Positions 1-63,824 of a DNA stretch of 63,824 bases are shown piece after piece. The DNA is from a virus (taxonomy: Duplodnaviria > Caudoviricetes), in the IMG/VR virus record IMGVR_UViG_3300048061_000822, positions 1-63,824 of that record, one strand, 5' to 3'. Every line of letters starts with the position of its first letter. Positions within the stretch are counted from its first letter, which is position 1. The position numbers were made by a program, and so were the translations under genes. Under the pieces are notes generated by a model. That model was not told the DNA's origin. It saw nothing but the letters and a program-made list of their open reading frames with translations, and made no database searches.

Positions 1-221
1 CGAGCAAGATCAATTTCCTTGTTGGAAAGACCCTCAAATTCAGCAGGCGTCATACCCTTGATGCTGGCGTTAGTAAGTGTACAACCGGTACTAGAGTCTA
101 CACTTACAATGCGAGGAAGAAAGTTTCCTGCACCATCTAATGCGCCAGGTGCCTTAACAAGACTTCCTGTTGCAGAAGCTGCGGGCGTACTCAGTTGCGA
201 GTTATCGAATGGATTTGCCAT
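1..221 (-). CDS. 5' part of probable major capsid protein (runs off window)
   Basis: ATG at 221 opens MANPFDNSQLSTPAASATGSLVKAPGALDGAGNFLPRIVSVDSSTGCTLTNASIKG... with no stop before the edge; follows terminase-portal-scaffold; identity is from position only. Confidence 0.55.
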   Translation of the reverse strand, partial: MANPFDNSQLSTPAASATGSLVKAPGALDGAGNFLPRIVSVDSSTGCTLTNASIKGMTPAEFEGLSNKEIDLA

Positions 222-242
222 AATATTTATTTTGTTAATTTA

Positions 243-262
243 GTACCTAACTTATTAGGTCA
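243..262. promoter_or_regulatory. 20-bp palindromic motif copy (GTACCTAA-CTTA-TTAGGTCA)
   Basis: Matches dispersed consensus; 21 bp upstream of capsid ATG. Confidence 0.7.
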
Positions 263-387
263 GATAACTAATAATAACGAAAAGTTATAAAAAAAATGGA
301 ACAAATCGTGTTTTACATAAAATTTCTCAAAAAGAGACAAATATTGAATTACTTTTTTATACTAAAATTAGGTTTTACAACTTAAAA

Positions 388-1710
388 CTAAAGACCTAAC
401 GCAGATAATACTGGGTTTGGTTTTTCACTCGATTGAGATTCACTCACTACATTATGACCCTGCCTTGGTGCAGGCTTTGCCTGTTTTGGACTTGGTGTAA
501 CATCATGATTGGGAACTGCTTGTGATTTTACATACCCAGACTTTCTGAGCTTTTCCTCATTAGCATTAAGTTCACTATTTATATATGCTTTTGCGGACTG
601 ATGTGCCATATCAACTACATCACTATCACTTAATGTATAAGATTTTGATTTTTCAACAGATGTTAACTTTCCGAAGTTTTCCCTCCTGACAAACTTTTTA
701 CCATCTTTATCTGGCATGGTTTGTTGTAAATTATCTAACCATGTTGCTAATCTTACATGAGTATCATTAGTTGGGTCGAATTTTTGCAACCCACTACTTA
801 TTTCATGAAATGCAAACATTGCTCCCTGGTGAAACGTTGCAACTTTGTCTACAATTTCAAACTCAACAGGATTTTGATTATAAGCAAAGTCCGCACCCTT
901 TTTATCCATTATAGATTTTATTCCTTCAGGAATTAATTCTTTAATAGACTCACGAGTCTGTTTCTTTAATTTTTCTACCTGTGGCTCAATCCTTAAAATT
1001 CGCTGTTCTTCTTTAAGCTTTTCTATTTCGGGCGATAATTCATTGACTGCCTCCTCCTTTGCTTTACGCATTGTCCTAAGCTCAACTACTTTCTCTAAGT
1101 CTTCCTGGCTAAACTTAGGTTTTTTGCGTTTTAGAAAGTTTTGATAATCATAGTCGGTTTCATCAAACTTTGCATCTGGGTCTTCAATTAACTTTTCATC
1201 GATGAACTTCTTTTGCTCTTTAAAAAATTCTAAATACTGACCGGATAATCCTTTAAATTCCTTAAAATTTTCTTCTGCAAACTTTGCCAATTTAAATCTT
1301 TTGTCTTGGTCTTCCGTTAGAATAGGTTCAGGTTCTGCTTCTTGTACAACTTCTTGTACAGGTTCAGGTTGTTCGGGTTCGGGTTGTTGTCCTTCAACCT
1401 CTTGCGCACTTGGAAGTCCACCCTCAAATAAGTCTTTATCAAACTTTTCTAGACTTCTAGGCTCTTCTTCCTTGTCTTTAGGTTCTTCCCTTACTTCTTC
1501 TTCTGTATCCTCAATTTGCTCTTCAATGGGTTCATTAAGGATGTCAGTTAAAGCAAATGAAGCATTTGGATCAAGGGTGGGTTTTTCCTCGATAACTTCC
1601 TCGGTGATTTGCTCTTCTGTTTCGGCTGCAGCAAAAAGAGAATTGAGTAGGGAGTTGCCTACTGTTTCTTCTTTAGTTTCTACTTCATTTTCACTAGTTT
1701 CTTCGCTCAT
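388..1710 (-). CDS. Putative capsid scaffolding protein
   Basis: 440 aa, very acidic disordered N-terminus then helical region; lies between portal and capsid. Confidence 0.55.
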   Translation of the reverse strand: MSEETSENEVETKEETVGNSLLNSLFAAAETEEQITEEVIEEKPTLDPNASFALTDILNEPIEEQIEDTEEEVREEPKDKEEEPRSLEKFDKDLFEGGLPSAQEVEGQQPEPEQPEPVQEVVQEAEPEPILTEDQDKRFKLAKFAEENFKEFKGLSGQYLEFFKEQKKFIDEKLIEDPDAKFDETDYDYQNFLKRKKPKFSQEDLEKVVELRTMRKAKEEAVNELSPEIEKLKEEQRILRIEPQVEKLKKQTRESIKELIPEGIKSIMDKKGADFAYNQNPVEFEIVDKVATFHQGAMFAFHEISSGLQKFDPTNDTHVRLATWLDNLQQTMPDKDGKKFVRRENFGKLTSVEKSKSYTLSDSDVVDMAHQSAKAYINSELNANEEKLRKSGYVKSQAVPNHDVTPSPKQAKPAPRQGHNVVSESQSSEKPNPVLSALGL

Positions 1711-4002
1711 TTACTGTACTGGTTGTTGTTGTGGTTGCATTGGTGGCGCTAAATCTTGAGGGGGCATTCCTGCCTGAAACTGTTGTGGTGGTGGTGGAGC
1801 ACTTGATTGTGGTTGAGCTAATGCACCTTTTATAGTCTGCACTTCCTGGTTCATTTGACTAAGAACTTGAACCAGTTGAGGAACCTGTTGTTTTAACTGC
1901 TCTACAAATTGTGAGTTTGCGAGAGACATATCTTCCTTGCTTTCAGTTTCTATATTTAAATCGTATGCCGCTCCTGAAAGACGAAATATTTCGTTCATAA
2001 TTTCTAGAACTTTTTCCGTTCCCACTGCTTGCATTATAGGTTGAACAGACACAATTTGTTGTAACAATCCTGCTAATGTTTGAGCCGACTGTGTATTGAC
2101 TGCTCTTTCTGCTCCATCTCTAGATGAGAAGTTATACTCATGAAATAATACTTCAGGTTTTCCGATAACTGTTCTTTTTGACTGAGGATTTATATCAGGG
2201 TCATTTGCATTTGCATCAAGAAACCCTGCCCTTCTGACTACATCTTCTGTATATCTGCCTATTACGGGAACTTTGAATTCCGAAGAACTGCATGATACAA
2301 GATGCTCAAACAACATCTTTTTAGCCCCTCCCCTAAGTTCATCTATACCTTCTGATATGAATGAATATATTGCCTGTGTAGTGGTAGCTATCTCTGTTAC
2401 CTCAGTTGCAGAGATTTCACGAGGTGCTGGTTGCCCCAGTTCCTGTGGCGATAGAATGAGAAGTCGCTCTACCAAATTAAGCAACTGCGTTATTGATGAC
2501 ATTGCCTGAGAAATAGATGCCGCCATTTCTTTTTGAACATCCACTACAGTTATAAAGTCCTTTGCATTTAATCCAAGGTCTGCCATTTTAGAACCGGAAT
2601 AAAAAACTGCATGTTGCTTTGAATACAATGTGCCTGCACTCATTGATTCTATAATAAATTCTTTCACATCATCTTCCAGTGCGTCCTGATCAATGGTAAA
2701 TATCTTCATCATTGAAACTTTCATATCATGTAAAAGTTTATTCATGATATTATTCATCTGGTCCTGAAAAGGCATTAATTCATGAGCAACTGATGTATTT
2801 ACCATGCGTGCATCATTTTGATTAAGACCACCATATATAGCAGGAATACTTGGGAGAAACTCTGCATGTAGTACTGTATTATCACTAGCTACAACCATTT
2901 TCATCCATACATCATGTGGATAATCACCAATGCCCTCTTGTGCCGGATTAACCTTACAAAAATAATTAGTTATGAATATTCCCTTATCTGTATCTTCAGA
3001 ACCATAAACACCTACATTTGCCGTTCTATCGTTCTTCATTGCCCACTCTGACTTCCTAGTTGGAAATCTCATAGTTTCAGGTTCTAGATAGTAGTTAAAA
3101 AATTCCTTATAAGAATCATACGCACCGAAAAGATTACTATTAAATGATATATCATCTGTATTCCAGTATCCTGCATTGTCAGATAAATCCTGATACTGAA
3201 CAATATCCCAATAACCTAACCAACTCGGGCCATTATCTGTATTAATATCTGCCATTGGTGCAGACTGATCAAACATGACTCGCGTTGGGTGGGGCTTAAC
3301 AAAATCTATACCTTCTTTAGATACATAACTTTCTACCCCACTTTCCCTGTCTTTATTAGCTTTCCATTGGGTATCCCTAGTCCACGCCTGTGATGGAAAC
3401 ATAACCACATGACCATACATAAACATATCACGAATACCTTGAGCAAATAAATGCCTGTAATTAAATTGATCAGCAATAACCTCTACCCGTTGACTTAATG
3501 CATCCGCACGCAACTTATCAATAGATGATGTACCCCTTGGGTCATATTTAAAATATGGAAATAAATTAGAAAAACGAGATACTTGGGCGGCAACTCTTCG
3601 GGTGACATATGAACGAATTATATCAATGGATACTTCATAAAAATTCTGAAGGTTAATGTTTTTGATAGTACCCTCTTCATTATACTCACAATATTGATCC
3701 TCGCATCCAATATCACTTAATGTTTGAGCCGCATCCTCAATATCAATTTTACCTTGTGCGTACTGCAATAATGGAAATTGTGCTTTATTTATTGGAAGTG
3801 TATCCCATGCTAAATCAACAGACATATATAAATTACTGTGTTTAGCAGAATGAAATATACCCTGCCTAACCCTTGACTCTATTTGGTCTTCAAATTTGGC
3901 TCTTATTCTAAAATTATCGGAGTTTTCATCTTTCTCCGTAAATATTTCCATCAAACGCTCATGTGTGCATCCGAATTTCTTGAGTATGTCTAAGTTTACC
4001 AT
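1711..4002 (-). CDS. Portal protein
   Basis: 763 aa downstream of terminase; REISATEV motif of P22/T7-type portals; Q/P-rich C-terminal tail. Confidence 0.75.
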   Translation of the reverse strand: MVNLDILKKFGCTHERLMEIFTEKDENSDNFRIRAKFEDQIESRVRQGIFHSAKHSNLYMSVDLAWDTLPINKAQFPLLQYAQGKIDIEDAAQTLSDIGCEDQYCEYNEEGTIKNINLQNFYEVSIDIIRSYVTRRVAAQVSRFSNLFPYFKYDPRGTSSIDKLRADALSQRVEVIADQFNYRHLFAQGIRDMFMYGHVVMFPSQAWTRDTQWKANKDRESGVESYVSKEGIDFVKPHPTRVMFDQSAPMADINTDNGPSWLGYWDIVQYQDLSDNAGYWNTDDISFNSNLFGAYDSYKEFFNYYLEPETMRFPTRKSEWAMKNDRTANVGVYGSEDTDKGIFITNYFCKVNPAQEGIGDYPHDVWMKMVVASDNTVLHAEFLPSIPAIYGGLNQNDARMVNTSVAHELMPFQDQMNNIMNKLLHDMKVSMMKIFTIDQDALEDDVKEFIIESMSAGTLYSKQHAVFYSGSKMADLGLNAKDFITVVDVQKEMAASISQAMSSITQLLNLVERLLILSPQELGQPAPREISATEVTEIATTTQAIYSFISEGIDELRGGAKKMLFEHLVSCSSSEFKVPVIGRYTEDVVRRAGFLDANANDPDINPQSKRTVIGKPEVLFHEYNFSSRDGAERAVNTQSAQTLAGLLQQIVSVQPIMQAVGTEKVLEIMNEIFRLSGAAYDLNIETESKEDMSLANSQFVEQLKQQVPQLVQVLSQMNQEVQTIKGALAQPQSSAPPPPQQFQAGMPPQDLAPPMQPQQQPVQ

Positions 4003-4288
4003 AGGGCTCCATTATTACGTTTGGTATTGTGTCATCGACATAATCCCCAATTATGGAATGTTCCAAAATTGTAAGTAGAATACATGCCGGAAAGTTTATT
4101 TTTCTTCTTGAGAGTTGACGCTGAAAAGTCAGGAAGGGCACTCCAATTAAAGCTGCTAGTTCCACTCGGTTTATACGAATAAAACCACACAGTCTTGAAA
4201 TTCTTTTTTCGTTCCACTTGTCCTGTAGGTCTAGTTTTTTATAATGTATTTCAACTGCAAGAGATGCAGGGGTTTGAAAATCACCCAT
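3959..4288 (-). CDS. Small HTH-like protein
   Basis: INRVELAALIGVPFLTFQRQLSR resembles an XRE-type helix-turn-helix. Confidence 0.45.
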   Translation of the reverse strand: MGDFQTPASLAVEIHYKKLDLQDKWNEKRISRLCGFIRINRVELAALIGVPFLTFQRQLSRRKINFPACILLTILEHSIIGDYVDDTIPNVIMEPYGKLRHTQEIRMHT

Positions 4289-4553
4289 CTGTCATAGAAC
4301 GCAACACGCCACCTGGTATCTCTGACTCAGGTTCTTCGTTTTCCATTTCATTGGCATCATTTTGGTCATCAATATCACTACGCATACGGCGTACTTCATC
4401 GACGGGTAATTTTATAGTTCCAGCAATTCTTTCGTCTGTCTTCTCGCTTATTAGAACTTGAACGGTCATCTCAACTGTTTGTCCTTCACTCACGCCAGAG
4501 AAAGCATTTTGAGTATTTTCATCATCGGTTACATCTAGTAAAATTGTATTCAT
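4281..4553 (-). CDS. Acidic hypothetical protein
   Basis: 90-aa ORF in the packaging operon, overlapping the next gene. Confidence 0.6.
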   Translation of the reverse strand: MNTILLDVTDDENTQNAFSGVSEGQTVEMTVQVLISEKTDERIAGTIKLPVDEVRRMRSDIDDQNDANEMENEEPESEIPGGVLRSMTDG

Positions 4554-4559
4554 ATTTTA

Positions 4560-4579
4560 GAATCTAATATATTAGGTCA
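4560..4579. promoter_or_regulatory. 20-bp palindromic motif copy (GAATCTAA-TATA-TTAGGTCA)
   Basis: Fills the short gap between terL and the 90-aa gene. Confidence 0.7.
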
Positions 4580-4584
4580 TTAAA

Positions 4585-6105
4585 TCAAGCTTTGATTTCT
4601 ATTATTTCAGATTTACTTGATTGTATAGCACCGGGACCACCATGGTAATACAGAATTGGGTATGTTAATGCATCATGCGAGTGTACATATTGATTCCTTC
4701 TAGGCTTGAAGGATTTCATTGGATCAAAACTACCACTAGTATTTTCAGATATTAACCCGAAAAACATTTTTTTTAGATAAACACATTTATTAGATAATAA
4801 AAACTCTTCATTTTGAAGTTTTGCTATAAGTAGTCTAATTCTTGTTTCAACTGATCCATTAAACTTTGGTGCTGCTTTTAGTTTTATCGCTTCAAGGTTA
4901 TACTCCTTAAAACTCTCTAGTTTTTCCCTAGATATTTCTTCTATATCCCGAACATCATAACTTCCTGTTTTCGCACGATATTGATTAAATGCAGAATTAT
5001 CTGATATATGAATGTATTTAAATTCATGGTCTTTTTTCTCATTCCAGTATTTCATCCTTCTAAACATTTCCACCACTAGTTGTGTATATGGAATATGTTC
5101 CTCGTTATGTATAATTTCATCAAATACTAACCATACAGGTTTACCACCCATGACTATGCTTTGCATAAATATCATTGCGTTATTTACACTACCTGGGTCC
5201 CACCCACAGATTATGGGAAATTTAGTAGATGGTTGATACTCAGCTTTACTGTGTATTCCTTCTACAAAGTAAGGTTTGTAAATTGCATTCCCTGCAGGAC
5301 GGTCAATCCACTCACCCCTGACCATTCGAGCTTCCTCAATTGGGTCATCGGAAATAGCTTCCATAATCCGGTCGTAATACCCTGCTGGTAAATTATCCTT
5401 ATTATCCTCAATCTTTAAATGTCTTACGAAGTAATCTTCGTTATACTTTCCATCCCTGAGTGGAGTTTTAAAGAATCGTTTATAAACCCAATGTGACGGG
5501 CCATCCGGATTACATGCCGCAGTATATTGCATCGGGGAGTCAATACCTGGTCTTCTACCTAATTGCTGAACTACTGCATTAAAGTAATCATCTGTGTCTA
5601 AGTTTGTTAACTCATCTACAAACACATAACTTGGCTCGAAACCCTTAATTCTATCTTTAATAAAACTACCATATGGTGCGGATACTAAATACACCTGACT
5701 TGTTCCGCCAAATCTATTGGAAACCTCTATATATAAATTCTTCTGGGCATCCTGCCTTTCTCCTGCGACATGCATACCAATTCCATCTTCCCAAAGTGGT
5801 AGTATTTCTGTTTTTAATTTATGCCAAACTCCCCCCATTGTCGCCTGAGATTTTATACCTACTATTAATACTGCAAGTGCATTAAAATTTTCCCATAAAT
5901 GTCTTACTAGTTTATGCCCACCTAAAATATATGTTTTACCCGTTCCCCTTTCTCCATACGCAAGGATATACAGAGCCGAAGAATCAAACATTTCCTGTTG
6001 GGTGGAAGTAAGGCTTGGAGACCATGGTGGTGTTTCAACCTCACCCTCATCTTTTATTGCCTGACCCAGCCTTTCGGCTAATAAGTCTTTATCTAGTTTG
6101 CCCAC
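4585..6105 (-). CDS. terL: Terminase large subunit
   Basis: Walker A GERGTGKT, Walker B VFVDE, ACNP motif, RNase H-like WDPG and HSHDALTY. Confidence 0.92.
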   Translation of the reverse strand: MGKLDKDLLAERLGQAIKDEGEVETPPWSPSLTSTQQEMFDSSALYILAYGERGTGKTYILGGHKLVRHLWENFNALAVLIVGIKSQATMGGVWHKLKTEILPLWEDGIGMHVAGERQDAQKNLYIEVSNRFGGTSQVYLVSAPYGSFIKDRIKGFEPSYVFVDELTNLDTDDYFNAVVQQLGRRPGIDSPMQYTAACNPDGPSHWVYKRFFKTPLRDGKYNEDYFVRHLKIEDNKDNLPAGYYDRIMEAISDDPIEEARMVRGEWIDRPAGNAIYKPYFVEGIHSKAEYQPSTKFPIICGWDPGSVNNAMIFMQSIVMGGKPVWLVFDEIIHNEEHIPYTQLVVEMFRRMKYWNEKKDHEFKYIHISDNSAFNQYRAKTGSYDVRDIEEISREKLESFKEYNLEAIKLKAAPKFNGSVETRIRLLIAKLQNEEFLLSNKCVYLKKMFFGLISENTSGSFDPMKSFKPRRNQYVHSHDALTYPILYYHGGPGAIQSSKSEIIEIKA

Positions 6106-6107
6106 AC

Positions 6108-6776
6108 TTAGCTATCCCCTTCGGCATCTTTTTTCATCTGTTGAAGATTCTTAAGTGGTTGGAAACCTGTTTTCTTTTTAGATTTAGACTGCTCTTCGTT
6201 ATGCATCTTTAACATGATGTTTATTCCTGTGAGCGTCCTATCATACCCTTTACCTATTTCTGAACTTACTTGGGTTAAGGAACGGATGTACTGAAGTTTC
6301 ATCTCCGGATCCATTTCTGTGGTTTCTAGTTCCTCCTTAAGTCTCTGCGAGACTTCATAGAGTTGCATATTCTGCTGAATATTTAAGGATTGATACCCTT
6401 TTAACGCCTCAACCATTAATAAACCCGTATGTTTTTCAAATTTCTCAAATGCACGGATTGACTTTATTGTCTCAGCTTTTAATCCAAGACCCTTTAATGC
6501 TTTTAAGTATTCACCCTGTGGTTCGATAGCTGCGACTGCTTCACTCTCCGTTAGAGGCTTATCTTCGCTCCTGGTAAGCAATTCAACCTTATCAGGGATT
6601 GGGTCGCCAATCTGACTGGGATTATAGAGTGCTTTTAGTTTTTCTGAGTTTCCAATGATTCGGTGTAAGTGATTGACTGTGACTCCAATTATATCAGCTG
6701 CTTTTGGCTTGGACATCTTGGCTTTTTTCATAGCCGCCCCTATTTCTTCATCGCTAAACTTTTTCGTTTTAGGCAT
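6108..6776 (-). CDS. Probable terminase small subunit
   Basis: Immediately upstream of terL; N-terminal HTH (KPKAADIIGVTVNHLHRII) followed by helical region. Confidence 0.55.
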   Translation of the reverse strand: MPKTKKFSDEEIGAAMKKAKMSKPKAADIIGVTVNHLHRIIGNSEKLKALYNPSQIGDPIPDKVELLTRSEDKPLTESEAVAAIEPQGEYLKALKGLGLKAETIKSIRAFEKFEKHTGLLMVEALKGYQSLNIQQNMQLYEVSQRLKEELETTEMDPEMKLQYIRSLTQVSSEIGKGYDRTLTGINIMLKMHNEEQSKSKKKTGFQPLKNLQQMKKDAEGDS

Positions 6777-7122
6777 TTTTAATTAATTTTATAAGGGGAA
6801 GGAATGTGCTTTCCCAATGTGGGTGGTGCCTAAGAAATATAAACTGAGGATTACTTTTTAAGTATGACCCTGCACGATTTCGATCTGCACTAGAAAGAGG
6901 GTCAAACCTACATCCATCGCAAAACTTTTTTGCATCTCCTACTGTTATATTTGACCAGTCTGTAGACCTAGATAACTCCCTGACATTGATAGTGGTTAAT
7001 CCACCCGAACCAAGCGCTACCTCCTGATCTGTTAATGCCCTAACTGCCCTACCCCTTGCTTTTACTCTAGCAAGACATCGGACAAGTGGTGGTGGGAAAT
7101 CATTTAGTTTTTCCCAATTCAT
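6769..7122 (-). CDS. Hypothetical protein, possible HTH
   Basis: 117 aa; LTDQEVALGSGGLTTINVRELS is weakly XRE-like. Confidence 0.5.
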   Translation of the reverse strand: MNWEKLNDFPPPLVRCLARVKARGRAVRALTDQEVALGSGGLTTINVRELSRSTDWSNITVGDAKKFCDGCRFDPLSSADRNRAGSYLKSNPQFIFLRHHPHWESTFLPLIKLIKNA

Positions 7123-7315
7123 CCTTATTTACCCAGTCCATGGCTTTTTTTACTATTTCTTTCATTTCACCCCTTCGCCTATCAATGGTAACACAATCCA
7201 AAACCATTCTTTGTTTCGTGCCTGCTTTAATTCCAATTATTAGGTAGTCGTCCATAAATTCAGACAACTGTCCACCCATTGACTCGTGTATTATTTCTCC
7301 CGCTGGTTTATCCAT
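7100..7315 (-). CDS. Hypothetical protein
   Basis: 71-aa first gene of the packaging operon. Confidence 0.5.
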   Translation of the reverse strand: MDKPAGEIIHESMGGQLSEFMDDYLIIGIKAGTKQRMVLDCVTIDRRRGEMKEIVKKAMDWVNKDELGKTK

Positions 7316-7322
7316 AATTTAA

Positions 7323-7352
7323 AATCTAAAATAAAAATATAATGAATGGCAA
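7323..7352 (-). promoter_or_regulatory. Candidate sigma70-type promoter for packaging/head operon
   Basis: Minus-strand TTGCCA-18 nt-TAGATT just upstream of the 7315 ATG. Confidence 0.35.
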
Positions 7353-7358
7353 GCATTT

Positions 7359-7378
7359 TGACCTAATTTATTAGATCA
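7359..7378. promoter_or_regulatory. 20-bp palindromic motif copy (TGACCTAA-TTTA-TTAGATCA)
   Basis: Intergenic, 6 bp upstream of the candidate -35. Confidence 0.75.
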
Positions 7379-7400
7379 ATTATGAAAAGGGTTACGGCGA

Positions 7401-8396
7401 TTATATATTGAAATACTTTTCTGCCTCAGCTTTAGATACTTTTTTATTCATGTAATAGGTTTTAAAGGTGTCGTAGTTCATGTGACCCATCGTGTGCATC
7501 GTCCACTCCAAACCATACATCCAGTATCCGTAAGAGCCGAAACTATGCCTCGCTCCATCACCTGGATATTTAAATCCTAGTCTTTTTACTGCCCTTGACC
7601 GACTTTGGTTCATTCCTTTCCATGATGGCATCACAGGGCCACTTTTCTTATCGGGTATCCATGACCATAAATTATCAGGCAATCCCGTAATAAATCTAGA
7701 GGGTGTCTTTGAGGCGGGAACGCTGATGGACTCACCATGCTTTATATCAGAGTAATCTAATTTTTCCATCTCTCCTTGAGGTCGCAAGCCCGCAAAGAAC
7801 ATAATAGCTAGAGATGGTCTATATTTCTCCCACGAACGAGAATTATTTCGTTCGCCTCCATCTTCATTAAGTAACCTTTCAACTTGCTTGGGAGTTAAAA
7901 TTCCAATCTCTCTTTCTCTGGGTGGCATTCTTAATGTTTTAATCTCCCATTTAGTTTTCCGACAGTATCCCAGTAATCCACACCAATTTAAAAATATGAC
8001 AAATTGATTTTTGTAGGTGTATTTTGTGGAAGCAGTTTTCCATGAGGATTGCTCCTCTACCCGCCGTTGAATGTATTGTACATCAATTGAATCAATTTTC
8101 TGAGCCCCAAGTCCCCACTTTAATAAATAACTTAGTCTTGATTCAATTTTGTCCCACCTAGCTTTTGGGTATCTACTTTGGTAATTCTCCAGGTATTTTT
8201 TTATACCTACCGAAACAGTTGTGTTATATCCATCCGGTTGGTCTTCGAATTTAGCTAACCATTCATTTAAGTTATTTTTTTCAAATAACAGGGATTCTGA
8301 AAAAGATGAAAAACTTTTTCGCCTACGCTTCCCATGATGCATAACATCAATTACATATTTAGTTTCACCCCTAACTGTTCGTTTATACTTTTTCAT
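7401..8396 (-). CDS. int: Tyrosine integrase
   Basis: FAGLRP (Arg), SKT (Lys), DGARHSF (HxxR variant), MGH, TYY (Tyr); next to an attP-like tRNA fragment. Confidence 0.88.
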   Translation of the reverse strand: MKKYKRTVRGETKYVIDVMHHGKRRRKSFSSFSESLLFEKNNLNEWLAKFEDQPDGYNTTVSVGIKKYLENYQSRYPKARWDKIESRLSYLLKWGLGAQKIDSIDVQYIQRRVEEQSSWKTASTKYTYKNQFVIFLNWCGLLGYCRKTKWEIKTLRMPPREREIGILTPKQVERLLNEDGGERNNSRSWEKYRPSLAIMFFAGLRPQGEMEKLDYSDIKHGESISVPASKTPSRFITGLPDNLWSWIPDKKSGPVMPSWKGMNQSRSRAVKRLGFKYPGDGARHSFGSYGYWMYGLEWTMHTMGHMNYDTFKTYYMNKKVSKAEAEKYFNI

Positions 8397-8439
8397 GGTG
8401 ACATGATTTTTGGGGGTGGTGACATAAGTGGTGACATAA
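8396..8439 (+). repeat. TGGTGACAT direct repeats, candidate integrase arm-type sites
   Basis: Copies at 8396-8404, 8417-8425, 8429-8437 (GTGGTGACATAA twice in tandem); variant TGGTGACGT at 8673-8681 on the other side of the tRNA fragment. Confidence 0.65.
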
Positions 8440-8483
8440 AATCTGTAAATTTATGAGTAATTGTGATACCTAGTGGTGTAAAT

Positions 8484-8520
8484 AAAAAAAGACTTCTCGG
8501 TTAAAAGAAGCCCTTTTTTT
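8484..8520. terminator. Possible bidirectional intrinsic terminator
   Basis: A7-GACTTCT-loop-AGAAGCCC-T7, imperfect stem. Confidence 0.45.
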
Positions 8521-8543
8521 ACTTAATGGAAATGGCTTTATTG

Positions 8544-8571
8544 TTGCATTTCCCTAGTGTTTTAGTAGTAT
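8544..8571 (+). promoter_or_regulatory. Candidate promoter facing the tRNA fragment
   Basis: TTGCAT-16 nt-TAGTAT ending 24 nt before the tRNA 5' end. Confidence 0.4.
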
Positions 8572-8595
8572 GTATTGATATTGCTTTTGCGATTC

Positions 8596-8638
8596 GCCAC
8601 CTTAGCTCAGCTGGTAGAGCACCTCACTTGTAATAAGG
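8596..8638 (+). tRNA. 5' half of tRNA-Thr(UGU), probable attP core, not a complete tRNA
   Basis: GCCACCT-TA-GCTC AGCTGGTA GAGC-A-CCTCA CTTGTAA TAAGG: acceptor 5' strand, D arm and anticodon arm with TGT; no T arm or 3' acceptor strand follows. Confidence 0.8.
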
Positions 8639-8663
8639 TCAACTCTCCATTTATAACTAGCAT

Positions 8664-9023
8664 TCAAGGCTTTGGTGACGTGTTGTTGCCAACCTTTTGG
8701 TATTCTTGGTATGGTTTATACTCTCGTGCGCTTGGCTTAACATCAATCATATAGCGAATCCGTCCCGAACTTTCGGCTAGAACTTTTTCTATTGATGAAG
8801 TTACCACTTTCATATCTTTTGTTTCTGTACTTATTTTTAAATATATTAATAAGTTAAAAACTAGGATTGCTAGAGATAAAAAGAATAACACCCATGTGAG
8901 TGTTTGCTTAGAATTAACTGCCTTTCCATCAATTCTAATATTCTTAATATCTCCCTTTTTTACTTCTGGAATTTCCAGTGTTATTTCATTGCCATCTTGG
9001 TATGTAATTTGGGTAGGTGACAT
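8664..9023 (-). CDS. Single-pass membrane protein
   Basis: Hydrophobic TLTWVLFFLSLAILVFNLLIYL segment. Confidence 0.6.
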   Translation of the reverse strand: MSPTQITYQDGNEITLEIPEVKKGDIKNIRIDGKAVNSKQTLTWVLFFLSLAILVFNLLIYLKISTETKDMKVVTSSIEKVLAESSGRIRYMIDVKPSAREYKPYQEYQKVGNNTSPKP

Positions 9024-9038
9024 TACATTATGCCCTTT

Positions 9039-9284
9039 CTATATATTTACAGCGTATTGATCTATTTTTAGACTTTTGCTAGGTTTGTAGTTTTTATTAT
9101 AAACTGCTTCAAGGTATTCAATTAGGGCATCATTGACCAAAGCAGCTACTGGTTTTTTTGTGACTTCAGAGAGTTTCGTAAGTCTTTTGTGGGTTTCCGT
9201 GGGAACCCGTGTAGATACAGCACAGAGAATTTCATTATTTTTCATTAATCTAGTTGTTTGTAATTGGGCGAAAGTGTCAGTCAC
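9039..9284 (-). CDS. Ribbon-helix-helix regulator (candidate repressor; start possibly 9245)
   Basis: VSTRVPTETHKRLTKLSEVTKKPVAALVNDALIEYL has the Arc/CopG pattern; divergent from the lytic operon. Confidence 0.65.
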   Translation of the reverse strand: MTDTFAQLQTTRLMKNNEILCAVSTRVPTETHKRLTKLSEVTKKPVAALVNDALIEYLEAVYNKNYKPSKSLKIDQYAVNI

Positions 9285-9393
9285 TTAACTGTTTTCTCTT
9301 CTCGTTTTACTTACTCCTTGCTGTTTATTCATATGAGACCACAAGGTATCATATCGTGTCAAAACTTTTTTTCGTTAATTGTTATTTTTCTTC

Positions 9394-9421
9394 TTGCTCT
9401 ATCGCATATGCGATACATAAT
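9394..9421 (+). promoter_or_regulatory. Rightward promoter with embedded perfect palindrome
   Basis: TTGCTC-[TATCGCATATGCGATA]-CATAAT; the 16-bp palindrome 9400-9415 fills the spacer. Confidence 0.6.
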
Positions 9422-9429
9422 CGCATCAA

Positions 9430-9678
9430 ATGATAACAACTAATAAGGAATTAAGTTTTCTAATGAAGGGTTCAGATGTGGTGAGGTATTTAGGTTTTTG
9501 TCCCACCACTGGATATAGAATCCTTAAACATTGGGAAAAAGAGGATGTTTTAACGCCAGTACTTTTGCCCGCACTTAAGGGTTTGCGCTACAGACGGGAC
9601 GAGGTGGAACAACTAGCTAAAAATAAAGAAAAGACTGAAACTGTGAAAAGTTTTTTAACTAACGAAAGGAAAAAATAA
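9430..9678 (+). CDS. Excisionase/MerR-like HTH protein
   Basis: LMKGSDVVRYLGFCPTTGYRILKHWEKE...LRYRRDEVEQL pattern. Confidence 0.6.
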   Translation: MITTNKELSFLMKGSDVVRYLGFCPTTGYRILKHWEKEDVLTPVLLPALKGLRYRRDEVEQLAKNKEKTETVKSFLTNERKK

Positions 9679-10323
9679 ATGGACATTGAAAAGATTGGTG
9701 CTCCAACTCCACCCAAGAGAGTTGGACAAAAACCCGGAAAAGGTGGGAACAAAATGGACTATGTGACCGCGAGGTTTTGCATGGACAGATTAGACCAAAG
9801 TGTAGGTCCACAGAATTGGAAAAATGAATACAAAGAAGTCGGCGGACACCTTATTTGCGGAGTTTCCGTAAAGTGTGATGGTGAATGGGTAACCAAATGG
9901 GACGTTGGTACCGAGTCGAATTTCGAAGCTGAGAAAGGACATTTCTCGGATGCTTTTAAAAGAGCATGTGTGCATTGGGGAATTGGCAGAGACCTTTATA
10001 AAGAGCCGACTGAGTCTTTCGTGAAGCAGGGGAAGGGGAAAAAAAGTGGGAATAGTGCCGTGGTAAGCACTGAACCTTCCCCTGTTTCCGTTTCAGAAGA
10101 AAAGGTAGAAACTGAATTGGTTGTAGATTCATGGGATTCAGTTCAGGTTCATTTTGGTAAGAATGCAGGAGTTCCATTAGGTGACCTAAAACCAAACCAA
10201 TTAGAGTGGTACCAAACTAAATGGTCGATAGGAGATAAACCGTCGGACGATGATTTATTACTCAGAAAGGCATTGGATAAGTCCATGAAAAAGGGGGGCA
10301 CGAAAGATGGCTTCGGAGGATGA
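9679..10323 (+). CDS. Rad52/Sak-family single-strand annealing protein
   Basis: YVTARFCMDRLD...GPQNW...KWDVG...EKG..SDAFKRACVHWGIGRDLY. Confidence 0.88.
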   Translation: MDIEKIGAPTPPKRVGQKPGKGGNKMDYVTARFCMDRLDQSVGPQNWKNEYKEVGGHLICGVSVKCDGEWVTKWDVGTESNFEAEKGHFSDAFKRACVHWGIGRDLYKEPTESFVKQGKGKKSGNSAVVSTEPSPVSVSEEKVETELVVDSWDSVQVHFGKNAGVPLGDLKPNQLEWYQTKWSIGDKPSDDDLLLRKALDKSMKKGGTKDGFGG

Positions 10324-11401
10324 ACGAGAAGGTTTGCCATCTGCGTCAGGTATTGAGCAAATGAAGCTCTGTCCTGGTAGTTGGAACTATCAGAAAATGT
10401 TTCCCTCTAGCGGAGGAAGTGATGCGAATGAAGGCACCATCAGGCATGACCTAATTGAACAGGTCATACGGGGGGACATAACATTGGATTCCATAGAGGA
10501 CGAACAACAACACGAATGCACCAAAAGGGCGTTAATGTTACTCGAAAAAGTTGAGCTAGAAGCAGGGGTCTCCAACCATTCCAACCAATGGTTGGAAAAA
10601 AGACTTTGGCTGAACCAAAATGAGGATAAGGTTTATTCCGCCAAATATGACCTTCTGCGGGAGTATGAGGGTGGCATATACCTTCTAGTGGATTGGAAGA
10701 CATTATATGGTGACCATACCCCTGCTCCTGATAATATTCAGTTGCTCGCTCAGGCGTTAGCGGTTTACAGAAATAGTGAGGGAATGACCAAAATGTACTG
10801 CTCATTAGTTGAGCCGTTCCCCTCCCCTTCTTTTAGCTTAGTAGAGTATTCAACCGAAAGGTTGGAACAACTAGAAAACCTAGTGACAACAATTGTTTCG
10901 GAGGCAAGCAAGGAAACCGCTCAAAAAGTTGTTGGGCTCAAGCAGTGCAAATTTTGCAATGGTTTAGCTCATTGCAATGAGGTCGCAACTGAAATTCGTG
11001 ATATTTCAGAAAAATCAGAAATTACGGATTTGAGCAAAGCACTAGAATTAGCACTTCTGGCAGATAAATGGGCAAGTGCAGTAAAATCTAGAGCAAAGGA
11101 GCATTTGGGCGATGGTAATGAATTGGAGGGTTGGAAGTTACGCTCAAGTGGGAAAGTAAAATCCATAAGTGACGCCAACCTTTGCGCTGAAAGACTCATG
11201 GACACCAACCAACTAAAATGGGCAGACTTACTGAAGACTACTAGTATTTCTATATCTAAGCTAATCAAAGTTTGGATGGAAAGTAGAAATGAAAGTGGCG
11301 CCACATTGAACCGTAAGGACGCGGTAGCAGAATTGGAACAAATCCTTGAAGGTGTAATTACCGAAAAACCTAAAGCGGAGGCGCTAGTTAAAGCGAAATG
11401 A
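10307..11401 (+). CDS. PD-(D/E)XK exonuclease (DUF2800/Cas4-like)
   Basis: PSAS...CPGS, EGT..H, YDL..VDWKT, QL..QA, CKFC.....C motifs; paired with the SSAP. Confidence 0.8.
   Translation: MASEDEREGLPSASGIEQMKLCPGSWNYQKMFPSSGGSDANEGTIRHDLIEQVIRGDITLDSIEDEQQHECTKRALMLLEKVELEAGVSNHSNQWLEKRLWLNQNEDKVYSAKYDLLREYEGGIYLLVDWKTLYGDHTPAPDNIQLLAQALAVYRNSEGMTKMYCSLVEPFPSPSFSLVEYSTERLEQLENLVTTIVSEASKETAQKVVGLKQCKFCNGLAHCNEVATEIRDISEKSEITDLSKALELALLADKWASAVKSRAKEHLGDGNELEGWKLRSSGKVKSISDANLCAERLMDTNQLKWADLLKTTSISISKLIKVWMESRNESGATLNRKDAVAELEQILEGVITEKPKAEALVKAK
10447..10466. promoter_or_regulatory. 20-bp palindromic motif copy, intragenic (TGACCTAA-TTGA-ACAGGTCA)
   Basis: Exact TGACC-N10-GGTCA. Confidence 0.55.
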
Positions 11402-11736
11402 GTGATGAAAAAGGGAGAAATTCTAAACTTCAAAATCAAAAAGAGAATACCATCACTAAACCAACTTCTCAGGTGGGGTCCATGGGAAAGGTTGAAGGAG
11501 AAGAAAGCGATGAACAAAGAAGTGGGCCTCGCCATCATGTCAGAATTAAAAGCCGTAGAGTCAGGCTCCTCGACATCGACAACCTCTATGGGGGAAGCAA
11601 GCACCTCATCGATTCGCTCAGGCTGTCAGGCGTTATTCCTGACGACGACCCCGCAAGCATCACCCTTCAAGTCACGGAAGAAAAAATCAAGGGCTACAAA
11701 AATGAGGAAACAGAAGTGGAGGTAAAATGTGTGTGA
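11398..11736 (+). CDS. RusA-like resolvase, catalytic portion
   Basis: RLLDIDNL...KHLIDSLRLSGVIPDDD; ATGA-coupled to the nuclease stop. Confidence 0.7.
   Translation: MSDEKGRNSKLQNQKENTITKPTSQVGSMGKVEGEESDEQRSGPRHHVRIKSRRVRLLDIDNLYGGSKHLIDSLRLSGVIPDDDPASITLQVTEEKIKGYKNEETEVEVKCV
11402..11725 (+). CDS. Overlapping ORF carrying a RusA-like N-terminal motif
   Basis: LNFKIKKRIPSLNQLLRWGPWERLKEKK resembles the PSLN N-terminus of phage RusA-like proteins. Confidence 0.55.
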   Translation: MMKKGEILNFKIKKRIPSLNQLLRWGPWERLKEKKAMNKEVGLAIMSELKAVESGSSTSTTSMGEASTSSIRSGCQALFLTTTPQASPFKSRKKKSRATKMRKQKWR

Positions 11737-12442
11737 AAGACAAAGATTTACTATCCGGACTTCTGACGAAATCGTCCGTAGGATTGAGGCTTTATCGAGC
11801 ATTTCGGGTGAGTCGAAGAATAGTGTGGCAAATGTTCTTCTTGCCATGCAATTGGGTGGCGTCACATGTGGCGCCACATCTGAAAAAGGTAAAGTGGGTG
11901 AGAATAATGAGGAAAGCGAGACTACTACTATGGTTGAGCATAACTCCACTTATAATTCTGAAAAGAAAAGTGGCGCCACATCGAAATCTAAAAACAAAAG
12001 GGTTTCCTCTCCCCCCACACCCCCCTCTTCTTCCCAAAAGAAAAAGGATATACTACGTATATCCCAAAAAGAAAAAGTTTCTTCTCAAATTGGGCATGGA
12101 AGAAAGCCAAAAGATTTCAATCAATGCTTGGAATATTTCAAGCAGAGACGGATTCCCGACGCTGAATCAAAATCGAGAGAGTTCTTCGATTTCTACGAAG
12201 CGAATGGATGGTTCCAAGGGAAAGGGAAGCCAATTCGAAAGTGGGGTTGCTGTCTCACCATTTGGATTTCAAACAACCCCTCATGGAAACCCGAAGAGAC
12301 GGAAGAATCAAGGGATGGTGCGAACTTGGAAGCTGTATTGGCATGGATGCAAAAGACGCATGTCGAGTGGTATGAAAAGTTTAAGGACGCTAAAAATATT
12401 AACGAAATAGACGGATTTTATATTGATGAATTTAGAAATTAA
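11729..12442 (+). CDS. Putative replication initiator
   Basis: GTG after GGAGGT; N-terminal RHH-like segment, SPPTPP linker, FFDFYEANGW...KPIRKW domain; directly before DnaB; contains internal repeats. Confidence 0.65.
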   Translation: MCERQRFTIRTSDEIVRRIEALSSISGESKNSVANVLLAMQLGGVTCGATSEKGKVGENNEESETTTMVEHNSTYNSEKKSGATSKSKNKRVSSPPTPPSSSQKKKDILRISQKEKVSSQIGHGRKPKDFNQCLEYFKQRRIPDAESKSREFFDFYEANGWFQGKGKPIRKWGCCLTIWISNNPSWKPEETEESRDGANLEAVLAWMQKTHVEWYEKFKDAKNINEIDGFYIDEFRN

Positions 12443-13706
12443 AAATTATGACACGGACATCGAAGCAGGGTTGCTTGGGTGCATTGGGAAAAATACAGAA
12501 AATTGGGCAGATGCCCTCGAACGTGGGTTCTCGCCAGAATGGTTCATGAATCCGCTACATTACCGAATTGCGGAGCAAATGCTGTCAGAAGACAAAAAAG
12601 GGAAAGAGGTGGATGATATTTCTATTGCTTTCTCAATGCCCGAGGAATCAAGAGCAGAAGTTATTGAAGCTTTCGACAGGGTTGAGACTACTGCACATTT
12701 CAACAAATTCTTAGAAGAAATAGAGGGTTTATGGCTCAAGCGAAAAACAATTGAAGCATGTCATGGAATTATTCAAATGGCGTCTGAAAGAGGGAGCCGT
12801 GCTTTGGATGTTGTTGAGAAAGGTGGAAGTGAATTTTCTCAGCTTTCCTTGAAGGAAAAATCAAAACTTAAAACGGGTGCGGAAGTTGTTCAAGCAGCAT
12901 GGGAAGGCATTCTCGAAAGACAGAAAGTGGGTGGCGTAAATGGAGTCCCAAGCGGAATTAAATCATTGGATAAGATGTGTTGTGGTTGGCAGAAAAACGA
13001 CCTAATTACGCTTGCGGCACGGACAAGCGTGGGTAAGACCGCATTTTCCATTGAAATGGCATTGGGGGCTTTGCGGGCAGGAAAGACGGTACAATTCTTT
13101 TCACTCGAAATGGTTAATGAATCTGTGATGGAGCGAATGCTCGCAAATGTCTCAGGAGTACCCGTAAGAGTCATGGTCGATAAGGTGATGACTGAGGGTC
13201 AAATAAAGGCAGTGGAGAAGGCGAGACAGTTCCTATCAGTCGCACCATTATTCATGGAGGATGCGGGAGATATGACAGTTTCCACTATTCGTGCTAAAGC
13301 TAGGAAATTAGCTAGAAAAGGATTGGATATGATTGTGGTCGATTACTGCCAAATTGTTAAACCGGAAGACTCTAAGATTTCAAGAGAGCAACAAGTATCA
13401 TCGATTACATGGGGTCTAAAAACACTAGCTAAGGAATTAAAAATTCCAGTAATTATGTTGAGTCAGGTAAACCGAAATGCGGACGGGACAAATGCATGCC
13501 CTAGACTTTCCGACTTAGCCGATTCCGATAAAGTGGGCAGAGATGCTGATCTAGTTCTGATGCTTTGGAAAAAAGACGATGGCTCAGAAACTAAAACTTT
13601 TATCGAAGTTGCAAAACAAAGAAATGGAAGACTTGGACCTATTGAGTTGGATTTCAAGGCTTCTTTACAAAAATTTGAGGAGAAAATTACTTCTTCTTTA
13701 AACTAA
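12423..13706 (+). CDS. dnaB: Replicative DnaB-family helicase
   Basis: AARTSVGKT, FFSLEM, VVDYCQ, LSQVNR, PRLSDL, AKQRNG. Confidence 0.93.
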   Translation: MMNLEIKNYDTDIEAGLLGCIGKNTENWADALERGFSPEWFMNPLHYRIAEQMLSEDKKGKEVDDISIAFSMPEESRAEVIEAFDRVETTAHFNKFLEEIEGLWLKRKTIEACHGIIQMASERGSRALDVVEKGGSEFSQLSLKEKSKLKTGAEVVQAAWEGILERQKVGGVNGVPSGIKSLDKMCCGWQKNDLITLAARTSVGKTAFSIEMALGALRAGKTVQFFSLEMVNESVMERMLANVSGVPVRVMVDKVMTEGQIKAVEKARQFLSVAPLFMEDAGDMTVSTIRAKARKLARKGLDMIVVDYCQIVKPEDSKISREQQVSSITWGLKTLAKELKIPVIMLSQVNRNADGTNACPRLSDLADSDKVGRDADLVLMLWKKDDGSETKTFIEVAKQRNGRLGPIELDFKASLQKFEEKITSSLN

Positions 13707-13726
13707 AACAATAAAACAATAATACT

Positions 13727-14113
13727 ATGAACTTAAGCAAGTTTACATTTATGGGTCGTCTAGTTGCAGACCCAGAGACAAAAAAGACGGAAAACGGACA
13801 GTTGACCAAGGTACGAGTTGCAGTAAATCGCAAAGTCGGAGGAGAAGACCAGGCATCTTTCTTTGCGGTCGAAGGATGGGATAAAGTAGCAGAACGCCTA
13901 GCCACATTAAGTAAGGGGCAACCCGCTTATTTTGAGGGTGAAATCTTCGTTCGTCAATGGGAAGCAAAGGATAAAAGTGGAAAAGTTATTCGGGATGATA
14001 ACGGAAAGCCTGTTATGCGCTCCAAGGATACTTACAAATGTTTCCAGATGAGATATTTGAGCACAAAATCGGAACAGACTCAGGAAGGTCTAGAGGAAGA
14101 TGCACCATGGTAA
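13727..14113 (+). CDS. ssb: Single-stranded DNA-binding protein
   Basis: GRLVADPE, VAVNR, LSKGQ..YFEG, acidic EEDAPW tail. Confidence 0.9.
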   Translation: MNLSKFTFMGRLVADPETKKTENGQLTKVRVAVNRKVGGEDQASFFAVEGWDKVAERLATLSKGQPAYFEGEIFVRQWEAKDKSGKVIRDDNGKPVMRSKDTYKCFQMRYLSTKSEQTQEGLEEDAPW

Positions 14114-14124
14114 AGGAGGAAGTT

Positions 14125-15048
14125 ATGCAAACACACTATAATATTAAAACTGAAATAAGAAACGGAAATACAATTTCTGTTATAACGCCTACTACTGCTG
14201 AAAAAATATTTAAAGAGCGTTGTAGTAATCGACCCTTACATCTTCCAACAGCAAGAATTTACGCTAAAGCTATGGAAGTTGGTAAATGGAAAGCTAGTAG
14301 TCAGATTAGCTTTTGCAATGGAAGGTTAGATGATGGTCAGCACAGAATGATGGCTTCCATGATAAGTGGTAAAGATTTCGAAGGCAGTGTTTATTACCAT
14401 GATGAACCTGACACCTTTGCTGTATTTGATAGCGGAAGGAAGAGGTCAAATGCCGATGTGTTGAGTATAAATGGAAAAAAATATGGTCAAAACTTAAGTT
14501 CCTGCCTACAGGTGCTTGAGAAAATTAACTCAAAGTCTGGCTTACCAAAAGGTGTGGGTGGACAAAGTAGGGTACTTATTCAACCTTATGAAATCATGGA
14601 TGTCTTAGATAAATACCCTGATGTAGAATATTCAGTTGCCCAAGTATACAACAACCAAAAATATAATTCATTACCATCTGCATCTGCATCTGCATTGCAT
14701 TATGTTATACGAAAAGCATTAGGGGGTGAGCACAAGCATTTAGTGGATATATTCATTGTTGATAAGCTTTTTAAGGGTTTAGAACTTAAAGAGGATGACC
14801 CAGTGTATGCTCTAAGAAAACACCTACAAAACTTAAAAAGAATTTGTACAACGGGTGCGCAAGCTATTCCTCATCATGATTTATTTTTTGGAGGTATACA
14901 TATTTGGAATAAATGGATAGTCGGAAAACCATGCAGATTACTGCGTATTCCTAACAACATAACACACACACCCGAAATATTAATCCCGAAAAAAAATCTT
15001 CGTTTCGAAAAATTAGAAGATTTAAAAAAGTTCTCTTGGACTGATTAA
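14125..15048 (+). CDS. ParB/Srx-like (DGQHR) protein
   Basis: NRPL...YAKAM..GKW...LDDGQHRMMA...FD.GRKRS; AGGAGG before ATG 14125. Confidence 0.65.
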   Translation: MQTHYNIKTEIRNGNTISVITPTTAEKIFKERCSNRPLHLPTARIYAKAMEVGKWKASSQISFCNGRLDDGQHRMMASMISGKDFEGSVYYHDEPDTFAVFDSGRKRSNADVLSINGKKYGQNLSSCLQVLEKINSKSGLPKGVGGQSRVLIQPYEIMDVLDKYPDVEYSVAQVYNNQKYNSLPSASASALHYVIRKALGGEHKHLVDIFIVDKLFKGLELKEDDPVYALRKHLQNLKRICTTGAQAIPHHDLFFGGIHIWNKWIVGKPCRLLRIPNNITHTPEILIPKKNLRFEKLEDLKKFSWTD

Positions 15049-15452
15049 TGTCCGATTGGGCTCAGAGTAAACACGGAAATTGGGACATCTCTCTCGAATT
15101 TGGCGAGCACCATGAAAATGAGGTTCGTCAAATTTTCGAGGGAGATGGAACAATTGAAGTAAAAGCAGATAAGGCGTGGCATAAAACAGGTAATATTGCC
15201 ATTGAGTATAAATTTAGAAACAAGCCTTCGGGTATATCAACAACAGAAGCAAAATGGTGGTGCGTGGTACTGACAAACAAAATGAATCCAAGGAAAAGCG
15301 ATGCAATATTAGTCTGCGACGTAGTCAGGCTAAGGACTCACTTAAAATCAATGTTCCACAATTTACGGAAAGTGAATGGTGGTTTCAAGAATGCATCGAG
15401 ACTACTGCTTGTTCCAGTGGAGATGTTTCTACCGATTACTACAAAACACTAG
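15048..15452 (+). CDS. Small PD-(D/E)XK-like nuclease-family protein
   Basis: IEVKAD..WHKTGNIAIEY...KPSGISTTEA.WW. Confidence 0.55.
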   Translation: MSDWAQSKHGNWDISLEFGEHHENEVRQIFEGDGTIEVKADKAWHKTGNIAIEYKFRNKPSGISTTEAKWWCVVLTNKMNPRKSDAILVCDVVRLRTHLKSMFHNLRKVNGGFKNASRLLLVPVEMFLPITTKH

Positions 15453-15498
15453 CATGGATGTGGGACACTCAAGATGTAGTTTGCCCACCAAACGAAAG

Positions 15499-15681
15499 AT
15501 GAAGTTAAAAAAATTTGAAATTATGGGATACGGAAGATTGAAAAATCCACGTATTAAAAAAATTAAAGTACTGCTTGAAGTACAAAAACGAAATGAAGAT
15601 GAAGCAATTCGTCAGGGTAAAAATTATGCGAAGATGATGGGTTATGAGTTTTCGCACGTAATAGATAGGGGGAAAATATGA
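15499..15681 (+). CDS. Hypothetical protein
   Basis: MKLKKFEIMGYG..., in the operon. Confidence 0.45.
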   Translation: MKLKKFEIMGYGRLKNPRIKKIKVLLEVQKRNEDEAIRQGKNYAKMMGYEFSHVIDRGKI

Positions 15682-15763
15682 AATGGGAAGATATGCATAA
15701 AGACTCGGGGTTTATTTTATTAATGGTCTTAATAGTTATGATATGGGGGTGGCTAATTACAAA

Positions 15764-15967
15764 ATGACAAAGATAGAAGAGTTAGAAAAAGAGGTTATTC
15801 TCAGACAGAATGCTATTAGAATTTGCAAACAACCTGACCTTGTAAAAATATTGAAAGATAATTTAATACTGGTGCAAAATGAGTTGGTTGCACTTTTAAA
15901 AAAGCCAAAAAACATTATGAATGAACCAACAATCCATGTGACTGAAAGGGATAATGGCGTTCACTAA
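15764..15967 (+). CDS. Hypothetical protein
   Basis: Short helical ORF in the operon. Confidence 0.45.
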   Translation: MTKIEELEKEVILRQNAIRICKQPDLVKILKDNLILVQNELVALLKKPKNIMNEPTIHVTERDNGVH

Positions 15968-16199
15968 TGTTGAGCCGTATGATGATGGCACTTACCTGGT
16001 TCGTTCGCTCAAAAATCCAAGCGTTTGTCATTTAGTTGATATAAATGGATATGATGGATTTGGGGAATGTGATTGTGAATGGTTTGTGTGTAGTGTGGGG
16101 CCAAAATTAAAAAAAGGAATTAAACCTTTTAAAACATGTCGCCATCTCAAGGCGGTACGGGGTTATCTTCTTCTCCAGCAAAGTCGTCATCATCACTAA
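15954..16199 (+). CDS. SWIM-type zinc-finger protein
   Basis: Y.V.S...CDC..F...CRHL. Confidence 0.6.
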   Translation: MAFTNVEPYDDGTYLVRSLKNPSVCHLVDINGYDGFGECDCEWFVCSVGPKLKKGIKPFKTCRHLKAVRGYLLLQQSRHHH

Positions 16200-16410
16200 T
16201 CATAACCGCATTCTCCATTAGAAGTAATGTAGCTACTTTGTGCATACACCCTGCCATGGTTTGATGATTAAGTCTTGGTTCTAAGGGAGAATTTAAAACT
16301 TTTGCATCCGGGGAATCTGCGTCACCTTCTGTGTATTTGGTTATCAGATTTTCCAAATCCATTTCAAACTGATCAGTTTGTTCATGGTAATCCTTACTCA
16401 TATCAACCAC
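16147..16410 (-). CDS. Acidic hypothetical protein
   Basis: Last gene of the leftward block. Confidence 0.5.
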   Translation of the reverse strand: MVDMSKDYHEQTDQFEMDLENLITKYTEGDADSPDAKVLNSPLEPRLNHQTMAGCMHKVATLLLMENAVMISDDDDFAGEEDNPVPP

Positions 16411-16682
16411 CCATTTTCTCTGCTCTCTGACGGGTTTCTATGGATGTAATCATGGCAATCCCTGCATACCCCCATCCAGGTGCTTATATCAAGGTAGAAA
16501 CGCCCCCTGCCAGCCTTGTGGTGGATATCTAACTTCTTCATTTTCCCACATTTTTCACATGGCTTGTTTTTAAGGAATTCATTCCCTAATTTCTTATACT
16601 CCTGGAACTCCCTTTGGCGTTTCTTGCTTACTCTCCTTAGTGGACTTCTCTTCATTTTTAAATTTAAATTCTTTCCCGCCAA
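16398..16682 (-). CDS. HNH-type zinc-binding nuclease-like protein
   Basis: CEKC...DIHHKAGRG...VCRDCHDYIH. Confidence 0.75.
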   Translation of the reverse strand: MAGKNLNLKMKRSPLRRVSKKRQREFQEYKKLGNEFLKNKPCEKCGKMKKLDIHHKAGRGRFYLDISTWMGVCRDCHDYIHRNPSESRENGWLI

Positions 16683-16821
16683 ACTCGTAACCTGGATCTA
16701 CCAATGGGGGTGGTTCATCAAATCCACGTTTTTTCCAAAAATACCTCCACCCTCGATCAATCTCTTCTATTAATTCCAAGTTACTTAAATGTTGCTTCTG
16801 TGACATCGCCGTTATCTTCAA
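16594..16821 (-). CDS. Hypothetical protein
   Basis: Short ORF overlapping both neighbours. Confidence 0.4.
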   Translation of the reverse strand: MKITAMSQKQHLSNLELIEEIDRGWRYFWKKRGFDEPPPLVDPGYEFGGKEFKFKNEEKSTKESKQETPKGVPGV

Positions 16822-16957
16822 TTGCTCGGGTGGTAATTTTTACAACATCTAGAAACATTTCAATCTTACCCACTAAAAACTCTTCCCAATCCCACCTAGA
16901 ACTTGATGTTATAACTGTATATTCAGTCTTATCAGTTCTTAGTATGTGAGTGTGCAT
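16781..16957 (-). CDS. Hypothetical protein (58 aa, not in ORF track)
   Basis: MHTHILRTDKTEYTVITSSSRWDWEEF...; ATG overlaps the upstream stop. Confidence 0.45.
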   Translation of the reverse strand: MHTHILRTDKTEYTVITSSSRWDWEEFLVGKIEMFLDVVKITTRAIEDNGDVTEATFK

Positions 16958-17253
16958 CACTTAACTCTTAGTTCATCAAGGTGCGCATCAATCTTATCGA
17001 GTCTTTCTTTAATTAACTCGATGTTCATGTTTTGCATAACATCTGCAGGAAGTTCACCCTCTCTCGGCCATTTTATCCGGAATTCGCTATTGAGTTCTAT
17101 TTCGTGTCGCATCCTAATTACATCATTTTCAAGTGATGTTGTATCTGCCTTAAACTCAGCTATTAACCATACCGCACTCCCCACGAGAGCGATTACTTTG
17201 GCGGCAAAAGCAAGCTGTACTTTAGCGGAAGCGTTCTCATTTATCTCGGTCAT
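16957..17253 (-). CDS. Membrane-anchored coiled-coil protein
   Basis: N-terminal hydrophobic helix then coiled coil. Confidence 0.55.
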   Translation of the reverse strand: MTEINENASAKVQLAFAAKVIALVGSAVWLIAEFKADTTSLENDVIRMRHEIELNSEFRIKWPREGELPADVMQNMNIELIKERLDKIDAHLDELRVK

Positions 17254-17501
17254 CGCATTGACTTCTTACCACGGCATTTCCACTTCTTACGGGATAGAGC
17301 ATTAGCACAGGGTGGTTTCTTACACTTCTTAATACCTGCAGACCTAGCACAGTAGGCATCCGCCTTCTTGGTCGACGGCTGAATTCTATCTTTACCATTC
17401 TTGGCCTTACCCTTCTGCCCAAAGCTACGGCACTTGCCATTTACCCGTTTGGCAAATCGCTTACCCTTGGTGGGTTTACATGCTTTCTTTCTAGCTGGCA
17501 T
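17250..17501 (-). CDS. Small Lys/Cys-rich basic protein
   Basis: SFGQKG...KKADAYCARSAGIK...NALSRKKWKC. Confidence 0.65.
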   Translation of the reverse strand: MPARKKACKPTKGKRFAKRVNGKCRSFGQKGKAKNGKDRIQPSTKKADAYCARSAGIKKCKKPPCANALSRKKWKCRGKKSMR

Positions 17502-17602
17502 TAGTATTTCCTCTTAGTGGGTTTTTTCTTCGCAGGTTTTTTCTTTGCAGATTTTCTTTTTTTACCCGCACATTTCATACAACAAGCTCCTCCTTTTTTC
17601 AT
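17501..17602 (-). CDS. 33-aa Lys-rich peptide (not in ORF track)
   Basis: MKKGGACCMKCAGKKRKSAKKKPAKKKPTKRKY; stop/start coupled on both sides. Confidence 0.55.
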   Translation of the reverse strand: MKKGGACCMKCAGKKRKSAKKKPAKKKPTKRKY

Positions 17603-17709
17603 TTCTTTTTCTTACATTTCTTAGCTCTCTTACAAGCTGTGGGTGAAGGACATCCCCTGCATGGTTTAAATGCTTTGGATTTGGTTTTAGATTTTTTTCC
17701 GTATTTCAT
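17599..17709 (-). CDS. 36-aa Lys/Cys-rich peptide (not in ORF track)
   Basis: MKYGKKSKTKSKAFKPCRGCPSPTACKRAKKCKKKK; ATGA-coupled. Confidence 0.55.
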   Translation of the reverse strand: MKYGKKSKTKSKAFKPCRGCPSPTACKRAKKCKKKK

Positions 17710-17933
17710 TTCTTTTTCTTTTTAGATGTTTTCTTTTTCCACGAAATTCGAGCCGGTCCAGTTTTCTTTTTCTTAGCTGAGGTACATTGTGCCTTAGTGG
17801 GTCTACATGCAGGATATGGTCGCTTGCTCTTTCCTTTGGCTGACTTCCTACCGCATGGTTTGCCCGTTTTGCAATCAATCCACCCCTTACCGCCATTACG
17901 CCCAAACCATTTTCTGAGACCCTCCTTTGCCAT
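17706..17933 (-). CDS. Small basic protein (DUF5872-like)
   Basis: GLRKWF...WIDCKTGKPCGRK...PYPACRP. Confidence 0.65.
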   Translation of the reverse strand: MAKEGLRKWFGRNGGKGWIDCKTGKPCGRKSAKGKSKRPYPACRPTKAQCTSAKKKKTGPARISWKKKTSKKKKK

Positions 17934-17934
17934 G

Positions 17935-18102
17935 CTACTTCTTCTTCGACTTATTCCCCCAGTTCTTGGCACCCACCTTTCGACATTTAACTAATGCACC
18001 ACTTCCATATGCGCTTGGCCATGTACCCCCACCTTTTGTGTACCTTCTTTTAACCTTACTATAGCAGGCATCCTTCTTAGCCTTTGCTTTTTTCTTAGCC
18101 AT
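17935..18102 (-). CDS. 55-aa basic protein (not in ORF track)
   Basis: [21 protein letters not shown]...WPSAYGSGALVKCRKVGAKNWG; start overlaps the fibre stop. Confidence 0.65.
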   Translation of the reverse strand: MAKKKAKAKKDACYSKVKRRYTKGGGTWPSAYGSGALVKCRKVGAKNWGNKSKKK

Positions 18103-20927
18103 TATGCTGATTTACCTGAGGTTACATAATCTTTTAGGGAAGCAGCTTTATCAAAGGCAGATAATGTATCTCCTACATAAGAATTATGTGTGCCATAATC
18201 AGAAACCTGCGAGCCTGATGAATCTATTATCACCTTTGTATCACCTACAATATCAAGACTGTGATTGTCAGATTTATCTTCAATTAATTCTGCCTCATAT
18301 TCATAGGATGTACCTGAAACATTAAATACAGAGTCATTTCCATTACCATAGGCAATAAATCCAGTGTCTGTAATTTCAATATGACCAGTCCCATTAGTTA
18401 CATCACTTTGGGTTATTGTATATGAAGTGCTACCACTATAATATCTTTTTGCCCCGACTATTGACTCACCATCCCTGATAGTCATATACCCATTATATGT
18501 ACCACCTAAAGCGCGCACAGTTACCCTAGAAGGTCGATATCCAAGGTTTACAGTATATCCACTAGCTGAACCATCTCCTGTATAGGTTCCATCTGCCTTA
18601 CTGCCCTGAATTAACATTTCAGCACCTGAAGTACTACTAAGCTGACGAATTGGGGTAAAATCAGCAGTGTAGTCAGCAGTCTTCGTAATCCTAAAGTCCT
18701 GAATTAAACCATCAAAGTCTCCGACAAGTGTGCCATTAGTATTAACTAAACCACCAATAATAAGTCGCTCGGAGATTGCCCTAACTGTTGTGGAATTATC
18801 ATTATATTCAATTACACACTCTCCATTATAGTATAATTTATAATTCGAACCAGATCGAACAAATGCCATATGGTACCATTCATTAGTGGGCGTGGCTACA
18901 TTTGTTCTCATTTGACCATCAACTGTCTTGGAGCCTTTCACTGCTACTATTTCATCAGAAGAGGAACCACTCCAAAAAGTGTCTATCCCTATTAAGGAGC
19001 TTGCAGTAAGAATCGATAAATGTTTTCCATTAATAGTAGTTCCTGATACCTTTCCAAAAGAAAGTATTCTTTGATTCCATCCATTAGTAATCGAATTATC
19101 ATGCCTTTTTGCCCAGAGTGAAATGGTAAAGTCTCCTGATAGATCAAATGGTTCGGCAGGACAACTCAAAGAAGTATCACCAAAATTAGTAATTGTATGG
19201 TTATTGGTAGATTTATCTACTATTTGCCCAGAAGAACCACCAAGTAAAACAACCGTATCACCACCCGTTGATGCTATCTTAAAGTTACTTATGTAACCTG
19301 TTGCCTTTGCGGTTCCCCGAGGGCTATACTGTATGGCTCCTATAGTATTTTGAGGGCGATTAAAATAATTGTAAGTTGCAGTATCTGGTACATTATTGGT
19401 GGTGTTTACAATTACCCCGTTTTGATATAAATTTAATGTTGTACCTACGACCTCCAATTTAATTGTCTGCCATTCATTAAGTATAGATTCACCAGCACCC
19501 GAGAACCATATACTTTTGAGTGGAGTATATAAAATCCAGCCGGATGCGTTTTGCCAAAATCCAAACCCATTATTCCCTCCCGAAACTGTCCTGTTGTCAA
19601 ATACTTGTGCATTGGTTGATTCAGCATAAAATGAGCACTCAACAGAAAAACCTGCCTTCCACCATTCACTGTTAGTTGTTATATACCCAGAGTCTAATCC
19701 CAAATAATCACTGCCATCTAAATATATACACTCCGAACCATCAGTTCTTTTATAAGGTTCTATGTAATCTCCACTACCATCAAGTTCAATTGCAGATTCA
19801 AAACTTGCTTCCAGTCTATTATTGTTAAATTTTTTAAGAATCTGTCTGTAAGAGTCATTAGCGGCGGCAGTAAAGTCAGGCGTGCCATACCAAATGTAGT
19901 CATCATTAATATGAGTTAATTGAAGAGCCGTCTCGGTATCAGAATAATCAGTAAGAATATAATCGGGTATAATATCCTCCCCTGTTTTATTCTTTGTTAT
20001 AATCGCACCAAGTTTGCCACTTCCCGAAGCAGTGCTTCCGTCACTATTAATTTCCGTACCACTTGCGTAATCAATGCCCGTACCGTCAGCATTAACCTTT
20101 AAATATTTACCGTTAGAGTAATTACCAGGGGTATCTTCTAAGTCTATAAATGTAGAAGCACCGGCTATTCCCTGCTCTCCTTGCACCCCTTGTATTCCTT
20201 GAACACCTTGAGCGCCCGTATCACCTGTATCTCCCTTATCCCCCTTATCTCCTTTTTCTCCCTGAATGCCTTGGATACCTTGAATACCAACTCCATCATC
20301 ACCTTTATCACCCTTGTCACCTTTTGAACCTTGTATGCCCTGCGTACCATCGGTACCGTCAGCACCAGGCGCACCCTCAGCGGCAAGTAATGCCCAATCA
20401 GAAGTACTTGTGTCAGGTTGTTTATTAGTTGAATCCTGTAACGCAAAATAACTAGCACCATCATATCCAACTACTTGGTCTTTAGTATATGTAGTGGATA
20501 CATCCCATGCACCCTGCCAAGCTAAACCAGCAGGCGATACTGGTCCCGCAGGACCTTTTGGCCCCACTGGTCCTTGAATACCATCCTGTCCATCTCCGCC
20601 ATCATCTCCCTTGTCGCCTTTATCACCTTTCTCGCCTTGAACTCCTTGTATACCCTGTAAACCAACTCCCTGTTCTCCTTGGTCTCCTTTATCTCCTTTA
20701 GGGCCAACGGGTCCAACGGAACCTTGCTCACCTTGCAAGCCCTGAATACCGCCCGCTACTCCGGCAGCCATAAAATTCTCAATGGTCACAAATTTCTCTG
20801 TACCTGAAGCACTACCCTTGCCATCAGACTTATCTGTTATGAGTACCAGGTCATCTATGTTTGGTCGCGTCCCAAGCATTCCTCTACGAGTTTCATCAAA
20901 TTGTGAAGATTTAGTTACATTTGCCAT
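18102..20927 (-). CDS. Fibre/adhesin with collagen repeats, CBM5/12-like motif and LamG/ConA-like domains
   Basis: Gly-X-Y tracts; [24 protein letters not shown]; DFTISLW...WYHMAFVR...LYYNG...[10 protein letters not shown]. Confidence 0.8.
20165..20750 (-). repeat. Collagen-like (Gly-X-Y)n coding repeats (approximate limits)
   Basis: [19 protein letters not shown] tracts. Confidence 0.85.
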
Positions 20928-20939
20928 GATATTACCTAT

Positions 20940-21152
20940 TTATTTTTGAAAAAGTTTTTGTATGTCCCGTCTACGGTCTTCCAAGACCTTACTCATGAAA
21001 GTTAATTTCTCTGTCTTTGTTGCATCTGCCAGTTCAAGTTTCCGTACCGTCTCACTCAACCTATCCAACTCAACCTTGTTTTTCTTCAGAAAGAAAGCTA
21101 ACACCGACAGTGCCACCCCTACCCCTGCAAACATATATGAGGATACCTCCAT
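20940..21152 (-). CDS. Small membrane protein (holin-like candidate)
   Basis: One TM helix then charged coiled coil. Confidence 0.5.
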   Translation of the reverse strand: MEVSSYMFAGVGVALSVLAFFLKKNKVELDRLSETVRKLELADATKTEKLTFMSKVLEDRRRDIQKLFQK

Positions 21153-21158
21153 ACATAC

Positions 21159-21178
21159 TAATCTAATTTATTAGGTCA
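21159..21178. promoter_or_regulatory. 20-bp palindromic motif copy (TAATCTAA-TTTA-TTAGGTCA)
   Basis: Fills an intergenic gap. Confidence 0.7.
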
Positions 21179-21183
21179 TAATG

Positions 21184-21399
21184 TCAAGATGCCTTCCTTT
21201 TCTTTTTTTCTTTCGTCTCACTCACCAAAAGCGGTGTCTCCAGCAGTTCCTTCGATACAGTACCACAAAAATTACACTGGCCAAACCCTACCTCAAACAA
21301 ATCCCTAATATTCCACCCGTGCTTCTTGGCACATTTCTTACAGGTAAAGACCCTGTATGTCCGTTTACTTGTTTTTGACATCACTCTCTCCCCATCCAA
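21184..21399 (-). CDS. Small zinc-finger protein
   Basis: CKKC...CNFC. Confidence 0.5.
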   Translation of the reverse strand: MDGERVMSKTSKRTYRVFTCKKCAKKHGWNIRDLFEVGFGQCNFCGTVSKELLETPLLVSETKEKKKRKAS

Positions 21400-21691
21400 A
21401 TACTCCCCCGTACCTCTCTCTCCCCCAGCAATTCTTCTTTACCAGGTTACTAAATGGTACATAGCAACCACATCCCATACTACCCGTCCGACATGACCTA
21501 AACTTAGCATCATATATCGGACATTTTATACATACCTTCATCCGCCGGATCCATTCCGCTTTACCAACCTTATGCTTGCGTAGCTCAAATAAGCCCCGTA
21601 GCACCCCCTTAACGGCACTCCAGCCAATTTCGTAGTACATTACCATCAACCACTCGATATACATCCTCATAACCTCAATATGACCTAACAT
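21365..21691 (-). CDS. Cys-rich hypothetical protein
   Basis: RMKVCIKCP...C...CGCY...CW. Confidence 0.55.
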   Translation of the reverse strand: MLGHIEVMRMYIEWLMVMYYEIGWSAVKGVLRGLFELRKHKVGKAEWIRRMKVCIKCPIYDAKFRSCRTGSMGCGCYVPFSNLVKKNCWGRERYGGVFGWGESDVKNK

Positions 21692-21700
21692 TTTAGGTAT
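21681..21700. promoter_or_regulatory. 20-bp palindromic motif copy (TGACCTAA-CATT-TTAGGTAT)
   Basis: At the start of the leftward block. Confidence 0.7.
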
Positions 21701-21764
21701 GACAAGACACTAAAACCTTCTACTGGGTTACTGGGTTACTGTGTTTCATACACATATATTACAA

Positions 21765-21811
21765 ATGTGGCGCCACTTTATTAAGTAAAACCCCCAAATG
21801 TGACGCCACTT
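21765..21811. repeat. Two copies of ATGTG(G/A)CGCCACTT
   Basis: 21765-21778 and 21798-21811; reverse complement of the initiator-region motif. Confidence 0.65.
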
Positions 21812-21910
21812 TCCATATACCAAACTTTTTCAAAATCCAGAAACTTGAGAAAATGGTTATATATACGCAACGCAGGCAATACAACATCCCCCCCTCCCCC
21901 CCTCCGGGTC

Positions 21911-21932
21911 TGACCTAACAAGCATTAGGTCA
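21911..21932. promoter_or_regulatory. Perfect-arm variant with 6-nt spacer (TGACCTAA-CAAGCA-TTAGGTCA)
   Basis: Both 8-bp arms perfect; next to a poly-C tract at the strand switch. Confidence 0.7.
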
Positions 21933-22180
21933 TGGATATTCTGTAAGTCGTTACAAGTAAATTATTTATATAAGTATATGTTCACTTTATTTTCACCTTC
22001 ACATTTTATTTTGGTCATTCGATCAAATCTTTTTTGCATATGGTAAATTTTCAATAACCATAATGCAATTGGAACGAGGGGAGCAAACCCTCGTTATGAC
22101 ATATCCAAAAGGAGTCTCCAACCAAGAATATAAATTTTATTTCCTAATAAACTAACAATAATAACAAAAGGAAAAAAACA

Positions 22181-22960
22181 ATGAATGAATCAACAATAAT
22201 TAATAATGGAAATTTTACCTTAGCCAATCGTCAAGGTTTGCAAAGTAAAATCAAAATAAAACAACTTTGTCAAAAGACCGACAAAAAGACAGAAATCACA
22301 ATGACTTGCAACAATCGTTTGAAAAGTTTGCAAAGCGATTTGAAAAAAGTCAAAGAAGCAAAAAACAATGGTGATTTTACTTTTAATGGTTTACCTATTG
22401 AATCGGTTATTCTTCAAAGGAGTGAAGACATTAAAACCTTTTTGGTTGAAAATGCTATCGTTCCAACTGAAAAGGCAATGCAAACCTTAATCGAATTTGC
22501 AAGTGAAGGTAAAACACCTCATAAAAATGATAAGTTTCCTAAGTTTGGATATGATTATGTTCTCAGTGATGAACAAAGTAAAGTTATTGGTTTGCACCTT
22601 GCAAACGATAAAACTTGGTTGAATTCAATTGAGGGACAAAAAGTTGAAAAAGCTTTTGCTTCTTTGATTCAAAAAAATATAGGTCAAAGAAAATTCAAGA
22701 TAGGTGCAAGGAATGGCAAGCAAATCATTCAAGGTGCTTATGTATTTGAAAGTGAAGTCAATGCCAATATAAAATCTCAATGGGATAAGAGACTAGCACA
22801 CAAAAATGCTTTCTTATTATCCCTTGAAAGTAAATCGAAATCAATTGAGGAAAAAACTATTTCGGAATTGAGACTAGAATTAAAATCTAGAGATTTACCT
22901 ACCAAGGGGAAGAAAATTGACTTAGTCAATCGTATCAAAGCATTTGATCAATCCAATTAA
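22181..22960 (+). CDS. Early protein with C-terminal SAP domain
   Basis: EEKTISELRLELKSRDLPTKGKKIDLVNRI matches the SAP pattern. Confidence 0.65.
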   Translation: MNESTIINNGNFTLANRQGLQSKIKIKQLCQKTDKKTEITMTCNNRLKSLQSDLKKVKEAKNNGDFTFNGLPIESVILQRSEDIKTFLVENAIVPTEKAMQTLIEFASEGKTPHKNDKFPKFGYDYVLSDEQSKVIGLHLANDKTWLNSIEGQKVEKAFASLIQKNIGQRKFKIGARNGKQIIQGAYVFESEVNANIKSQWDKRLAHKNAFLLSLESKSKSIEEKTISELRLELKSRDLPTKGKKIDLVNRIKAFDQSN

Positions 22961-22985
22961 TTAATAAATCTACCTTTGCACCATT

Positions 22986-23780
22986 ATGAAAATTAAAACA
23001 AAAGATATGACTTACTCTCAATGGCTTGTACATAATAAGAAATTGAGGAAAAAACAAACCTTTGACAAAGATTGCCATAATGGTGCAAAGCATAGATTTA
23101 TTGATGCTAATAGACAAAAGAAAAGGATTTATCGCAGGTCAACAGCAAGATTAATTGCACGAATGGCAAATCCTTTACTCACAAAATTTTGTGGTGGGTA
23201 TATCCAAAAATCAAAACAAAGAATAATTATAAAAACCTCAATTGATACTGAGGTAATTATGCAAAGAACAAAAAGGAATGGTTTTTGGACTCCAATTAAT
23301 AAAGGTTTTAATGATTTATCATTTGAACAAATTGAAATCGAATGGAATGAAATTTTAAATGGTTTATCTTATATGTTTAAAAGTAGAGAAAAATTTAAAG
23401 AAGATTTTTTTGTCCCTTCAAATCATAAAATAAAATCTAGTATTAAATCAATTACCTTTCAACCATTGGGGGAAAAATCAATTACACAAAATTTCAAATC
23501 TCATAAACCTATCCTTAACAATTCAATCAAAGCAAATGGTTCTCAAATAGAATTCAATTCCAATCGATTGGACAAAATAACCAATGGGTACGAAAAGGAA
23601 AACGATAAGATTGAAATAATAAAAGATGATTATGGAACATATAAAAAGAATATTATTTCTAAAGGTAAAACTAAAATCAAAAAAGATTTACCTAATGCAA
23701 AAAGTTTTAACTCAATTAATCCCGATGGAACAATTAAGAAAACGAAAACTTTGTTCCAATCTAAAAGAAGATTCCTGTAA
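22986..23780 (+). CDS. Lys-rich hypothetical early protein
   Basis: 264-aa ORF in very AT-rich DNA. Confidence 0.6.
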   Translation: MKIKTKDMTYSQWLVHNKKLRKKQTFDKDCHNGAKHRFIDANRQKKRIYRRSTARLIARMANPLLTKFCGGYIQKSKQRIIIKTSIDTEVIMQRTKRNGFWTPINKGFNDLSFEQIEIEWNEILNGLSYMFKSREKFKEDFFVPSNHKIKSSIKSITFQPLGEKSITQNFKSHKPILNNSIKANGSQIEFNSNRLDKITNGYEKENDKIEIIKDDYGTYKKNIISKGKTKIKKDLPNAKSFNSINPDGTIKKTKTLFQSKRRFL

Positions 23781-23795
23781 AAAGGAATTTTTTTT
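23771..23795 (+). terminator. Intrinsic terminator candidate
   Basis: ATTCCT-GTAAAA-AGGAAT then T-run. Confidence 0.5.
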
Positions 23796-23834
23796 CGCCC
23801 TTCCTATCATTGTAACACGCAACACGAAGCACAT

Positions 23835-24116
23835 ATGAAAATACAACCAATTAATATTTGCCTTTGTAATTCTTGCAAAGGTCATGTTCTTACAAAAACT
23901 GACAACACATACTCCCATCCATTCCCGCCATCCCGGTCAATGGATGATATAAACGAACTTGGACTAAAAGAGTGTCGTTGCAATTGGGTGTTACATCTAC
24001 GCATCCAAGAGGGAAAAATTGAATGTGGTGATATATATGTCGATAGGTTTTGCAGATACTACACCAATGTGGAAGATGCACAAAAATTACAACTTTCTTA
24101 TGCCCACGCCAACTGA
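23835..24116 (+). CDS. Cys-rich hypothetical protein
   Basis: 93-aa ORF. Confidence 0.5.
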   Translation: MKIQPINICLCNSCKGHVLTKTDNTYSHPFPPSRSMDDINELGLKECRCNWVLHLRIQEGKIECGDIYVDRFCRYYTNVEDAQKLQLSYAHAN

Positions 24117-24551
24117 GAGGCGTGATGTAAGCCAACCATAGCAATAAATACCAGTCATCGCCCTCGTGGGCGTTACAAATACACGAGCCGTGTGCAAGGG
24201 ACACACATTAAACTCTTTCCCTTAGATTTTAGAGGCACATATGCGTTACCTCTAGGTTAGAAACAAACATGGGTATTGTGACGGAGTTTTACTTTCTTCT
24301 CTGGTTATTTTTAACGCCCTTCCTGTAATCACATAAAAGCAGGAACTTTTTCAATGAATCCAAGAAACTAAATATCTAAATCATTAAATACAAATACACA
24401 GATTGCCTTAGTAGGAAAAGCGTTCCTATAGAACTACACGCTAGTAGTGCTAAATGTGGGCAAATAATACCAGGAGGGATTGCAACCTCAGTCAGACACA
24501 TGACGAAATTGCTAAACATTTCTTCCTATCAACGCAACACACGCAACACGC

Positions 24552-24785
24552 ATGAAAATACTTATTACAACTAACGCAGTTCCTACACACTTTAAGCAGA
24601 ATGCTAGTGTGTCTATGGGTAAGAACTTTGGTCCTGCCGTGTATCAACGCTTAGTAGAGGCACATGGGTATGGAGGTAGACCGAGCGACTCGGTCAATAA
24701 GAGGAATGCTGAAATGCTTTTAATTAATGAGGCTGTACAGAATGGTCTCCTAATGGTAACAACAACACATAAAAATATGACCTAG
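24552..24785 (+). CDS. Hypothetical protein
   Basis: 77-aa ORF. Confidence 0.55.
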   Translation: MKILITTNAVPTHFKQNASVSMGKNFGPAVYQRLVEAHGYGGRPSDSVNKRNAEMLLINEAVQNGLLMVTTTHKNMT

Positions 24786-24797
24786 TAAAATAGGTCA
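24778..24797. promoter_or_regulatory. 20-bp palindromic motif copy (TGACCTAG-TAAA-ATAGGTCA)
   Basis: At a gene boundary. Confidence 0.7.
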
Positions 24798-24810
24798 GTA
24801 GAAAGAAAGT

Positions 24811-25128
24811 ATGCAAGAATCAAATCAAACTCAGATTGATCGGTTTACCCATCGGTTTGAGGAAAACAAGGGCAATATGAATTGCCTCAAGGATAAGCAC
24901 ATGAGGGTGAAAATCACTCTGAATGATGCACGGAATAACCGGGCGAAATGTCAGGAGGTATATGATGAGAGCGACCACAAAGACCATCGTCTTGAACCTG
25001 CACTCGCACTCTTTGACCTGTATATCAGGGATTTAATCAATGAGTCAGATGTCTGTGCAAATAGGCTAAGGGAAATGGATAGCGACCAATGCTATTACGC
25101 AGACAAACTCGCACTATTGGAGGGATAA
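24811..25128 (+). CDS. Coiled-coil hypothetical protein
   Basis: 105-aa ORF. Confidence 0.55.
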   Translation: MQESNQTQIDRFTHRFEENKGNMNCLKDKHMRVKITLNDARNNRAKCQEVYDESDHKDHRLEPALALFDLYIRDLINESDVCANRLREMDSDQCYYADKLALLEG

Positions 25129-25129
25129 C

Positions 25130-25369
25130 ATGAGCACCTATTGCATATTAAGACAATACCACCCAGGTCTTTCACTGAAGTACTTACCTCTTGGAGCTAG
25201 AACTAGAGTGGTAAGGAAAGGACTAACGCTAGAACAAGCACAAGCACACTGCAATGACCCTAAAACTTCTACTGCTTATTACTTTGATTCCTACTCATCT
25301 GAGGAGAAGTGCAAGCACAAGAAAGGGTATAATATTAAACACAAAAGAGCAGATAATTATGAAATATAA
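25130..25369 (+). CDS. Hypothetical protein
   Basis: Contains RKGLTLEQAQAHCNDPKTS. Confidence 0.55.
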   Translation: MSTYCILRQYHPGLSLKYLPLGARTRVVRKGLTLEQAQAHCNDPKTSTAYYFDSYSSEEKCKHKKGYNIKHKRADNYEI

Positions 25370-25685
25370 AAACTTATGGGACTTAATTCTCGATGTGGCA
25401 TTGGGAATTAGGGACACCGATAAAGAAAGAAAGAAGGAAGAAATGTCTTCTTTCAAATCCAACCTAGCAGATTGTGCTAGATTCTATCAACAGGAGATAT
25501 CACTAAAAGCAGATATCCACGGTATGTTACCATCTGATGGTGCTTGGATAATTGATGTATTCTCAGCTGACAGCTCAGAAAAAATTACCCTGAAAATACC
25601 TTGCGATAGAAGCAAGCCCCTAGAACTAACAGAAACTAGGGCAGTTACCAAAATCGTAACCACAACTTATAACCATGAAAATTAA
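25359..25685 (+). CDS. Hypothetical protein
   Basis: ATG 25359 (MKYKNLW...) overlaps the upstream gene. Confidence 0.5.
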   Translation: MKYKNLWDLILDVALGIRDTDKERKKEEMSSFKSNLADCARFYQQEISLKADIHGMLPSDGAWIIDVFSADSSEKITLKIPCDRSKPLELTETRAVTKIVTTTYNHEN

Positions 25686-26457
25686 TCCGGACGACTTACA
25701 ACAATCCATCTTTGGCTCAGGTATTGAGCGTAGGGATGGAGCAATACATATGGATACCGATAGAGAACTTGTTGCTCAATTTCCATATAAGCCCGAACTT
25801 GGTAGGTATCTATCTGCTAGTGTAGAGGTGGATGCCACGCAGAGATTCATGGCATTCTGCCCGTCATGTGCGGGTAAGAATAGTCATCAACAGGCTACTA
25901 AGCTAGATGAATTGATTGCCTTCCTATCACACAATGTAGGCGAGGAGGACACACCATTTGGTTTATTCCTTAGATCAGGCATTAAAGGTCTAACAGAGGC
26001 TATTAAAGCCACTAAGCTAGGTAAATGGTCATTACTTGCACCTAGCTTGTTTGAGACTGCGAAGTTTTATAAGGAGCATGGCTTTGGGAGACCTAACCTT
26101 GACCCACGGGTATACACATATCTACCAGGTTGGGGACTGAAGACTGCACGACTATTTCAGATGCATGTCTTCCACGAGCCGTGTGCTGTGCTAGATACAT
26201 ACATATTGAAGTGGTTGGCAGGGGATGAGCGATTTAATGGGACGAATGTTACTCCTCCTAAGAATTATAAGGATGTACCTACTCAGAGTATTTCTAAGTG
26301 GGAGACTTATCAGAGGTGGGAAGATGCATTCTTAGCAGAATGCGTTAGACGCAATTTGTCCCCACTAGAACTGGATAAAGCAATATGGGTACATGCCCGT
26401 ATCAAACCTAAGCAAGATAAAACACAAGAACTATGGGAAGGAAAAGGATATGCCTAA
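25675..26457 (+). CDS. HhH-family DNA glycosylase (Ogg-like)
   Basis: LPGWGLKTARLF (HhH with Lys), AVLDTYILKWL (Asp), ELDKAIW. Confidence 0.7.
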   Translation: MKINPDDLQQSIFGSGIERRDGAIHMDTDRELVAQFPYKPELGRYLSASVEVDATQRFMAFCPSCAGKNSHQQATKLDELIAFLSHNVGEEDTPFGLFLRSGIKGLTEAIKATKLGKWSLLAPSLFETAKFYKEHGFGRPNLDPRVYTYLPGWGLKTARLFQMHVFHEPCAVLDTYILKWLAGDERFNGTNVTPPKNYKDVPTQSISKWETYQRWEDAFLAECVRRNLSPLELDKAIWVHARIKPKQDKTQELWEGKGYA

Positions 26458-26722
26458 TTTAACTATACTCGGACTCGAGGACAATTGTAACTCGGATTAT
26501 CAATGCTTCGTCTTTGACGGAATCAAATCAGAGGAGTCGCCAGAAATTGCTCTATTCATCAAGCGATGGGTGGAGAAACAATTTTGGTTTCCCTTGATCA
26601 ATAGCTCAGGAAAAGCTTACCCACCTGTTAAAGGTGAGGAGTACCATGTAAACATCAGGCACATCAATGCAATCACTGATGTCAGTACACACAACATTAA
26701 CGAACCACACCTACACTTATGA
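26450..26722 (+). CDS. Hypothetical protein
   Basis: AAGGA before ATG 26450. Confidence 0.5.
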   Translation: MPNLTILGLEDNCNSDYQCFVFDGIKSEESPEIALFIKRWVEKQFWFPLINSSGKAYPPVKGEEYHVNIRHINAITDVSTHNINEPHLHL

Positions 26723-26916
26723 CATATAAAAACATACGCATGAATAAATTTAAAATAACATTCTTCGGGCGTGAGCAAGGGGCGATAGGCATAGCATATA
26801 CTATGTCAATAGAAGTCCAAACACCTTACGCATTTATTAACGACGCTGTAGCAGGCAAAGCAATTAACTCTGCCGGGTATGAGTACAACTACATAAAGGA
26901 TGTAGAAAAACTATGA
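26719..26916 (+). CDS. Hypothetical protein
   Basis: FKITFFGREQGAIGI; ATGA-coupled. Confidence 0.55.
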   Translation: MTYKNIRMNKFKITFFGREQGAIGIAYTMSIEVQTPYAFINDAVAGKAINSAGYEYNYIKDVEKL

Positions 26917-27353
26917 TTGTATACGAATCAACACAAACATACACAAGGGTGGGTGAGATTACTCACGCTAACCTAGATCAACCATACAAGGTTTTTGAAT
27001 ACATGAAAGATGCATTTGAATCTCACCCCTTACAGGAACAAGTGTGGGTCATTATGCTTAATAGAAAGAATTTCCCAATCGCTAGGGAAAGAGTTACTAT
27101 CGGTTCAACAACTGCAGCACACCTTGACCCATCTATGGTCTTTCGACCTGCCATACTTGCCGGATCAACCGCAGTTATATTAGCACATAATCATCCAAGT
27201 GGTGACCCAACTGCCAGTGTTTCGGATAAGGTTAATACGATGAAGTTAATAAAGTGTGGTAAATTGTTAAATATTGGGGTTCTTGACCATGTAGTAATAG
27301 GTCACAATCAATTCTACTCAATGTGCGACGAGCATGACTGCGACTTTTGCTAA
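26913..27353 (+). CDS. radC: RadC-like JAB/MPN domain protein
   Basis: QE...ILAHNHPSGDPTASVSD...VLDHVVIG. Confidence 0.92.
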   Translation: MIVYESTQTYTRVGEITHANLDQPYKVFEYMKDAFESHPLQEQVWVIMLNRKNFPIARERVTIGSTTAAHLDPSMVFRPAILAGSTAVILAHNHPSGDPTASVSDKVNTMKLIKCGKLLNIGVLDHVVIGHNQFYSMCDEHDCDFC

Positions 27354-27936
27354 ACCAATTTCTCTAGGTTACCTACATTGTTTAGGTGACCTAGATGTAT
27401 CAGTTTTCAATCCAAAAAGATGGGTGGTACAGGCTAAGTATAATGGTTGGCGTACAAAGGTAGGACAGACGGGTCTTCCTATCAGTAAAAACAACAACGA
27501 CCTTGCCCCTCACCATCGTGATGCATTTGAGTTTCAGGTTGCTGAACTTAGGCGTGTTATTAATTGGGAATTTTGTGATTATGTTGATTGCGAGTTCATG
27601 TGTTTGACTCCTCTCTCCTGCCCTGTAGGTACGATTATTGCGTATGACTGCATGGGTGGGGAGAGTGAGTCTTTCTCGCAAGCTGACAGATCCGATTTCA
27701 TGTGGTCTCAGAGACCATGTGAGTTTGAGAAGACTGGTATAAAAGTAGTGTGTTCCCCTGAGGAATACGATGTAGACCATTACAAATTAATTAATGAGCT
27801 TGAGCGAATGCTCAAGTTTAACGATGAGCATGACCTATTATACGAAGGTTTTGTGTTCAAAAAACTCTCTGCCCTCTACGGGCAAAACCGAGCGTGGTAC
27901 AAGCTACGCTTTCAAGAACAAATAATCAACATATGA
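27334..27936 (+). CDS. ATP-dependent ligase-like adenylation domain (no OB fold)
   Basis: Motif I QAKYNGWR, III VDCEF, IIIa AYDC, IV YEGFVFK, V WYKLR, then stop. Confidence 0.7.
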   Translation: MTATFAKPISLGYLHCLGDLDVSVFNPKRWVVQAKYNGWRTKVGQTGLPISKNNNDLAPHHRDAFEFQVAELRRVINWEFCDYVDCEFMCLTPLSCPVGTIIAYDCMGGESESFSQADRSDFMWSQRPCEFEKTGIKVVCSPEEYDVDHYKLINELERMLKFNDEHDLLYEGFVFKKLSALYGQNRAWYKLRFQEQIINI

Positions 27937-28187
27937 ATATAAGTAACGATATACCACCGGAAGACACCAAGATGCACGAGCTAGGGTCACATGTCATTCA
28001 CGAGGGCGGCAAGCCCATTATACAATCCAGTCTATGGAACTGCATTCGTAGAATCAGGGAGATGGAAAGTACTATGACCCGAACATTTGAGCATTCCGAT
28101 CTAACCATTATGCCTGCACCTAAAGACTGGCGCGGTAAATACAAAAGAGTACCACTTAACCCAATGAAACATGAATCACTCACCTGA
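27933..28187 (+). CDS. Hypothetical protein
   Basis: ATG overlaps the ligase stop. Confidence 0.45.
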   Translation: MNISNDIPPEDTKMHELGSHVIHEGGKPIIQSSLWNCIRRIREMESTMTRTFEHSDLTIMPAPKDWRGKYKRVPLNPMKHESLT

Positions 28188-28365
28188 AACAGAAGACCTA
28201 GCTAGAGATGTCATGAGCTTTCAAGCAAAGGTGGATGCAATGGGCGAGCAGATAGAAATGCTTGCCAAAATATTTGGCCCACCACCTGAGAAACCTGACA
28301 TCTTTTCAGTAAATCATAAACCAACAATCAACAGAGAGGAAGAAAATGCCACTACAGAAAACTGA
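28171..28365 (+). CDS. Hypothetical protein
   Basis: 64-aa ORF. Confidence 0.45.
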   Translation: MNHSPETEDLARDVMSFQAKVDAMGEQIEMLAKIFGPPPEKPDIFSVNHKPTINREEENATTEN

Positions 28366-29062
28366 TGCATATGTAAAATTCGATAAGGCAATGAAGGACT
28401 CGCTTGCTAAGTTCAATGCGACTGAGCAAAAAGGTATGCGTATTCGCTTTGTCGAGCAGGAACTTAAACCACTAGGTAAACGCCTACGACTCAATGATGA
28501 GGAGTGGACTAACTCAATTGGTTTCTGTGCAGATAAATCACTACTACCATCCGATAAGGATGAGCACTTCAATGCTTGGGCTGACAAGTGGAACTTGGGT
28601 ACATACGACCCTACGGATCCGGTTAAGAAGTCTAAGGCAAAGCCTGCCAAGCGTGGTAGTGCTCTTGATGACATCAAACTTGATGACTGCCCTGACCCTG
28701 AACCTGAAATCACTAAGCCTGACATTGAAGCAGATAAGTTCTGTAAGGAGATGCCCGACAGAATTGAAAGCCTTCCTATCACCACCAACACGGACAAGTG
28801 CCCTAGTGCCAAAAGCCAATGTGCTCCTCTTGATTACGCCGTGGAATCTAAACCTAAACCAAAGGACAAACCTATGCCAAAGACAAAGCAAGAACTACTC
28901 ACTGAGTTGCTCAGTTCATCTGACGGACTAAGCGAGCAGGAAGTTAAGAAGATATGTGTATCTACATTTTGTGACCTATTTAAAGAGGTCATAGATTCAG
29001 TGCAAACATCTGCCATGTGTATGCTTAATCAAATTCAAAAAGACGAAGATGATAAGCAGTAG
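28346..29062 (+). CDS. Hypothetical protein
   Basis: 238 aa with low-complexity linker. Confidence 0.6.
   Translation: MPLQKTDAYVKFDKAMKDSLAKFNATEQKGMRIRFVEQELKPLGKRLRLNDEEWTNSIGFCADKSLLPSDKDEHFNAWADKWNLGTYDPTDPVKKSKAKPAKRGSALDDIKLDDCPDPEPEITKPDIEADKFCKEMPDRIESLPITTNTDKCPSAKSQCAPLDYAVESKPKPKDKPMPKTKQELLTELLSSSDGLSEQEVKKICVSTFCDLFKEVIDSVQTSAMCMLNQIQKDEDDKQ
28972..28991. promoter_or_regulatory. 20-bp palindromic motif copy, intragenic (TGACCTAT-TTAA-AGAGGTCA)
   Basis: Exact TGACC-N10-GGTCA, about 57 bp before dcm. Confidence 0.55.
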
Positions 29063-30449
29063 AGTAATTAGTGCAGTCGATATGTTCTGTGGGAGTGGTG
29101 GTACTTCCGCAGGACTATTCGATGCAGCAGAGGAATTGGGTATGCATGCAGACATCACTGCCATCAATCATTGGGATGTCGCTATTGCCACGCATACTGC
29201 AAGTCACAAGTACGCAAATCATATTTGTGACTCCATGGCTAATGTTAATCCAAAGACATTGATGCCTGAGGGTGATAACCTGGATATTCTTGTCGCATCT
29301 CCTGAGTGTACACATTTCAGCAGAGCGGCGGGTGGTCGTCCAAAGTCTGATCAGTCACGAGCAGGAGCATGGCATGTCACTCAATTTGCACAGGAGTTGC
29401 GACCAACTGCAATCATTGTGGAAAATGTTGAGGAGTTCATGAGATGGGGTCCACTTGATGACAACATGGATGTTATCAAGGAGAAGGAAGGTGAAATGTT
29501 TCATGCATGGGTGGCATCTCTAAAAGCTATGGGCTATGAAGTTGATTGGCGTGTGCTTAATTGTGCAGACTATGGTGATGTAACCACTAGGCGTAGGCTA
29601 TTCGTTATGGCGAGGCGTGATGGGCGTAGGGTAAAATGGCCCGTACCATCCCATACCAAGTCTCCGGATTTAATCTGTGACCAAAAGTGGCGTGCCGCTC
29701 GTGAGATTATTGATTGGGATAATCATGGTAAGTCTATATTCGACCGGAAGAAACCACTTAGCAAGACCACCATGCGTAGGATACAAGCTGGCATTGAGAA
29801 GTTCTGTCCTGAGGTTAGCGAGTTCTTGGTCAAGATAAATGGATCAGATGAGATTAGTGCCAAGCATTCACCTAAAAGTGTGGATGAACCATTACGGACT
29901 ATTACCGCAGGAGGTAAACACTTTGCATTAGTAAAGACTAACTTCCTGATAAACATGGTAGGTACTTCGGATAGTGGTATCAAGTCTAGCACTAAGAGTG
30001 TGGATGAACCTCTCGCCACCATACATGGTGGCAATAAACACGCAATGATTGAACTAAAACCTCTCGTTGTTGAAATAGATAACTATTCAAATCCAGGTCA
30101 TTGCTGTCGTGAGATTGATAAGCCAATCAGTACAGTTACGGGTAAGGGTAGACATTGCCTAGTCCAACCATTCCTTCAGTCATACTATGGGACAGGTACA
30201 AATGTTAGTTCAGTTGATGAACCCGTCAGGACATTAACCACTAAGCAACGACACGCACTTGTCGAGCCGACTGTTGAGCATGGTAAGCTCGATATCAAAT
30301 TTCGCATGCTAACCAATGAAGAGTTAGCAAAAGCCCATGGTATGGATGACTTCACATTCTATGGGACAGTAGCAGAAGTCACTAAACAAATCGGTAATAG
30401 TGTACCTCGCAATATGGCGAAAGCACTATGCCACGCACAACTCAGTTAA
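29049..30449 (+). CDS. dcm: C5-cytosine DNA methyltransferase
   Basis: DMFCGSGG, SPECTHFS, ENV, TTRRRLF, QIGNSV; repeated SVDEPLxTI segments. Confidence 0.92.
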   Translation: MISSRVISAVDMFCGSGGTSAGLFDAAEELGMHADITAINHWDVAIATHTASHKYANHICDSMANVNPKTLMPEGDNLDILVASPECTHFSRAAGGRPKSDQSRAGAWHVTQFAQELRPTAIIVENVEEFMRWGPLDDNMDVIKEKEGEMFHAWVASLKAMGYEVDWRVLNCADYGDVTTRRRLFVMARRDGRRVKWPVPSHTKSPDLICDQKWRAAREIIDWDNHGKSIFDRKKPLSKTTMRRIQAGIEKFCPEVSEFLVKINGSDEISAKHSPKSVDEPLRTITAGGKHFALVKTNFLINMVGTSDSGIKSSTKSVDEPLATIHGGNKHAMIELKPLVVEIDNYSNPGHCCREIDKPISTVTGKGRHCLVQPFLQSYYGTGTNVSSVDEPVRTLTTKQRHALVEPTVEHGKLDIKFRMLTNEELAKAHGMDDFTFYGTVAEVTKQIGNSVPRNMAKALCHAQLS

Positions 30450-30451
30450 TT

Positions 30452-31213
30452 ATGATTATATCAGAAGAACACATAGAAGATGATGCAGTAGTAGAGGAAA
30501 TCAATGAAGACTTCCCTGCCATGCAAATTGACGATGACTTGATGGAGGAACTATCCGCTCTCCTATCATCACGCATCAGTGACGCTAAAGCCGAGCAAAG
30601 ACACAAAGGTAAGAAAGATGTACTAGATGGTGAAATACATGAAATTGTAAACAATTATCTATTCGGTCTTTTACCTAGCGACCTACGCTCTGGATTCACC
30701 GTCAAGTCAAGTGATGGAGCAAATGTACAAATACAGGTAAAATCTGCGTACTTTCCACCTAAGTCTAGTCTCAAGGTAAAGGATAAGAAATACACAGAAA
30801 CCAATGACAAGATTCTTAGACTCGCTGAGATATTTGGTCTTAGGGAAGCAACGAGAGATGACGATGGGAAAGTGACCGAGGTAACTCGTGATGATATCAC
30901 ACAGGGTAAATATGATTTTCCTGACGATACATTCTCATATCGTTCAAGTATTATAGTTGATCCATCCCTTGTTCATTCCAGTCAGATGGATGAATTTATC
31001 TCTGATATTGTAGCACTTGGTAACAAGTACACACAAAGAAATGACGATGGAAAGCCCGTCATGCCCTCCCCTGTTAAGGAGGAACAGAAACTCGTAGCAG
31101 TACCAACATTTCACAAGAACAGATTAAAACTTGGACGAGTAGTCAATGAGAAGATTGCTCAGATATTTCAAAATCTATCAATCACAATACCAAAACCAAA
31201 GAAAAAGAAATAA
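30452..31213 (+). CDS. Hypothetical protein
   Basis: About 253 aa, acidic N-terminus. Confidence 0.6.
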   Translation: MIISEEHIEDDAVVEEINEDFPAMQIDDDLMEELSALLSSRISDAKAEQRHKGKKDVLDGEIHEIVNNYLFGLLPSDLRSGFTVKSSDGANVQIQVKSAYFPPKSSLKVKDKKYTETNDKILRLAEIFGLREATRDDDGKVTEVTRDDITQGKYDFPDDTFSYRSSIIVDPSLVHSSQMDEFISDIVALGNKYTQRNDDGKPVMPSPVKEEQKLVAVPTFHKNRLKLGRVVNEKIAQIFQNLSITIPKPKKKK

Positions 31214-31635
31214 TGAAATTAGAACAATTCATAAAAGAAAAAGCATGGGGAATACACCGAAAGAAATTGGATGCTGTTTGCTCAAATTTTGAGCTAATGC
31301 TACCCAAGAACACCCCTTTCCATCCCGAATACTTCAGGAATCATGCGGATTCTCATGGCAGTAATATACTGACCGATATGTTCGGGGTAGACTTCAATAA
31401 TGAAGGATTTGCGAATCCGAAAAGAGTAGCTCAGGCTTTCGTACAAATACTTATATTGGCATACGGTATTAATGTTAAAAGCTCATTATTTAACCCAGAA
31501 TCTTTTCAAGAATCTGATCTAAATAGAATAAAGAAAAAGATTATGGAACAGATGGAATCTGCCATTCCTGATGATGAACCGGAAACATCTATAACAATTA
31601 AAGGTAAAGGAATAACAATCGATGATGGACAATAA
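31213..31635 (+). CDS. Hypothetical protein
   Basis: TAATG-coupled. Confidence 0.6.
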   Translation: MKLEQFIKEKAWGIHRKKLDAVCSNFELMLPKNTPFHPEYFRNHADSHGSNILTDMFGVDFNNEGFANPKRVAQAFVQILILAYGINVKSSLFNPESFQESDLNRIKKKIMEQMESAIPDDEPETSITIKGKGITIDDGQ

Positions 31636-31807
31636 ATATTGGCTTTTAGAACCAAGGGATAGCTTCCTTGATATCAATCAAGACGACATTGACGAAATGA
31701 ATGAGCGTGCCGGATTTGATTCAATGACCTTAGCGAAAGCTAAGAAAGAACAAGAAATGTTAGACGAACTAGAGGAAAAAGATAATGAACGAAATAACCA
31801 CACCTAA
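31622..31807 (+). CDS. Hypothetical protein
   Basis: 61-aa acidic ORF. Confidence 0.45.
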   Translation: MMDNKYWLLEPRDSFLDINQDDIDEMNERAGFDSMTLAKAKKEQEMLDELEEKDNERNNHT

Positions 31808-32609
31808 TCTGCTACGCTTTCAGTTTGGTAATGCCAAGCTAAGTAAGTTAGTAGCTCACATATCACTACCATCAGGCTTCACCTGTCCAGGTGCTAGGGA
31901 ATGCTTGACTTATGCCAATCGCAAGACCCGTAAGATAAAAGATGGTCCCGAAGCTACCATACGATGCTATGCAGCTATGACCGAGGCACTATCCCCTGCT
32001 TATCACGATATTGTTTGGCATAACTTTGACCTAATAAATAAGGTCAGAAATGATGAGGATGCACTCTTCGAGTTATACTCAGAGAGTTTATCAATGATTC
32101 CTAATGCACTTATTGTTCGCAGTGGGGTTAGTGGTGACTTCTTCACTCAAGCTCAAGCCAATGCAGTTATGCGTTTAGCAGATGCTAATTCCAATATTCT
32201 ATTCTATGCCTACACTAAGTCAGTTCCCTTCTTTGAGGAACATTTGGATTGTGAGGGTAGAGTTCGTGATAACTTTATTGTTACTTGCTCCATTGGTGGC
32301 AAGCATGACGAGCTAGTTTATCGCAGGGAATACAAGTTTGCTCGTATCGTTAGAGACAAGGCACATGCAAGTGAGCTTGGTCTTGAATGCGACCATGATG
32401 ACACACTGGCAATGCTACCTGGTGCGAGTTTTGCACAACCCATTCATGGTGGTCAGCAAGCAGGCAGTGATTGGGGTAAGCATTCAAGAAAGAATGGATA
32501 CAACAAATCAACAAAAGACCCATTAATTGAGGTCAAAACATACAACATATGGAAGGAAGTAATACATGGCAGTACTAGAATTGAAAGAAACAGAGCCGTC
32601 CACGCCTAA
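31785..32609 (+). CDS. GP88-family protein
   Basis: GNAKL...SLPSGFTCPGA.EC...CYA...RSGVSGDFF...YAYTKS. Confidence 0.75.
   Translation: MNEITTPNLLRFQFGNAKLSKLVAHISLPSGFTCPGARECLTYANRKTRKIKDGPEATIRCYAAMTEALSPAYHDIVWHNFDLINKVRNDEDALFELYSESLSMIPNALIVRSGVSGDFFTQAQANAVMRLADANSNILFYAYTKSVPFFEEHLDCEGRVRDNFIVTCSIGGKHDELVYRREYKFARIVRDKAHASELGLECDHDDTLAMLPGASFAQPIHGGQQAGSDWGKHSRKNGYNKSTKDPLIEVKTYNIWKEVIHGSTRIERNRAVHA
32027..32046. promoter_or_regulatory. 20-bp palindromic motif copy, intragenic (TGACCTAA-TAAA-TAAGGTCA)
   Basis: 15 of 16 arm positions match consensus. Confidence 0.65.
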
Positions 32610-33222
32610 GGACTTGTTCGGTTCAGACACTAACCAACCACAGCATATCGCACGAGTGTTATGGAATGCAGTAGATGATGTACTCAACTGCGAAGATGAG
32701 AATCTAGCATTCGCAATCACGGGTGCTCCCGGTATTGGTAAGACAACGATTGCTAACATAATCGCTGTTAAATTAACGGGTAGTCGATTTGCAGTAGAGA
32801 CAGAGAACGGTAAGGAAATTGGCGTTCAGCGTGTGCGTGACATGAAGATGGAGATGCACGACTCTAGCTTATTCTCTACCACAGGTCATAAATGCTGGAT
32901 AATCAATGAAGGCGACAAGATAACAGATGACGGACAGGTCGCCTTCCTATCATTACTAGACGAACAACCTAGCAAGTTCCATGTTATCGTTACATCCAAC
33001 GAGGAATTGGATGATTGGTCTGAACGATTCCATTCTCGATTCGAGGTCTACAATATACAAGCACCATGCATTGATGAAATCAGTGCAGGATTAACTAGCA
33101 GACTAGATGTAGACCCTAGGGTTGGGCAAGCTGCAGCCGAGCATTGTGGCGGTAATGTGCGACAAGCAATCAAAGAAATCAATGCGTGGAAGCGCAAAAA
33201 TAAACCATTAAAACTACTATGA
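32566..33222 (+). CDS. Clamp-loader-clade AAA+ ATPase (short)
   Basis: GAPGIGKTT, WIINEGD, TSN, SRF, GGNVRQAI. Confidence 0.8.
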   Translation: MAVLELKETEPSTPKDLFGSDTNQPQHIARVLWNAVDDVLNCEDENLAFAITGAPGIGKTTIANIIAVKLTGSRFAVETENGKEIGVQRVRDMKMEMHDSSLFSTTGHKCWIINEGDKITDDGQVAFLSLLDEQPSKFHVIVTSNEELDDWSERFHSRFEVYNIQAPCIDEISAGLTSRLDVDPRVGQAAAEHCGGNVRQAIKEINAWKRKNKPLKLL

Positions 33223-33707
33223 AAATAAAATACAAAAAACGATTCAGGTGCATCCTGGTAGACTTAGCAATGATTGAGCGTACTATCAAAAAGCACGCTC
33301 CATTTATACTGGAACTACCTGCCCTAATGGATGACTCCGGTCAGCCCTTCAATGACCATCTCTGGCAATCATTCTCTAATATTGAGACTGCATGCGACAT
33401 AACTTGCGATGAAGTTGAAACCGAGTGGGAGGGTGGATTACCTACCTACGAGGAGTACACCAAGGATATGTCACTAAAGGAGAAACTAGAAATGTACTAT
33501 GATGCAGACATTGATTCTCCTGCTACCTCCTACAAATGGACATGCAAAGACATTGCTGAGATTGTTGACAATGCTGATTGGCTACCTGACTTCGAGAAAA
33601 AGTTTAAGGAGTACCTAGAGGAAAGGGAGTACATACAAGAACCTAAGGATACATCCATTGATGAGCAGACTGAGAGTTACACACCTCACAGGGAGGGAGA
33701 TGAATGA
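33219..33707 (+). CDS. Hypothetical protein
   Basis: ATGA-coupled, 162 aa. Confidence 0.55.
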   Translation: MKIKYKKRFRCILVDLAMIERTIKKHAPFILELPALMDDSGQPFNDHLWQSFSNIETACDITCDEVETEWEGGLPTYEEYTKDMSLKEKLEMYYDADIDSPATSYKWTCKDIAEIVDNADWLPDFEKKFKEYLEEREYIQEPKDTSIDEQTESYTPHREGDE

Positions 33708-34132
33708 AGATTAGAGAAGATTATAAAATAGATTACAGTAAACCTGTAGAAGTATACAGAAACTTACACAAGAACTGCTACTCAGTTCGACAAGGTGGAT
33801 TGGTCAAAGCCCACACTGATGACATCTGCCTTAAGGAATGTAGCTTTCATGTTAACAAGAAAGGTAGGGACCGAGTCAGGAAGTTCAAGCGTAAGGAAGT
33901 ACACGCATGGGTTAAAGGTCTGATTCGACTACATCCCCTACAAAGGAAGGCACTTTTACCACTTCCGTTCGCCCCCCTTGATGAAATAGAATATCCACGC
34001 AAGGTAACCTACAATCCATACCATCAGGATGAGTTCATTGCACTAGAGAGAACGGGTGCATTCTCTGCTCACTTCGGGCCAATCAAATTCGCAGACATGG
34101 TAATACTTAACAAGGAAGGAATGTATATATGA
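33704..34132 (+). CDS. Phage hypothetical protein
   Basis: VYRNLHK.CYSV...RKEVHAWVKG...VTYNPY. Confidence 0.65.
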   Translation: MKIREDYKIDYSKPVEVYRNLHKNCYSVRQGGLVKAHTDDICLKECSFHVNKKGRDRVRKFKRKEVHAWVKGLIRLHPLQRKALLPLPFAPLDEIEYPRKVTYNPYHQDEFIALERTGAFSAHFGPIKFADMVILNKEGMYI

Positions 34133-34386
34133 ATAAGCAAGTTGTTATGGTGTTTGACAATAGCCGTACACTCGAACTTTCAAGGGAAATGACCAAGCAT
34201 ACTTGGATGAATCCAGTTCGTGCCAAGACAGGTTCTGACCTACTCGTTCTTATAGAGGGAGGGTGTCAATGCATCATGGTTACTAGGGATAAGTTTGATA
34301 AAGCAATAAGGAAAAGAAATGCAGAGAAAAGAATGAAAGAACTAAGTGAAAATCTTTTTATTCTGTTTGATGAGGTGAACGCATGA
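34129..34386 (+). CDS. Hypothetical protein
   Basis: ATGA-coupled. Confidence 0.5.
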   Translation: MNKQVVMVFDNSRTLELSREMTKHTWMNPVRAKTGSDLLVLIEGGCQCIMVTRDKFDKAIRKRNAEKRMKELSENLFILFDEVNA

Positions 34387-35261
34387 AAGAATACTATACA
34401 GGTATAGATGACCCTAAGCGCGCTTACTTACTTAATGAACATAAGAATATTGAGTTAGGCTTCATGCTCTCTACCAATCGCATAAAGAGTAGGAAGAAAG
34501 AAATACGCAACAAGGGTAAATGGATGCTCGATTCAGGTGCATTCACTCAGATTCTACAGCATGGCAAGTTTGTTATTTCTGAAGATAAATATGTGGAAAT
34601 CATCAAGCGACATGAAGATAAAAACCTAGTATGTGCAGTCACTCAGGACTATATGTGCGAGCCGTTTATCTTAGAGAAGACTGGCAAGACTGTTCGTGAG
34701 CATATCCGAATGACCGTTCAGAGATACTTTAATATCCTAAGAAAGATGCGTAAGGCAGGGTGCAGGACAATGCTACTTCCCGTACTGCAAGGCATAGATA
34801 CTCAGGACTACATTGAATGCTTGGATTTGTATGAAGAGGGATGGTGGAAGCTACAAAATACACACGGATTAATGTACAGGTTTGGCGGTGAAGAATTTGC
34901 CCGACCACATCGTATAGGATTTGGATCCATGTGTAAGCGTAACGGAAATCCAGGTGAGGTTGAGGCTATTATCGATCAGATGGAGTATCGACTAGCTAAC
35001 TTTCATATCCATCTATTTGGATTCAAAACTACCGGACTTAACTTCAAGTGGGAGATTGCATCAAGGATACATTCTGCTGACTCCTTTGCGTATAGCATGA
35101 GAGATAGAAAATACTATGCACATGAAGCACCTGAAATAAATGTCAGAACAAATGATTCACGGGCTAAACTTGCTATCGAGCATGGTAGAAAGATGGCAAA
35201 ACTCGTAGAAAAAACACAAACAACACTAAACCTAAACCTAGATTATGGAGTAACAGTATAA
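34383..35261 (+). CDS. TGT/DpdA-like base-exchange transglycosylase
   Basis: LDSGAF, DYMCEP, PVLQG, GFGS.CKR, HLFG.K, SADS: TGT-fold catalytic motifs. Confidence 0.72.
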   Translation: MKEYYTGIDDPKRAYLLNEHKNIELGFMLSTNRIKSRKKEIRNKGKWMLDSGAFTQILQHGKFVISEDKYVEIIKRHEDKNLVCAVTQDYMCEPFILEKTGKTVREHIRMTVQRYFNILRKMRKAGCRTMLLPVLQGIDTQDYIECLDLYEEGWWKLQNTHGLMYRFGGEEFARPHRIGFGSMCKRNGNPGEVEAIIDQMEYRLANFHIHLFGFKTTGLNFKWEIASRIHSADSFAYSMRDRKYYAHEAPEINVRTNDSRAKLAIEHGRKMAKLVEKTQTTLNLNLDYGVTV

Positions 35262-35644
35262 TGGATAAAATATTATTCGTAGGAGAAAACAGAAGTCATC
35301 TCGCTAAGAAGATGAATGTAACATGGAAAGATGGCAGACTTGCCGCTAAACAACTATTCGATGCACTAGATGCTATCGGTTTCCCAAGAGACGCTTGCGA
35401 GTTCTGCAATTGGTTCGAGGGAGGAAAAGGCAAGGTGCGTAATTGGGAAGGTGGTATAGTTGCTATGGGTGCAAAAGTACAGAAAGCACTTAAAGCTGAG
35501 GGTATAGATTTTATACCAATCATTCACCCTGCCGCTCGAGGGGCAATCAGAAAAAAAGAAAGATACATAGAGCATATCAGAGATGCGTTGGATCAACTAG
35601 TGATTGTTGATGAGCGTTCATGCGATGGCTTTATTGTGACCTAA
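35261..35644 (+). CDS. Minimal uracil-DNA-glycosylase-superfamily protein
   Basis: ILFVGEN, FCN, IVAMG, IIHPAARG in UDG-fold order; only 127 aa. Confidence 0.55.
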   Translation: MDKILFVGENRSHLAKKMNVTWKDGRLAAKQLFDALDAIGFPRDACEFCNWFEGGKGKVRNWEGGIVAMGAKVQKALKAEGIDFIPIIHPAARGAIRKKERYIEHIRDALDQLVIVDERSCDGFIVT

Positions 35645-35656
35645 TAAATTAGATAT
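35637..35656. promoter_or_regulatory. 20-bp palindromic motif copy (TGACCTAA-TAAA-TTAGATAT)
   Basis: Spans a stop codon and the next start. Confidence 0.7.
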
Positions 35657-35951
35657 GAATAAATGGATTATAGAAGACCGACCAGAAATGTGGAAGTCAC
35701 GGATGTTTATAGTGGAAACACTAGACACAGAGACTGACGAAAAATTAACCGAATGCTTATACACCTCCGCCCCTAAACATGTAATCAGGCATGTGCAGGG
35801 AAGACCAAAAGGTGGGTTTAAGAAACCACTTCACAACTACTGCATACTAAACCTTATAGAGATAACAGGAGGAGCATCACACGACTTCTGTTTACCTGAA
35901 TTTTTACCCATCATAATAGATGGGACACCATTAACAGATGAAGTTACCTAA
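35655..35951 (+). CDS. Hypothetical protein
   Basis: 98-aa ORF. Confidence 0.5.
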   Translation: MNKWIIEDRPEMWKSRMFIVETLDTETDEKLTECLYTSAPKHVIRHVQGRPKGGFKKPLHNYCILNLIEITGGASHDFCLPEFLPIIIDGTPLTDEVT

Positions 35952-35953
35952 TT

Positions 35954-38449
35954 ATGGCTAAAGAAGAAAAACCAAAACCAAATGTCTACATAACCCCAAC
36001 GGGTTCACTGAGAATAAACCTAGAGGGTCTGACCGACTACTCACTTCGGTGGAAGTTACAGAAAGCACATGGTGCTACCGCGATGTCACTCACCACTACC
36101 CGCTCAGATCGGGAGTTGCTTACCAAGATGCTTGATGATTATGCATCCGGTAATCCTCACTACCTTATATCCGATGATGCAGCAGAGGCGATATCCGAAG
36201 CAGTTGACACATTAGGTCATATTCCTCCCCCTATCCTACCCCTTACGCCCTACGAGAAGTTGGGTGCCATTGATGACATTCAATATCTTGTCGCAAGTAA
36301 GACTGTGGGTAAGAAAGGTGATAAGGAATCTATCCATCTCACTAGAGGTTGTAGCTATAAAATTCTAGTCAGGGCATTGAGCTATCAAAAGTCATTTACT
36401 AGAAACAAAATGCACTACTCACCGAGGACGGGTACTACATATACCAAGCTACATGACTGTCAGCTTGAGGGTAAGGATACAGTGTTCAATGTCTATGATG
36501 ACAATAGTGTCAATTGGTCATTCAGAGAACATGCTGATAATACCTTTGAGCTATCCGATCGGGATGTATGGAAGTACTTTGACGAGCCGGATATATCAAC
36601 TATCAAGGAGACCAACCCTGATGATTATGAGCGTAATGCTGAGATGCTTGACTGGATGGAAGATATCGGTGGGTTCAAGTATTTCCCTGGTCAGCGTGAG
36701 TACCTCTCTCGTTTCTCCATCCTTGACTCAGGTGGTTGTTGTATTGAGACGGGTGGCGGTAAGACCTTAGCGGCATTCACCTTGTACTATCTCAAGCAGG
36801 CAAAGCGTGCGTGCTTTATTGTACCCAAGGGTACTAGTGTGGGTGAGGAGGGCAAAAAGCAGAAGTTCGACAATGCACCTCAATGGTTCAAGGAAGCTGA
36901 GAAGTTTGCACCTGATACTCCTGTATACAAATTATTCTCCAAGGAGGATTACTACAACCTACTCGATGAGAATGGCAAGTTACCCACGGGTATTTTCATC
37001 ACATATCCATCTGCCATGTTCAATAATGATAAAGCATTTGAGAATATGCCCAAGACCAAGAAGTGGAAGGAACTAGATGGCGAGGAATTATTCTGCAAGA
37101 AATATAATATTCCATTCAAGCCTGAGTATGGCATTCGATATACCACAGGTATTGGTGACGAGATAAATGGTTTCCATTGTATTGCCACTCCATCCCTTTC
37201 CACTTTGTGCAAGAGTCAATTCGATATGGTCATGCTCGATGAGGCACACCTTATCTGTAATCCAAATACCAATACCACTCAGGGTATTCTTCGTATGCAA
37301 CCAAGGTACAGGTATGCAATGACTGCCACTCCTATTACAAATATGTGTTACAATATATTTCCAATCATTGGTTGGTTGGCAGTTGATAACTGGAGGTATG
37401 AGCGTAGGCGTAACAATCGATGGCACTATGGACTAGAAGAGTTGGGTAGATTCAAATCTGCTCATGTCTCCAAGGAGCGTGACCTAACTGCTGAGGCAGA
37501 TGCTCACAAGGCTGGCGAGAACCCTCCATCACCCAAGGACAGTCCTGCTATTTCTCAGGTACCCAAGTTACTTTACTTACTACGCAAAACAATAGCTTAT
37601 ATGTCCAAGCAGGATATCAATCCTGACATGGTTAAGTGTAACCTAAATGTTGTTAAAGTCCCAATGGGTGAGCAACAACATGGGTTATACTCTCATTACT
37701 TACAGCGTAAGAATATTCCCATTGAGAATCCATTAGCCAAGGCAATGACTCAACAGACATATCTCAGAGGTGTATGCTCTGACCCTGCCACTGTTTCCTA
37801 CAATGATGTGGAGGGTAAGATTGTTACATCAAATTATAATTCCAAGACGGTATCCATTCTTAATCTGATATGCGACAATGTTCACAAGGGTGAACAGGTA
37901 GTGTTTGTTTCTGCCCGAAATGGTCAGATCGATGAGATGAAGAGAAGACTAGAGGATTCAGATATCAAATGCTCTATGATTCGTGGTGATGTCAAGGACC
38001 AGTCGGGTCAGGCATCAATGTTCAAGGCAGGCATGACTCAGGTGCTACTACTCAATATCTATTGTGCCGAGGCACATAGCTTTGGTAACTGTTCTCAGCT
38101 TATCATCGGTGCCCTTGAATGGAGTTATGGTAAGTATGCACAGGCTTGCGGTAGGATTTACAGACTAGATAGTCCTAAGGATTGCACCGTCAATGTTGTC
38201 CTTCATGAAAACACCATTGAGGAGCTACTCTTTGAGAAAGTAGCAAGCAAGGAAGATGGTGCAACTGTTTGCCTCAAGGGTGAGCATGGCGACCCCGAGC
38301 ACAAGATAGTGGATCCGGGTGAAATCCTTGCCGAACACTTTCAGAATTTTACCTCCAAAGGTCAGCACGATGTGATGAATGAGGAGGAATGTGAAAACCA
38401 ATGGCCTGAGTTACAGGCAAAACTAAAAGGAGATACAATACTATGCTAA
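35954..38449 (+). CDS. SNF2-family helicase/ATPase
   Basis: ETGGGKT, LDEAH, MTATP, QACGRIYR, TIEE. Confidence 0.88.
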   Translation: MAKEEKPKPNVYITPTGSLRINLEGLTDYSLRWKLQKAHGATAMSLTTTRSDRELLTKMLDDYASGNPHYLISDDAAEAISEAVDTLGHIPPPILPLTPYEKLGAIDDIQYLVASKTVGKKGDKESIHLTRGCSYKILVRALSYQKSFTRNKMHYSPRTGTTYTKLHDCQLEGKDTVFNVYDDNSVNWSFREHADNTFELSDRDVWKYFDEPDISTIKETNPDDYERNAEMLDWMEDIGGFKYFPGQREYLSRFSILDSGGCCIETGGGKTLAAFTLYYLKQAKRACFIVPKGTSVGEEGKKQKFDNAPQWFKEAEKFAPDTPVYKLFSKEDYYNLLDENGKLPTGIFITYPSAMFNNDKAFENMPKTKKWKELDGEELFCKKYNIPFKPEYGIRYTTGIGDEINGFHCIATPSLSTLCKSQFDMVMLDEAHLICNPNTNTTQGILRMQPRYRYAMTATPITNMCYNIFPIIGWLAVDNWRYERRRNNRWHYGLEELGRFKSAHVSKERDLTAEADAHKAGENPPSPKDSPAISQVPKLLYLLRKTIAYMSKQDINPDMVKCNLNVVKVPMGEQQHGLYSHYLQRKNIPIENPLAKAMTQQTYLRGVCSDPATVSYNDVEGKIVTSNYNSKTVSILNLICDNVHKGEQVVFVSARNGQIDEMKRRLEDSDIKCSMIRGDVKDQSGQASMFKAGMTQVLLLNIYCAEAHSFGNCSQLIIGALEWSYGKYAQACGRIYRLDSPKDCTVNVVLHENTIEELLFEKVASKEDGATVCLKGEHGDPEHKIVDPGEILAEHFQNFTSKGQHDVMNEEECENQWPELQAKLKGDTILC

Positions 38450-38784
38450 TAAGCGATAATGTAAAAGAAGACATCAATAAACTGATACCATTTCTAGAGT
38501 ATGCAGCTAGTGAAGATACAGCGTATTGCGAAGACTACCGACCGGAGAATGGTATACTACATAACCACTGCGGTTGTGTTGCATATGTAATACAAAATAT
38601 GTTTGGAGGCGAACTTATGGGAGCCAAGAATCATATATGGAATCGCATTGAAGATATTGAATACGATGCAACCAAGGGTGATTTAATACCATCATATAAT
38701 GGTCATAAGTTGCCTGAAAGAAAAACAATCAACCCAAGATTCAAGGTGTTTGAAGAGAGGGTTAATAGCCAACTAAACCAATAA
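38443..38784 (+). CDS. YunG-like protein
   Basis: HCGCVAYVIQNMFGGEL...HIWNRI...YDAT. Confidence 0.55.
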   Translation: MLISDNVKEDINKLIPFLEYAASEDTAYCEDYRPENGILHNHCGCVAYVIQNMFGGELMGAKNHIWNRIEDIEYDATKGDLIPSYNGHKLPERKTINPRFKVFEERVNSQLNQ

Positions 38785-38788
38785 GACA

Positions 38789-39136
38789 ATGGATAATGAT
38801 AAACCAGGGGCCGGATGGGGAACTGAAGCGGAAGTATCAATAGAGTACGATAATGACAATTATTATCTACTCACCTGGGATGACCCTAGCTGTATGGAAA
38901 TCAGAAACACTAATCAAGTTATAGCTGCGCTTGCTACAAGTTTAGCAGAGGGTGAATATAGTTGGCAGATGCACAATAAAGGAAATGAACCTGATGCATC
39001 TAGGGATATCAAGGTACTCATGGATTGGCTTAATGCAGAGCAAGATGGAGCCGAACGATTCCCCTCAAATAACTTCATATCTGATGATTGCGGATATGTT
39101 TGGATAAGAAGAATACTAACTAAATACGAGGATTAA
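38789..39136 (+). CDS. Hypothetical protein
   Basis: 115-aa ORF. Confidence 0.5.
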   Translation: MDNDKPGAGWGTEAEVSIEYDNDNYYLLTWDDPSCMEIRNTNQVIAALATSLAEGEYSWQMHNKGNEPDASRDIKVLMDWLNAEQDGAERFPSNNFISDDCGYVWIRRILTKYED

Positions 39137-39138
39137 TT

Positions 39139-39417
39139 ATGAGAAACCCTGAAAAATATTGGACTGACAGTGCTACTAAGGCATTAGTCGGTAGAAAGAT
39201 AGTCAAGGTTCAGTACATGACTAAAGATAACGCAAAGGAATCAGATTGGTTTCAAAGACCAATATTCCTGATACTAGATGATGGTTCTTTCCTGTTCCCC
39301 CAATCAGATGATGAGGGGAATGATGGAGGAGCATTAGGTCATTCATCACCTGACGAAAAACTAAACGAGGATGGATATTACCATCAACCTATATACCCAG
39401 TACTAAGAACCCATTAA
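39139..39417 (+). CDS. Phage hypothetical protein
   Basis: LVGRKIVKV.YM...PQSDDEGNDGGAL. Confidence 0.6.
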   Translation: MRNPEKYWTDSATKALVGRKIVKVQYMTKDNAKESDWFQRPIFLILDDGSFLFPQSDDEGNDGGALGHSSPDEKLNEDGYYHQPIYPVLRTH

Positions 39418-39419
39418 TT

Positions 39420-39767
39420 ATGAAAATAGTAAAACAACACAAAAATAGATCCGTCCATTCTGAGGAGTTTGGAATATTCTCAGGCAAGACATTGGCTGAT
39501 ATTAAAGTAGGTATTAATGAAACCGGATGCACTCACGGAGGTACTAATGACATGATTGACTATATTAAGGTAGGTGACACAAGTCATGGAGCATTCCTTT
39601 GGTTTGATGATATACAGGAAGCTGAAATACTTGGCAGGAAACTTATTGAGTATGCTGAGGAAGCTGAGTCCAGATTATGGAAGGCAAATGAAGAAGCTCG
39701 TTACGGTGACTGCGAAGATGCTGATGCTGAAGCTAGAGCACAGGAAGAAAGGTCTCGGAGGGAATGA
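39420..39767 (+). CDS. Hypothetical protein
   Basis: 115-aa ORF. Confidence 0.5.
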   Translation: MKIVKQHKNRSVHSEEFGIFSGKTLADIKVGINETGCTHGGTNDMIDYIKVGDTSHGAFLWFDDIQEAEILGRKLIEYAEEAESRLWKANEEARYGDCEDADAEARAQEERSRRE

Positions 39768-40204
39768 ACGAATGCTTACAAGTAGATGATGAGATATTTA
39801 ATGATAAATATTCTTTTGTTATATGTCCGAGAAGTAAAAAGCTATACAAAGAACCTAATTGGATTCGGACTTTCAACCCTAAGCATATACATAGTTACTA
39901 CTCCGCTGACACTATTGCTGAAAAAGGTACTGCTAGAATATGGAAATATAATAATAAGTGCTATATAGTTACATCTTGGTATAACGGACCTAAGTGCGTT
40001 GAGGTAGTTCCATTTTGCTCATCTATGCCAAATCGAAAGTACGGAGAGGAATTAACTGACTGCATTATGGATTATTATAATTCTAAAAATTTTTACACTG
40101 GCATGAAAATAAAATCAGGTAAGAATTTTTATATATGCAATGGAAAGAACTATCTAATCAAAAGCAGTAGTCAGCAATTAGAATTGACTGACCTAACATA
40201 TTAG
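39764..40204 (+). CDS. Hypothetical protein (AT-rich)
   Basis: ATGA-coupled, 146 aa. Confidence 0.5.
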   Translation: MNECLQVDDEIFNDKYSFVICPRSKKLYKEPNWIRTFNPKHIHSYYSADTIAEKGTARIWKYNNKCYIVTSWYNGPKCVEVVPFCSSMPNRKYGEELTDCIMDYYNSKNFYTGMKIKSGKNFYICNGKNYLIKSSSQQLELTDLTY

Positions 40205-40208
40205 TACA
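40189..40208. promoter_or_regulatory. 20-bp palindromic motif copy (TGACCTAA-CATA-TTAGTACA)
   Basis: 11 bp upstream of the second integrase ATG. Confidence 0.65.
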
Positions 40209-40219
40209 CAAAGTATCAC

Positions 40220-41275
40220 ATGAAGTTAATTAAGACCACTAAGGGTTATTCCGTTCGCTATAAAACTGAGTTTGGTGTCCGAACCACCAGGCTCAATTCC
40301 ACCAACGAGAGGGATGCAAAGAAGGAAGTTAAAGATTCTAAGATTGCAGAACTTGAAGCTGCAGCTAATGCAGGAGCGTTAACATTGGATGTTATTGCAA
40401 AGATGATGTCAGGACGAAACATGACATGTCAAGACGCACTAGATGAGTGGAATGAATGGAGAAAGTCTGAGGGTAAATCCCTAAATACAATCAATGGACA
40501 GACAGACTTTATTAATTTGTTTTGCAAGAAGCACTACGGGATGAACAAACCCGTGAATGGAATTAACCATAAACTAATATCCAAATGGATTAATAGCCCA
40601 AAGGAAAAAGTTGGGGTATCCACTAGGAATGCTTGGTTGTCTGCCATGTCTGCGTTCCTATCATTCTGCTCAACCCGACAATACATACCAAAGAATCCTG
40701 CGAGTATCGTTGCAGTTAACATGGGAAAATTGAGTCATGAGCAAAAAGAAAAGAAGAAAGTCGTACCTTTCACCAAGAAAGAATATGACAAGATTATGAA
40801 GGAAGCAGTTGATTGCTTTAGGAATGATGCAGTTGGTGAATTTTGGAAGGTTGCATGTTCCATGTCTTATTGGTTGGGTCTTCGCCTTGGTGACATCATT
40901 AATTTTGAATGGAGTTCAATTAAAGGAAGTAAGATAATTGTATGGACTGAAAAGAAAGACTCTCGTGTTGAGCTTCCATTCAATCATGAACTAACCGGAG
41001 GTGATATAATTGCCAAGTGCTTTGCGGGTGTACCTATTGATGATGACAAGTATATGTTCTCAAGAGAATACAGGGATAAAATAAACAACCCAAAGAAAAG
41101 ACATTACTTTAGCCAACAATTCAAAGAACTAATGAATAGACTAGAAATTGAAGGCAAGTCATTCCATTGCTTTCGTCATGCCTTCGCCACTAGGCATAAG
41201 AATCTACCAATCGAAGAGGTAGCTAAGATGCTAGGTCATAAAAGCACCAAGACAACCAAGGGCTACACACACTAG
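40220..41275 (+). CDS. Second tyrosine recombinase/integrase
   Basis: GLRLGD, EKK, FHCFRH, LGH, KGY: complete R-K-HxxR-H-Y set. Confidence 0.9.
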   Translation: MKLIKTTKGYSVRYKTEFGVRTTRLNSTNERDAKKEVKDSKIAELEAAANAGALTLDVIAKMMSGRNMTCQDALDEWNEWRKSEGKSLNTINGQTDFINLFCKKHYGMNKPVNGINHKLISKWINSPKEKVGVSTRNAWLSAMSAFLSFCSTRQYIPKNPASIVAVNMGKLSHEQKEKKKVVPFTKKEYDKIMKEAVDCFRNDAVGEFWKVACSMSYWLGLRLGDIINFEWSSIKGSKIIVWTEKKDSRVELPFNHELTGGDIIAKCFAGVPIDDDKYMFSREYRDKINNPKKRHYFSQQFKELMNRLEIEGKSFHCFRHAFATRHKNLPIEEVAKMLGHKSTKTTKGYTH

Positions 41276-41508
41276 CGTTTCCTTTTAGGCTGAATACTTC
41301 TATTCTTCTTTTTGCTTACGCAACGAACGGGTCCAGTTAGCTTACCCTTCCTCTTGCCTTTGACATGATGTGCTTCTTGTCCTTTAGGGCATTTAGCTTT
41401 CTTAGCATCTTTGTTTCGCTTTGCTCGCCTAGCCTTTTGCTCTTTCGTTCCGTGATACTTATACTCTGAGTTTGGTGCTCCCTTTTTATATATTCTTTTC
41501 TTTCTCAT
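41272..41508 (-). CDS. Small basic HNH-like protein
   Basis: EY.YHG..EQ..RRA.RN...HH...VS...NRS. Confidence 0.55.
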   Translation of the reverse strand: MRKKRIYKKGAPNSEYKYHGTKEQKARRAKRNKDAKKAKCPKGQEAHHVKGKRKGKLTGPVRCVSKKKNRSIQPKRKR

Positions 41509-42413
41509 TTTGCTCGTAATGCTTCTAGTATTGGTTTGCAGATTGTATCTCCATTTTTAGTTGTTTTATCTGCACTAAATCTTAACCACATTGCACCTGT
41601 TGGTTTTGGTGGGCCTCCCCTTTCAATGTGCCATCCACCATATCCATCTACATACTCTTCTTTGTAGGATGGAACCTTTAAGTGAAGTTGTTCATCATGG
41701 TGAATAGTGCCATGTGGAGTGAGCCGTATTCTAGGTATTGGAAATTGCCATTCATTGTGCGTATGTCCAGTAGCTACGATATGAGCATCGGGTAAATAAA
41801 CAGCCTGTCGGTTTGTTTGAATAACCCCTTTGGTTACAGGAGCATCTCCACCATATCCATGATGATACCATAAGTTCTTTGTTAGGCACTGACTGAATAC
41901 CACCAATTGAAACTTTATCCATCCACTATAACCGCCGACTTTTATATTTGATCCGTGCCTATCGTTAAGCATGGTAACTAATCTTTCTGTCAGGTTAGTC
42001 TCATGTCTTTTAGATATTGCAGTTTCATGATTACCAGGTGCCATGATTGCAAACAGATCCGCATAAGGACCGTAAAAATCTGCCGCAGTTGATACAAGTT
42101 TATCTAGGTAATCCCCTGTTTGATGCTCAGGTTTTAAATCTCTTTTATCTGACCTTGGGTCATACTTACCTTGCATCGCACAAAATAAGTCACCACCATC
42201 TATAATAATTGCTTTTCTTTTTCTGGCTAACTCCAGATGTCTCTTCTCCATCAGATTATCAGATTTTGGATTATCATGATGTCGGTCAAATGAAAGTAGC
42301 ACCCAGAAGGAATCTTTCTCTTGTGTGCTTTTTAATTGATGTTTTATAAAATGTACATTTCTACTCTTCTCTGTGACTTGAGTAGCTCCGGGGGGTAGTT
42401 TTTTTACGGGCAT
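41505..42413 (-). CDS. Calcineurin-like metallophosphoesterase
   Basis: DRH, GGD, PGNHE, HHG, GHTH. Confidence 0.85.
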   Translation of the reverse strand: MPVKKLPPGATQVTEKSRNVHFIKHQLKSTQEKDSFWVLLSFDRHHDNPKSDNLMEKRHLELARKRKAIIIDGGDLFCAMQGKYDPRSDKRDLKPEHQTGDYLDKLVSTAADFYGPYADLFAIMAPGNHETAISKRHETNLTERLVTMLNDRHGSNIKVGGYSGWIKFQLVVFSQCLTKNLWYHHGYGGDAPVTKGVIQTNRQAVYLPDAHIVATGHTHNEWQFPIPRIRLTPHGTIHHDEQLHLKVPSYKEEYVDGYGGWHIERGGPPKPTGAMWLRFSADKTTKNGDTICKPILEALRAK

Positions 42414-42416
42414 AAT

Positions 42417-45400
42417 TTAAAATGCTAGGGATTGTTTTACTATATCATCGTATGACATCGGTTTTGTTGATGCACTATCCGTGACTATCATTGGTAAAGG
42501 ATTTGCTTTTAATTCAATTGAATCTAATAAAATGTGTTCAAATTTTTTGTGCATTGATTCTGCACGTCTTAAAGAATTAGCTTGTTCTGCAGTAAAGACA
42601 TTTAGAACTTTACTCCACTCATCATCTGATAACGTATATCTAGATAATCCACTTTTAAGAGTTCTCCTCTTGTATGATTGTAGTACTGATTTCTCAGGGT
42701 CTGCGTCACCTCGTTCGATTGCGGCTAAGACTGCCTGACTGTATGCTTCCTGAAATAATTTTTCATCATTTGCATATGCAGCTTGTTCCATTTTTCTAAT
42801 ATGGACTGAAAATGGAGTCGCCCTAAATCCTCCTGATACTGCTGGTCTTCTCTCAATCTCAAGTGTTGACAATGCGGCACGGACTTTATTTCGATTTCCA
42901 ATCATGTCGGACACTCTTCTTTCAATGGTATCAATACCCATCAAATTCGTAATCGCCTGCTGGGTTTGAAGAAATCCATTACCGCCCATGGAGTAAAGAA
43001 GTGGTCTGATAACCAAGTTATAATCCAATGACCTACTATGGTATGCGTTTTTAAACGCATCCATCGTATTAATGATTGTAGCCATGCCCAGTATTCTAGT
43101 ATCTAAAGAGAATCCTCGCTGAGATGCATATGGGTCTACTTGGGATACCATACTAGCAACAAAGTCTCCTGCGATACCTCCAATATTTCCTGCACGAGAA
43201 AGTCTCTCAATCATTGCAAGAGCATTTCCTTTTGCATCACCTTCAATAAAAGGTCCAAAGATTGGAATCATGGTTGACAGAGGAGCAGGACGAAGAGAAG
43301 AAGTTTTTCCTAATATCTCCTCATCATATTCATCCATTCCAAAAGTAAATGCCATACCAACAGGGGTGAGCCATAATCCCATTACGCTTAATGCTCTTAA
43401 TGATGCCTTGAGTGTAATCTCACTTGTCTGCTCATCCCTGAATGCCTCATTTACTTGATTAACCTTAGAGAATGACCAAGAAAGTAGAGGTGCAATATAC
43501 TTACCCCATTCATTTGTATACCAAAATGCTGACCTTGATGTAAAGCCACCCTCCATTGCAACATTATGTAATCCAATTGAACTAACTGCGAGTGCTTGGT
43601 CTTGGGTGAGTGCCAAAGTTTCACCTTTTGACTTTCTTTCAATATATTGATGAGCAAGGTCGCTAATTGTGCCTAACCCTCTTAATTCAATTTGATTATT
43701 AATGTAATTCCACATCGACTCACTTCCAAGAATCACTTCTCCTGTTGCAGATTTTGTCTCAAGTCCAAGATTCTCCGCAGTGACTTGATAAGTCGCAGGG
43801 ATTGGTTGACCCGTTCTCTTTGCAGATTGCTCAATGAAATCCGCAGCTTGCTTCACAAGCATATCGACTGCCTGTACGGTGCCTACACCAATCGAGTGAT
43901 TAGCTAAGTTACCTAAGTAGGTAAAAATATTAAGGAACATCGTACGCAATGAAAAAGGTGCGTAGGTCTGCCCCTCTTTTACGGGCGTATATTGTAAAGT
44001 ATTTTTTAATTGCCTTAATCCATCCATCTTAAATATTTCAAGTAAGCTCGCTTGCTTGGATGCATTAGCACCTAAATTTAATCTGTAATTATTATAACCC
44101 ACTTCATGCTCAGATGTATGAAAGTAAAAATCATTTAATTGTTTTGCATATTCACTGGTCAATCTGAGTTGTGAACCCATTCTTTCAAGCAGGGGACCAA
44201 ATACATTTCCAAATACATTTTTTAATGCAGTGGAAAATGCTTTTCTTGAAAATTTATTACCCCCTTTGTAAACCAAAGGTATATCAAAAAGAGATAGTAA
44301 ATTAGTCAGTCCACTTTTTGTTTGATTAAGTATAAGAAATGCATTCGTGCCAAGAAGTTCAAGAGCAACCTTATGGTCTTTGTATGGTCCAATATCTCCT
44401 TCTAGATGAGCTTTTAAGCTTTTTTCTGCAGTGTGGAAATTCTTTAACTGCCTAGCTGCAGCTTCAAGATTCTTTAATTTTTCCATACCTGTCTCACCAG
44501 GAATGTCTTCCATTCCCGCAGCTAGGTCTGCCGCTCTTTTTCTAAAACTACGCTTAAAAGTAAGTGGTACAGAGCTTGATGTCTTAACACCAAGTGCATC
44601 TGCAATATCGGTCAATTTCTCCCTCTTTTCATTAAGTTCTGCCTTTAGTTTGTCCTTTAATGCTGTGAGTTTTTCTGCATTTTTACCATAAATTCCATTG
44701 CCCAATATTTGAGCCAATTGAATGGGCATATCAATCTCAGTGTATGATTCATACTGAAGGAATTCCACGGGCATAATTGTCTGAGTAGATCGACTATCCA
44801 TCAATCTATGTGCCAATGCGTATGCCTTATTATCCATATTGCTTCCTGAATCACTTACTGCCTCCTCAAGATTTCTAAATCTTTTGTAAAATGCATTGGC
44901 TACATTATACTTGAACTTTAAATAATCAGTTCGTTTTTTATTATGAGGTACACTTTCATATAAAATATCAATAAATGATTTAAACTTTTGATGACCTTGT
45001 CCGGTGGATTGTGCCCATGCTTTTCTTAAATATGATTTAGGAATCTTTCCATCTTTTGAAAGTGGTGCAGGAATAAAATTAATTATTGATGTATCAAAAA
45101 TGTATGGGCGAATAAATCTGTCCAGGGTGGAATCAGTAATACCATCTTCAAAGTATGCATCTATAGCTTCCTCTTTTCTTTTTTCAGTTAGTGAATCATT
45201 TTGGTATGCTTTTTTAACATCTTCCCATCCCTCGAGATTGCCCAAACCCGAACTTAATTCATTAACAATACCTAGTACATAATTGGATCTAATTTTTCTG
45301 CCTGATGTTTGGTATCCTCTTTTTATTGCGTCTCGGGAAAGACCTTCAAATTCACCTTCAACAATTCTACTTTCCACTAATACTCTATTGGCACCTTTGT

Positions 45401-48400
45401 CCTGACTTACCTTAACATTATATTCCTGTGCTAAATCCAAGAAGAAACCTGATATAATCTTAGACTGTTCTAGTAGTTTTTGAAGAGTATCTCTAGCTTC
45501 ACTTTCACTAGTAATTGCATCTTTGTTTTTAACCAAGGACATTGCTTTATTAAATGTACCCTCGTCAAATTTTACTTTTTCATTTATTTGGGGTTGGTCT
45601 TCATTCCACTTTAATACCTTGTCATAAAAATCCAAAAACATCCGGTAATCAGTGTATCCCCATGCTTTAGTGGCATTGATTAACCTTCTATTCCATAGCT
45701 TACCAAACCTTCTTGCTCTGGATACATGCTTTCTATATGCGATATCAAATCGGAGTTCCAATTGTGCTATTTCCTTACCTAATCTCCCCTGTTCAGCAAA
45801 CATTGCCTGAGCCGACTTCAACCACCACATATTTAATCTACCCTGTGCTTCTTTGTGCTGTGGTTGGAGGGTAGCTGCATCTGCAGCTAAGGTTGCCTGT
45901 CTTATATATTGAAACTCAGCAGTACCTTGAATCTTTTCATTATTCTTATCTGTTAAATACTCCCTGTTTTTCTGCCTTGATATTACAAATTCATTTAGGT
46001 TTTCAGGTATAAGTTTATTATTAAGTTTAATATCAATGTAATCGATTTCGTACTTATCTCCCACCTTGGACATTACAGGAAACTTTAATCCGTCTACAAT
46101 GTGAGTAATCGGACTATGGCCCAAGTAGGTCTGCATTCTGTTCGAGTTCATATCATAACTCTTAATCAGTGCTAAGTACACTTGGTTATCCCTAAGCAAA
46201 TCTTCTGACTCCTGTACTTTCTCCAGGTACTTAATTCGCTTATCTATAAATGCATTTAATATCCCCTTCTCTTCTTCCTTGCCTGACAATAAAGATTCAG
46301 ATGGATTCTTTCCTTTGATTACTTTTAACTGATCAATTGTTGACTTGCTCAGACTTTCTAGCTTTGCCAATGTAGACCTTTTCCCTTGGAAATCACTACT
46401 TGTGGATAGCTTTGCTTCATACACGCTTTTCTTATTATTATGTATGGCAGATGCTATTACTATGTATTCGTTTTTAGAAACTTTTTGTCCGACACTTATT
46501 ATATTATATATGTCATTATAGGATAATTCCTGTATGTCATCTTTTTTACTGACCTGTAATACTAGGTCAGATAAGAATGATGGACTGAGCTTTCTAATAT
46601 TTCCCATAAGCTCAGTAAACTCATTTGATACCCTGTCCTCTCCAGTGATTTCTTTATATGCCTGTAATGTAGCCGAACTACCTGTGTCAATCTCACCATT
46701 GTCCTCAAGTATTTCCTGTCTTGTTTCTTGAGCGTAGTATGCAACTTGATTACTTATCTTATCCCCTTGAGTTGCACGATTAAATATAATCGCAGGGTCA
46801 GGTTTAATTTCACTTTCAAGTGTAAGAATTTCTGAAGCTAAACTATTGGGCTGATTTTCATCCAACTGATCCATGTTATTGGAAAGTGCTTCTTTTGCTT
46901 GCTTCTTTCTTTTTTCAATCAATCCAAGTGCGAGCACTCTTGCTTCCTGAACCATACCCTCATTGTTTTTCAATGCTTCTAGGGTTATGCTTTCTATATT
47001 CTGATAAGACTTTGTCTTTTCTTTTATATATTGAATAGGTGTCTTGCCGGATGATAAATATATCCTGTACACATCTTCCACGCTTAAGTCTGGAGTTTTT
47101 AAAATTCTACGAATATCCTCCATCGCTTGTGATGTGGATGCTAACTCCTCACTCCTGGAGGCTACTTGCATCTTTGCAAGTGCTATTTCATTTGCTTCTC
47201 TATTTAAAGATTGAGTAGTATTTGGATTTTCCTCTTCCGCATATACATCCTCCATTAACTGACCCTTGCCAAAATATTTCTTTATCCCCTTATCCATGGC
47301 AAGGGTTTGAAATTCAATTCTCTTATCTAAAGGTGTAGCATTATGCAAAGCATGGATATTATCAATCTCTCTTAAAGCAGTCTGGAATGGTATATCTGTA
47401 TGCTCTGCTATGTTATTAGCCAACTGAACATCTAAAGACCTTTCAGTTCCTTCCCATGATATATCTCTAGCTATAAGCCTGACTAGATATTTATTGCTTA
47501 CATTTGTAACCCTGACAATCTCTGGTTTTTCTTCCTGTTCTTCAATTGTTTCTTCACTCTCTTTTAATTTACCAAAGTCAAAAGTTAATTGATCTGACAT
47601 ATTGGAGGGAAGTAGGTCTCCTTTTTCATATGCCTCAATGGTGTTTTCATTTACCCACTTTTCAGAGTCGCCCAAATTTATTAAGTTATATGTATTGTCA
47701 CCATCTACCTTAACAATCGGTTGACCATTATCACCTTTGACCAATATGCCTAATCTACTAGGTACATTTTTAAATCTGATAATATTTCTTAGGTCATCTT
47801 TATCAGTTGTTTGATATGGTTCGTTGAATAAATTCGTGATTGTATATTCGCCCCCCGATTTTGTTACCTTTAGATTTGTGCGAGTCTCTCTCCTTACTCC
47901 ATCTAGTTCATCCTGCATTAATAAACGCTCACCATTTTGTAGGTTTTGTGCGAGCCGTTCATCAGGGATGGTGATGGTCATGAATTGCTCATTACGCTTT
48001 TCTTCTCTACCTAAATCATAATGTCGACTTTCAGCACCCTCTTCTAATTGAGGTTTTATATTTAAATACTTACCAAGTATTGCAGGCATAGAGCCATATG
48101 CATTAATAATTCCTTGAGTTTTTACACCATCGCTACCTACATAAGCATCATAGACTGAGCTAGGAGAACTTGAGACTATTGGATAAATTACATCCCCTCT
48201 TGTAAATACAACCTTATTAATTCTGTTAAGTGCAAGATACCTAATCAATGCCTTCATGTTGGCTAACTGATATGCATCTAGTAAAATATCATCTTTTACC
48301 AAATGTGTATTTTGCGCATTAAAGTCTTCAATAATCTGCTCGATACTTTCACCATTAGGATTCTTAAAAACAGTTTCTCCTCCAACATCTTTAATCCAGT

Positions 48401-51400
48401 ATCCTGCATCTGTGCGACTTGTAGCTTTTGGATATTTATATTCTAGGAATTCTTCTTTAGCGGTATCTCCTTTTTCTTGATATATAATCTGTTGCCTTCT
48501 TAATTCACTTATAAGTTCATTAGGCATCATTGGGAAAGATGGATTGTCATCGACTGGACGCTGGCCTGCTCGACCATCCCCTGCAAGACCACTAGTATTA
48601 AAGTCTGCCTTGGCAATATCCAATGCGAGTGCAGCTTCTTCTTGACGTTTATTTCTTTGCTCAATTTTCGCAGCTTTCTTGTTTGGAAGACCACTTATAT
48701 CAATTATGTCTTGCAGTTCTTGAATTTCTGTTTCCTTGGCTTCAATTGCATTAAGTCTTGCGCTAAGTGTGTTAAAAACAACATTCGCTCTTTTTACAAG
48801 ATTAGCTACAGAGAGAACATCTATCGTGCGACCTTTGACTATATGCCCATCTTCTTTAATCTGCCTTATTTGTCCGGGATAAAAATGTGCTACTGATTCT
48901 TGTCCATTTATTCGTACAATATACAAATTTGTTCCAGCTAGAGTGGGGTCAATTTTACCTGGATTATCAAACGAACCTTTCTGAACACCTGTGGATCGGT
49001 ATGGAAGAAGTCTCCATGGTCCTTCATTTGGAGTAATCTTCCCCTCTTCAATGTATGAAAAAGGATTTTTGTATTCGGTAACTGGACTTATCCCATCCTT
49101 AATTGAACCTTCCGATGCAAGGGTTAGGTCTTTGTTTGTTAGTGGTCTTGTGAGTTCCCATGCAACATAGCCCATTTCATCAACAAATGCTATATCACCA
49201 ACTTTATACTCTTTAGAAGAGTCCCACTCGTTGGTCTTTTTGTACCCTTCAGTAAATCCGAAGTATCCGCCAAATCTTTCATAAATATCTTTCTGCATTC
49301 TCTGCTTGGCGTCAGACTGTAGCTCAGATAACACAAATGATTTTACGCCATTAAATGTCCTCTCGTATCCTCTTATCCATGAATTCACTTTATGCGCCAT
49401 TGGCTCAATTTCGTCACCTAACCAATCAGTCGTTCCGACCGTCATTACTTCATCATGGAAGTGAGTGGGGATACTTGCATTTTTTTCCACTGTGAAAACA
49501 TCCCTATCCCTCTGTAGCTGTTCAATTTCCTGATCAGTGGCGAATTGAATATCTCTTACTTCTGCTAAGTTAGGTTGGAATATTTTTATTAATCTCCCCT
49601 GCTCACGAAAACCGTACTCGGTAGCTGTACGAACCTCGGTTTTGAATTTAAATTTCTTAAGCAATGATTCATATCTGCTAAATTTATCTTCACTGTGTGT
49701 GCCTACATATAAATCCCCATACTTAGCTGAGAGAGACTTTACAATATTTGCCATCTCTACAGCCACACGCATACCCTCAAGCCCACTGAGTTGACTTTCA
49801 ACTTTTCGGGTTTGTGATGAAATATCCCCTGCAAATTCCCCAACCTGTTGAAGTCCGAGTTGATACTTTCCTTTTAATGGAGCACGCTGATTATTAATTG
49901 TATATGTACTTGGGTCAGTTGCTTGCACCATAAAGATATGGTATTTATCTCTAATGAGGTAAGATTTTATAAGTCTGTACCCTTGTTGCTCTAATGACTC
50001 CACTTGCTCTTCGGGCAGTCTGTCACCAAGTATTCTTCTTCCTTCACCAGGTATGGTACTCCCCTGCATGATTGGTAAAGAGTCAGCTTTTTGCGTAACA
50101 TCTGATAGTGAAATATCTTTTAATCCAGGGGCAAGCATGAGGATATTGACAGGGTCGCCATGCCTTTTATCAATGTGCTCTACTATTTCCTCCTTCATTT
50201 TAACCGGTAGGCTTCTTATGGTGTTTAATCCCTTCAAGCTTTCGAATCCGGTATTTAAATAACCGATGTGCGTATCACCCTTAAGTCTAAAAATTGGCTC
50301 TGAGATTGATGGGAGATTCCTAGTTGAACTTGAGTCAATAAAAATATCCCGCCATCGACTTCTACCCTGTTCTTCCATATCAACAAGGGTAGAGTCCAGG
50401 TAGCTGATTCTTCCAAGACCATCATATCCAAGATATAGACTAGTCAACCAATTAAACTCCACTCCACTTGGATTGTTAGGGTCTTTAACATCTAAGTCTA
50501 GCATAGAAAGTTTATTTGGAGCGGGTGTATTAGAGGCAGTCAGGGAAGTTCTAAAATTTACTAAAGCATTATCAAGAAGATTATCCCCAAAACTATCTAA
50601 TCTTGTAAGGATATGCCTTATTGACTTAGAAGGCAGAAAGTCTGGCTTTACCTCGAAGTATTCCTCTGAATTCTTTGCAATCTTATCAAGTTCTTGAAGT
50701 TCTTTTTCTATTTCTTCAGGCAACTGTAGTATTTTTTTCTGACCAGGTGTAAGACCAGCAGTTCCATTTGGGTTGGTCCTTTTTCCATTCACCACAAAAT
50801 TATCTACTGCTAATTCAACTAGTCTTGACGCAGGGACAGGGGTTACAAAATTAGGAAATCCATAACTGGAGCCAGCAAATTTCTTCTCATTTGTTTCTGT
50901 TACCGACCTTTCGGAGTTAAGGTATACAGATTGAATATCTTTAGGGTCTACTTTTTCCAATGACGCAATTATTCTTAACACTTTAATGACTTGATTGACA
51001 TCATCATCAGCTCCTTCTACTAGATCGACATCTCTTGGGTCTAGCGTGATTTGTTCTGTGGAATTGTATGTTCCTGTCTGTCGACTGGTGGGGCCATATA
51101 TCCTTTTTTTGGTGTAGCGAATAGTTACCGAAAAAACACTGCCATCGCCTTGCCTCTTGGTGCTAATGACTTTACCCTCTTTAAAATTGGTTGATTCTGG
51201 GTCCTTAAATGTAACTCTAGAACCAATGACATATGAAGCGCTAGACAAAGAAGAAAAGAAATCACTTGAAGCAGGAAGCGCTTGCTTTATAATTTCCTTC
51301 AATTCCTCGATGGAGTTGGCATAGTGACTTTCCGGTAGTAGCTCAACTTGCCAAAACTCAAGTTCTTTCCTAGCTTCATAGCTTTTGCCTTTATTAAAAA

Positions 51401-54400
51401 CAAGCGTGCCAGTTGCCTGCTGTCTATCAATAGATTCAATTTCTGCAACTGCACCAATGTAGCCTACAGCGGAATCTCCTTCGTCCAATACACGAACCTT
51501 TTGTCCGGGTAGAAATTGGGTCTTTTTCAAAGTGTCAGGCACTCCATCAGGGTACATCAATCTAGCAGCACTTAGAATCTCTTCATCAGTTACATTTTTT
51601 TCCTGTTCTTGAATTCTCTGTATCGCCCTAAATCTATCCTTGTAGAAGTCTTTAATTTTACTATTAGTGAATCTTACCGCATCCGATAGTTTATTCATAC
51701 TACCAACTGCTTGAACTGCCTTATTGAACTTCTCTCTAAATTTCTTTGTTTCCTCTGCGCTTGGTTCAATTATTTCATGGGTAAAATCCCCAACCTTTGT
51801 TTTGCCTAAGGTTTCCCCCATTTGTACAGCAGTGTAAAACCTTGCAAGTTTTCTTTTTTGTCCAGGGGTTGCAAGTTCATAGGGCATTATTGTACCCGCT
51901 ATAAATACAGTGGGGTCATCTGTTTTAAATCCATAATCTATCCCGAAGGGAACTGGTTTTGAAAATATATTATCTAACTTTGCCTTATTGTCATCGGATA
52001 ATCTTCTTACTATATCATCCCTACTCAAGGATGGGTCAAGAGACATTCCCTGCCCAGTAAATCTCGTTACCTTTTCTCTTGTATTAAATCTACTAAAGTC
52101 ATGAGACCCGACATACTCAGCAGTGCGCACGCCGTCATCTCCTTGGTATACTACATTATTCGAAACAATGGGCACTTGGTTAGCGGCATTAGCAATCTTC
52201 CTGAGCATGGGTAGGTTAATCTTTCTATCCCCAATCTCATCTAATAAACTACCAATGGTTACCTTTAACTCATTTGCGGATACTCCTTCATCAATTAATA
52301 TCTTCTTCCACCTCTTTCCGGTTGCCTCTTTGGGTAATGCTTTTGGTTTAGCGAATCCTTTTAATTGATTTTCAATTGCTCCTTTTTGTTTTAAAAGTGC
52401 AACCTTGCCCTCAGTGTCATTCTTCTTGTCTCCGTTAAAATACTCGGGAAGTTCTTTCTTTATTTGATTTAACTCCTGCCTTAGCTGAATTTCTTCCTGA
52501 CTCTGTGTTGTCTCCCCTTGTACCACATTTAATACCTTCTCCATTTGAGAATAGAATATAGGGGCAGGGTTATCTGCCATTGCAGCTAGTAGTTGATTTC
52601 TCTCTACTTCTTGTTGTGGAAGTAGTGACTGACTCTGCGCCTCTAATTGTTTAGACAATTCGAGAATAGATTCTAGAGCCGTGCCTTCAACATTAACTCC
52701 CATCAAACCGAGCAGTTTTGAATACGCAGAAATAAGTGCATCCATTAATGTGGAGATAAATCCCTTACCATTCTGATCTATTCTTTTCTTTAAACCGTCG
52801 TTTTCAAATTGTGTATTGGATAGAAATTTAGCGAAGTCTTTTCTTGTCCATGCATAATTTAATGTCTCACTTATTGCGCGACTGTCATTAGAGAAAAGAA
52901 AAGAGAACTCTCTTGCACCTGGTGCCTGCTTAATCTCACTTATGACATCTTTTATTAGGTCAATAGTTTTATTAATCTCAGGAGTTGCTTCACCATTCTC
53001 GTATGCTTTAAGTGGTGCCTCCATTGTACCATGCCATACCTCATGCAATACAACAGACATTAATACATTAGTTGTGGTGTCCTCCGTAAGGTCTAATGGT
53101 AACTCTTCGCCTTTTAAATCATACTTCCCTGCGTAGAATTGCCTGTTAATTATTACGAGGTTATTTAAATAACTACCTCTTACTATTTGACCGGGGGCAG
53201 ATGAGATTTCATCCACAACTTGTATGCTCAAGTTATCGCTATTATTAAGTGCGTTTTCTAGGACATCGATATAGCGAGAAATAAATTCTTTTGCCTCTGG
53301 GCTTTTACCAGTGTTCTCAATGTATCTTTTTATTTTTTCTAATACTACAGGGGCAAATATATTACCTCCTATTATCTCTTCAATTGCTCTATCGTTAAGT
53401 GCTTCCTGACCTTCGGGTAGTAAGATTTGTTGTTCATAATTAACCCCCCTCTTGAAAGACTGAGCAATATTGTATGCATCTGAATTTTCTGCATTTGAAT
53501 AATAAGGAGTGGATCCGATATAACGGTCTGCCATCTGCCTAACTTGTTCCTGTCCAGGAGCACTAACGCCTACACTATTATCTGCCTGTGCTTCAACTTC
53601 ATTTGCTTCAACATTAGAAATTGGAATTAAAAACTGTCTTCCATTTAATGCAGGGTATGCATTTTTTATTCTTGTTACACCAAGTTGCTTGAATGCATCT
53701 AGTAGTACTGCATCAAGAATTTTAATAAAGTCAGATGGGTTTTTTACATTATTTTCTATAAATACATCCTCAATTGCCCCTTCAATATTCTTTCTGTTTG
53801 ATGACTCAACATCAACACGCTCAATTGCATCTCCAATAAAACCACCAATTTCGTTTACATCAAGAATACGGGCAAGCGTCATCGCAATCTCCCCCCTTGT
53901 GTCAGCTATATCGTTTGGAGATGCAGCTAATTTAAACACCAATGTAGCAAGTTCTGTTGCGTCATCCTTTGAATACTCAGCATCAGAAAGCACACCTTTA
54001 ATTATAGATTCAGTATTATCCTTAATGGTAATTGATTTATCATTAAAGTGGGATGCTATAGCTTCCCATCCTGACTTACTCTTTTCAGAATTACCCGTGG
54101 CAGATAAGTTTGATTTTTCAAGTTCCGATAAAATAGTCTGACTGCCCGACCATTGCAACCAATCGAAAAATACACCTGTCGCCCCATCAACTCCTCCATC
54201 TATTTGAATGAATTGCTCATTTGTCCTGATTGCATTTACCACCTCGAATATAATTCGATTAGCATCAGTTGCTTTCTCGAGTTCAATTCCAAGTTTTTCA
54301 AAAGGTTGCATGGGCAATGTTGGCAAAGATTTATCCGCAACTTGCCTATCTGTTAAACCCTGTAAGTTTTTCTTAGAGAACTCATGTAATATTCTTATCT

Positions 54401-57400
54401 GTTCGCTTGTAGCCCACTCTGCGGTTGGAACACTACTTAAACTATATTGCTTATTCCTGCGTTCATCTCGCTCTAGTATTTCAGCAGGGGTCAATTCAGC
54501 ACTAGGCAAAGTTTCTGTAATCGGTACAGATTCTCCCTCTGGACTATTACTTGTTCTTACGAAGTTTTGCCTGTCGCTCTCAATCCCAAGTCCAAATTCT
54601 GTATTTAATATAACTTGGAAAGCATGTGCAAAGTCTGACGCATTCTTTGGCCCAACTCCTTTAATTGCTTTTTGGATTATATCGATATCTGATTTAGCGA
54701 TATCAAGATTTTCTTTTGGAAATTTTTCTTGAGTGGCGTTCGAAATAAATTTATCAGCAAGCTTTTTACCTTCATGGGTTTTTGATAAATCCTCGATAAC
54801 TGAGAAAGTATCTAAACTTGCCAACCCACCCTTAATTACAGAGAAGTGCTTATCAAATGCTTGAAGGGGAGATTCATGGTCACCAAAAACAATAGTTTCT
54901 CTACTCTCTAGTTTGCTCTTTAATTTCTTCTGCTCTCTAGTTTGAACTATGGATTCTTCTAGCTCTACCTTTTCAAAACTGTCCAACCATTTATTATACT
55001 CAGCTTCATTGTCGAAGTTTTGCCTAAATATACCAGGATGCCCTGAAAATGATATTGCTCCATAGTATTCAAATTCTGCGGGTAGTTTACCGAAAGGCAT
55101 TTTTTTTGCATCTTCTTCAAGGCTCACCTCTCCATCTCGCTTCTTAGAGAAAAATTCCGATACTTCAGAACCTTTAATTGTTCGAGCAAATAATCGACCG
55201 GACAATTTATGCCTTATTACAATTACATTATTTGATTGCCTTGCATTACCTTTCGCAATTTTAGGAAGTTCTCTTTTTGCCTCCTTCTTTTTTCCTAAAT
55301 CAGCGTCCCTTACTTTTGGCTTTCCCGAGAACACCCTAGAGTCACTTAACCTTATATGGTCCTGTTCAGTTGGTAATAGTAAGCTGGTGGGGGATGCACC
55401 TCCATAGTTATAATTCCCTTCAGATTTTACTAGTATTTCTATGTTCTGAAACTTAGTTTCCTTTAAGAAAAACCGTAAGACAACTCCATCAAACCTAACC
55501 TTTAGTTTTTGATTACTTGGGGTTATTATTTTGGTTATATTCTGTAAATTGTTTTGCGGTAAAACTTTACCTAATAAAAAGAAGTCAGATATTTCGTTAG
55601 GCTTTTTCCCATTTAATAAAGTTGAACCTCTTTTGTTTTTTCTGAAAACACCCTCATCACTTACAATATATGTTGTGTCATCAATAATGTATTCCCCATT
55701 CTCAATCGCAGGAATCTCTTCTAATGTAGAGCCGTCTATTTCTTCTACAACTTCTTCTACAACTTCTTCTACAACTTCTTCTACGACTTCCTTTTCGGGC
55801 TTTCTTAAAATACTATCAATCTTAGATTGGTCAGAAGTTGCTTCACTAACTACCCTATTAAGATTATCAATATCATCCACATAATCTTCATAGCTTTTAT
55901 AATTCCTTAGCCTCCCTGTGCCTCCACCTTGTTGGATGATAATATTTGCTTTTATTTTTTCATCATCATTAAAAGCATTAAACTGTTCTTCTGATACAGG
56001 ACTTATAGTAAGTTCTCGTCCTTCGTTTTTGGCATTAGCTACTGCATTAATAGCATTATCAACCCTAGTTATATCAGTCTCTTTTCCTGTGGATACTAGA
56101 AATTTATTAGATGGAGTCTTAGCAATACTGGCGATTCGATCGAGTTTCTTCTTTTCTGCGTCCTCCTTTTTGTTTTCTTCTGCCTGTACCTTAGCTTCCT
56201 CAGAAGCATTTTTTGTTTCTTCTACAGTTTGTTCATACTTAATATCCCCTCTGGACTTATAACTTTCTCCAAGCTTTTTCTTTATCCCTTCCTTGAATGC
56301 ATCAACAAGTACTTGATTGGATGGTTGGTCACCCGGTGCATAAAACTCCTGTTTCCAATTATCATATGCATTTTTAAATCCAACTGGATCTATTCTCTTT
56401 AATTTATTTGGGGTTATTTCAGAAATCCTAAGGTCTTCATTCTGTAAGTATTCGCCTAAATATTCTAATGCCCTAAGTTCAGGCAGTGGAATATCATTCT
56501 CTTTTTGATTTCTAAGGTCTTCCTTTTCTTTTAATTGTTCCTCCCGTGTCTGATTTTTACTTTCAGGGGAGGTTTGCTTCTCTTCTTCCTGTGCCTGTTT
56601 TTGCTCTTCCCTAAATGTATCAACAGGATTTTCTTCGGTGGATTGCTGAAACTCTTCCCTAGCCTGTTTTATTGCCTCAGTAGGATTTTCCCCCTCTGCT
56701 ATTAATTGTTTTGCCCGATCTGCTATATATAAGTCTTTTTTACCCCCGTCTGGCGTGCGAAAAAGCTCTCCTGAAAGTGCATTACCGAGAGCAAACTCAA
56801 GCCCTCCTTCAAAGTCTCCCGACTCAAAGATATCCTTGATTTTTGGACTTAAAAGATTACCACTTGATCCGGTTTTTTTACTTGGGTCTTTTTTATCAAA
56901 GAAAAATTCTCGGACGTACTCTTTTATTTTTCCGTCAACTAACTTTACAACTAAATCAACAGGAAGACCGTCTCTGTCATAGACTCTGAATCTAGACCGC
57001 TGAATATTTATTTTGGTTCCGTCTTTTTTGGTTAGTTCCCTTGTGGTGGTTTCCCACTCCGACCCTTGCGGTTGTGGCCCTTGTGGTTCTACTTTTGGGG
57101 TGGTGGTTTCTGTAGTTTCTTCTTCTACCACTGCACTTAATGCACGAGCAGGGCCAACATTAATAACCTCAAATCTTTCAAGTTCAGGATTACGCTGAAC
57201 TTTAATTAATGCATCATCTCCCCGTAGTCCTGCAAATTCACCAACCGTGTTATCTCCAGTTCTGACTTTTTGTCCGATATCAAATGTTTTTATAGGAGTT
57301 AATTCATCAACTGCATCTTGCTTGGCTTTAACTTTATCTGATTCTGCCTTAATTATATTCTTAAGTTCCTGATCAAATTTCTCTTCTTTTTCTATTTCTG

Positions 57401-58610
57401 CATTCCTTGCATCTATTTGTGCTTTCTTCCCTGCCCATAATTCTGTACCACCATTGAATACAGCACCTCCTATCATACCCAATATGCCACCATCGATTAG
57501 TGTGTACAATTCCTGTTCACTAAACTTACTTAGATCAAAAGGAGAGTCTTCATTGTGTGCAAATTTTTCAGCAACCACATTTAAATATTCCTGAGTTGCT
57601 TCAGTTGAGCCTTCAACTGCCACTCCCCTACCTACTGCACTAAGGAGATTTCTCTTAACAAATGCATCTGCCCGTGCAACATCCACAACACTAGGTGTTT
57701 TATTTGGGAAAAACTTCTTTAGTATTTTTGGTCCCACCATTGATGGAAGGATTGAATCCAAAGCACCAATTGCTATACCGAACTTCCAGGACAATGCCTC
57801 CGCATCTTCCGGTTTAACATAATCCTTATCCTGTGGATCAAGTTTTGTGTAAGGATATAAGCTACTATACACCTCACCAATTCCCATGGTGCCACTTCCT
57901 GCAGCTGTGCCACCTAATAAACTTACACCTTTTGCATAATTTTTAGCAACCTCCTGCATAATAGGTGGAAGGTCGGCATATCTTTTTGTGGATGACTTCA
58001 TTAGGTCATCAAAATCCAAACCTCGCTTAGCCACACGAGTTGCTTCTTTTCTAAGAGCCGGTCCAACTACTGCTTTTTTAAGAATTTCTTTTCCTGCAAG
58101 TCCAGCAACTCCACCTGTACCAATCATGGTTAATCCTGATGGTAGAACTCGACCAACTCCTCCTGCAAGAAATCTTAATCCTTCACTAACACTATTTACT
58201 TCTGAGAATGATTGAATGGTAGGCGCACCTTTTTGCGACTCCTTCATATTCTCCATGGACTTATCCATCATCCATTCGGACGCACTATCTAATCCTACCT
58301 TCTTAGCTAAGAATCCAGCACCACCATAAAGCATACCTTGGGTTTCATCTACACCTTGACCAAACCCCGCAAAGGGTTCTTTTAAAGAACCAAAAAATCC
58401 ATCACGACCTAGTCGTTTAGCCTCTCTTGCATTTACCGCAGAAGTGTATTGCTTGGAAAACTCAGGATATTCCTTAATCTTTTGGGGGCCATACTGACCC
58501 TCCATCTTTCTGCCTAAGCTTAAAGTTAGTTGTTCATCGGAATACTTTGATACATCAGTCCCATCACGGGTAAGTTTTTCCTTATACCAATTAAGTAAAC
58601 CATTTGCCAT
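42417..58610 (-). CDS. Giant (5397 aa) virion/ejection polyvalent protein
   Basis: One ORF after two ejection-like genes; Gly/Ala-rich N-terminal helices with EGSTEATQE; zincin HEVWH; ELQSD motif. Confidence 0.8.
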   Translation of the reverse strand: MANGLLNWYKEKLTRDGTDVSKYSDEQLTLSLGRKMEGQYGPQKIKEYPEFSKQYTSAVNAREAKRLGRDGFFGSLKEPFAGFGQGVDETQGMLYGGAGFLAKKVGLDSASEWMMDKSMENMKESQKGAPTIQSFSEVNSVSEGLRFLAGGVGRVLPSGLTMIGTGGVAGLAGKEILKKAVVGPALRKEATRVAKRGLDFDDLMKSSTKRYADLPPIMQEVAKNYAKGVSLLGGTAAGSGTMGIGEVYSSLYPYTKLDPQDKDYVKPEDAEALSWKFGIAIGALDSILPSMVGPKILKKFFPNKTPSVVDVARADAFVKRNLLSAVGRGVAVEGSTEATQEYLNVVAEKFAHNEDSPFDLSKFSEQELYTLIDGGILGMIGGAVFNGGTELWAGKKAQIDARNAEIEKEEKFDQELKNIIKAESDKVKAKQDAVDELTPIKTFDIGQKVRTGDNTVGEFAGLRGDDALIKVQRNPELERFEVINVGPARALSAVVEEETTETTTPKVEPQGPQPQGSEWETTTRELTKKDGTKINIQRSRFRVYDRDGLPVDLVVKLVDGKIKEYVREFFFDKKDPSKKTGSSGNLLSPKIKDIFESGDFEGGLEFALGNALSGELFRTPDGGKKDLYIADRAKQLIAEGENPTEAIKQAREEFQQSTEENPVDTFREEQKQAQEEEKQTSPESKNQTREEQLKEKEDLRNQKENDIPLPELRALEYLGEYLQNEDLRISEITPNKLKRIDPVGFKNAYDNWKQEFYAPGDQPSNQVLVDAFKEGIKKKLGESYKSRGDIKYEQTVEETKNASEEAKVQAEENKKEDAEKKKLDRIASIAKTPSNKFLVSTGKETDITRVDNAINAVANAKNEGRELTISPVSEEQFNAFNDDEKIKANIIIQQGGGTGRLRNYKSYEDYVDDIDNLNRVVSEATSDQSKIDSILRKPEKEVVEEVVEEVVEEVVEEIDGSTLEEIPAIENGEYIIDDTTYIVSDEGVFRKNKRGSTLLNGKKPNEISDFFLLGKVLPQNNLQNITKIITPSNQKLKVRFDGVVLRFFLKETKFQNIEILVKSEGNYNYGGASPTSLLLPTEQDHIRLSDSRVFSGKPKVRDADLGKKKEAKRELPKIAKGNARQSNNVIVIRHKLSGRLFARTIKGSEVSEFFSKKRDGEVSLEEDAKKMPFGKLPAEFEYYGAISFSGHPGIFRQNFDNEAEYNKWLDSFEKVELEESIVQTREQKKLKSKLESRETIVFGDHESPLQAFDKHFSVIKGGLASLDTFSVIEDLSKTHEGKKLADKFISNATQEKFPKENLDIAKSDIDIIQKAIKGVGPKNASDFAHAFQVILNTEFGLGIESDRQNFVRTSNSPEGESVPITETLPSAELTPAEILERDERRNKQYSLSSVPTAEWATSEQIRILHEFSKKNLQGLTDRQVADKSLPTLPMQPFEKLGIELEKATDANRIIFEVVNAIRTNEQFIQIDGGVDGATGVFFDWLQWSGSQTILSELEKSNLSATGNSEKSKSGWEAIASHFNDKSITIKDNTESIIKGVLSDAEYSKDDATELATLVFKLAASPNDIADTRGEIAMTLARILDVNEIGGFIGDAIERVDVESSNRKNIEGAIEDVFIENNVKNPSDFIKILDAVLLDAFKQLGVTRIKNAYPALNGRQFLIPISNVEANEVEAQADNSVGVSAPGQEQVRQMADRYIGSTPYYSNAENSDAYNIAQSFKRGVNYEQQILLPEGQEALNDRAIEEIIGGNIFAPVVLEKIKRYIENTGKSPEAKEFISRYIDVLENALNNSDNLSIQVVDEISSAPGQIVRGSYLNNLVIINRQFYAGKYDLKGEELPLDLTEDTTTNVLMSVVLHEVWHGTMEAPLKAYENGEATPEINKTIDLIKDVISEIKQAPGAREFSFLFSNDSRAISETLNYAWTRKDFAKFLSNTQFENDGLKKRIDQNGKGFISTLMDALISAYSKLLGLMGVNVEGTALESILELSKQLEAQSQSLLPQQEVERNQLLAAMADNPAPIFYSQMEKVLNVVQGETTQSQEEIQLRQELNQIKKELPEYFNGDKKNDTEGKVALLKQKGAIENQLKGFAKPKALPKEATGKRWKKILIDEGVSANELKVTIGSLLDEIGDRKINLPMLRKIANAANQVPIVSNNVVYQGDDGVRTAEYVGSHDFSRFNTREKVTRFTGQGMSLDPSLSRDDIVRRLSDDNKAKLDNIFSKPVPFGIDYGFKTDDPTVFIAGTIMPYELATPGQKRKLARFYTAVQMGETLGKTKVGDFTHEIIEPSAEETKKFREKFNKAVQAVGSMNKLSDAVRFTNSKIKDFYKDRFRAIQRIQEQEKNVTDEEILSAARLMYPDGVPDTLKKTQFLPGQKVRVLDEGDSAVGYIGAVAEIESIDRQQATGTLVFNKGKSYEARKELEFWQVELLPESHYANSIEELKEIIKQALPASSDFFSSLSSASYVIGSRVTFKDPESTNFKEGKVISTKRQGDGSVFSVTIRYTKKRIYGPTSRQTGTYNSTEQITLDPRDVDLVEGADDDVNQVIKVLRIIASLEKVDPKDIQSVYLNSERSVTETNEKKFAGSSYGFPNFVTPVPASRLVELAVDNFVVNGKRTNPNGTAGLTPGQKKILQLPEEIEKELQELDKIAKNSEEYFEVKPDFLPSKSIRHILTRLDSFGDNLLDNALVNFRTSLTASNTPAPNKLSMLDLDVKDPNNPSGVEFNWLTSLYLGYDGLGRISYLDSTLVDMEEQGRSRWRDIFIDSSSTRNLPSISEPIFRLKGDTHIGYLNTGFESLKGLNTIRSLPVKMKEEIVEHIDKRHGDPVNILMLAPGLKDISLSDVTQKADSLPIMQGSTIPGEGRRILGDRLPEEQVESLEQQGYRLIKSYLIRDKYHIFMVQATDPSTYTINNQRAPLKGKYQLGLQQVGEFAGDISSQTRKVESQLSGLEGMRVAVEMANIVKSLSAKYGDLYVGTHSEDKFSRYESLLKKFKFKTEVRTATEYGFREQGRLIKIFQPNLAEVRDIQFATDQEIEQLQRDRDVFTVEKNASIPTHFHDEVMTVGTTDWLGDEIEPMAHKVNSWIRGYERTFNGVKSFVLSELQSDAKQRMQKDIYERFGGYFGFTEGYKKTNEWDSSKEYKVGDIAFVDEMGYVAWELTRPLTNKDLTLASEGSIKDGISPVTEYKNPFSYIEEGKITPNEGPWRLLPYRSTGVQKGSFDNPGKIDPTLAGTNLYIVRINGQESVAHFYPGQIRQIKEDGHIVKGRTIDVLSVANLVKRANVVFNTLSARLNAIEAKETEIQELQDIIDISGLPNKKAAKIEQRNKRQEEAALALDIAKADFNTSGLAGDGRAGQRPVDDNPSFPMMPNELISELRRQQIIYQEKGDTAKEEFLEYKYPKATSRTDAGYWIKDVGGETVFKNPNGESIEQIIEDFNAQNTHLVKDDILLDAYQLANMKALIRYLALNRINKVVFTRGDVIYPIVSSSPSSVYDAYVGSDGVKTQGIINAYGSMPAILGKYLNIKPQLEEGAESRHYDLGREEKRNEQFMTITIPDERLAQNLQNGERLLMQDELDGVRRETRTNLKVTKSGGEYTITNLFNEPYQTTDKDDLRNIIRFKNVPSRLGILVKGDNGQPIVKVDGDNTYNLINLGDSEKWVNENTIEAYEKGDLLPSNMSDQLTFDFGKLKESEETIEEQEEKPEIVRVTNVSNKYLVRLIARDISWEGTERSLDVQLANNIAEHTDIPFQTALREIDNIHALHNATPLDKRIEFQTLAMDKGIKKYFGKGQLMEDVYAEEENPNTTQSLNREANEIALAKMQVASRSEELASTSQAMEDIRRILKTPDLSVEDVYRIYLSSGKTPIQYIKEKTKSYQNIESITLEALKNNEGMVQEARVLALGLIEKRKKQAKEALSNNMDQLDENQPNSLASEILTLESEIKPDPAIIFNRATQGDKISNQVAYYAQETRQEILEDNGEIDTGSSATLQAYKEITGEDRVSNEFTELMGNIRKLSPSFLSDLVLQVSKKDDIQELSYNDIYNIISVGQKVSKNEYIVIASAIHNNKKSVYEAKLSTSSDFQGKRSTLAKLESLSKSTIDQLKVIKGKNPSESLLSGKEEEKGILNAFIDKRIKYLEKVQESEDLLRDNQVYLALIKSYDMNSNRMQTYLGHSPITHIVDGLKFPVMSKVGDKYEIDYIDIKLNNKLIPENLNEFVISRQKNREYLTDKNNEKIQGTAEFQYIRQATLAADAATLQPQHKEAQGRLNMWWLKSAQAMFAEQGRLGKEIAQLELRFDIAYRKHVSRARRFGKLWNRRLINATKAWGYTDYRMFLDFYDKVLKWNEDQPQINEKVKFDEGTFNKAMSLVKNKDAITSESEARDTLQKLLEQSKIISGFFLDLAQEYNVKVSQDKGANRVLVESRIVEGEFEGLSRDAIKRGYQTSGRKIRSNYVLGIVNELSSGLGNLEGWEDVKKAYQNDSLTEKRKEEAIDAYFEDGITDSTLDRFIRPYIFDTSIINFIPAPLSKDGKIPKSYLRKAWAQSTGQGHQKFKSFIDILYESVPHNKKRTDYLKFKYNVANAFYKRFRNLEEAVSDSGSNMDNKAYALAHRLMDSRSTQTIMPVEFLQYESYTEIDMPIQLAQILGNGIYGKNAEKLTALKDKLKAELNEKREKLTDIADALGVKTSSSVPLTFKRSFRKRAADLAAGMEDIPGETGMEKLKNLEAAARQLKNFHTAEKSLKAHLEGDIGPYKDHKVALELLGTNAFLILNQTKSGLTNLLSLFDIPLVYKGGNKFSRKAFSTALKNVFGNVFGPLLERMGSQLRLTSEYAKQLNDFYFHTSEHEVGYNNYRLNLGANASKQASLLEIFKMDGLRQLKNTLQYTPVKEGQTYAPFSLRTMFLNIFTYLGNLANHSIGVGTVQAVDMLVKQAADFIEQSAKRTGQPIPATYQVTAENLGLETKSATGEVILGSESMWNYINNQIELRGLGTISDLAHQYIERKSKGETLALTQDQALAVSSIGLHNVAMEGGFTSRSAFWYTNEWGKYIAPLLSWSFSKVNQVNEAFRDEQTSEITLKASLRALSVMGLWLTPVGMAFTFGMDEYDEEILGKTSSLRPAPLSTMIPIFGPFIEGDAKGNALAMIERLSRAGNIGGIAGDFVASMVSQVDPYASQRGFSLDTRILGMATIINTMDAFKNAYHSRSLDYNLVIRPLLYSMGGNGFLQTQQAITNLMGIDTIERRVSDMIGNRNKVRAALSTLEIERRPAVSGGFRATPFSVHIRKMEQAAYANDEKLFQEAYSQAVLAAIERGDADPEKSVLQSYKRRTLKSGLSRYTLSDDEWSKVLNVFTAEQANSLRRAESMHKKFEHILLDSIELKANPLPMIVTDSASTKPMSYDDIVKQSLAF
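46550..46569. promoter_or_regulatory. 20-bp palindromic motif copy, intragenic (TGACCTGT-AATA-CTAGGTCA)
   Basis: Exact TGACC-N10-GGTCA. Confidence 0.5.
55739..55790 (-). repeat. 12-bp tandem repeat encoding EEVV
   Basis: (TCTTCTACAACT)n, about 4 copies. Confidence 0.85.
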
Positions 58611-58611
58611 A

Positions 58612-60369
58612 TCACTTAGGTTTTAAAGCTTCTTCTAATGCCTTAAGTTGTGCTTCTACTTTTATAAGTTCAGCTTTTCGGTCATTTTCGTATTTATCAA
58701 ATTTTTCGTTTTGCTTCAGTATGTAATCAACTGTTACTGGTCTATCGGTCTTCGTATCTCCAAAGACAAATCCACCATACCCCATAGGTACCATAGGTGA
58801 ACCTGGCATAGTTCCACTAATTGCCTCTTGACGCTTACTATTTATTTCTGGACCTTGCCTGCGAAGTTCTCCTATGCGGGCTTGTAAAGCTTTTACTGCT
58901 TCTCCTGGTGACTTATTGCCAATATCAATTACTTTAGGTGCATCATCCACTTCATCATTATCAGGGAGGGCAAACGGTGCAGGCACATTAGCCTCAAGTG
59001 CTTCTGCACCAGTACCGCCATTTAATAATTCATACAAGTCATCATTAAATCGGTCATCTGTTTCATCTACGAAAGATTTTCCATTTTGGGTATCTATGAC
59101 CATTGCACGTGTACCACCAAAATTAAAGAAAGTGCCTTCTGGTAATTTCTGAATTGCTTCGTCTCGATATCCTGCATCACTATATGTTAATGGTTTTAAC
59201 AAAGTTGGATGCTGTGCTGTTAAAGAACCCATAGCTTGTGTATGCTGAAGAAGTTCATTTGTATATGGCGATAGGTACGAGTTTACCCTGCTTTGAAAAT
59301 CCTGATAAAACTTGGAATCTTTATTAGCAATCTGATTATTATACATTGTAAGTCTATGCGCAGACAATTCATCAGGGAGTGGTGGATTCTCGTAAGGTTC
59401 ATCAGTTTCCGGATCAATTTGTTTTAAATAATCTGCTTCTACCATTGAATCAGGAAGTAAATCCTCTAATGCTAATTGTTGCGCTACTGGTGTGCTTGCT
59501 GCTATGACTGACCGTGCGTCCCCTGCTTTTCTTCTTAGTTCATTTAGGGGTGCTCTGTATTTTTCAGCATATCCATTATTAAATATTTTTTGAGCTAATG
59601 CAGGAGGTAGTTTTTCTATAAGTTGTAATTGTCGAAAACTATTAATATTAAACTCTGCAAATGTTGCTTTGTTTTGTTTATATATCATTCGCTTTTGATT
59701 TACATCCATCCCTCTTTTGTAGACATCCTGTAGGTAATTATTCCAATTAGCTTGATTCATTGTCGCAAATTCTGCGGTTCCTTCATCTAGCCCAAGGTCT
59801 AGTAATTGTTGCCTGTAACCTTCTTTATTGTCTTCAAAATATTCTTTTTCTACTTGTTGGTCAAAATACTCATCGTCTGCCCGAGTATTTAAAATTCCTT
59901 GACGCTCTCTTTGTGCCTTTAGATATGCTCTGTCTTCTTTTAAATATTTCTGTTTTTGCGAGTAATCCTTTAGCCCCATCATCTGCTTCATCTTATCTGG
60001 GTCACGAGCATACATCAGGGCATCTGCATCTGACATTTCTTCAAAGTTAGACTTTATCATATCTGCCATCTGTTGCGTACGCCCTTCGTTGGCTTCCGCT
60101 TTAAGCTTCATGGCATCCATCTGTTTAACTTTGCCTACTGCTCCTGCAATGGTTCCTATGATTCCACCTGGATCCGCAGATGCAGCCATACCAATTTGAC
60201 CAAGACTTGGGTCATTAATATCAGGGTCTAAACTAAGTGCAGTAAGTTGATTACCCAATCTATTTGCCTCTGACTTTTGAGTTAGTTCATCCCTACTTCT
60301 CTCCCTATTATAGTTTGATAAGTTCTGTTGGAATAACTGACTCCCTGCTGTATTTATTGTCTTAGCCAT
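58612..60369 (-). CDS. Probable internal virion/ejection protein
   Basis: 585 aa, helical and Q-rich; positioned before the giant gene. Confidence 0.55.
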   Translation of the reverse strand: MAKTINTAGSQLFQQNLSNYNRERSRDELTQKSEANRLGNQLTALSLDPDINDPSLGQIGMAASADPGGIIGTIAGAVGKVKQMDAMKLKAEANEGRTQQMADMIKSNFEEMSDADALMYARDPDKMKQMMGLKDYSQKQKYLKEDRAYLKAQRERQGILNTRADDEYFDQQVEKEYFEDNKEGYRQQLLDLGLDEGTAEFATMNQANWNNYLQDVYKRGMDVNQKRMIYKQNKATFAEFNINSFRQLQLIEKLPPALAQKIFNNGYAEKYRAPLNELRRKAGDARSVIAASTPVAQQLALEDLLPDSMVEADYLKQIDPETDEPYENPPLPDELSAHRLTMYNNQIANKDSKFYQDFQSRVNSYLSPYTNELLQHTQAMGSLTAQHPTLLKPLTYSDAGYRDEAIQKLPEGTFFNFGGTRAMVIDTQNGKSFVDETDDRFNDDLYELLNGGTGAEALEANVPAPFALPDNDEVDDAPKVIDIGNKSPGEAVKALQARIGELRRQGPEINSKRQEAISGTMPGSPMVPMGYGGFVFGDTKTDRPVTVDYILKQNEKFDKYENDRKAELIKVEAQLKALEEALKPK

Positions 60370-60371
60370 AA

Positions 60372-61601
60372 TTAGTACTCAAATGCTGTTAAACCACCAC
60401 CCATTCCACTAGTCATTGAATCATAATTATAACTTGGTAATGAAGAAACTCCGCCAGCGGGTGGCACATAATTACTTCCTGCACCACCCCCGCCCCCTCC
60501 ACCAAATCCCATTCCTTTAGCTAACATATACCCTCCTAATCCACTTTGTACTCCTGCATTAAGATGTGCCATTGGATTGCTTGGTGTGGGAGCCGTGTAC
60601 GATGGTACATTATATTCAGGTGCTCTTCCCTGACCTAATTGAAATCCTCCCTTATTTAATGCACTTGCTGTGGCGTTTTCGGGAAGAAAATAATTTTGCA
60701 CCCCTGCTGTTTGATTAGCGGCTAATGTATTAAGAGCATTATTTATTTGCCCGACATTCTTTTGCTCGGCTAGGTTTTGTTCATAAGCAGCAAACTTAGC
60801 GGCTTCATCTAGTTCATTAATTCTAGACCGTTCTCTTACTCCTTGAAGTCCTTCTCCTGCGGTAGTTACCTGGTCTTTTGCATTTAGGACATTTGCATCT
60901 GCTCTATTTTGCGCCATGCCTCCATATGCATTTATTAATGCTTGTAGGGTCTGGGAATTTGCTAATCCTGAATTGTTCACCACACCCCCTGTCCTTGCCA
61001 TTGAACCAAGTTGGTTTGCTCGTCTCTGGGCTTCAGCAGTCATTGCTTGTGCTTGTGCATTTACTCCACCTAGTCGTGCCTCTGCTATACCACCTCTTGC
61101 ATCCGCAATTCCTTGTCTTGCGACATCAATTTGATCCTGACCTTGCAATCGGGAATTATTTATATTTTCAAGATATTGTTGTGATTCAGAAAGTTGTGAA
61201 CCATCGTAAATTCCAGATATTGCGTTTATCGCACCTTGCTCTGCTCCTGCAAGACTATCACGATACCCACCCATTTCAGTTGCCATCTCGTTGGGGTTAT
61301 ACGCTTCCTGTAATGCTCCGTATTTTTCTTCTATCCCAGAGGCTAAATTATTTTCTAACCCTGAAAGGTAGTATGGAAGAATTGCTGAACGCTTATCGTC
61401 TATCAACCCGTTCTCTATATCATAAGCAGAAGCACCACGGGATGCGTAGAATCTTTCCATCTCCATTCTGTTTGCTTCATCTGCAATTGCACGGTTTGCA
61501 CTATTCTGTGAATCCTGAGCTTTTCTTGCATTCTTAGATGCTGACATTGATGCCGCGCCACCTATAAGTGCTGACCCAATTATTGCTGATGCTACTCCCA
61601 T
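60372..61601 (-). CDS. Probable DNA-transfer (P22 gp7-like) protein
   Basis: MGVASAIIGSALIGGAASMSA N-terminus; Ala/Gln/Gly-rich; follows the GNAT gene. Confidence 0.65.
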   Translation of the reverse strand: MGVASAIIGSALIGGAASMSASKNARKAQDSQNSANRAIADEANRMEMERFYASRGASAYDIENGLIDDKRSAILPYYLSGLENNLASGIEEKYGALQEAYNPNEMATEMGGYRDSLAGAEQGAINAISGIYDGSQLSESQQYLENINNSRLQGQDQIDVARQGIADARGGIAEARLGGVNAQAQAMTAEAQRRANQLGSMARTGGVVNNSGLANSQTLQALINAYGGMAQNRADANVLNAKDQVTTAGEGLQGVRERSRINELDEAAKFAAYEQNLAEQKNVGQINNALNTLAANQTAGVQNYFLPENATASALNKGGFQLGQGRAPEYNVPSYTAPTPSNPMAHLNAGVQSGLGGYMLAKGMGFGGGGGGGAGSNYVPPAGGVSSLPSYNYDSMTSGMGGGLTAFEY

Positions 61602-61602
61602 A

Positions 61603-62046
61603 TCAAATATCCTTTTGGTAAGTGGTTTCAATCATCTTATAACCTCTTCTTTCGTACAGGCTTTTTAATTTCTCAGGCATAGAATTTGTCAGATGAATCA
61701 TATTCATTCTCTTTGACCCACTTTCCTTTGCCCACTTCTCTGCCTTAAGAAATAACTTCATCCCACCACCACGACTTTTTTCATCCACAAACCAAAAAGC
61801 CTCAGTTGCTGTCATTACACCATCCTCAAGAGCCGGAAAAAGTATTAATCCAATACCTCCAATAATTTTATCTTTATCCCAAAGTCCAAATATTTTTCCT
61901 GCACCTGAACTAATTAAATTAAACCATCTGTCAGACCATTGACCAATATCAAGGAATACTTTCTTATAGGGCATTAGGTCATAAAAAGAGGTAAGTACAC
62001 CACCTAAGTCTAAAAGCTCTGTTCTATCTTCTACTGACTTAATCAT
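61603..62046 (-). CDS. GNAT-family acetyltransferase
   Basis: EAFWFVDEKSRGGGMKL...AEKWAKE.G...LYERRGY. Confidence 0.85.
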   Translation of the reverse strand: MIKSVEDRTELLDLGGVLTSFYDLMPYKKVFLDIGQWSDRWFNLISSGAGKIFGLWDKDKIIGGIGLILFPALEDGVMTATEAFWFVDEKSRGGGMKLFLKAEKWAKESGSKRMNMIHLTNSMPEKLKSLYERRGYKMIETTYQKDI

Positions 62047-63071
62047 ATCATATATGCAATTACCTTGATAAATAAGTGCCTAGATGGACCATCGTGATTT
62101 GCGTCCCCAAGCACGAACTCAATATGCCCTTCCGGTATCATATTTGAGTGCGCCTTTGATGTTGGAACAGAAAGGCTTGATGTACTTGGCCCAACGTTCT
62201 GATTGAGTGGTAGCTGAATATTTTCTACTACAAAAACCGCAGAGCCATCTTGATTATCTCCAATGCTCCCTACAGTTACATGCCCATGTCCATTTGGGTT
62301 TCTGATTTGTACATATCCTTGATGAGTTTGCCATTGAAGTAATGCTTTACTTGCATTAGCAGGAACTTCACCAACTCCAAAAACCTTATGCCTTTGAGTA
62401 CTTGTACCACCGAAATAATGAGGGACTACTTCAACTGGCGTAATAAAGTTCCATCCCGCTCGATCAGAGTTAACTTCACCTGATACTGTTATATTACCTT
62501 GAATATCAAGATTCCCCTGAACTTTACCTTGCACAATTAAGTCACCTTCAATTTGCGCATCACCACCTACCTCGAGGTCGGACTTTTGTAAAAATATACT
62601 ACCCTGATCAGAACCAGATCGAGGCTTTATTGTGAGTGCTTCATAATCATCGTTTGCTATGAATGTCGCCTCACTATTACCTGACTTTATTTTAAGTGTC
62701 TTATCTACAGTAAGTTCACCAGTAGTAACTGCACCACTTACATCAAGCGTGGTTGCATCTATATCACCTGACCCTGATAACTGTGTGTTAATCTGATTAA
62801 TTTTTTCTGACAAAGTAGTGTCTATTAATGATGCCTTGGCATCAATGGAAGCTAAGTTTTGCCATATTGTCTGTCCCGTATTTGTAGAGTCCGTACCAAT
62901 TACACTGACCGAATTTAATAGGTCATTGATTCTCCCTTTTAAATTTACAAAGTTTTGCTCAACATCTATCTGTGCGATTGGGTTACCATAAAATTCACGC
63001 AGGGTTATTGTGTTATTCTGAGATGGAACAGGTTGTCCATTATTATTAAAATCTAAGGGTGTAGATGACAT
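62043..63071 (-). CDS. Tail needle/fibre-like protein
   Basis: Coiled coil then beta repeats LEVGGDAQIEGDLIVQGKVQGNL. Confidence 0.55.
   Translation of the reverse strand: MSSTPLDFNNNGQPVPSQNNTITLREFYGNPIAQIDVEQNFVNLKGRINDLLNSVSVIGTDSTNTGQTIWQNLASIDAKASLIDTTLSEKINQINTQLSGSGDIDATTLDVSGAVTTGELTVDKTLKIKSGNSEATFIANDDYEALTIKPRSGSDQGSIFLQKSDLEVGGDAQIEGDLIVQGKVQGNLDIQGNITVSGEVNSDRAGWNFITPVEVVPHYFGGTSTQRHKVFGVGEVPANASKALLQWQTHQGYVQIRNPNGHGHVTVGSIGDNQDGSAVFVVENIQLPLNQNVGPSTSSLSVPTSKAHSNMIPEGHIEFVLGDANHDGPSRHLFIKVIAYMI
62906..62925. promoter_or_regulatory. 20-bp palindromic motif copy, intragenic (TGACCGAA-TTTA-ATAGGTCA)
   Basis: Exact TGACC-N10-GGTCA. Confidence 0.5.
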
Positions 63072-63073
63072 GA

Positions 63074-63824
63074 CTAAAATAAACCAGGGATTAACTTAGA
63101 ATTATTATCAATTGAAGAAATCTTTGAGTTTGCATTTAAGCCTGCCTCCACCTGTGGCTGTATACTTGTTACTAATGCACCGGAATCCATGACGATTGGC
63201 TTATCGCCATCTTCGGCATATAAAATAGACCCACCGTCATCTCGGAACATTCTGCCATCTGATACCACTACGGCATTATTTCCAATATTCTGCACCTTAA
63301 TATCAGCATTAGCGGTAACCACTTCGTAGTTCGCATTGTCAATAGCACGCATACCACCAAACCAATTCTCAACTCCATCCTCAGTTGTAGTGGAATACAC
63401 AAAGAATGCATAGATTTCTTTTACACTCGCTGTGCCATCCGCGTCCGATACATCTACTCCCATTGGGTTACTGTAGTCTGCAGTTAATGTACTAACTGCA
63501 CTTCCATTGATTGCGTTAGTATTATAAACTTCGTCTGCAACTTGGCTAACTGATAAGACTAATCCAGTGCTTGTGCCTACTCCTGTGGCCTCCACCGGAA
63601 GCATTGCGGTTACTCCAACTGCGCATGTTACCCGTAATCTAATTACATCGTTTTCTGAAATTTCTGAGTTTGTATAGCTTCCAGTGACATCAATAAATGT
63701 CCCCGCTGTTCCACTAAGTTTTTCAGTATGAACTATTGCACTTTTTGTAACATTATAAATTTGTATTCTTGAGGTGGCTTCTACATTTTTTACAGCCCAT
63801 GGAAGAACGGTGGTATCCTTGTAT
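63074..63824 (-). CDS. 3' part of a virion structural protein (5' end outside window)
   Basis: Frame is open from the window edge (YKDTTVLPWAVKNVEATSRIQIYNV...) through the 176-aa track ORF. Confidence 0.65.
   Translation of the reverse strand, partial: YKDTTVLPWAVKNVEATSRIQIYNVTKSAIVHTEKLSGTAGTFIDVTGSYTNSEISENDVIRLRVTCAVGVTAMLPVEATGVGTSTGLVLSVSQVADEVYNTNAINGSAVSTLTADYSNPMGVDVSDADGTASVKEIYAFFVYSTTTEDGVENWFGGMRAIDNANYEVVTANADIKVQNIGNNAVVVSDGRMFRDDGGSILYAEDGDKPIVMDSGALVTSIQPQVEAGLNANSKISSIDNNSKLIPGLF

Follow-up and report, generated by a model that had tools for sequence, protein, structure and literature searches.

Two almost completely overlapping phage genes, each possibly encoding half of a RusA-like Holliday-junction resolvase

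How can a single small nuclease fold be read from two different frames of the same DNA? The question is raised by a locus in a Caudoviricetes virus (IMG/VR record IMGVR_UViG_3300048061_000822), whose 63,824 nucleotides we hereafter call the window. Two forward open reading frames (ORFs) overlap there almost completely. Frame A occupies 11402-11725 (107 aa; start GTG 11402 or ATG 11405; stop TAA 11723-11725), and frame B occupies 11398-11736 (112 aa; start ATG; stop TGA 11734-11736). In the window's ORF list, frame B is the -1 frame relative to frame A, its start one base behind A in phase. The original prediction described these ORFs as a RusA-like resolvase split across two frames, each open for over 100 codons, and we reproduced its coordinates and lengths. 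Weighing the evidence below, we assign a probability of roughly 0.58 to a two-gene reading, in which the overlapping ORFs are separate genes that each supply one half of a single RusA-like Holliday-junction resolvase.

The two-frame gene lies within a phage recombination and replication module, in the order Rad52-like annealase, DUF2800 protein, this gene, RHH-like protein and DnaB. Its 3' junction with the next gene, gene 3 (11718-11731, plus strand), packs GGAGG (11718-11722), the frame A stop TAA (11723-11725), an ATG at 11727 in an alternative frame of gene 3, and the GTG at 11729 that starts gene 3 itself. This junction sequence is fully conserved across six aligned sequences, and the neighbouring gene (11729-12442) may carry a similar double reading. 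An antisense ORF (10969-11604, 211 aa) was considered and set aside as a chance occurrence, since its extent is not conserved and varies among 11 sequences.

The RusA-like homology of the locus is split between the frames. Frame A carries the N-terminal half (11402-11560, plus strand), consisting of beta1 (approximately residues 6-14), a PSLN motif (11450-11461) and the helix alpha1 (residues 27-53). Its translation reads ...IKKRIPSLNQLLRWGPWERLKEKKAMNKEVGLAIMSEL... and continues into a Ser/Thr-rich and then a Lys/Arg-rich stretch. A profile HMM of single-frame relatives matches frame A residues 7-44 with an E-value of 0.0011, the runner-up among the 576 ORFs of the window reaching 0.31, and profile-profile alignment of the frame A family with the single-frame family (hhalign) gives a probability of 93.2% and an E-value of 2.9e-7 across A6-49. 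The Pfam RusA model finds no match to frame A alone. AlphaFold2 models residues 11-50 with a pLDDT of 75-91, and eight residues (P17, S18, L19, N20, K34, A44, S47 and L49) are invariant in all 21 sequences compared. Residues A5-44 evolve in frame A with a pN/pS of about 0.21. The two profile comparisons bear out the RusA homology claimed for frame A, and the objection that it might have none falls away.

The remainder of frame A behaves differently. Its tail (11561-11722, plus strand), Ser/Thr-rich and then Lys/Arg-rich, is predicted to be disordered, with low pLDDT, and its pN/pS of 0.86 indicates an absence of purifying selection at the amino-acid level. Net charge nonetheless stays between +9 and +16 in 21 of 21 sequences, and the tail is free of stops in every case.

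Frame B is organized in the opposite way, a disordered head preceding a conserved domain. The head (11398-11523, plus strand) is hydrophilic, unconserved in amino-acid sequence and predicted to be disordered (pLDDT below 50 for residues 1-41). Its pN/pS is 1.9, and the first invariant columns of the alignment, R45 and V48, have none before them. A pairing of the basic A tail with an acidic B head was rejected, the head being near neutral (-4 to +4). After the head, frame B reads HVRIKSRRVRLLDIDNLYGG...IPDDD... and encodes the catalytic C-terminal half (11524-11733, plus strand), with beta2 (residues 46-54), D59-x-D61-N-L (11572-11586), K68 (11599-11601), alpha2 (residues 60-77), D82-D84 (11641-11649), beta3 and beta4.

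That frame B holds the catalytic half, as originally proposed, is well supported. The HMM of single-frame relatives matches frame B with an E-value of 1.4e-20, and hhalign aligns B43-102 with the C-terminal part of those relatives at 1.7e-23. PHROG 34, 'RusA-like Holliday junction resolvase', matches at 2e-5, and Pfam RusA (PF05866) scores 15.5 bits (E 0.028), under its 22.8-bit cut-off. Residues D59, D61, N62, L63, G65, G66, K68 and D83 are invariant. The acidic D59, D61 and D83 together with K68 are present in 21 of 21 two-frame sequences, and 20 single-frame relatives carry this motif without exception. Residues B54-111 evolve in frame B with a pN/pS of 0.23. Public protein predictions contain 21 clusters of the B form (84-112 aa), annotated 'hypothetical protein'.

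The two-frame arrangement is not peculiar to this genome. Searches based on frame B showed PSLN in the +1 frame relative to D-x-DNL in all 22 distinct PSLN-bearing sequences, and a scan of viral sequences with a profile built from a 10-sequence alignment found the same state in 62 of 62 further distinct sequences, with the motif pair present in 79 of 80 loci. In total, 78 distinct related sequences from many samples share the split, and close and distant relatives alike keep the two-frame state; none of the 22 distinct close and mid-distance relatives interrupts the frame A ORF. Frame A used as a protein query against a 5.8-billion protein set returned nothing at an E-value of 0.001 or better, nor any fused single-frame form with an A-type N-half, but an exhaustive N-half profile search did find A-type proteins. 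Among its 170 protein representatives, 114 of the best 150 are A-type, extending at least 70 residues past PSLN with no catalytic motif in frame; the same best 150 include one unrelated single-frame protein and three late-switch chimeras, and no fused descendant. In a tree of the catalytic half, the two-frame sequences occupy one side of a branch with support of 93/85. The coding arrangement is old and widespread, with a minimum of 78 DNA sequences and 114 clusters of proteins. When GenBank phages were searched for close genomes, the sole match was 70 bases of an unrelated Fusobacterium phage, and the bacterial genome search gave one marginal locus and no prophage copy in a cultured host.

Selection switches from one frame to the other within the locus. 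In the upstream part, the synonymous share of differences is 0.17-0.46 when read in A versus 0.01-0.04 in B; in the downstream part it is 0.30-0.49 in B versus 0.08-0.25 in A. The crossover falls at approximately 11519-11548. Around it lies a dual-coded zone (11524-11560, plus strand), where the same bases specify the end of alpha1 in A and a loop plus beta2 in B. Homology-supported A, which extends to residue 49 (nucleotide 11548), overlaps homology-supported B, which begins at residue 43 (nucleotide 11524). Invariant residues occur here in both frames, A44, S47 and L49 in A and R45, V48 and I50 in B, and the codons of the latter three are fixed (CGC, GTC and ATT). These patterns place the two frames under simultaneous constraint around 11524-11560. 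The AlphaFold2 models agree with the original observation that the end of the A helix and the first B strand use the same nucleotides, since helix A27-53 and strand B46-54 share approximately 11534-11560.

Both frames are also selected to stay open where they encode no conserved domain. Under the codon usage of the window, the probability that B is open over A1-45 is 0.0065-0.023, and that A is open over B47-112 is about 0.0005. Within-gene codon permutation, a conservative test, is weak for the window alone (0.17 and 0.12). For eight representatives under the codon usage of each locus, the values are 0.018-0.155 for B over the A part and 0.00075-0.325 for A over the B part. Stops occur at an ordinary density in the third forward frame. 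Codon bias goes beyond the avoidance of stops: in each of 11 representatives it also renders the passenger segments polar, and over the A tail the codon choice of B favours polar residues in A. Measured against codon usage, then, both ORFs are open far beyond prediction, and the B head and A tail look like passenger sequence. We attribute their stop-free, polar character to the position of the ORFs, each of which starts near the 5' end, with A usually reaching the start of the next gene. The A stop lies at most 30 nt from the B stop in 36 of 62 sequences, and 11-26 nt ahead of it in 21 of 22. A model of two genes does not by itself account for an A frame that remains open until close to the B stop.

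Each frame has its own start beside the stop of the upstream gene, as the original prediction had noted. In the start region (11398-11407, plus strand), the upstream gene ends with TGA at 11399-11401, the B ATG at 11398 overlaps it as ATGA, and the A starts follow at GTG 11402 and ATG 11405. Among relatives, a 7-nt indel swaps ownership of the ATGA start between the frames, and the frame that does not own it always has an ATG of its own within 14 nt. Frame A has an ATG in 77 of 77 sequences, with a Shine-Dalgarno-like 4-mer in 33 of them against a background of 0.13. Frame B has one in 73 of 77, which precedes the A ATG in 59 sequences and follows it in 14; an SD-like motif precedes the first B ATG in 11 of 73, which equals background with no enrichment. 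Because SD motifs are few at any gene in the marine relatives and in the window, arguments from start sites are soft there.

Structure prediction is consistent with two complementary halves. AlphaFold2 predicts the succession beta1-alpha1 for A and beta2-alpha2-beta3-beta4 for B, and by itself the frame B product is missing an edge strand of the RusA fold and its covering helix. When the two products were co-folded, as the original prediction had suggested, A1-56 was placed on B40-112 with a score of 0.72 (best of three controls, 0.01); 58 of 80 solved complexes attained that mark, as did 2 of 110 mismatched pairs, although this pass may reflect mere likeness to solved RusA structures. At least 97% of the contacts recur between runs, with a partner pLDDT of at least 80. 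In the model, beta1 (A6-14) pairs with the last strand of B (B104-111), and PSLN touches the DNLYGG loop. The B model aligns with 1q8r_A residues 52-117 (Z 4.4, rmsd 2.8 Å over 64 residues, 20% identity), a Z that ties with those of unrelated beta-alpha-beta folds (4-OT, MIF) in VIA-align; Foldseek with the B model returned nothing at an E-value of 0.001 or better, and a PDB sequence search returned no RusA and nothing significant. The catalytic acids of E. coli RusA are D70, D72 and D91. The D/K motif of frame B matches this acidic pattern, an equivalence drawn from the motif pattern and the alignment range 52-117.

Both alternatives of the original prediction, two co-encoded polypeptides or a non-canonical -1 frameshift joining the frames, stay in play after these analyses. 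A recoding event would start translation in A and shift to B between a Lys-Lys site and approximately 11540, a reading that we consider unlikely although it is the strongest rival; its supposed output, one fused RusA-like chain with a shortened alpha1 plus unshifted A as a second, possibly regulatory protein, is doubtful to the same degree. The layout does suit recoding, with the N-domain in frame 0 and an overlapping C-domain in frame -1, as in IS3 OrfAB or dnaX. Moreover, 24 of 78 sequences carry an in-frame A AAA AAG at the Lys-Lys site, a little above a rough chance expectation; A stops just after the helix in 3 of 62 sequences (L105, L109 and L115), giving the classical -1 frameshift layout; and the co-fold fits a fused chain equally well.

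The expected signals of recoding, however, are not found conserved. An X XXY YYZ slippery heptamer occurs in 25 of 78 sequences, and from PSLN to beta2 the other 53, the window included, have none in frame A. At the Lys-Lys site the window has GAG AAG AAA GCG, which confirms the earlier remark that it has no canonical slip site. The RNAalifold consensus over 13 sequences amounts to only -3.73 kcal/mol, the fold of the window has a z-score of +0.74, Rfam has no match within 9000-14000, and no tRNA that might drive recoding was found, although a weak or novel stimulatory element may exist. In a fused chain, 37 residues would separate the PSLN Asn from D59, where single-frame relatives have approximately 48-55. 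Because helix A27-53 and strand B46-54 lie on the same bases, a single -1 shift cannot keep both, and the fused chain could not hold both the invariant helix end and the invariant residues of beta2. Recoding also leaves unexplained an upstream part of B that is open and has an ATG of its own, as well as the openness of A downstream, and neither the frame A protein search nor the best 150 profile matches held a fused single-frame descendant with an A-type N-half. The evidence thus leans toward co-encoded polypeptides, because B's own start is usually upstream (59 of 73), because the shared bases are under dual constraint, and because no conserved slip site, RNA structure or fused form was found.

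Could the two ORFs instead encode independent proteins with no shared fold, B alone acting as a nuclease and A as a small basic regulator or DNA-binding accessory derived from an old N-half? Both ORFs appear independently startable, the strongly basic A tail is universal among the 21 sequences, and the catalytic-motif residues all lie in B. Yet the N-half signature (PSLN, a W/F position and K34) is invariant and under purifying selection, and in the co-fold beta1 of A completes a B sheet that by itself lacks its edge strand and covering helix, which makes independence improbable.

An assembly indel or a recently frameshifted pseudogene, which in one genome would give the same picture through a one-base deletion in a single-frame gene, can be dismissed as highly improbable, given contigs of an independent DNA run that cover 11138-11518 and 11498-12028 with 0 gaps, the recurrence of the two-frame state in 78 distinct sequences, purifying selection on each half in its own frame, and a distance from PSLN to D-x-DN of 110-122 nt versus 150-174 nt in single-frame relatives, which is more than a one-base difference. 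The region near 11520-11560, where an indel had been suspected, is intact in RNA-library contigs as well: X21 (11192-11593) and X22 (11530-11709) carry 0 gaps, though they may derive from DNA, contigs drop rare variants, and stretches without RNA-library cover carry no meaning. Transcript slippage or editing was rejected with the same limits of rare variants and DNA carry-over, there being no conserved homopolymer and no gap in either contig.

We therefore return to two chains from one locus. Initiation in frame A would yield the N-half (beta1, PSLN and a complete alpha1) with a disordered, strongly basic tail, and initiation in frame B would yield the catalytic half (beta2, D-x-DNL, K, alpha2, DDD, beta3 and beta4) behind a disordered head. 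The chains would associate with beta1 of A against the last strand of B, rebuilding the RusA-like fold, and by analogy with RusA a dimer of A-B pairs would act on branched DNA within the recombination and replication module. Translation of both ORFs, A-B binding and junction cutting by the complex are what we infer from these data. Whether this is a small enzyme domain obligatorily assembled from two polypeptides of the same DNA in two frames, with approximately 25-40 dual-coding bases and disordered passengers constrained only to stay open and polar, is to our minds an even call.

If the two-chain reading is true, the locus is a natural case of a single fold split over overlapping frames and kept so over long evolution, and it offers a clean model for the origin and persistence of overlapping genes and for dual-coding capacity. 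If recoding operates instead, the frameshift signal is of an unknown kind. Gene callers keep just one ORF of such a pair, which is how annotation has missed the arrangement; the A form surfaced only through profile search. Searches of full-text literature returned no account of a RusA that is frameshifted or read from two frames. The sole mention, in PMC10885494, cites a 1991 ruvC paper in the passage concerned and describes no programmed shift there.

Among known systems, the locus resembles E. coli RusA (PDB 1Q8R; PF05866; PHROG 34) in specifying a small phage-borne putative nuclease, in lying among recombination and replication genes, and in its predicted succession of elements: strand, P-S-x-N, helix, strand, D-x-D-N-L, helix, DD and two strands. 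It differs in that RusA is one chain of approximately 120 residues from one frame, a single polypeptide forming a homodimer, whereas here 78 distinct sequences divide the halves between two frames that overlap; the family motif, D-x-DNL-Y-G-G or DPDNLxPKY, also sets it apart. Its nearest sequence relatives, for both halves, are single-frame 'DNLYGG' RusA-like proteins on viral contigs such as L006, L013 and L067, which use one frame with the longer spacing and fall on the opposite side of the tree branch. The L067 protein passes the Pfam RusA cut-off at 23.5 bits, and 4 of 10 such relatives match RusA at an E-value below 0.1.

Two further systems share the use of two frames. IS3 OrfA/OrfAB and dnaX tau/gamma are programmed -1 frameshift fusions with the N-part in frame 0 and the C-part in frame -1, an order that this family shares, with A AAA AAG in 24 of its 78 members. 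In contrast to those fusions, whose frames overlap by a few dozen bases, the overlap here extends over the entire gene, B starts independently upstream, and the family has no conserved slippery site or stimulator. The lambda Rz/Rz1 genes are embedded ORFs in different frames with their own starts, whose two proteins form one functional unit. Here, too, two ORFs in different frames each have a start and each are under selection, but where Rz and Rz1 are two different proteins, frames A and B hold complementary halves of one small domain, each with a disordered passenger segment.

The two overlapping ORFs are part of a recombination and replication module in this virus record, whose G+C content is ~39%. 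Genes for a Rad52-like protein (9679-10323) and a DUF2800 protein (10307-11401) precede frame A (11402-11725) and, one base behind it, frame B (11398-11736). These are followed by the gene for a 237-amino-acid protein with an N-terminus judged by eye to be RHH-like (11729-12442) and by DnaB (12423-13706). The window also encodes a large terminase subunit, a DpdA homologue (34383-35261, plus strand; E 1.9e-27), a C5 cytosine methylase (29049-30449, plus) and an SNF2-type helicase (35954-38449, plus), the last three a hint of modified phage DNA. On the minus strand, a single ORF of 5,397 codons (42417-58610) is flanked on both sides by more large same-strand ORFs. A 211-amino-acid antisense ORF (10969-11604, minus) that covers the DUF2800 gene's end and the RusA-like gene's start was rejected as a real gene; it is probably a chance opening, because its length across 11 sequences ranges between 57 and 657 nt.

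Translating both ORFs bore out the original prediction of an N-terminal half with a PSLN motif in frame A and a catalytic half in frame B. Pfam RusA matches frame B weakly (15.5 bits, below the cut-off of 22.8), does not match frame A, and reaches E < 0.1 in 4 of 10 tested single-frame relatives, which carry both motifs in one ORF; one of the single-frame relatives (L067) exceeds the cut-off. PHROG 34, 'RusA-like Holliday junction resolvase', matches frame B at E 2e-5, and frame B searches recover single-frame relatives with a common D-x-DNL-Y-G-G motif. When an HMM of single-frame proteins was run on all 576 window ORFs of at least 40 amino acids, frame B scored 68.4 bits (E 1.4e-20) and frame A 14.1 bits (E 0.0011; A7-44 on HMM positions 4-41), with the next best ORF at E 0.31. 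Profile-profile comparison matched the frame A family to the N-part of the single-frame family (A6-49; probability 93.2%, E 2.9e-7) and the frame B family to its C-part (B43-102; E 1.7e-23). The N-half and C-half of one family therefore occupy two frames, and frame A has the RusA-family homology that the prediction presupposed.

Selection follows the same division. Among 13 indel-free marine-clade sequences, the synonymous share of differences is 0.17-0.46 in frame A and 0.01-0.04 in frame B over 11414-11518, and 0.08-0.25 and 0.30-0.49, respectively, over 11549-11668, with the crossover from A to B at 11519-11548. pN/pS is ~0.21 for A5-44 versus 1.9 for the other reading of the same bases, and 0.23 for B54-111 versus 0.86, so the frame B head and frame A tail are not conserved as amino acids. 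Synonymous divergence is 0.46 in the B half versus 0.63 in the upstream gene and 0.62 in the A half, as expected if a second frame adds some constraint. Across 21 sequences from all clades, the same bases specify invariant A44, S47 and L49 in frame A and R45, V48 and I50 in frame B, with R45 always CGC, V48 always GTC and I50 always ATT. Frame B would tolerate GTT and ATC as synonymous codons, and neither would introduce a stop in A, so the fixation of the V48 and I50 codons suggests that frame A constrains them. Judging by this conservation, ~11524-11560 appears to be read for function in both frames.

The passenger segments stay open more than codon usage would predict. Under window codon usage, frame B is open over A1-45 with a probability of 0.0065-0.023 and frame A over B47-112 with ~0.0005; ordinary window genes have 6-8 (+1) and 10-14 (+2) stops per 100 codons. 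Permuting the gene's own synonymous codons, a null that already holds the bias being tested, gives 0.17 and 0.12, and own-locus codon usage in eight representatives of different clades gives 0.018-0.155 and 0.00075-0.325. Because synonymous change between clades is almost saturated, the joint open-frame probability is very small. In all 11 representatives, at modest single p-values, NNY codons of the B half favour C, yielding Thr, Ser, Pro or Ala in A, and third-position T is avoided in the A half even where harmless; in both halves the bias extends to codons unable to create stops. This codon usage fits passenger segments that would be translated and kept polar. The frame A tail carries a net charge of +9 to +16 in 21 of 21 sequences. 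Passenger parts are usual, not obligatory, because frame A stops just after the helix in 3 of 62 distinct viral loci (L105, L109 and L115; 36-41 codons past the P of PSLN, no tail) and frame B has a stop within the region of A's first strand in 5 of 62, with an ATG (translation or start table) after that stop in the inspected loci of the L110 type.

Start sites differ among clades. In the window, frame B's ATG shares bases with the upstream stop (ATGA), and frame A starts 4-7 nt further on; most marine relatives differ by 7 nt, which gives the ATGA start to frame A and leaves the B ATG 14 nt downstream. In a freshwater-like clade, frame B starts directly after the upstream stop, and frame A follows after another 46-49 nt, preceded by a conserved motif of the AAAGGAG type inside B. 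Frame A has an ATG in 77 of 77 distinct loci, 33 with a Shine-Dalgarno-like 4-mer (background 0.13). Frame B has one in 73 of 77 (59 of them upstream of the frame A ATG and 14 downstream), and Shine-Dalgarno-like 4-mers are not enriched there (11/73); these motifs are rare at genes of this window generally. In the freshwater-like clade (L045-L054 and many of L099-L163), the first ~20 B residues (M..LPAGYVEV.KGVYERRD), upstream of the A start, are conserved; this stretch partly coincides with A's Shine-Dalgarno-like motif and ATG.

The adjoining 11729-12442 gene holds a second near full-length ORF in its +1 frame (11727-12410, plus; 227 codons from an ATG at 11727 just after GGAGG). It is open for 192-276 codons stop to stop in all nine complete marine-clade relatives recovered. 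The probability of such an opening by chance is at most 0.0002 given the codon usage of the window, and 0.005 when codons are permuted. At 11906-11965 the synonymous share is 0.73 in the alternative frame versus 0.18, from only 22 differences; that frame encodes a hydrophobic stretch with basic residues on either side.

The best reading of the locus, at a probability of about 0.58, is two overlapping genes for a two-chain RusA-like resolvase; we infer that both ORFs are translated and that the chains bind each other and are active. A non-canonical -1 recoding event that fuses the halves is a possible but less likely alternative. Between PSLN and beta2 in frame A, 25 of 78 sequences have an X XXY YYZ heptamer, 24 of them A AAA AAG at Lys-Lys codons, and none is conserved; the window reads GAG AAG AAA there, so the prediction was right that it lacks a canonical slip site. 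The downstream consensus RNA structure has -3.7 kcal/mol, the window RNA folds no better than shuffles (z +0.74), and a search for recoding drivers found neither an Rfam family nor a tRNA gene. Between the motifs, a fused chain would have at least 11 fewer residues than every single-frame relative, and it could not hold the conserved helix end and beta2 together.

A third account, that two proteins no longer work as one fold, we consider improbable. AlphaFold2 gives frame A a confident helix (27-53) after the PSLN turn and a low-confidence tail, and frame B a disordered head (1-41), then a strand (46-54), a helix (60-77) and last strands (88-96 and 104-111). Foldseek found no match for the frame B model; its alignment to E. 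coli RusA 52-117 (1q8r_A; Z 4.4, rmsd 2.8 A, 64 residues, 20% identity) is consistent rather than decisive, because unrelated beta-alpha-beta folds equal that Z. Co-folding A1-56 with B40-112, each with its own alignment, scored 0.72 versus 0.01 for the best of three controls. Solved complexes reach that mark in 58 of 80 cases and mismatched pairs in 2 of 110, and the halves of a split gene are prone to pass because they resemble solved structures. Contact agreement between runs was at least 97% and partner pLDDT at least 80; in the model, A6-14 is paired with B104-111, and PSLN lies against G66. The co-folding proposed in the original prediction thus shows modelled halves that are complementary, and does not distinguish separate chains from one.

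An artefact or pseudogene is very unlikely: contigs from an independent seawater DNA run (11138-11518 and 11498-12028; no gap, no differing letter) and from RNA libraries (11192-11593 and 11530-11709; no gap) contain no indel at 11520-11560, where one had been suggested as a check, although contigs are blind to rare variants and RNA libraries may contain DNA, so that they exclude an indel from assembly or an edit at consensus level and nothing further. Relatives also keep the dual-open arrangement. Both frames are open end to end in six related viral contigs (62-76% identity), and a metagenome scan added relatives down to ~40%. In all 22 distinct PSLN-bearing sequences from these sources, PSLN is one frame ahead (+1) of D-x-DNL, and frame B is open from upstream of frame A's first ATG; in 21, frame A stops 11-26 nt ahead of frame B. 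The frame A N-half profile, searched against 1.84 billion protein representatives, gave 170 matches, the best 150 of which comprise 114 A-type ORFs with at least 70 residues after PSLN and no in-frame catalytic motif, 26 shorter ones, one true single-frame protein (two more pattern matches being spurious), three with a late switch to a B-type C-end and four without a PSLN-like motif by the pattern used. The late switchers (P0024, P0098 and P0123) join an A-type N-half and Ser/Thr-rich middle to a B-type C-terminus (...IIPEDDP...EVSQEKVK...), changing frame 3' of the catalytic motif, and may reflect indels from assembly or damaged gene copies. Scanning viral contigs with ten of the N-half-profile proteins found 80 loci, of which 79 carry both motifs and 62 are distinct. 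Every one of these 62 has its catalytic motif, mostly DPDNLxPKY, in the -1 frame at 110 or 113 nt from PSLN; merged, the two sets hold 78 distinct two-frame sequences. Because the loci were fetched by family-specific patterns, they reflect the frequency of the split within the family rather than among all RusA-like genes.

The full-text literature searched on a two-frame RusA-like arrangement yielded no description of one. Compared with single-frame RusA-like proteins, the two-frame loci are compact, with 110-122 nt versus 150-174 nt between PSLN and D-x-DNL. In a catalytic-half tree, a single branch (support 93/85) separates the 21 two-frame rows from the others, and one change between the two arrangements suffices in 92% of bootstrap trees.
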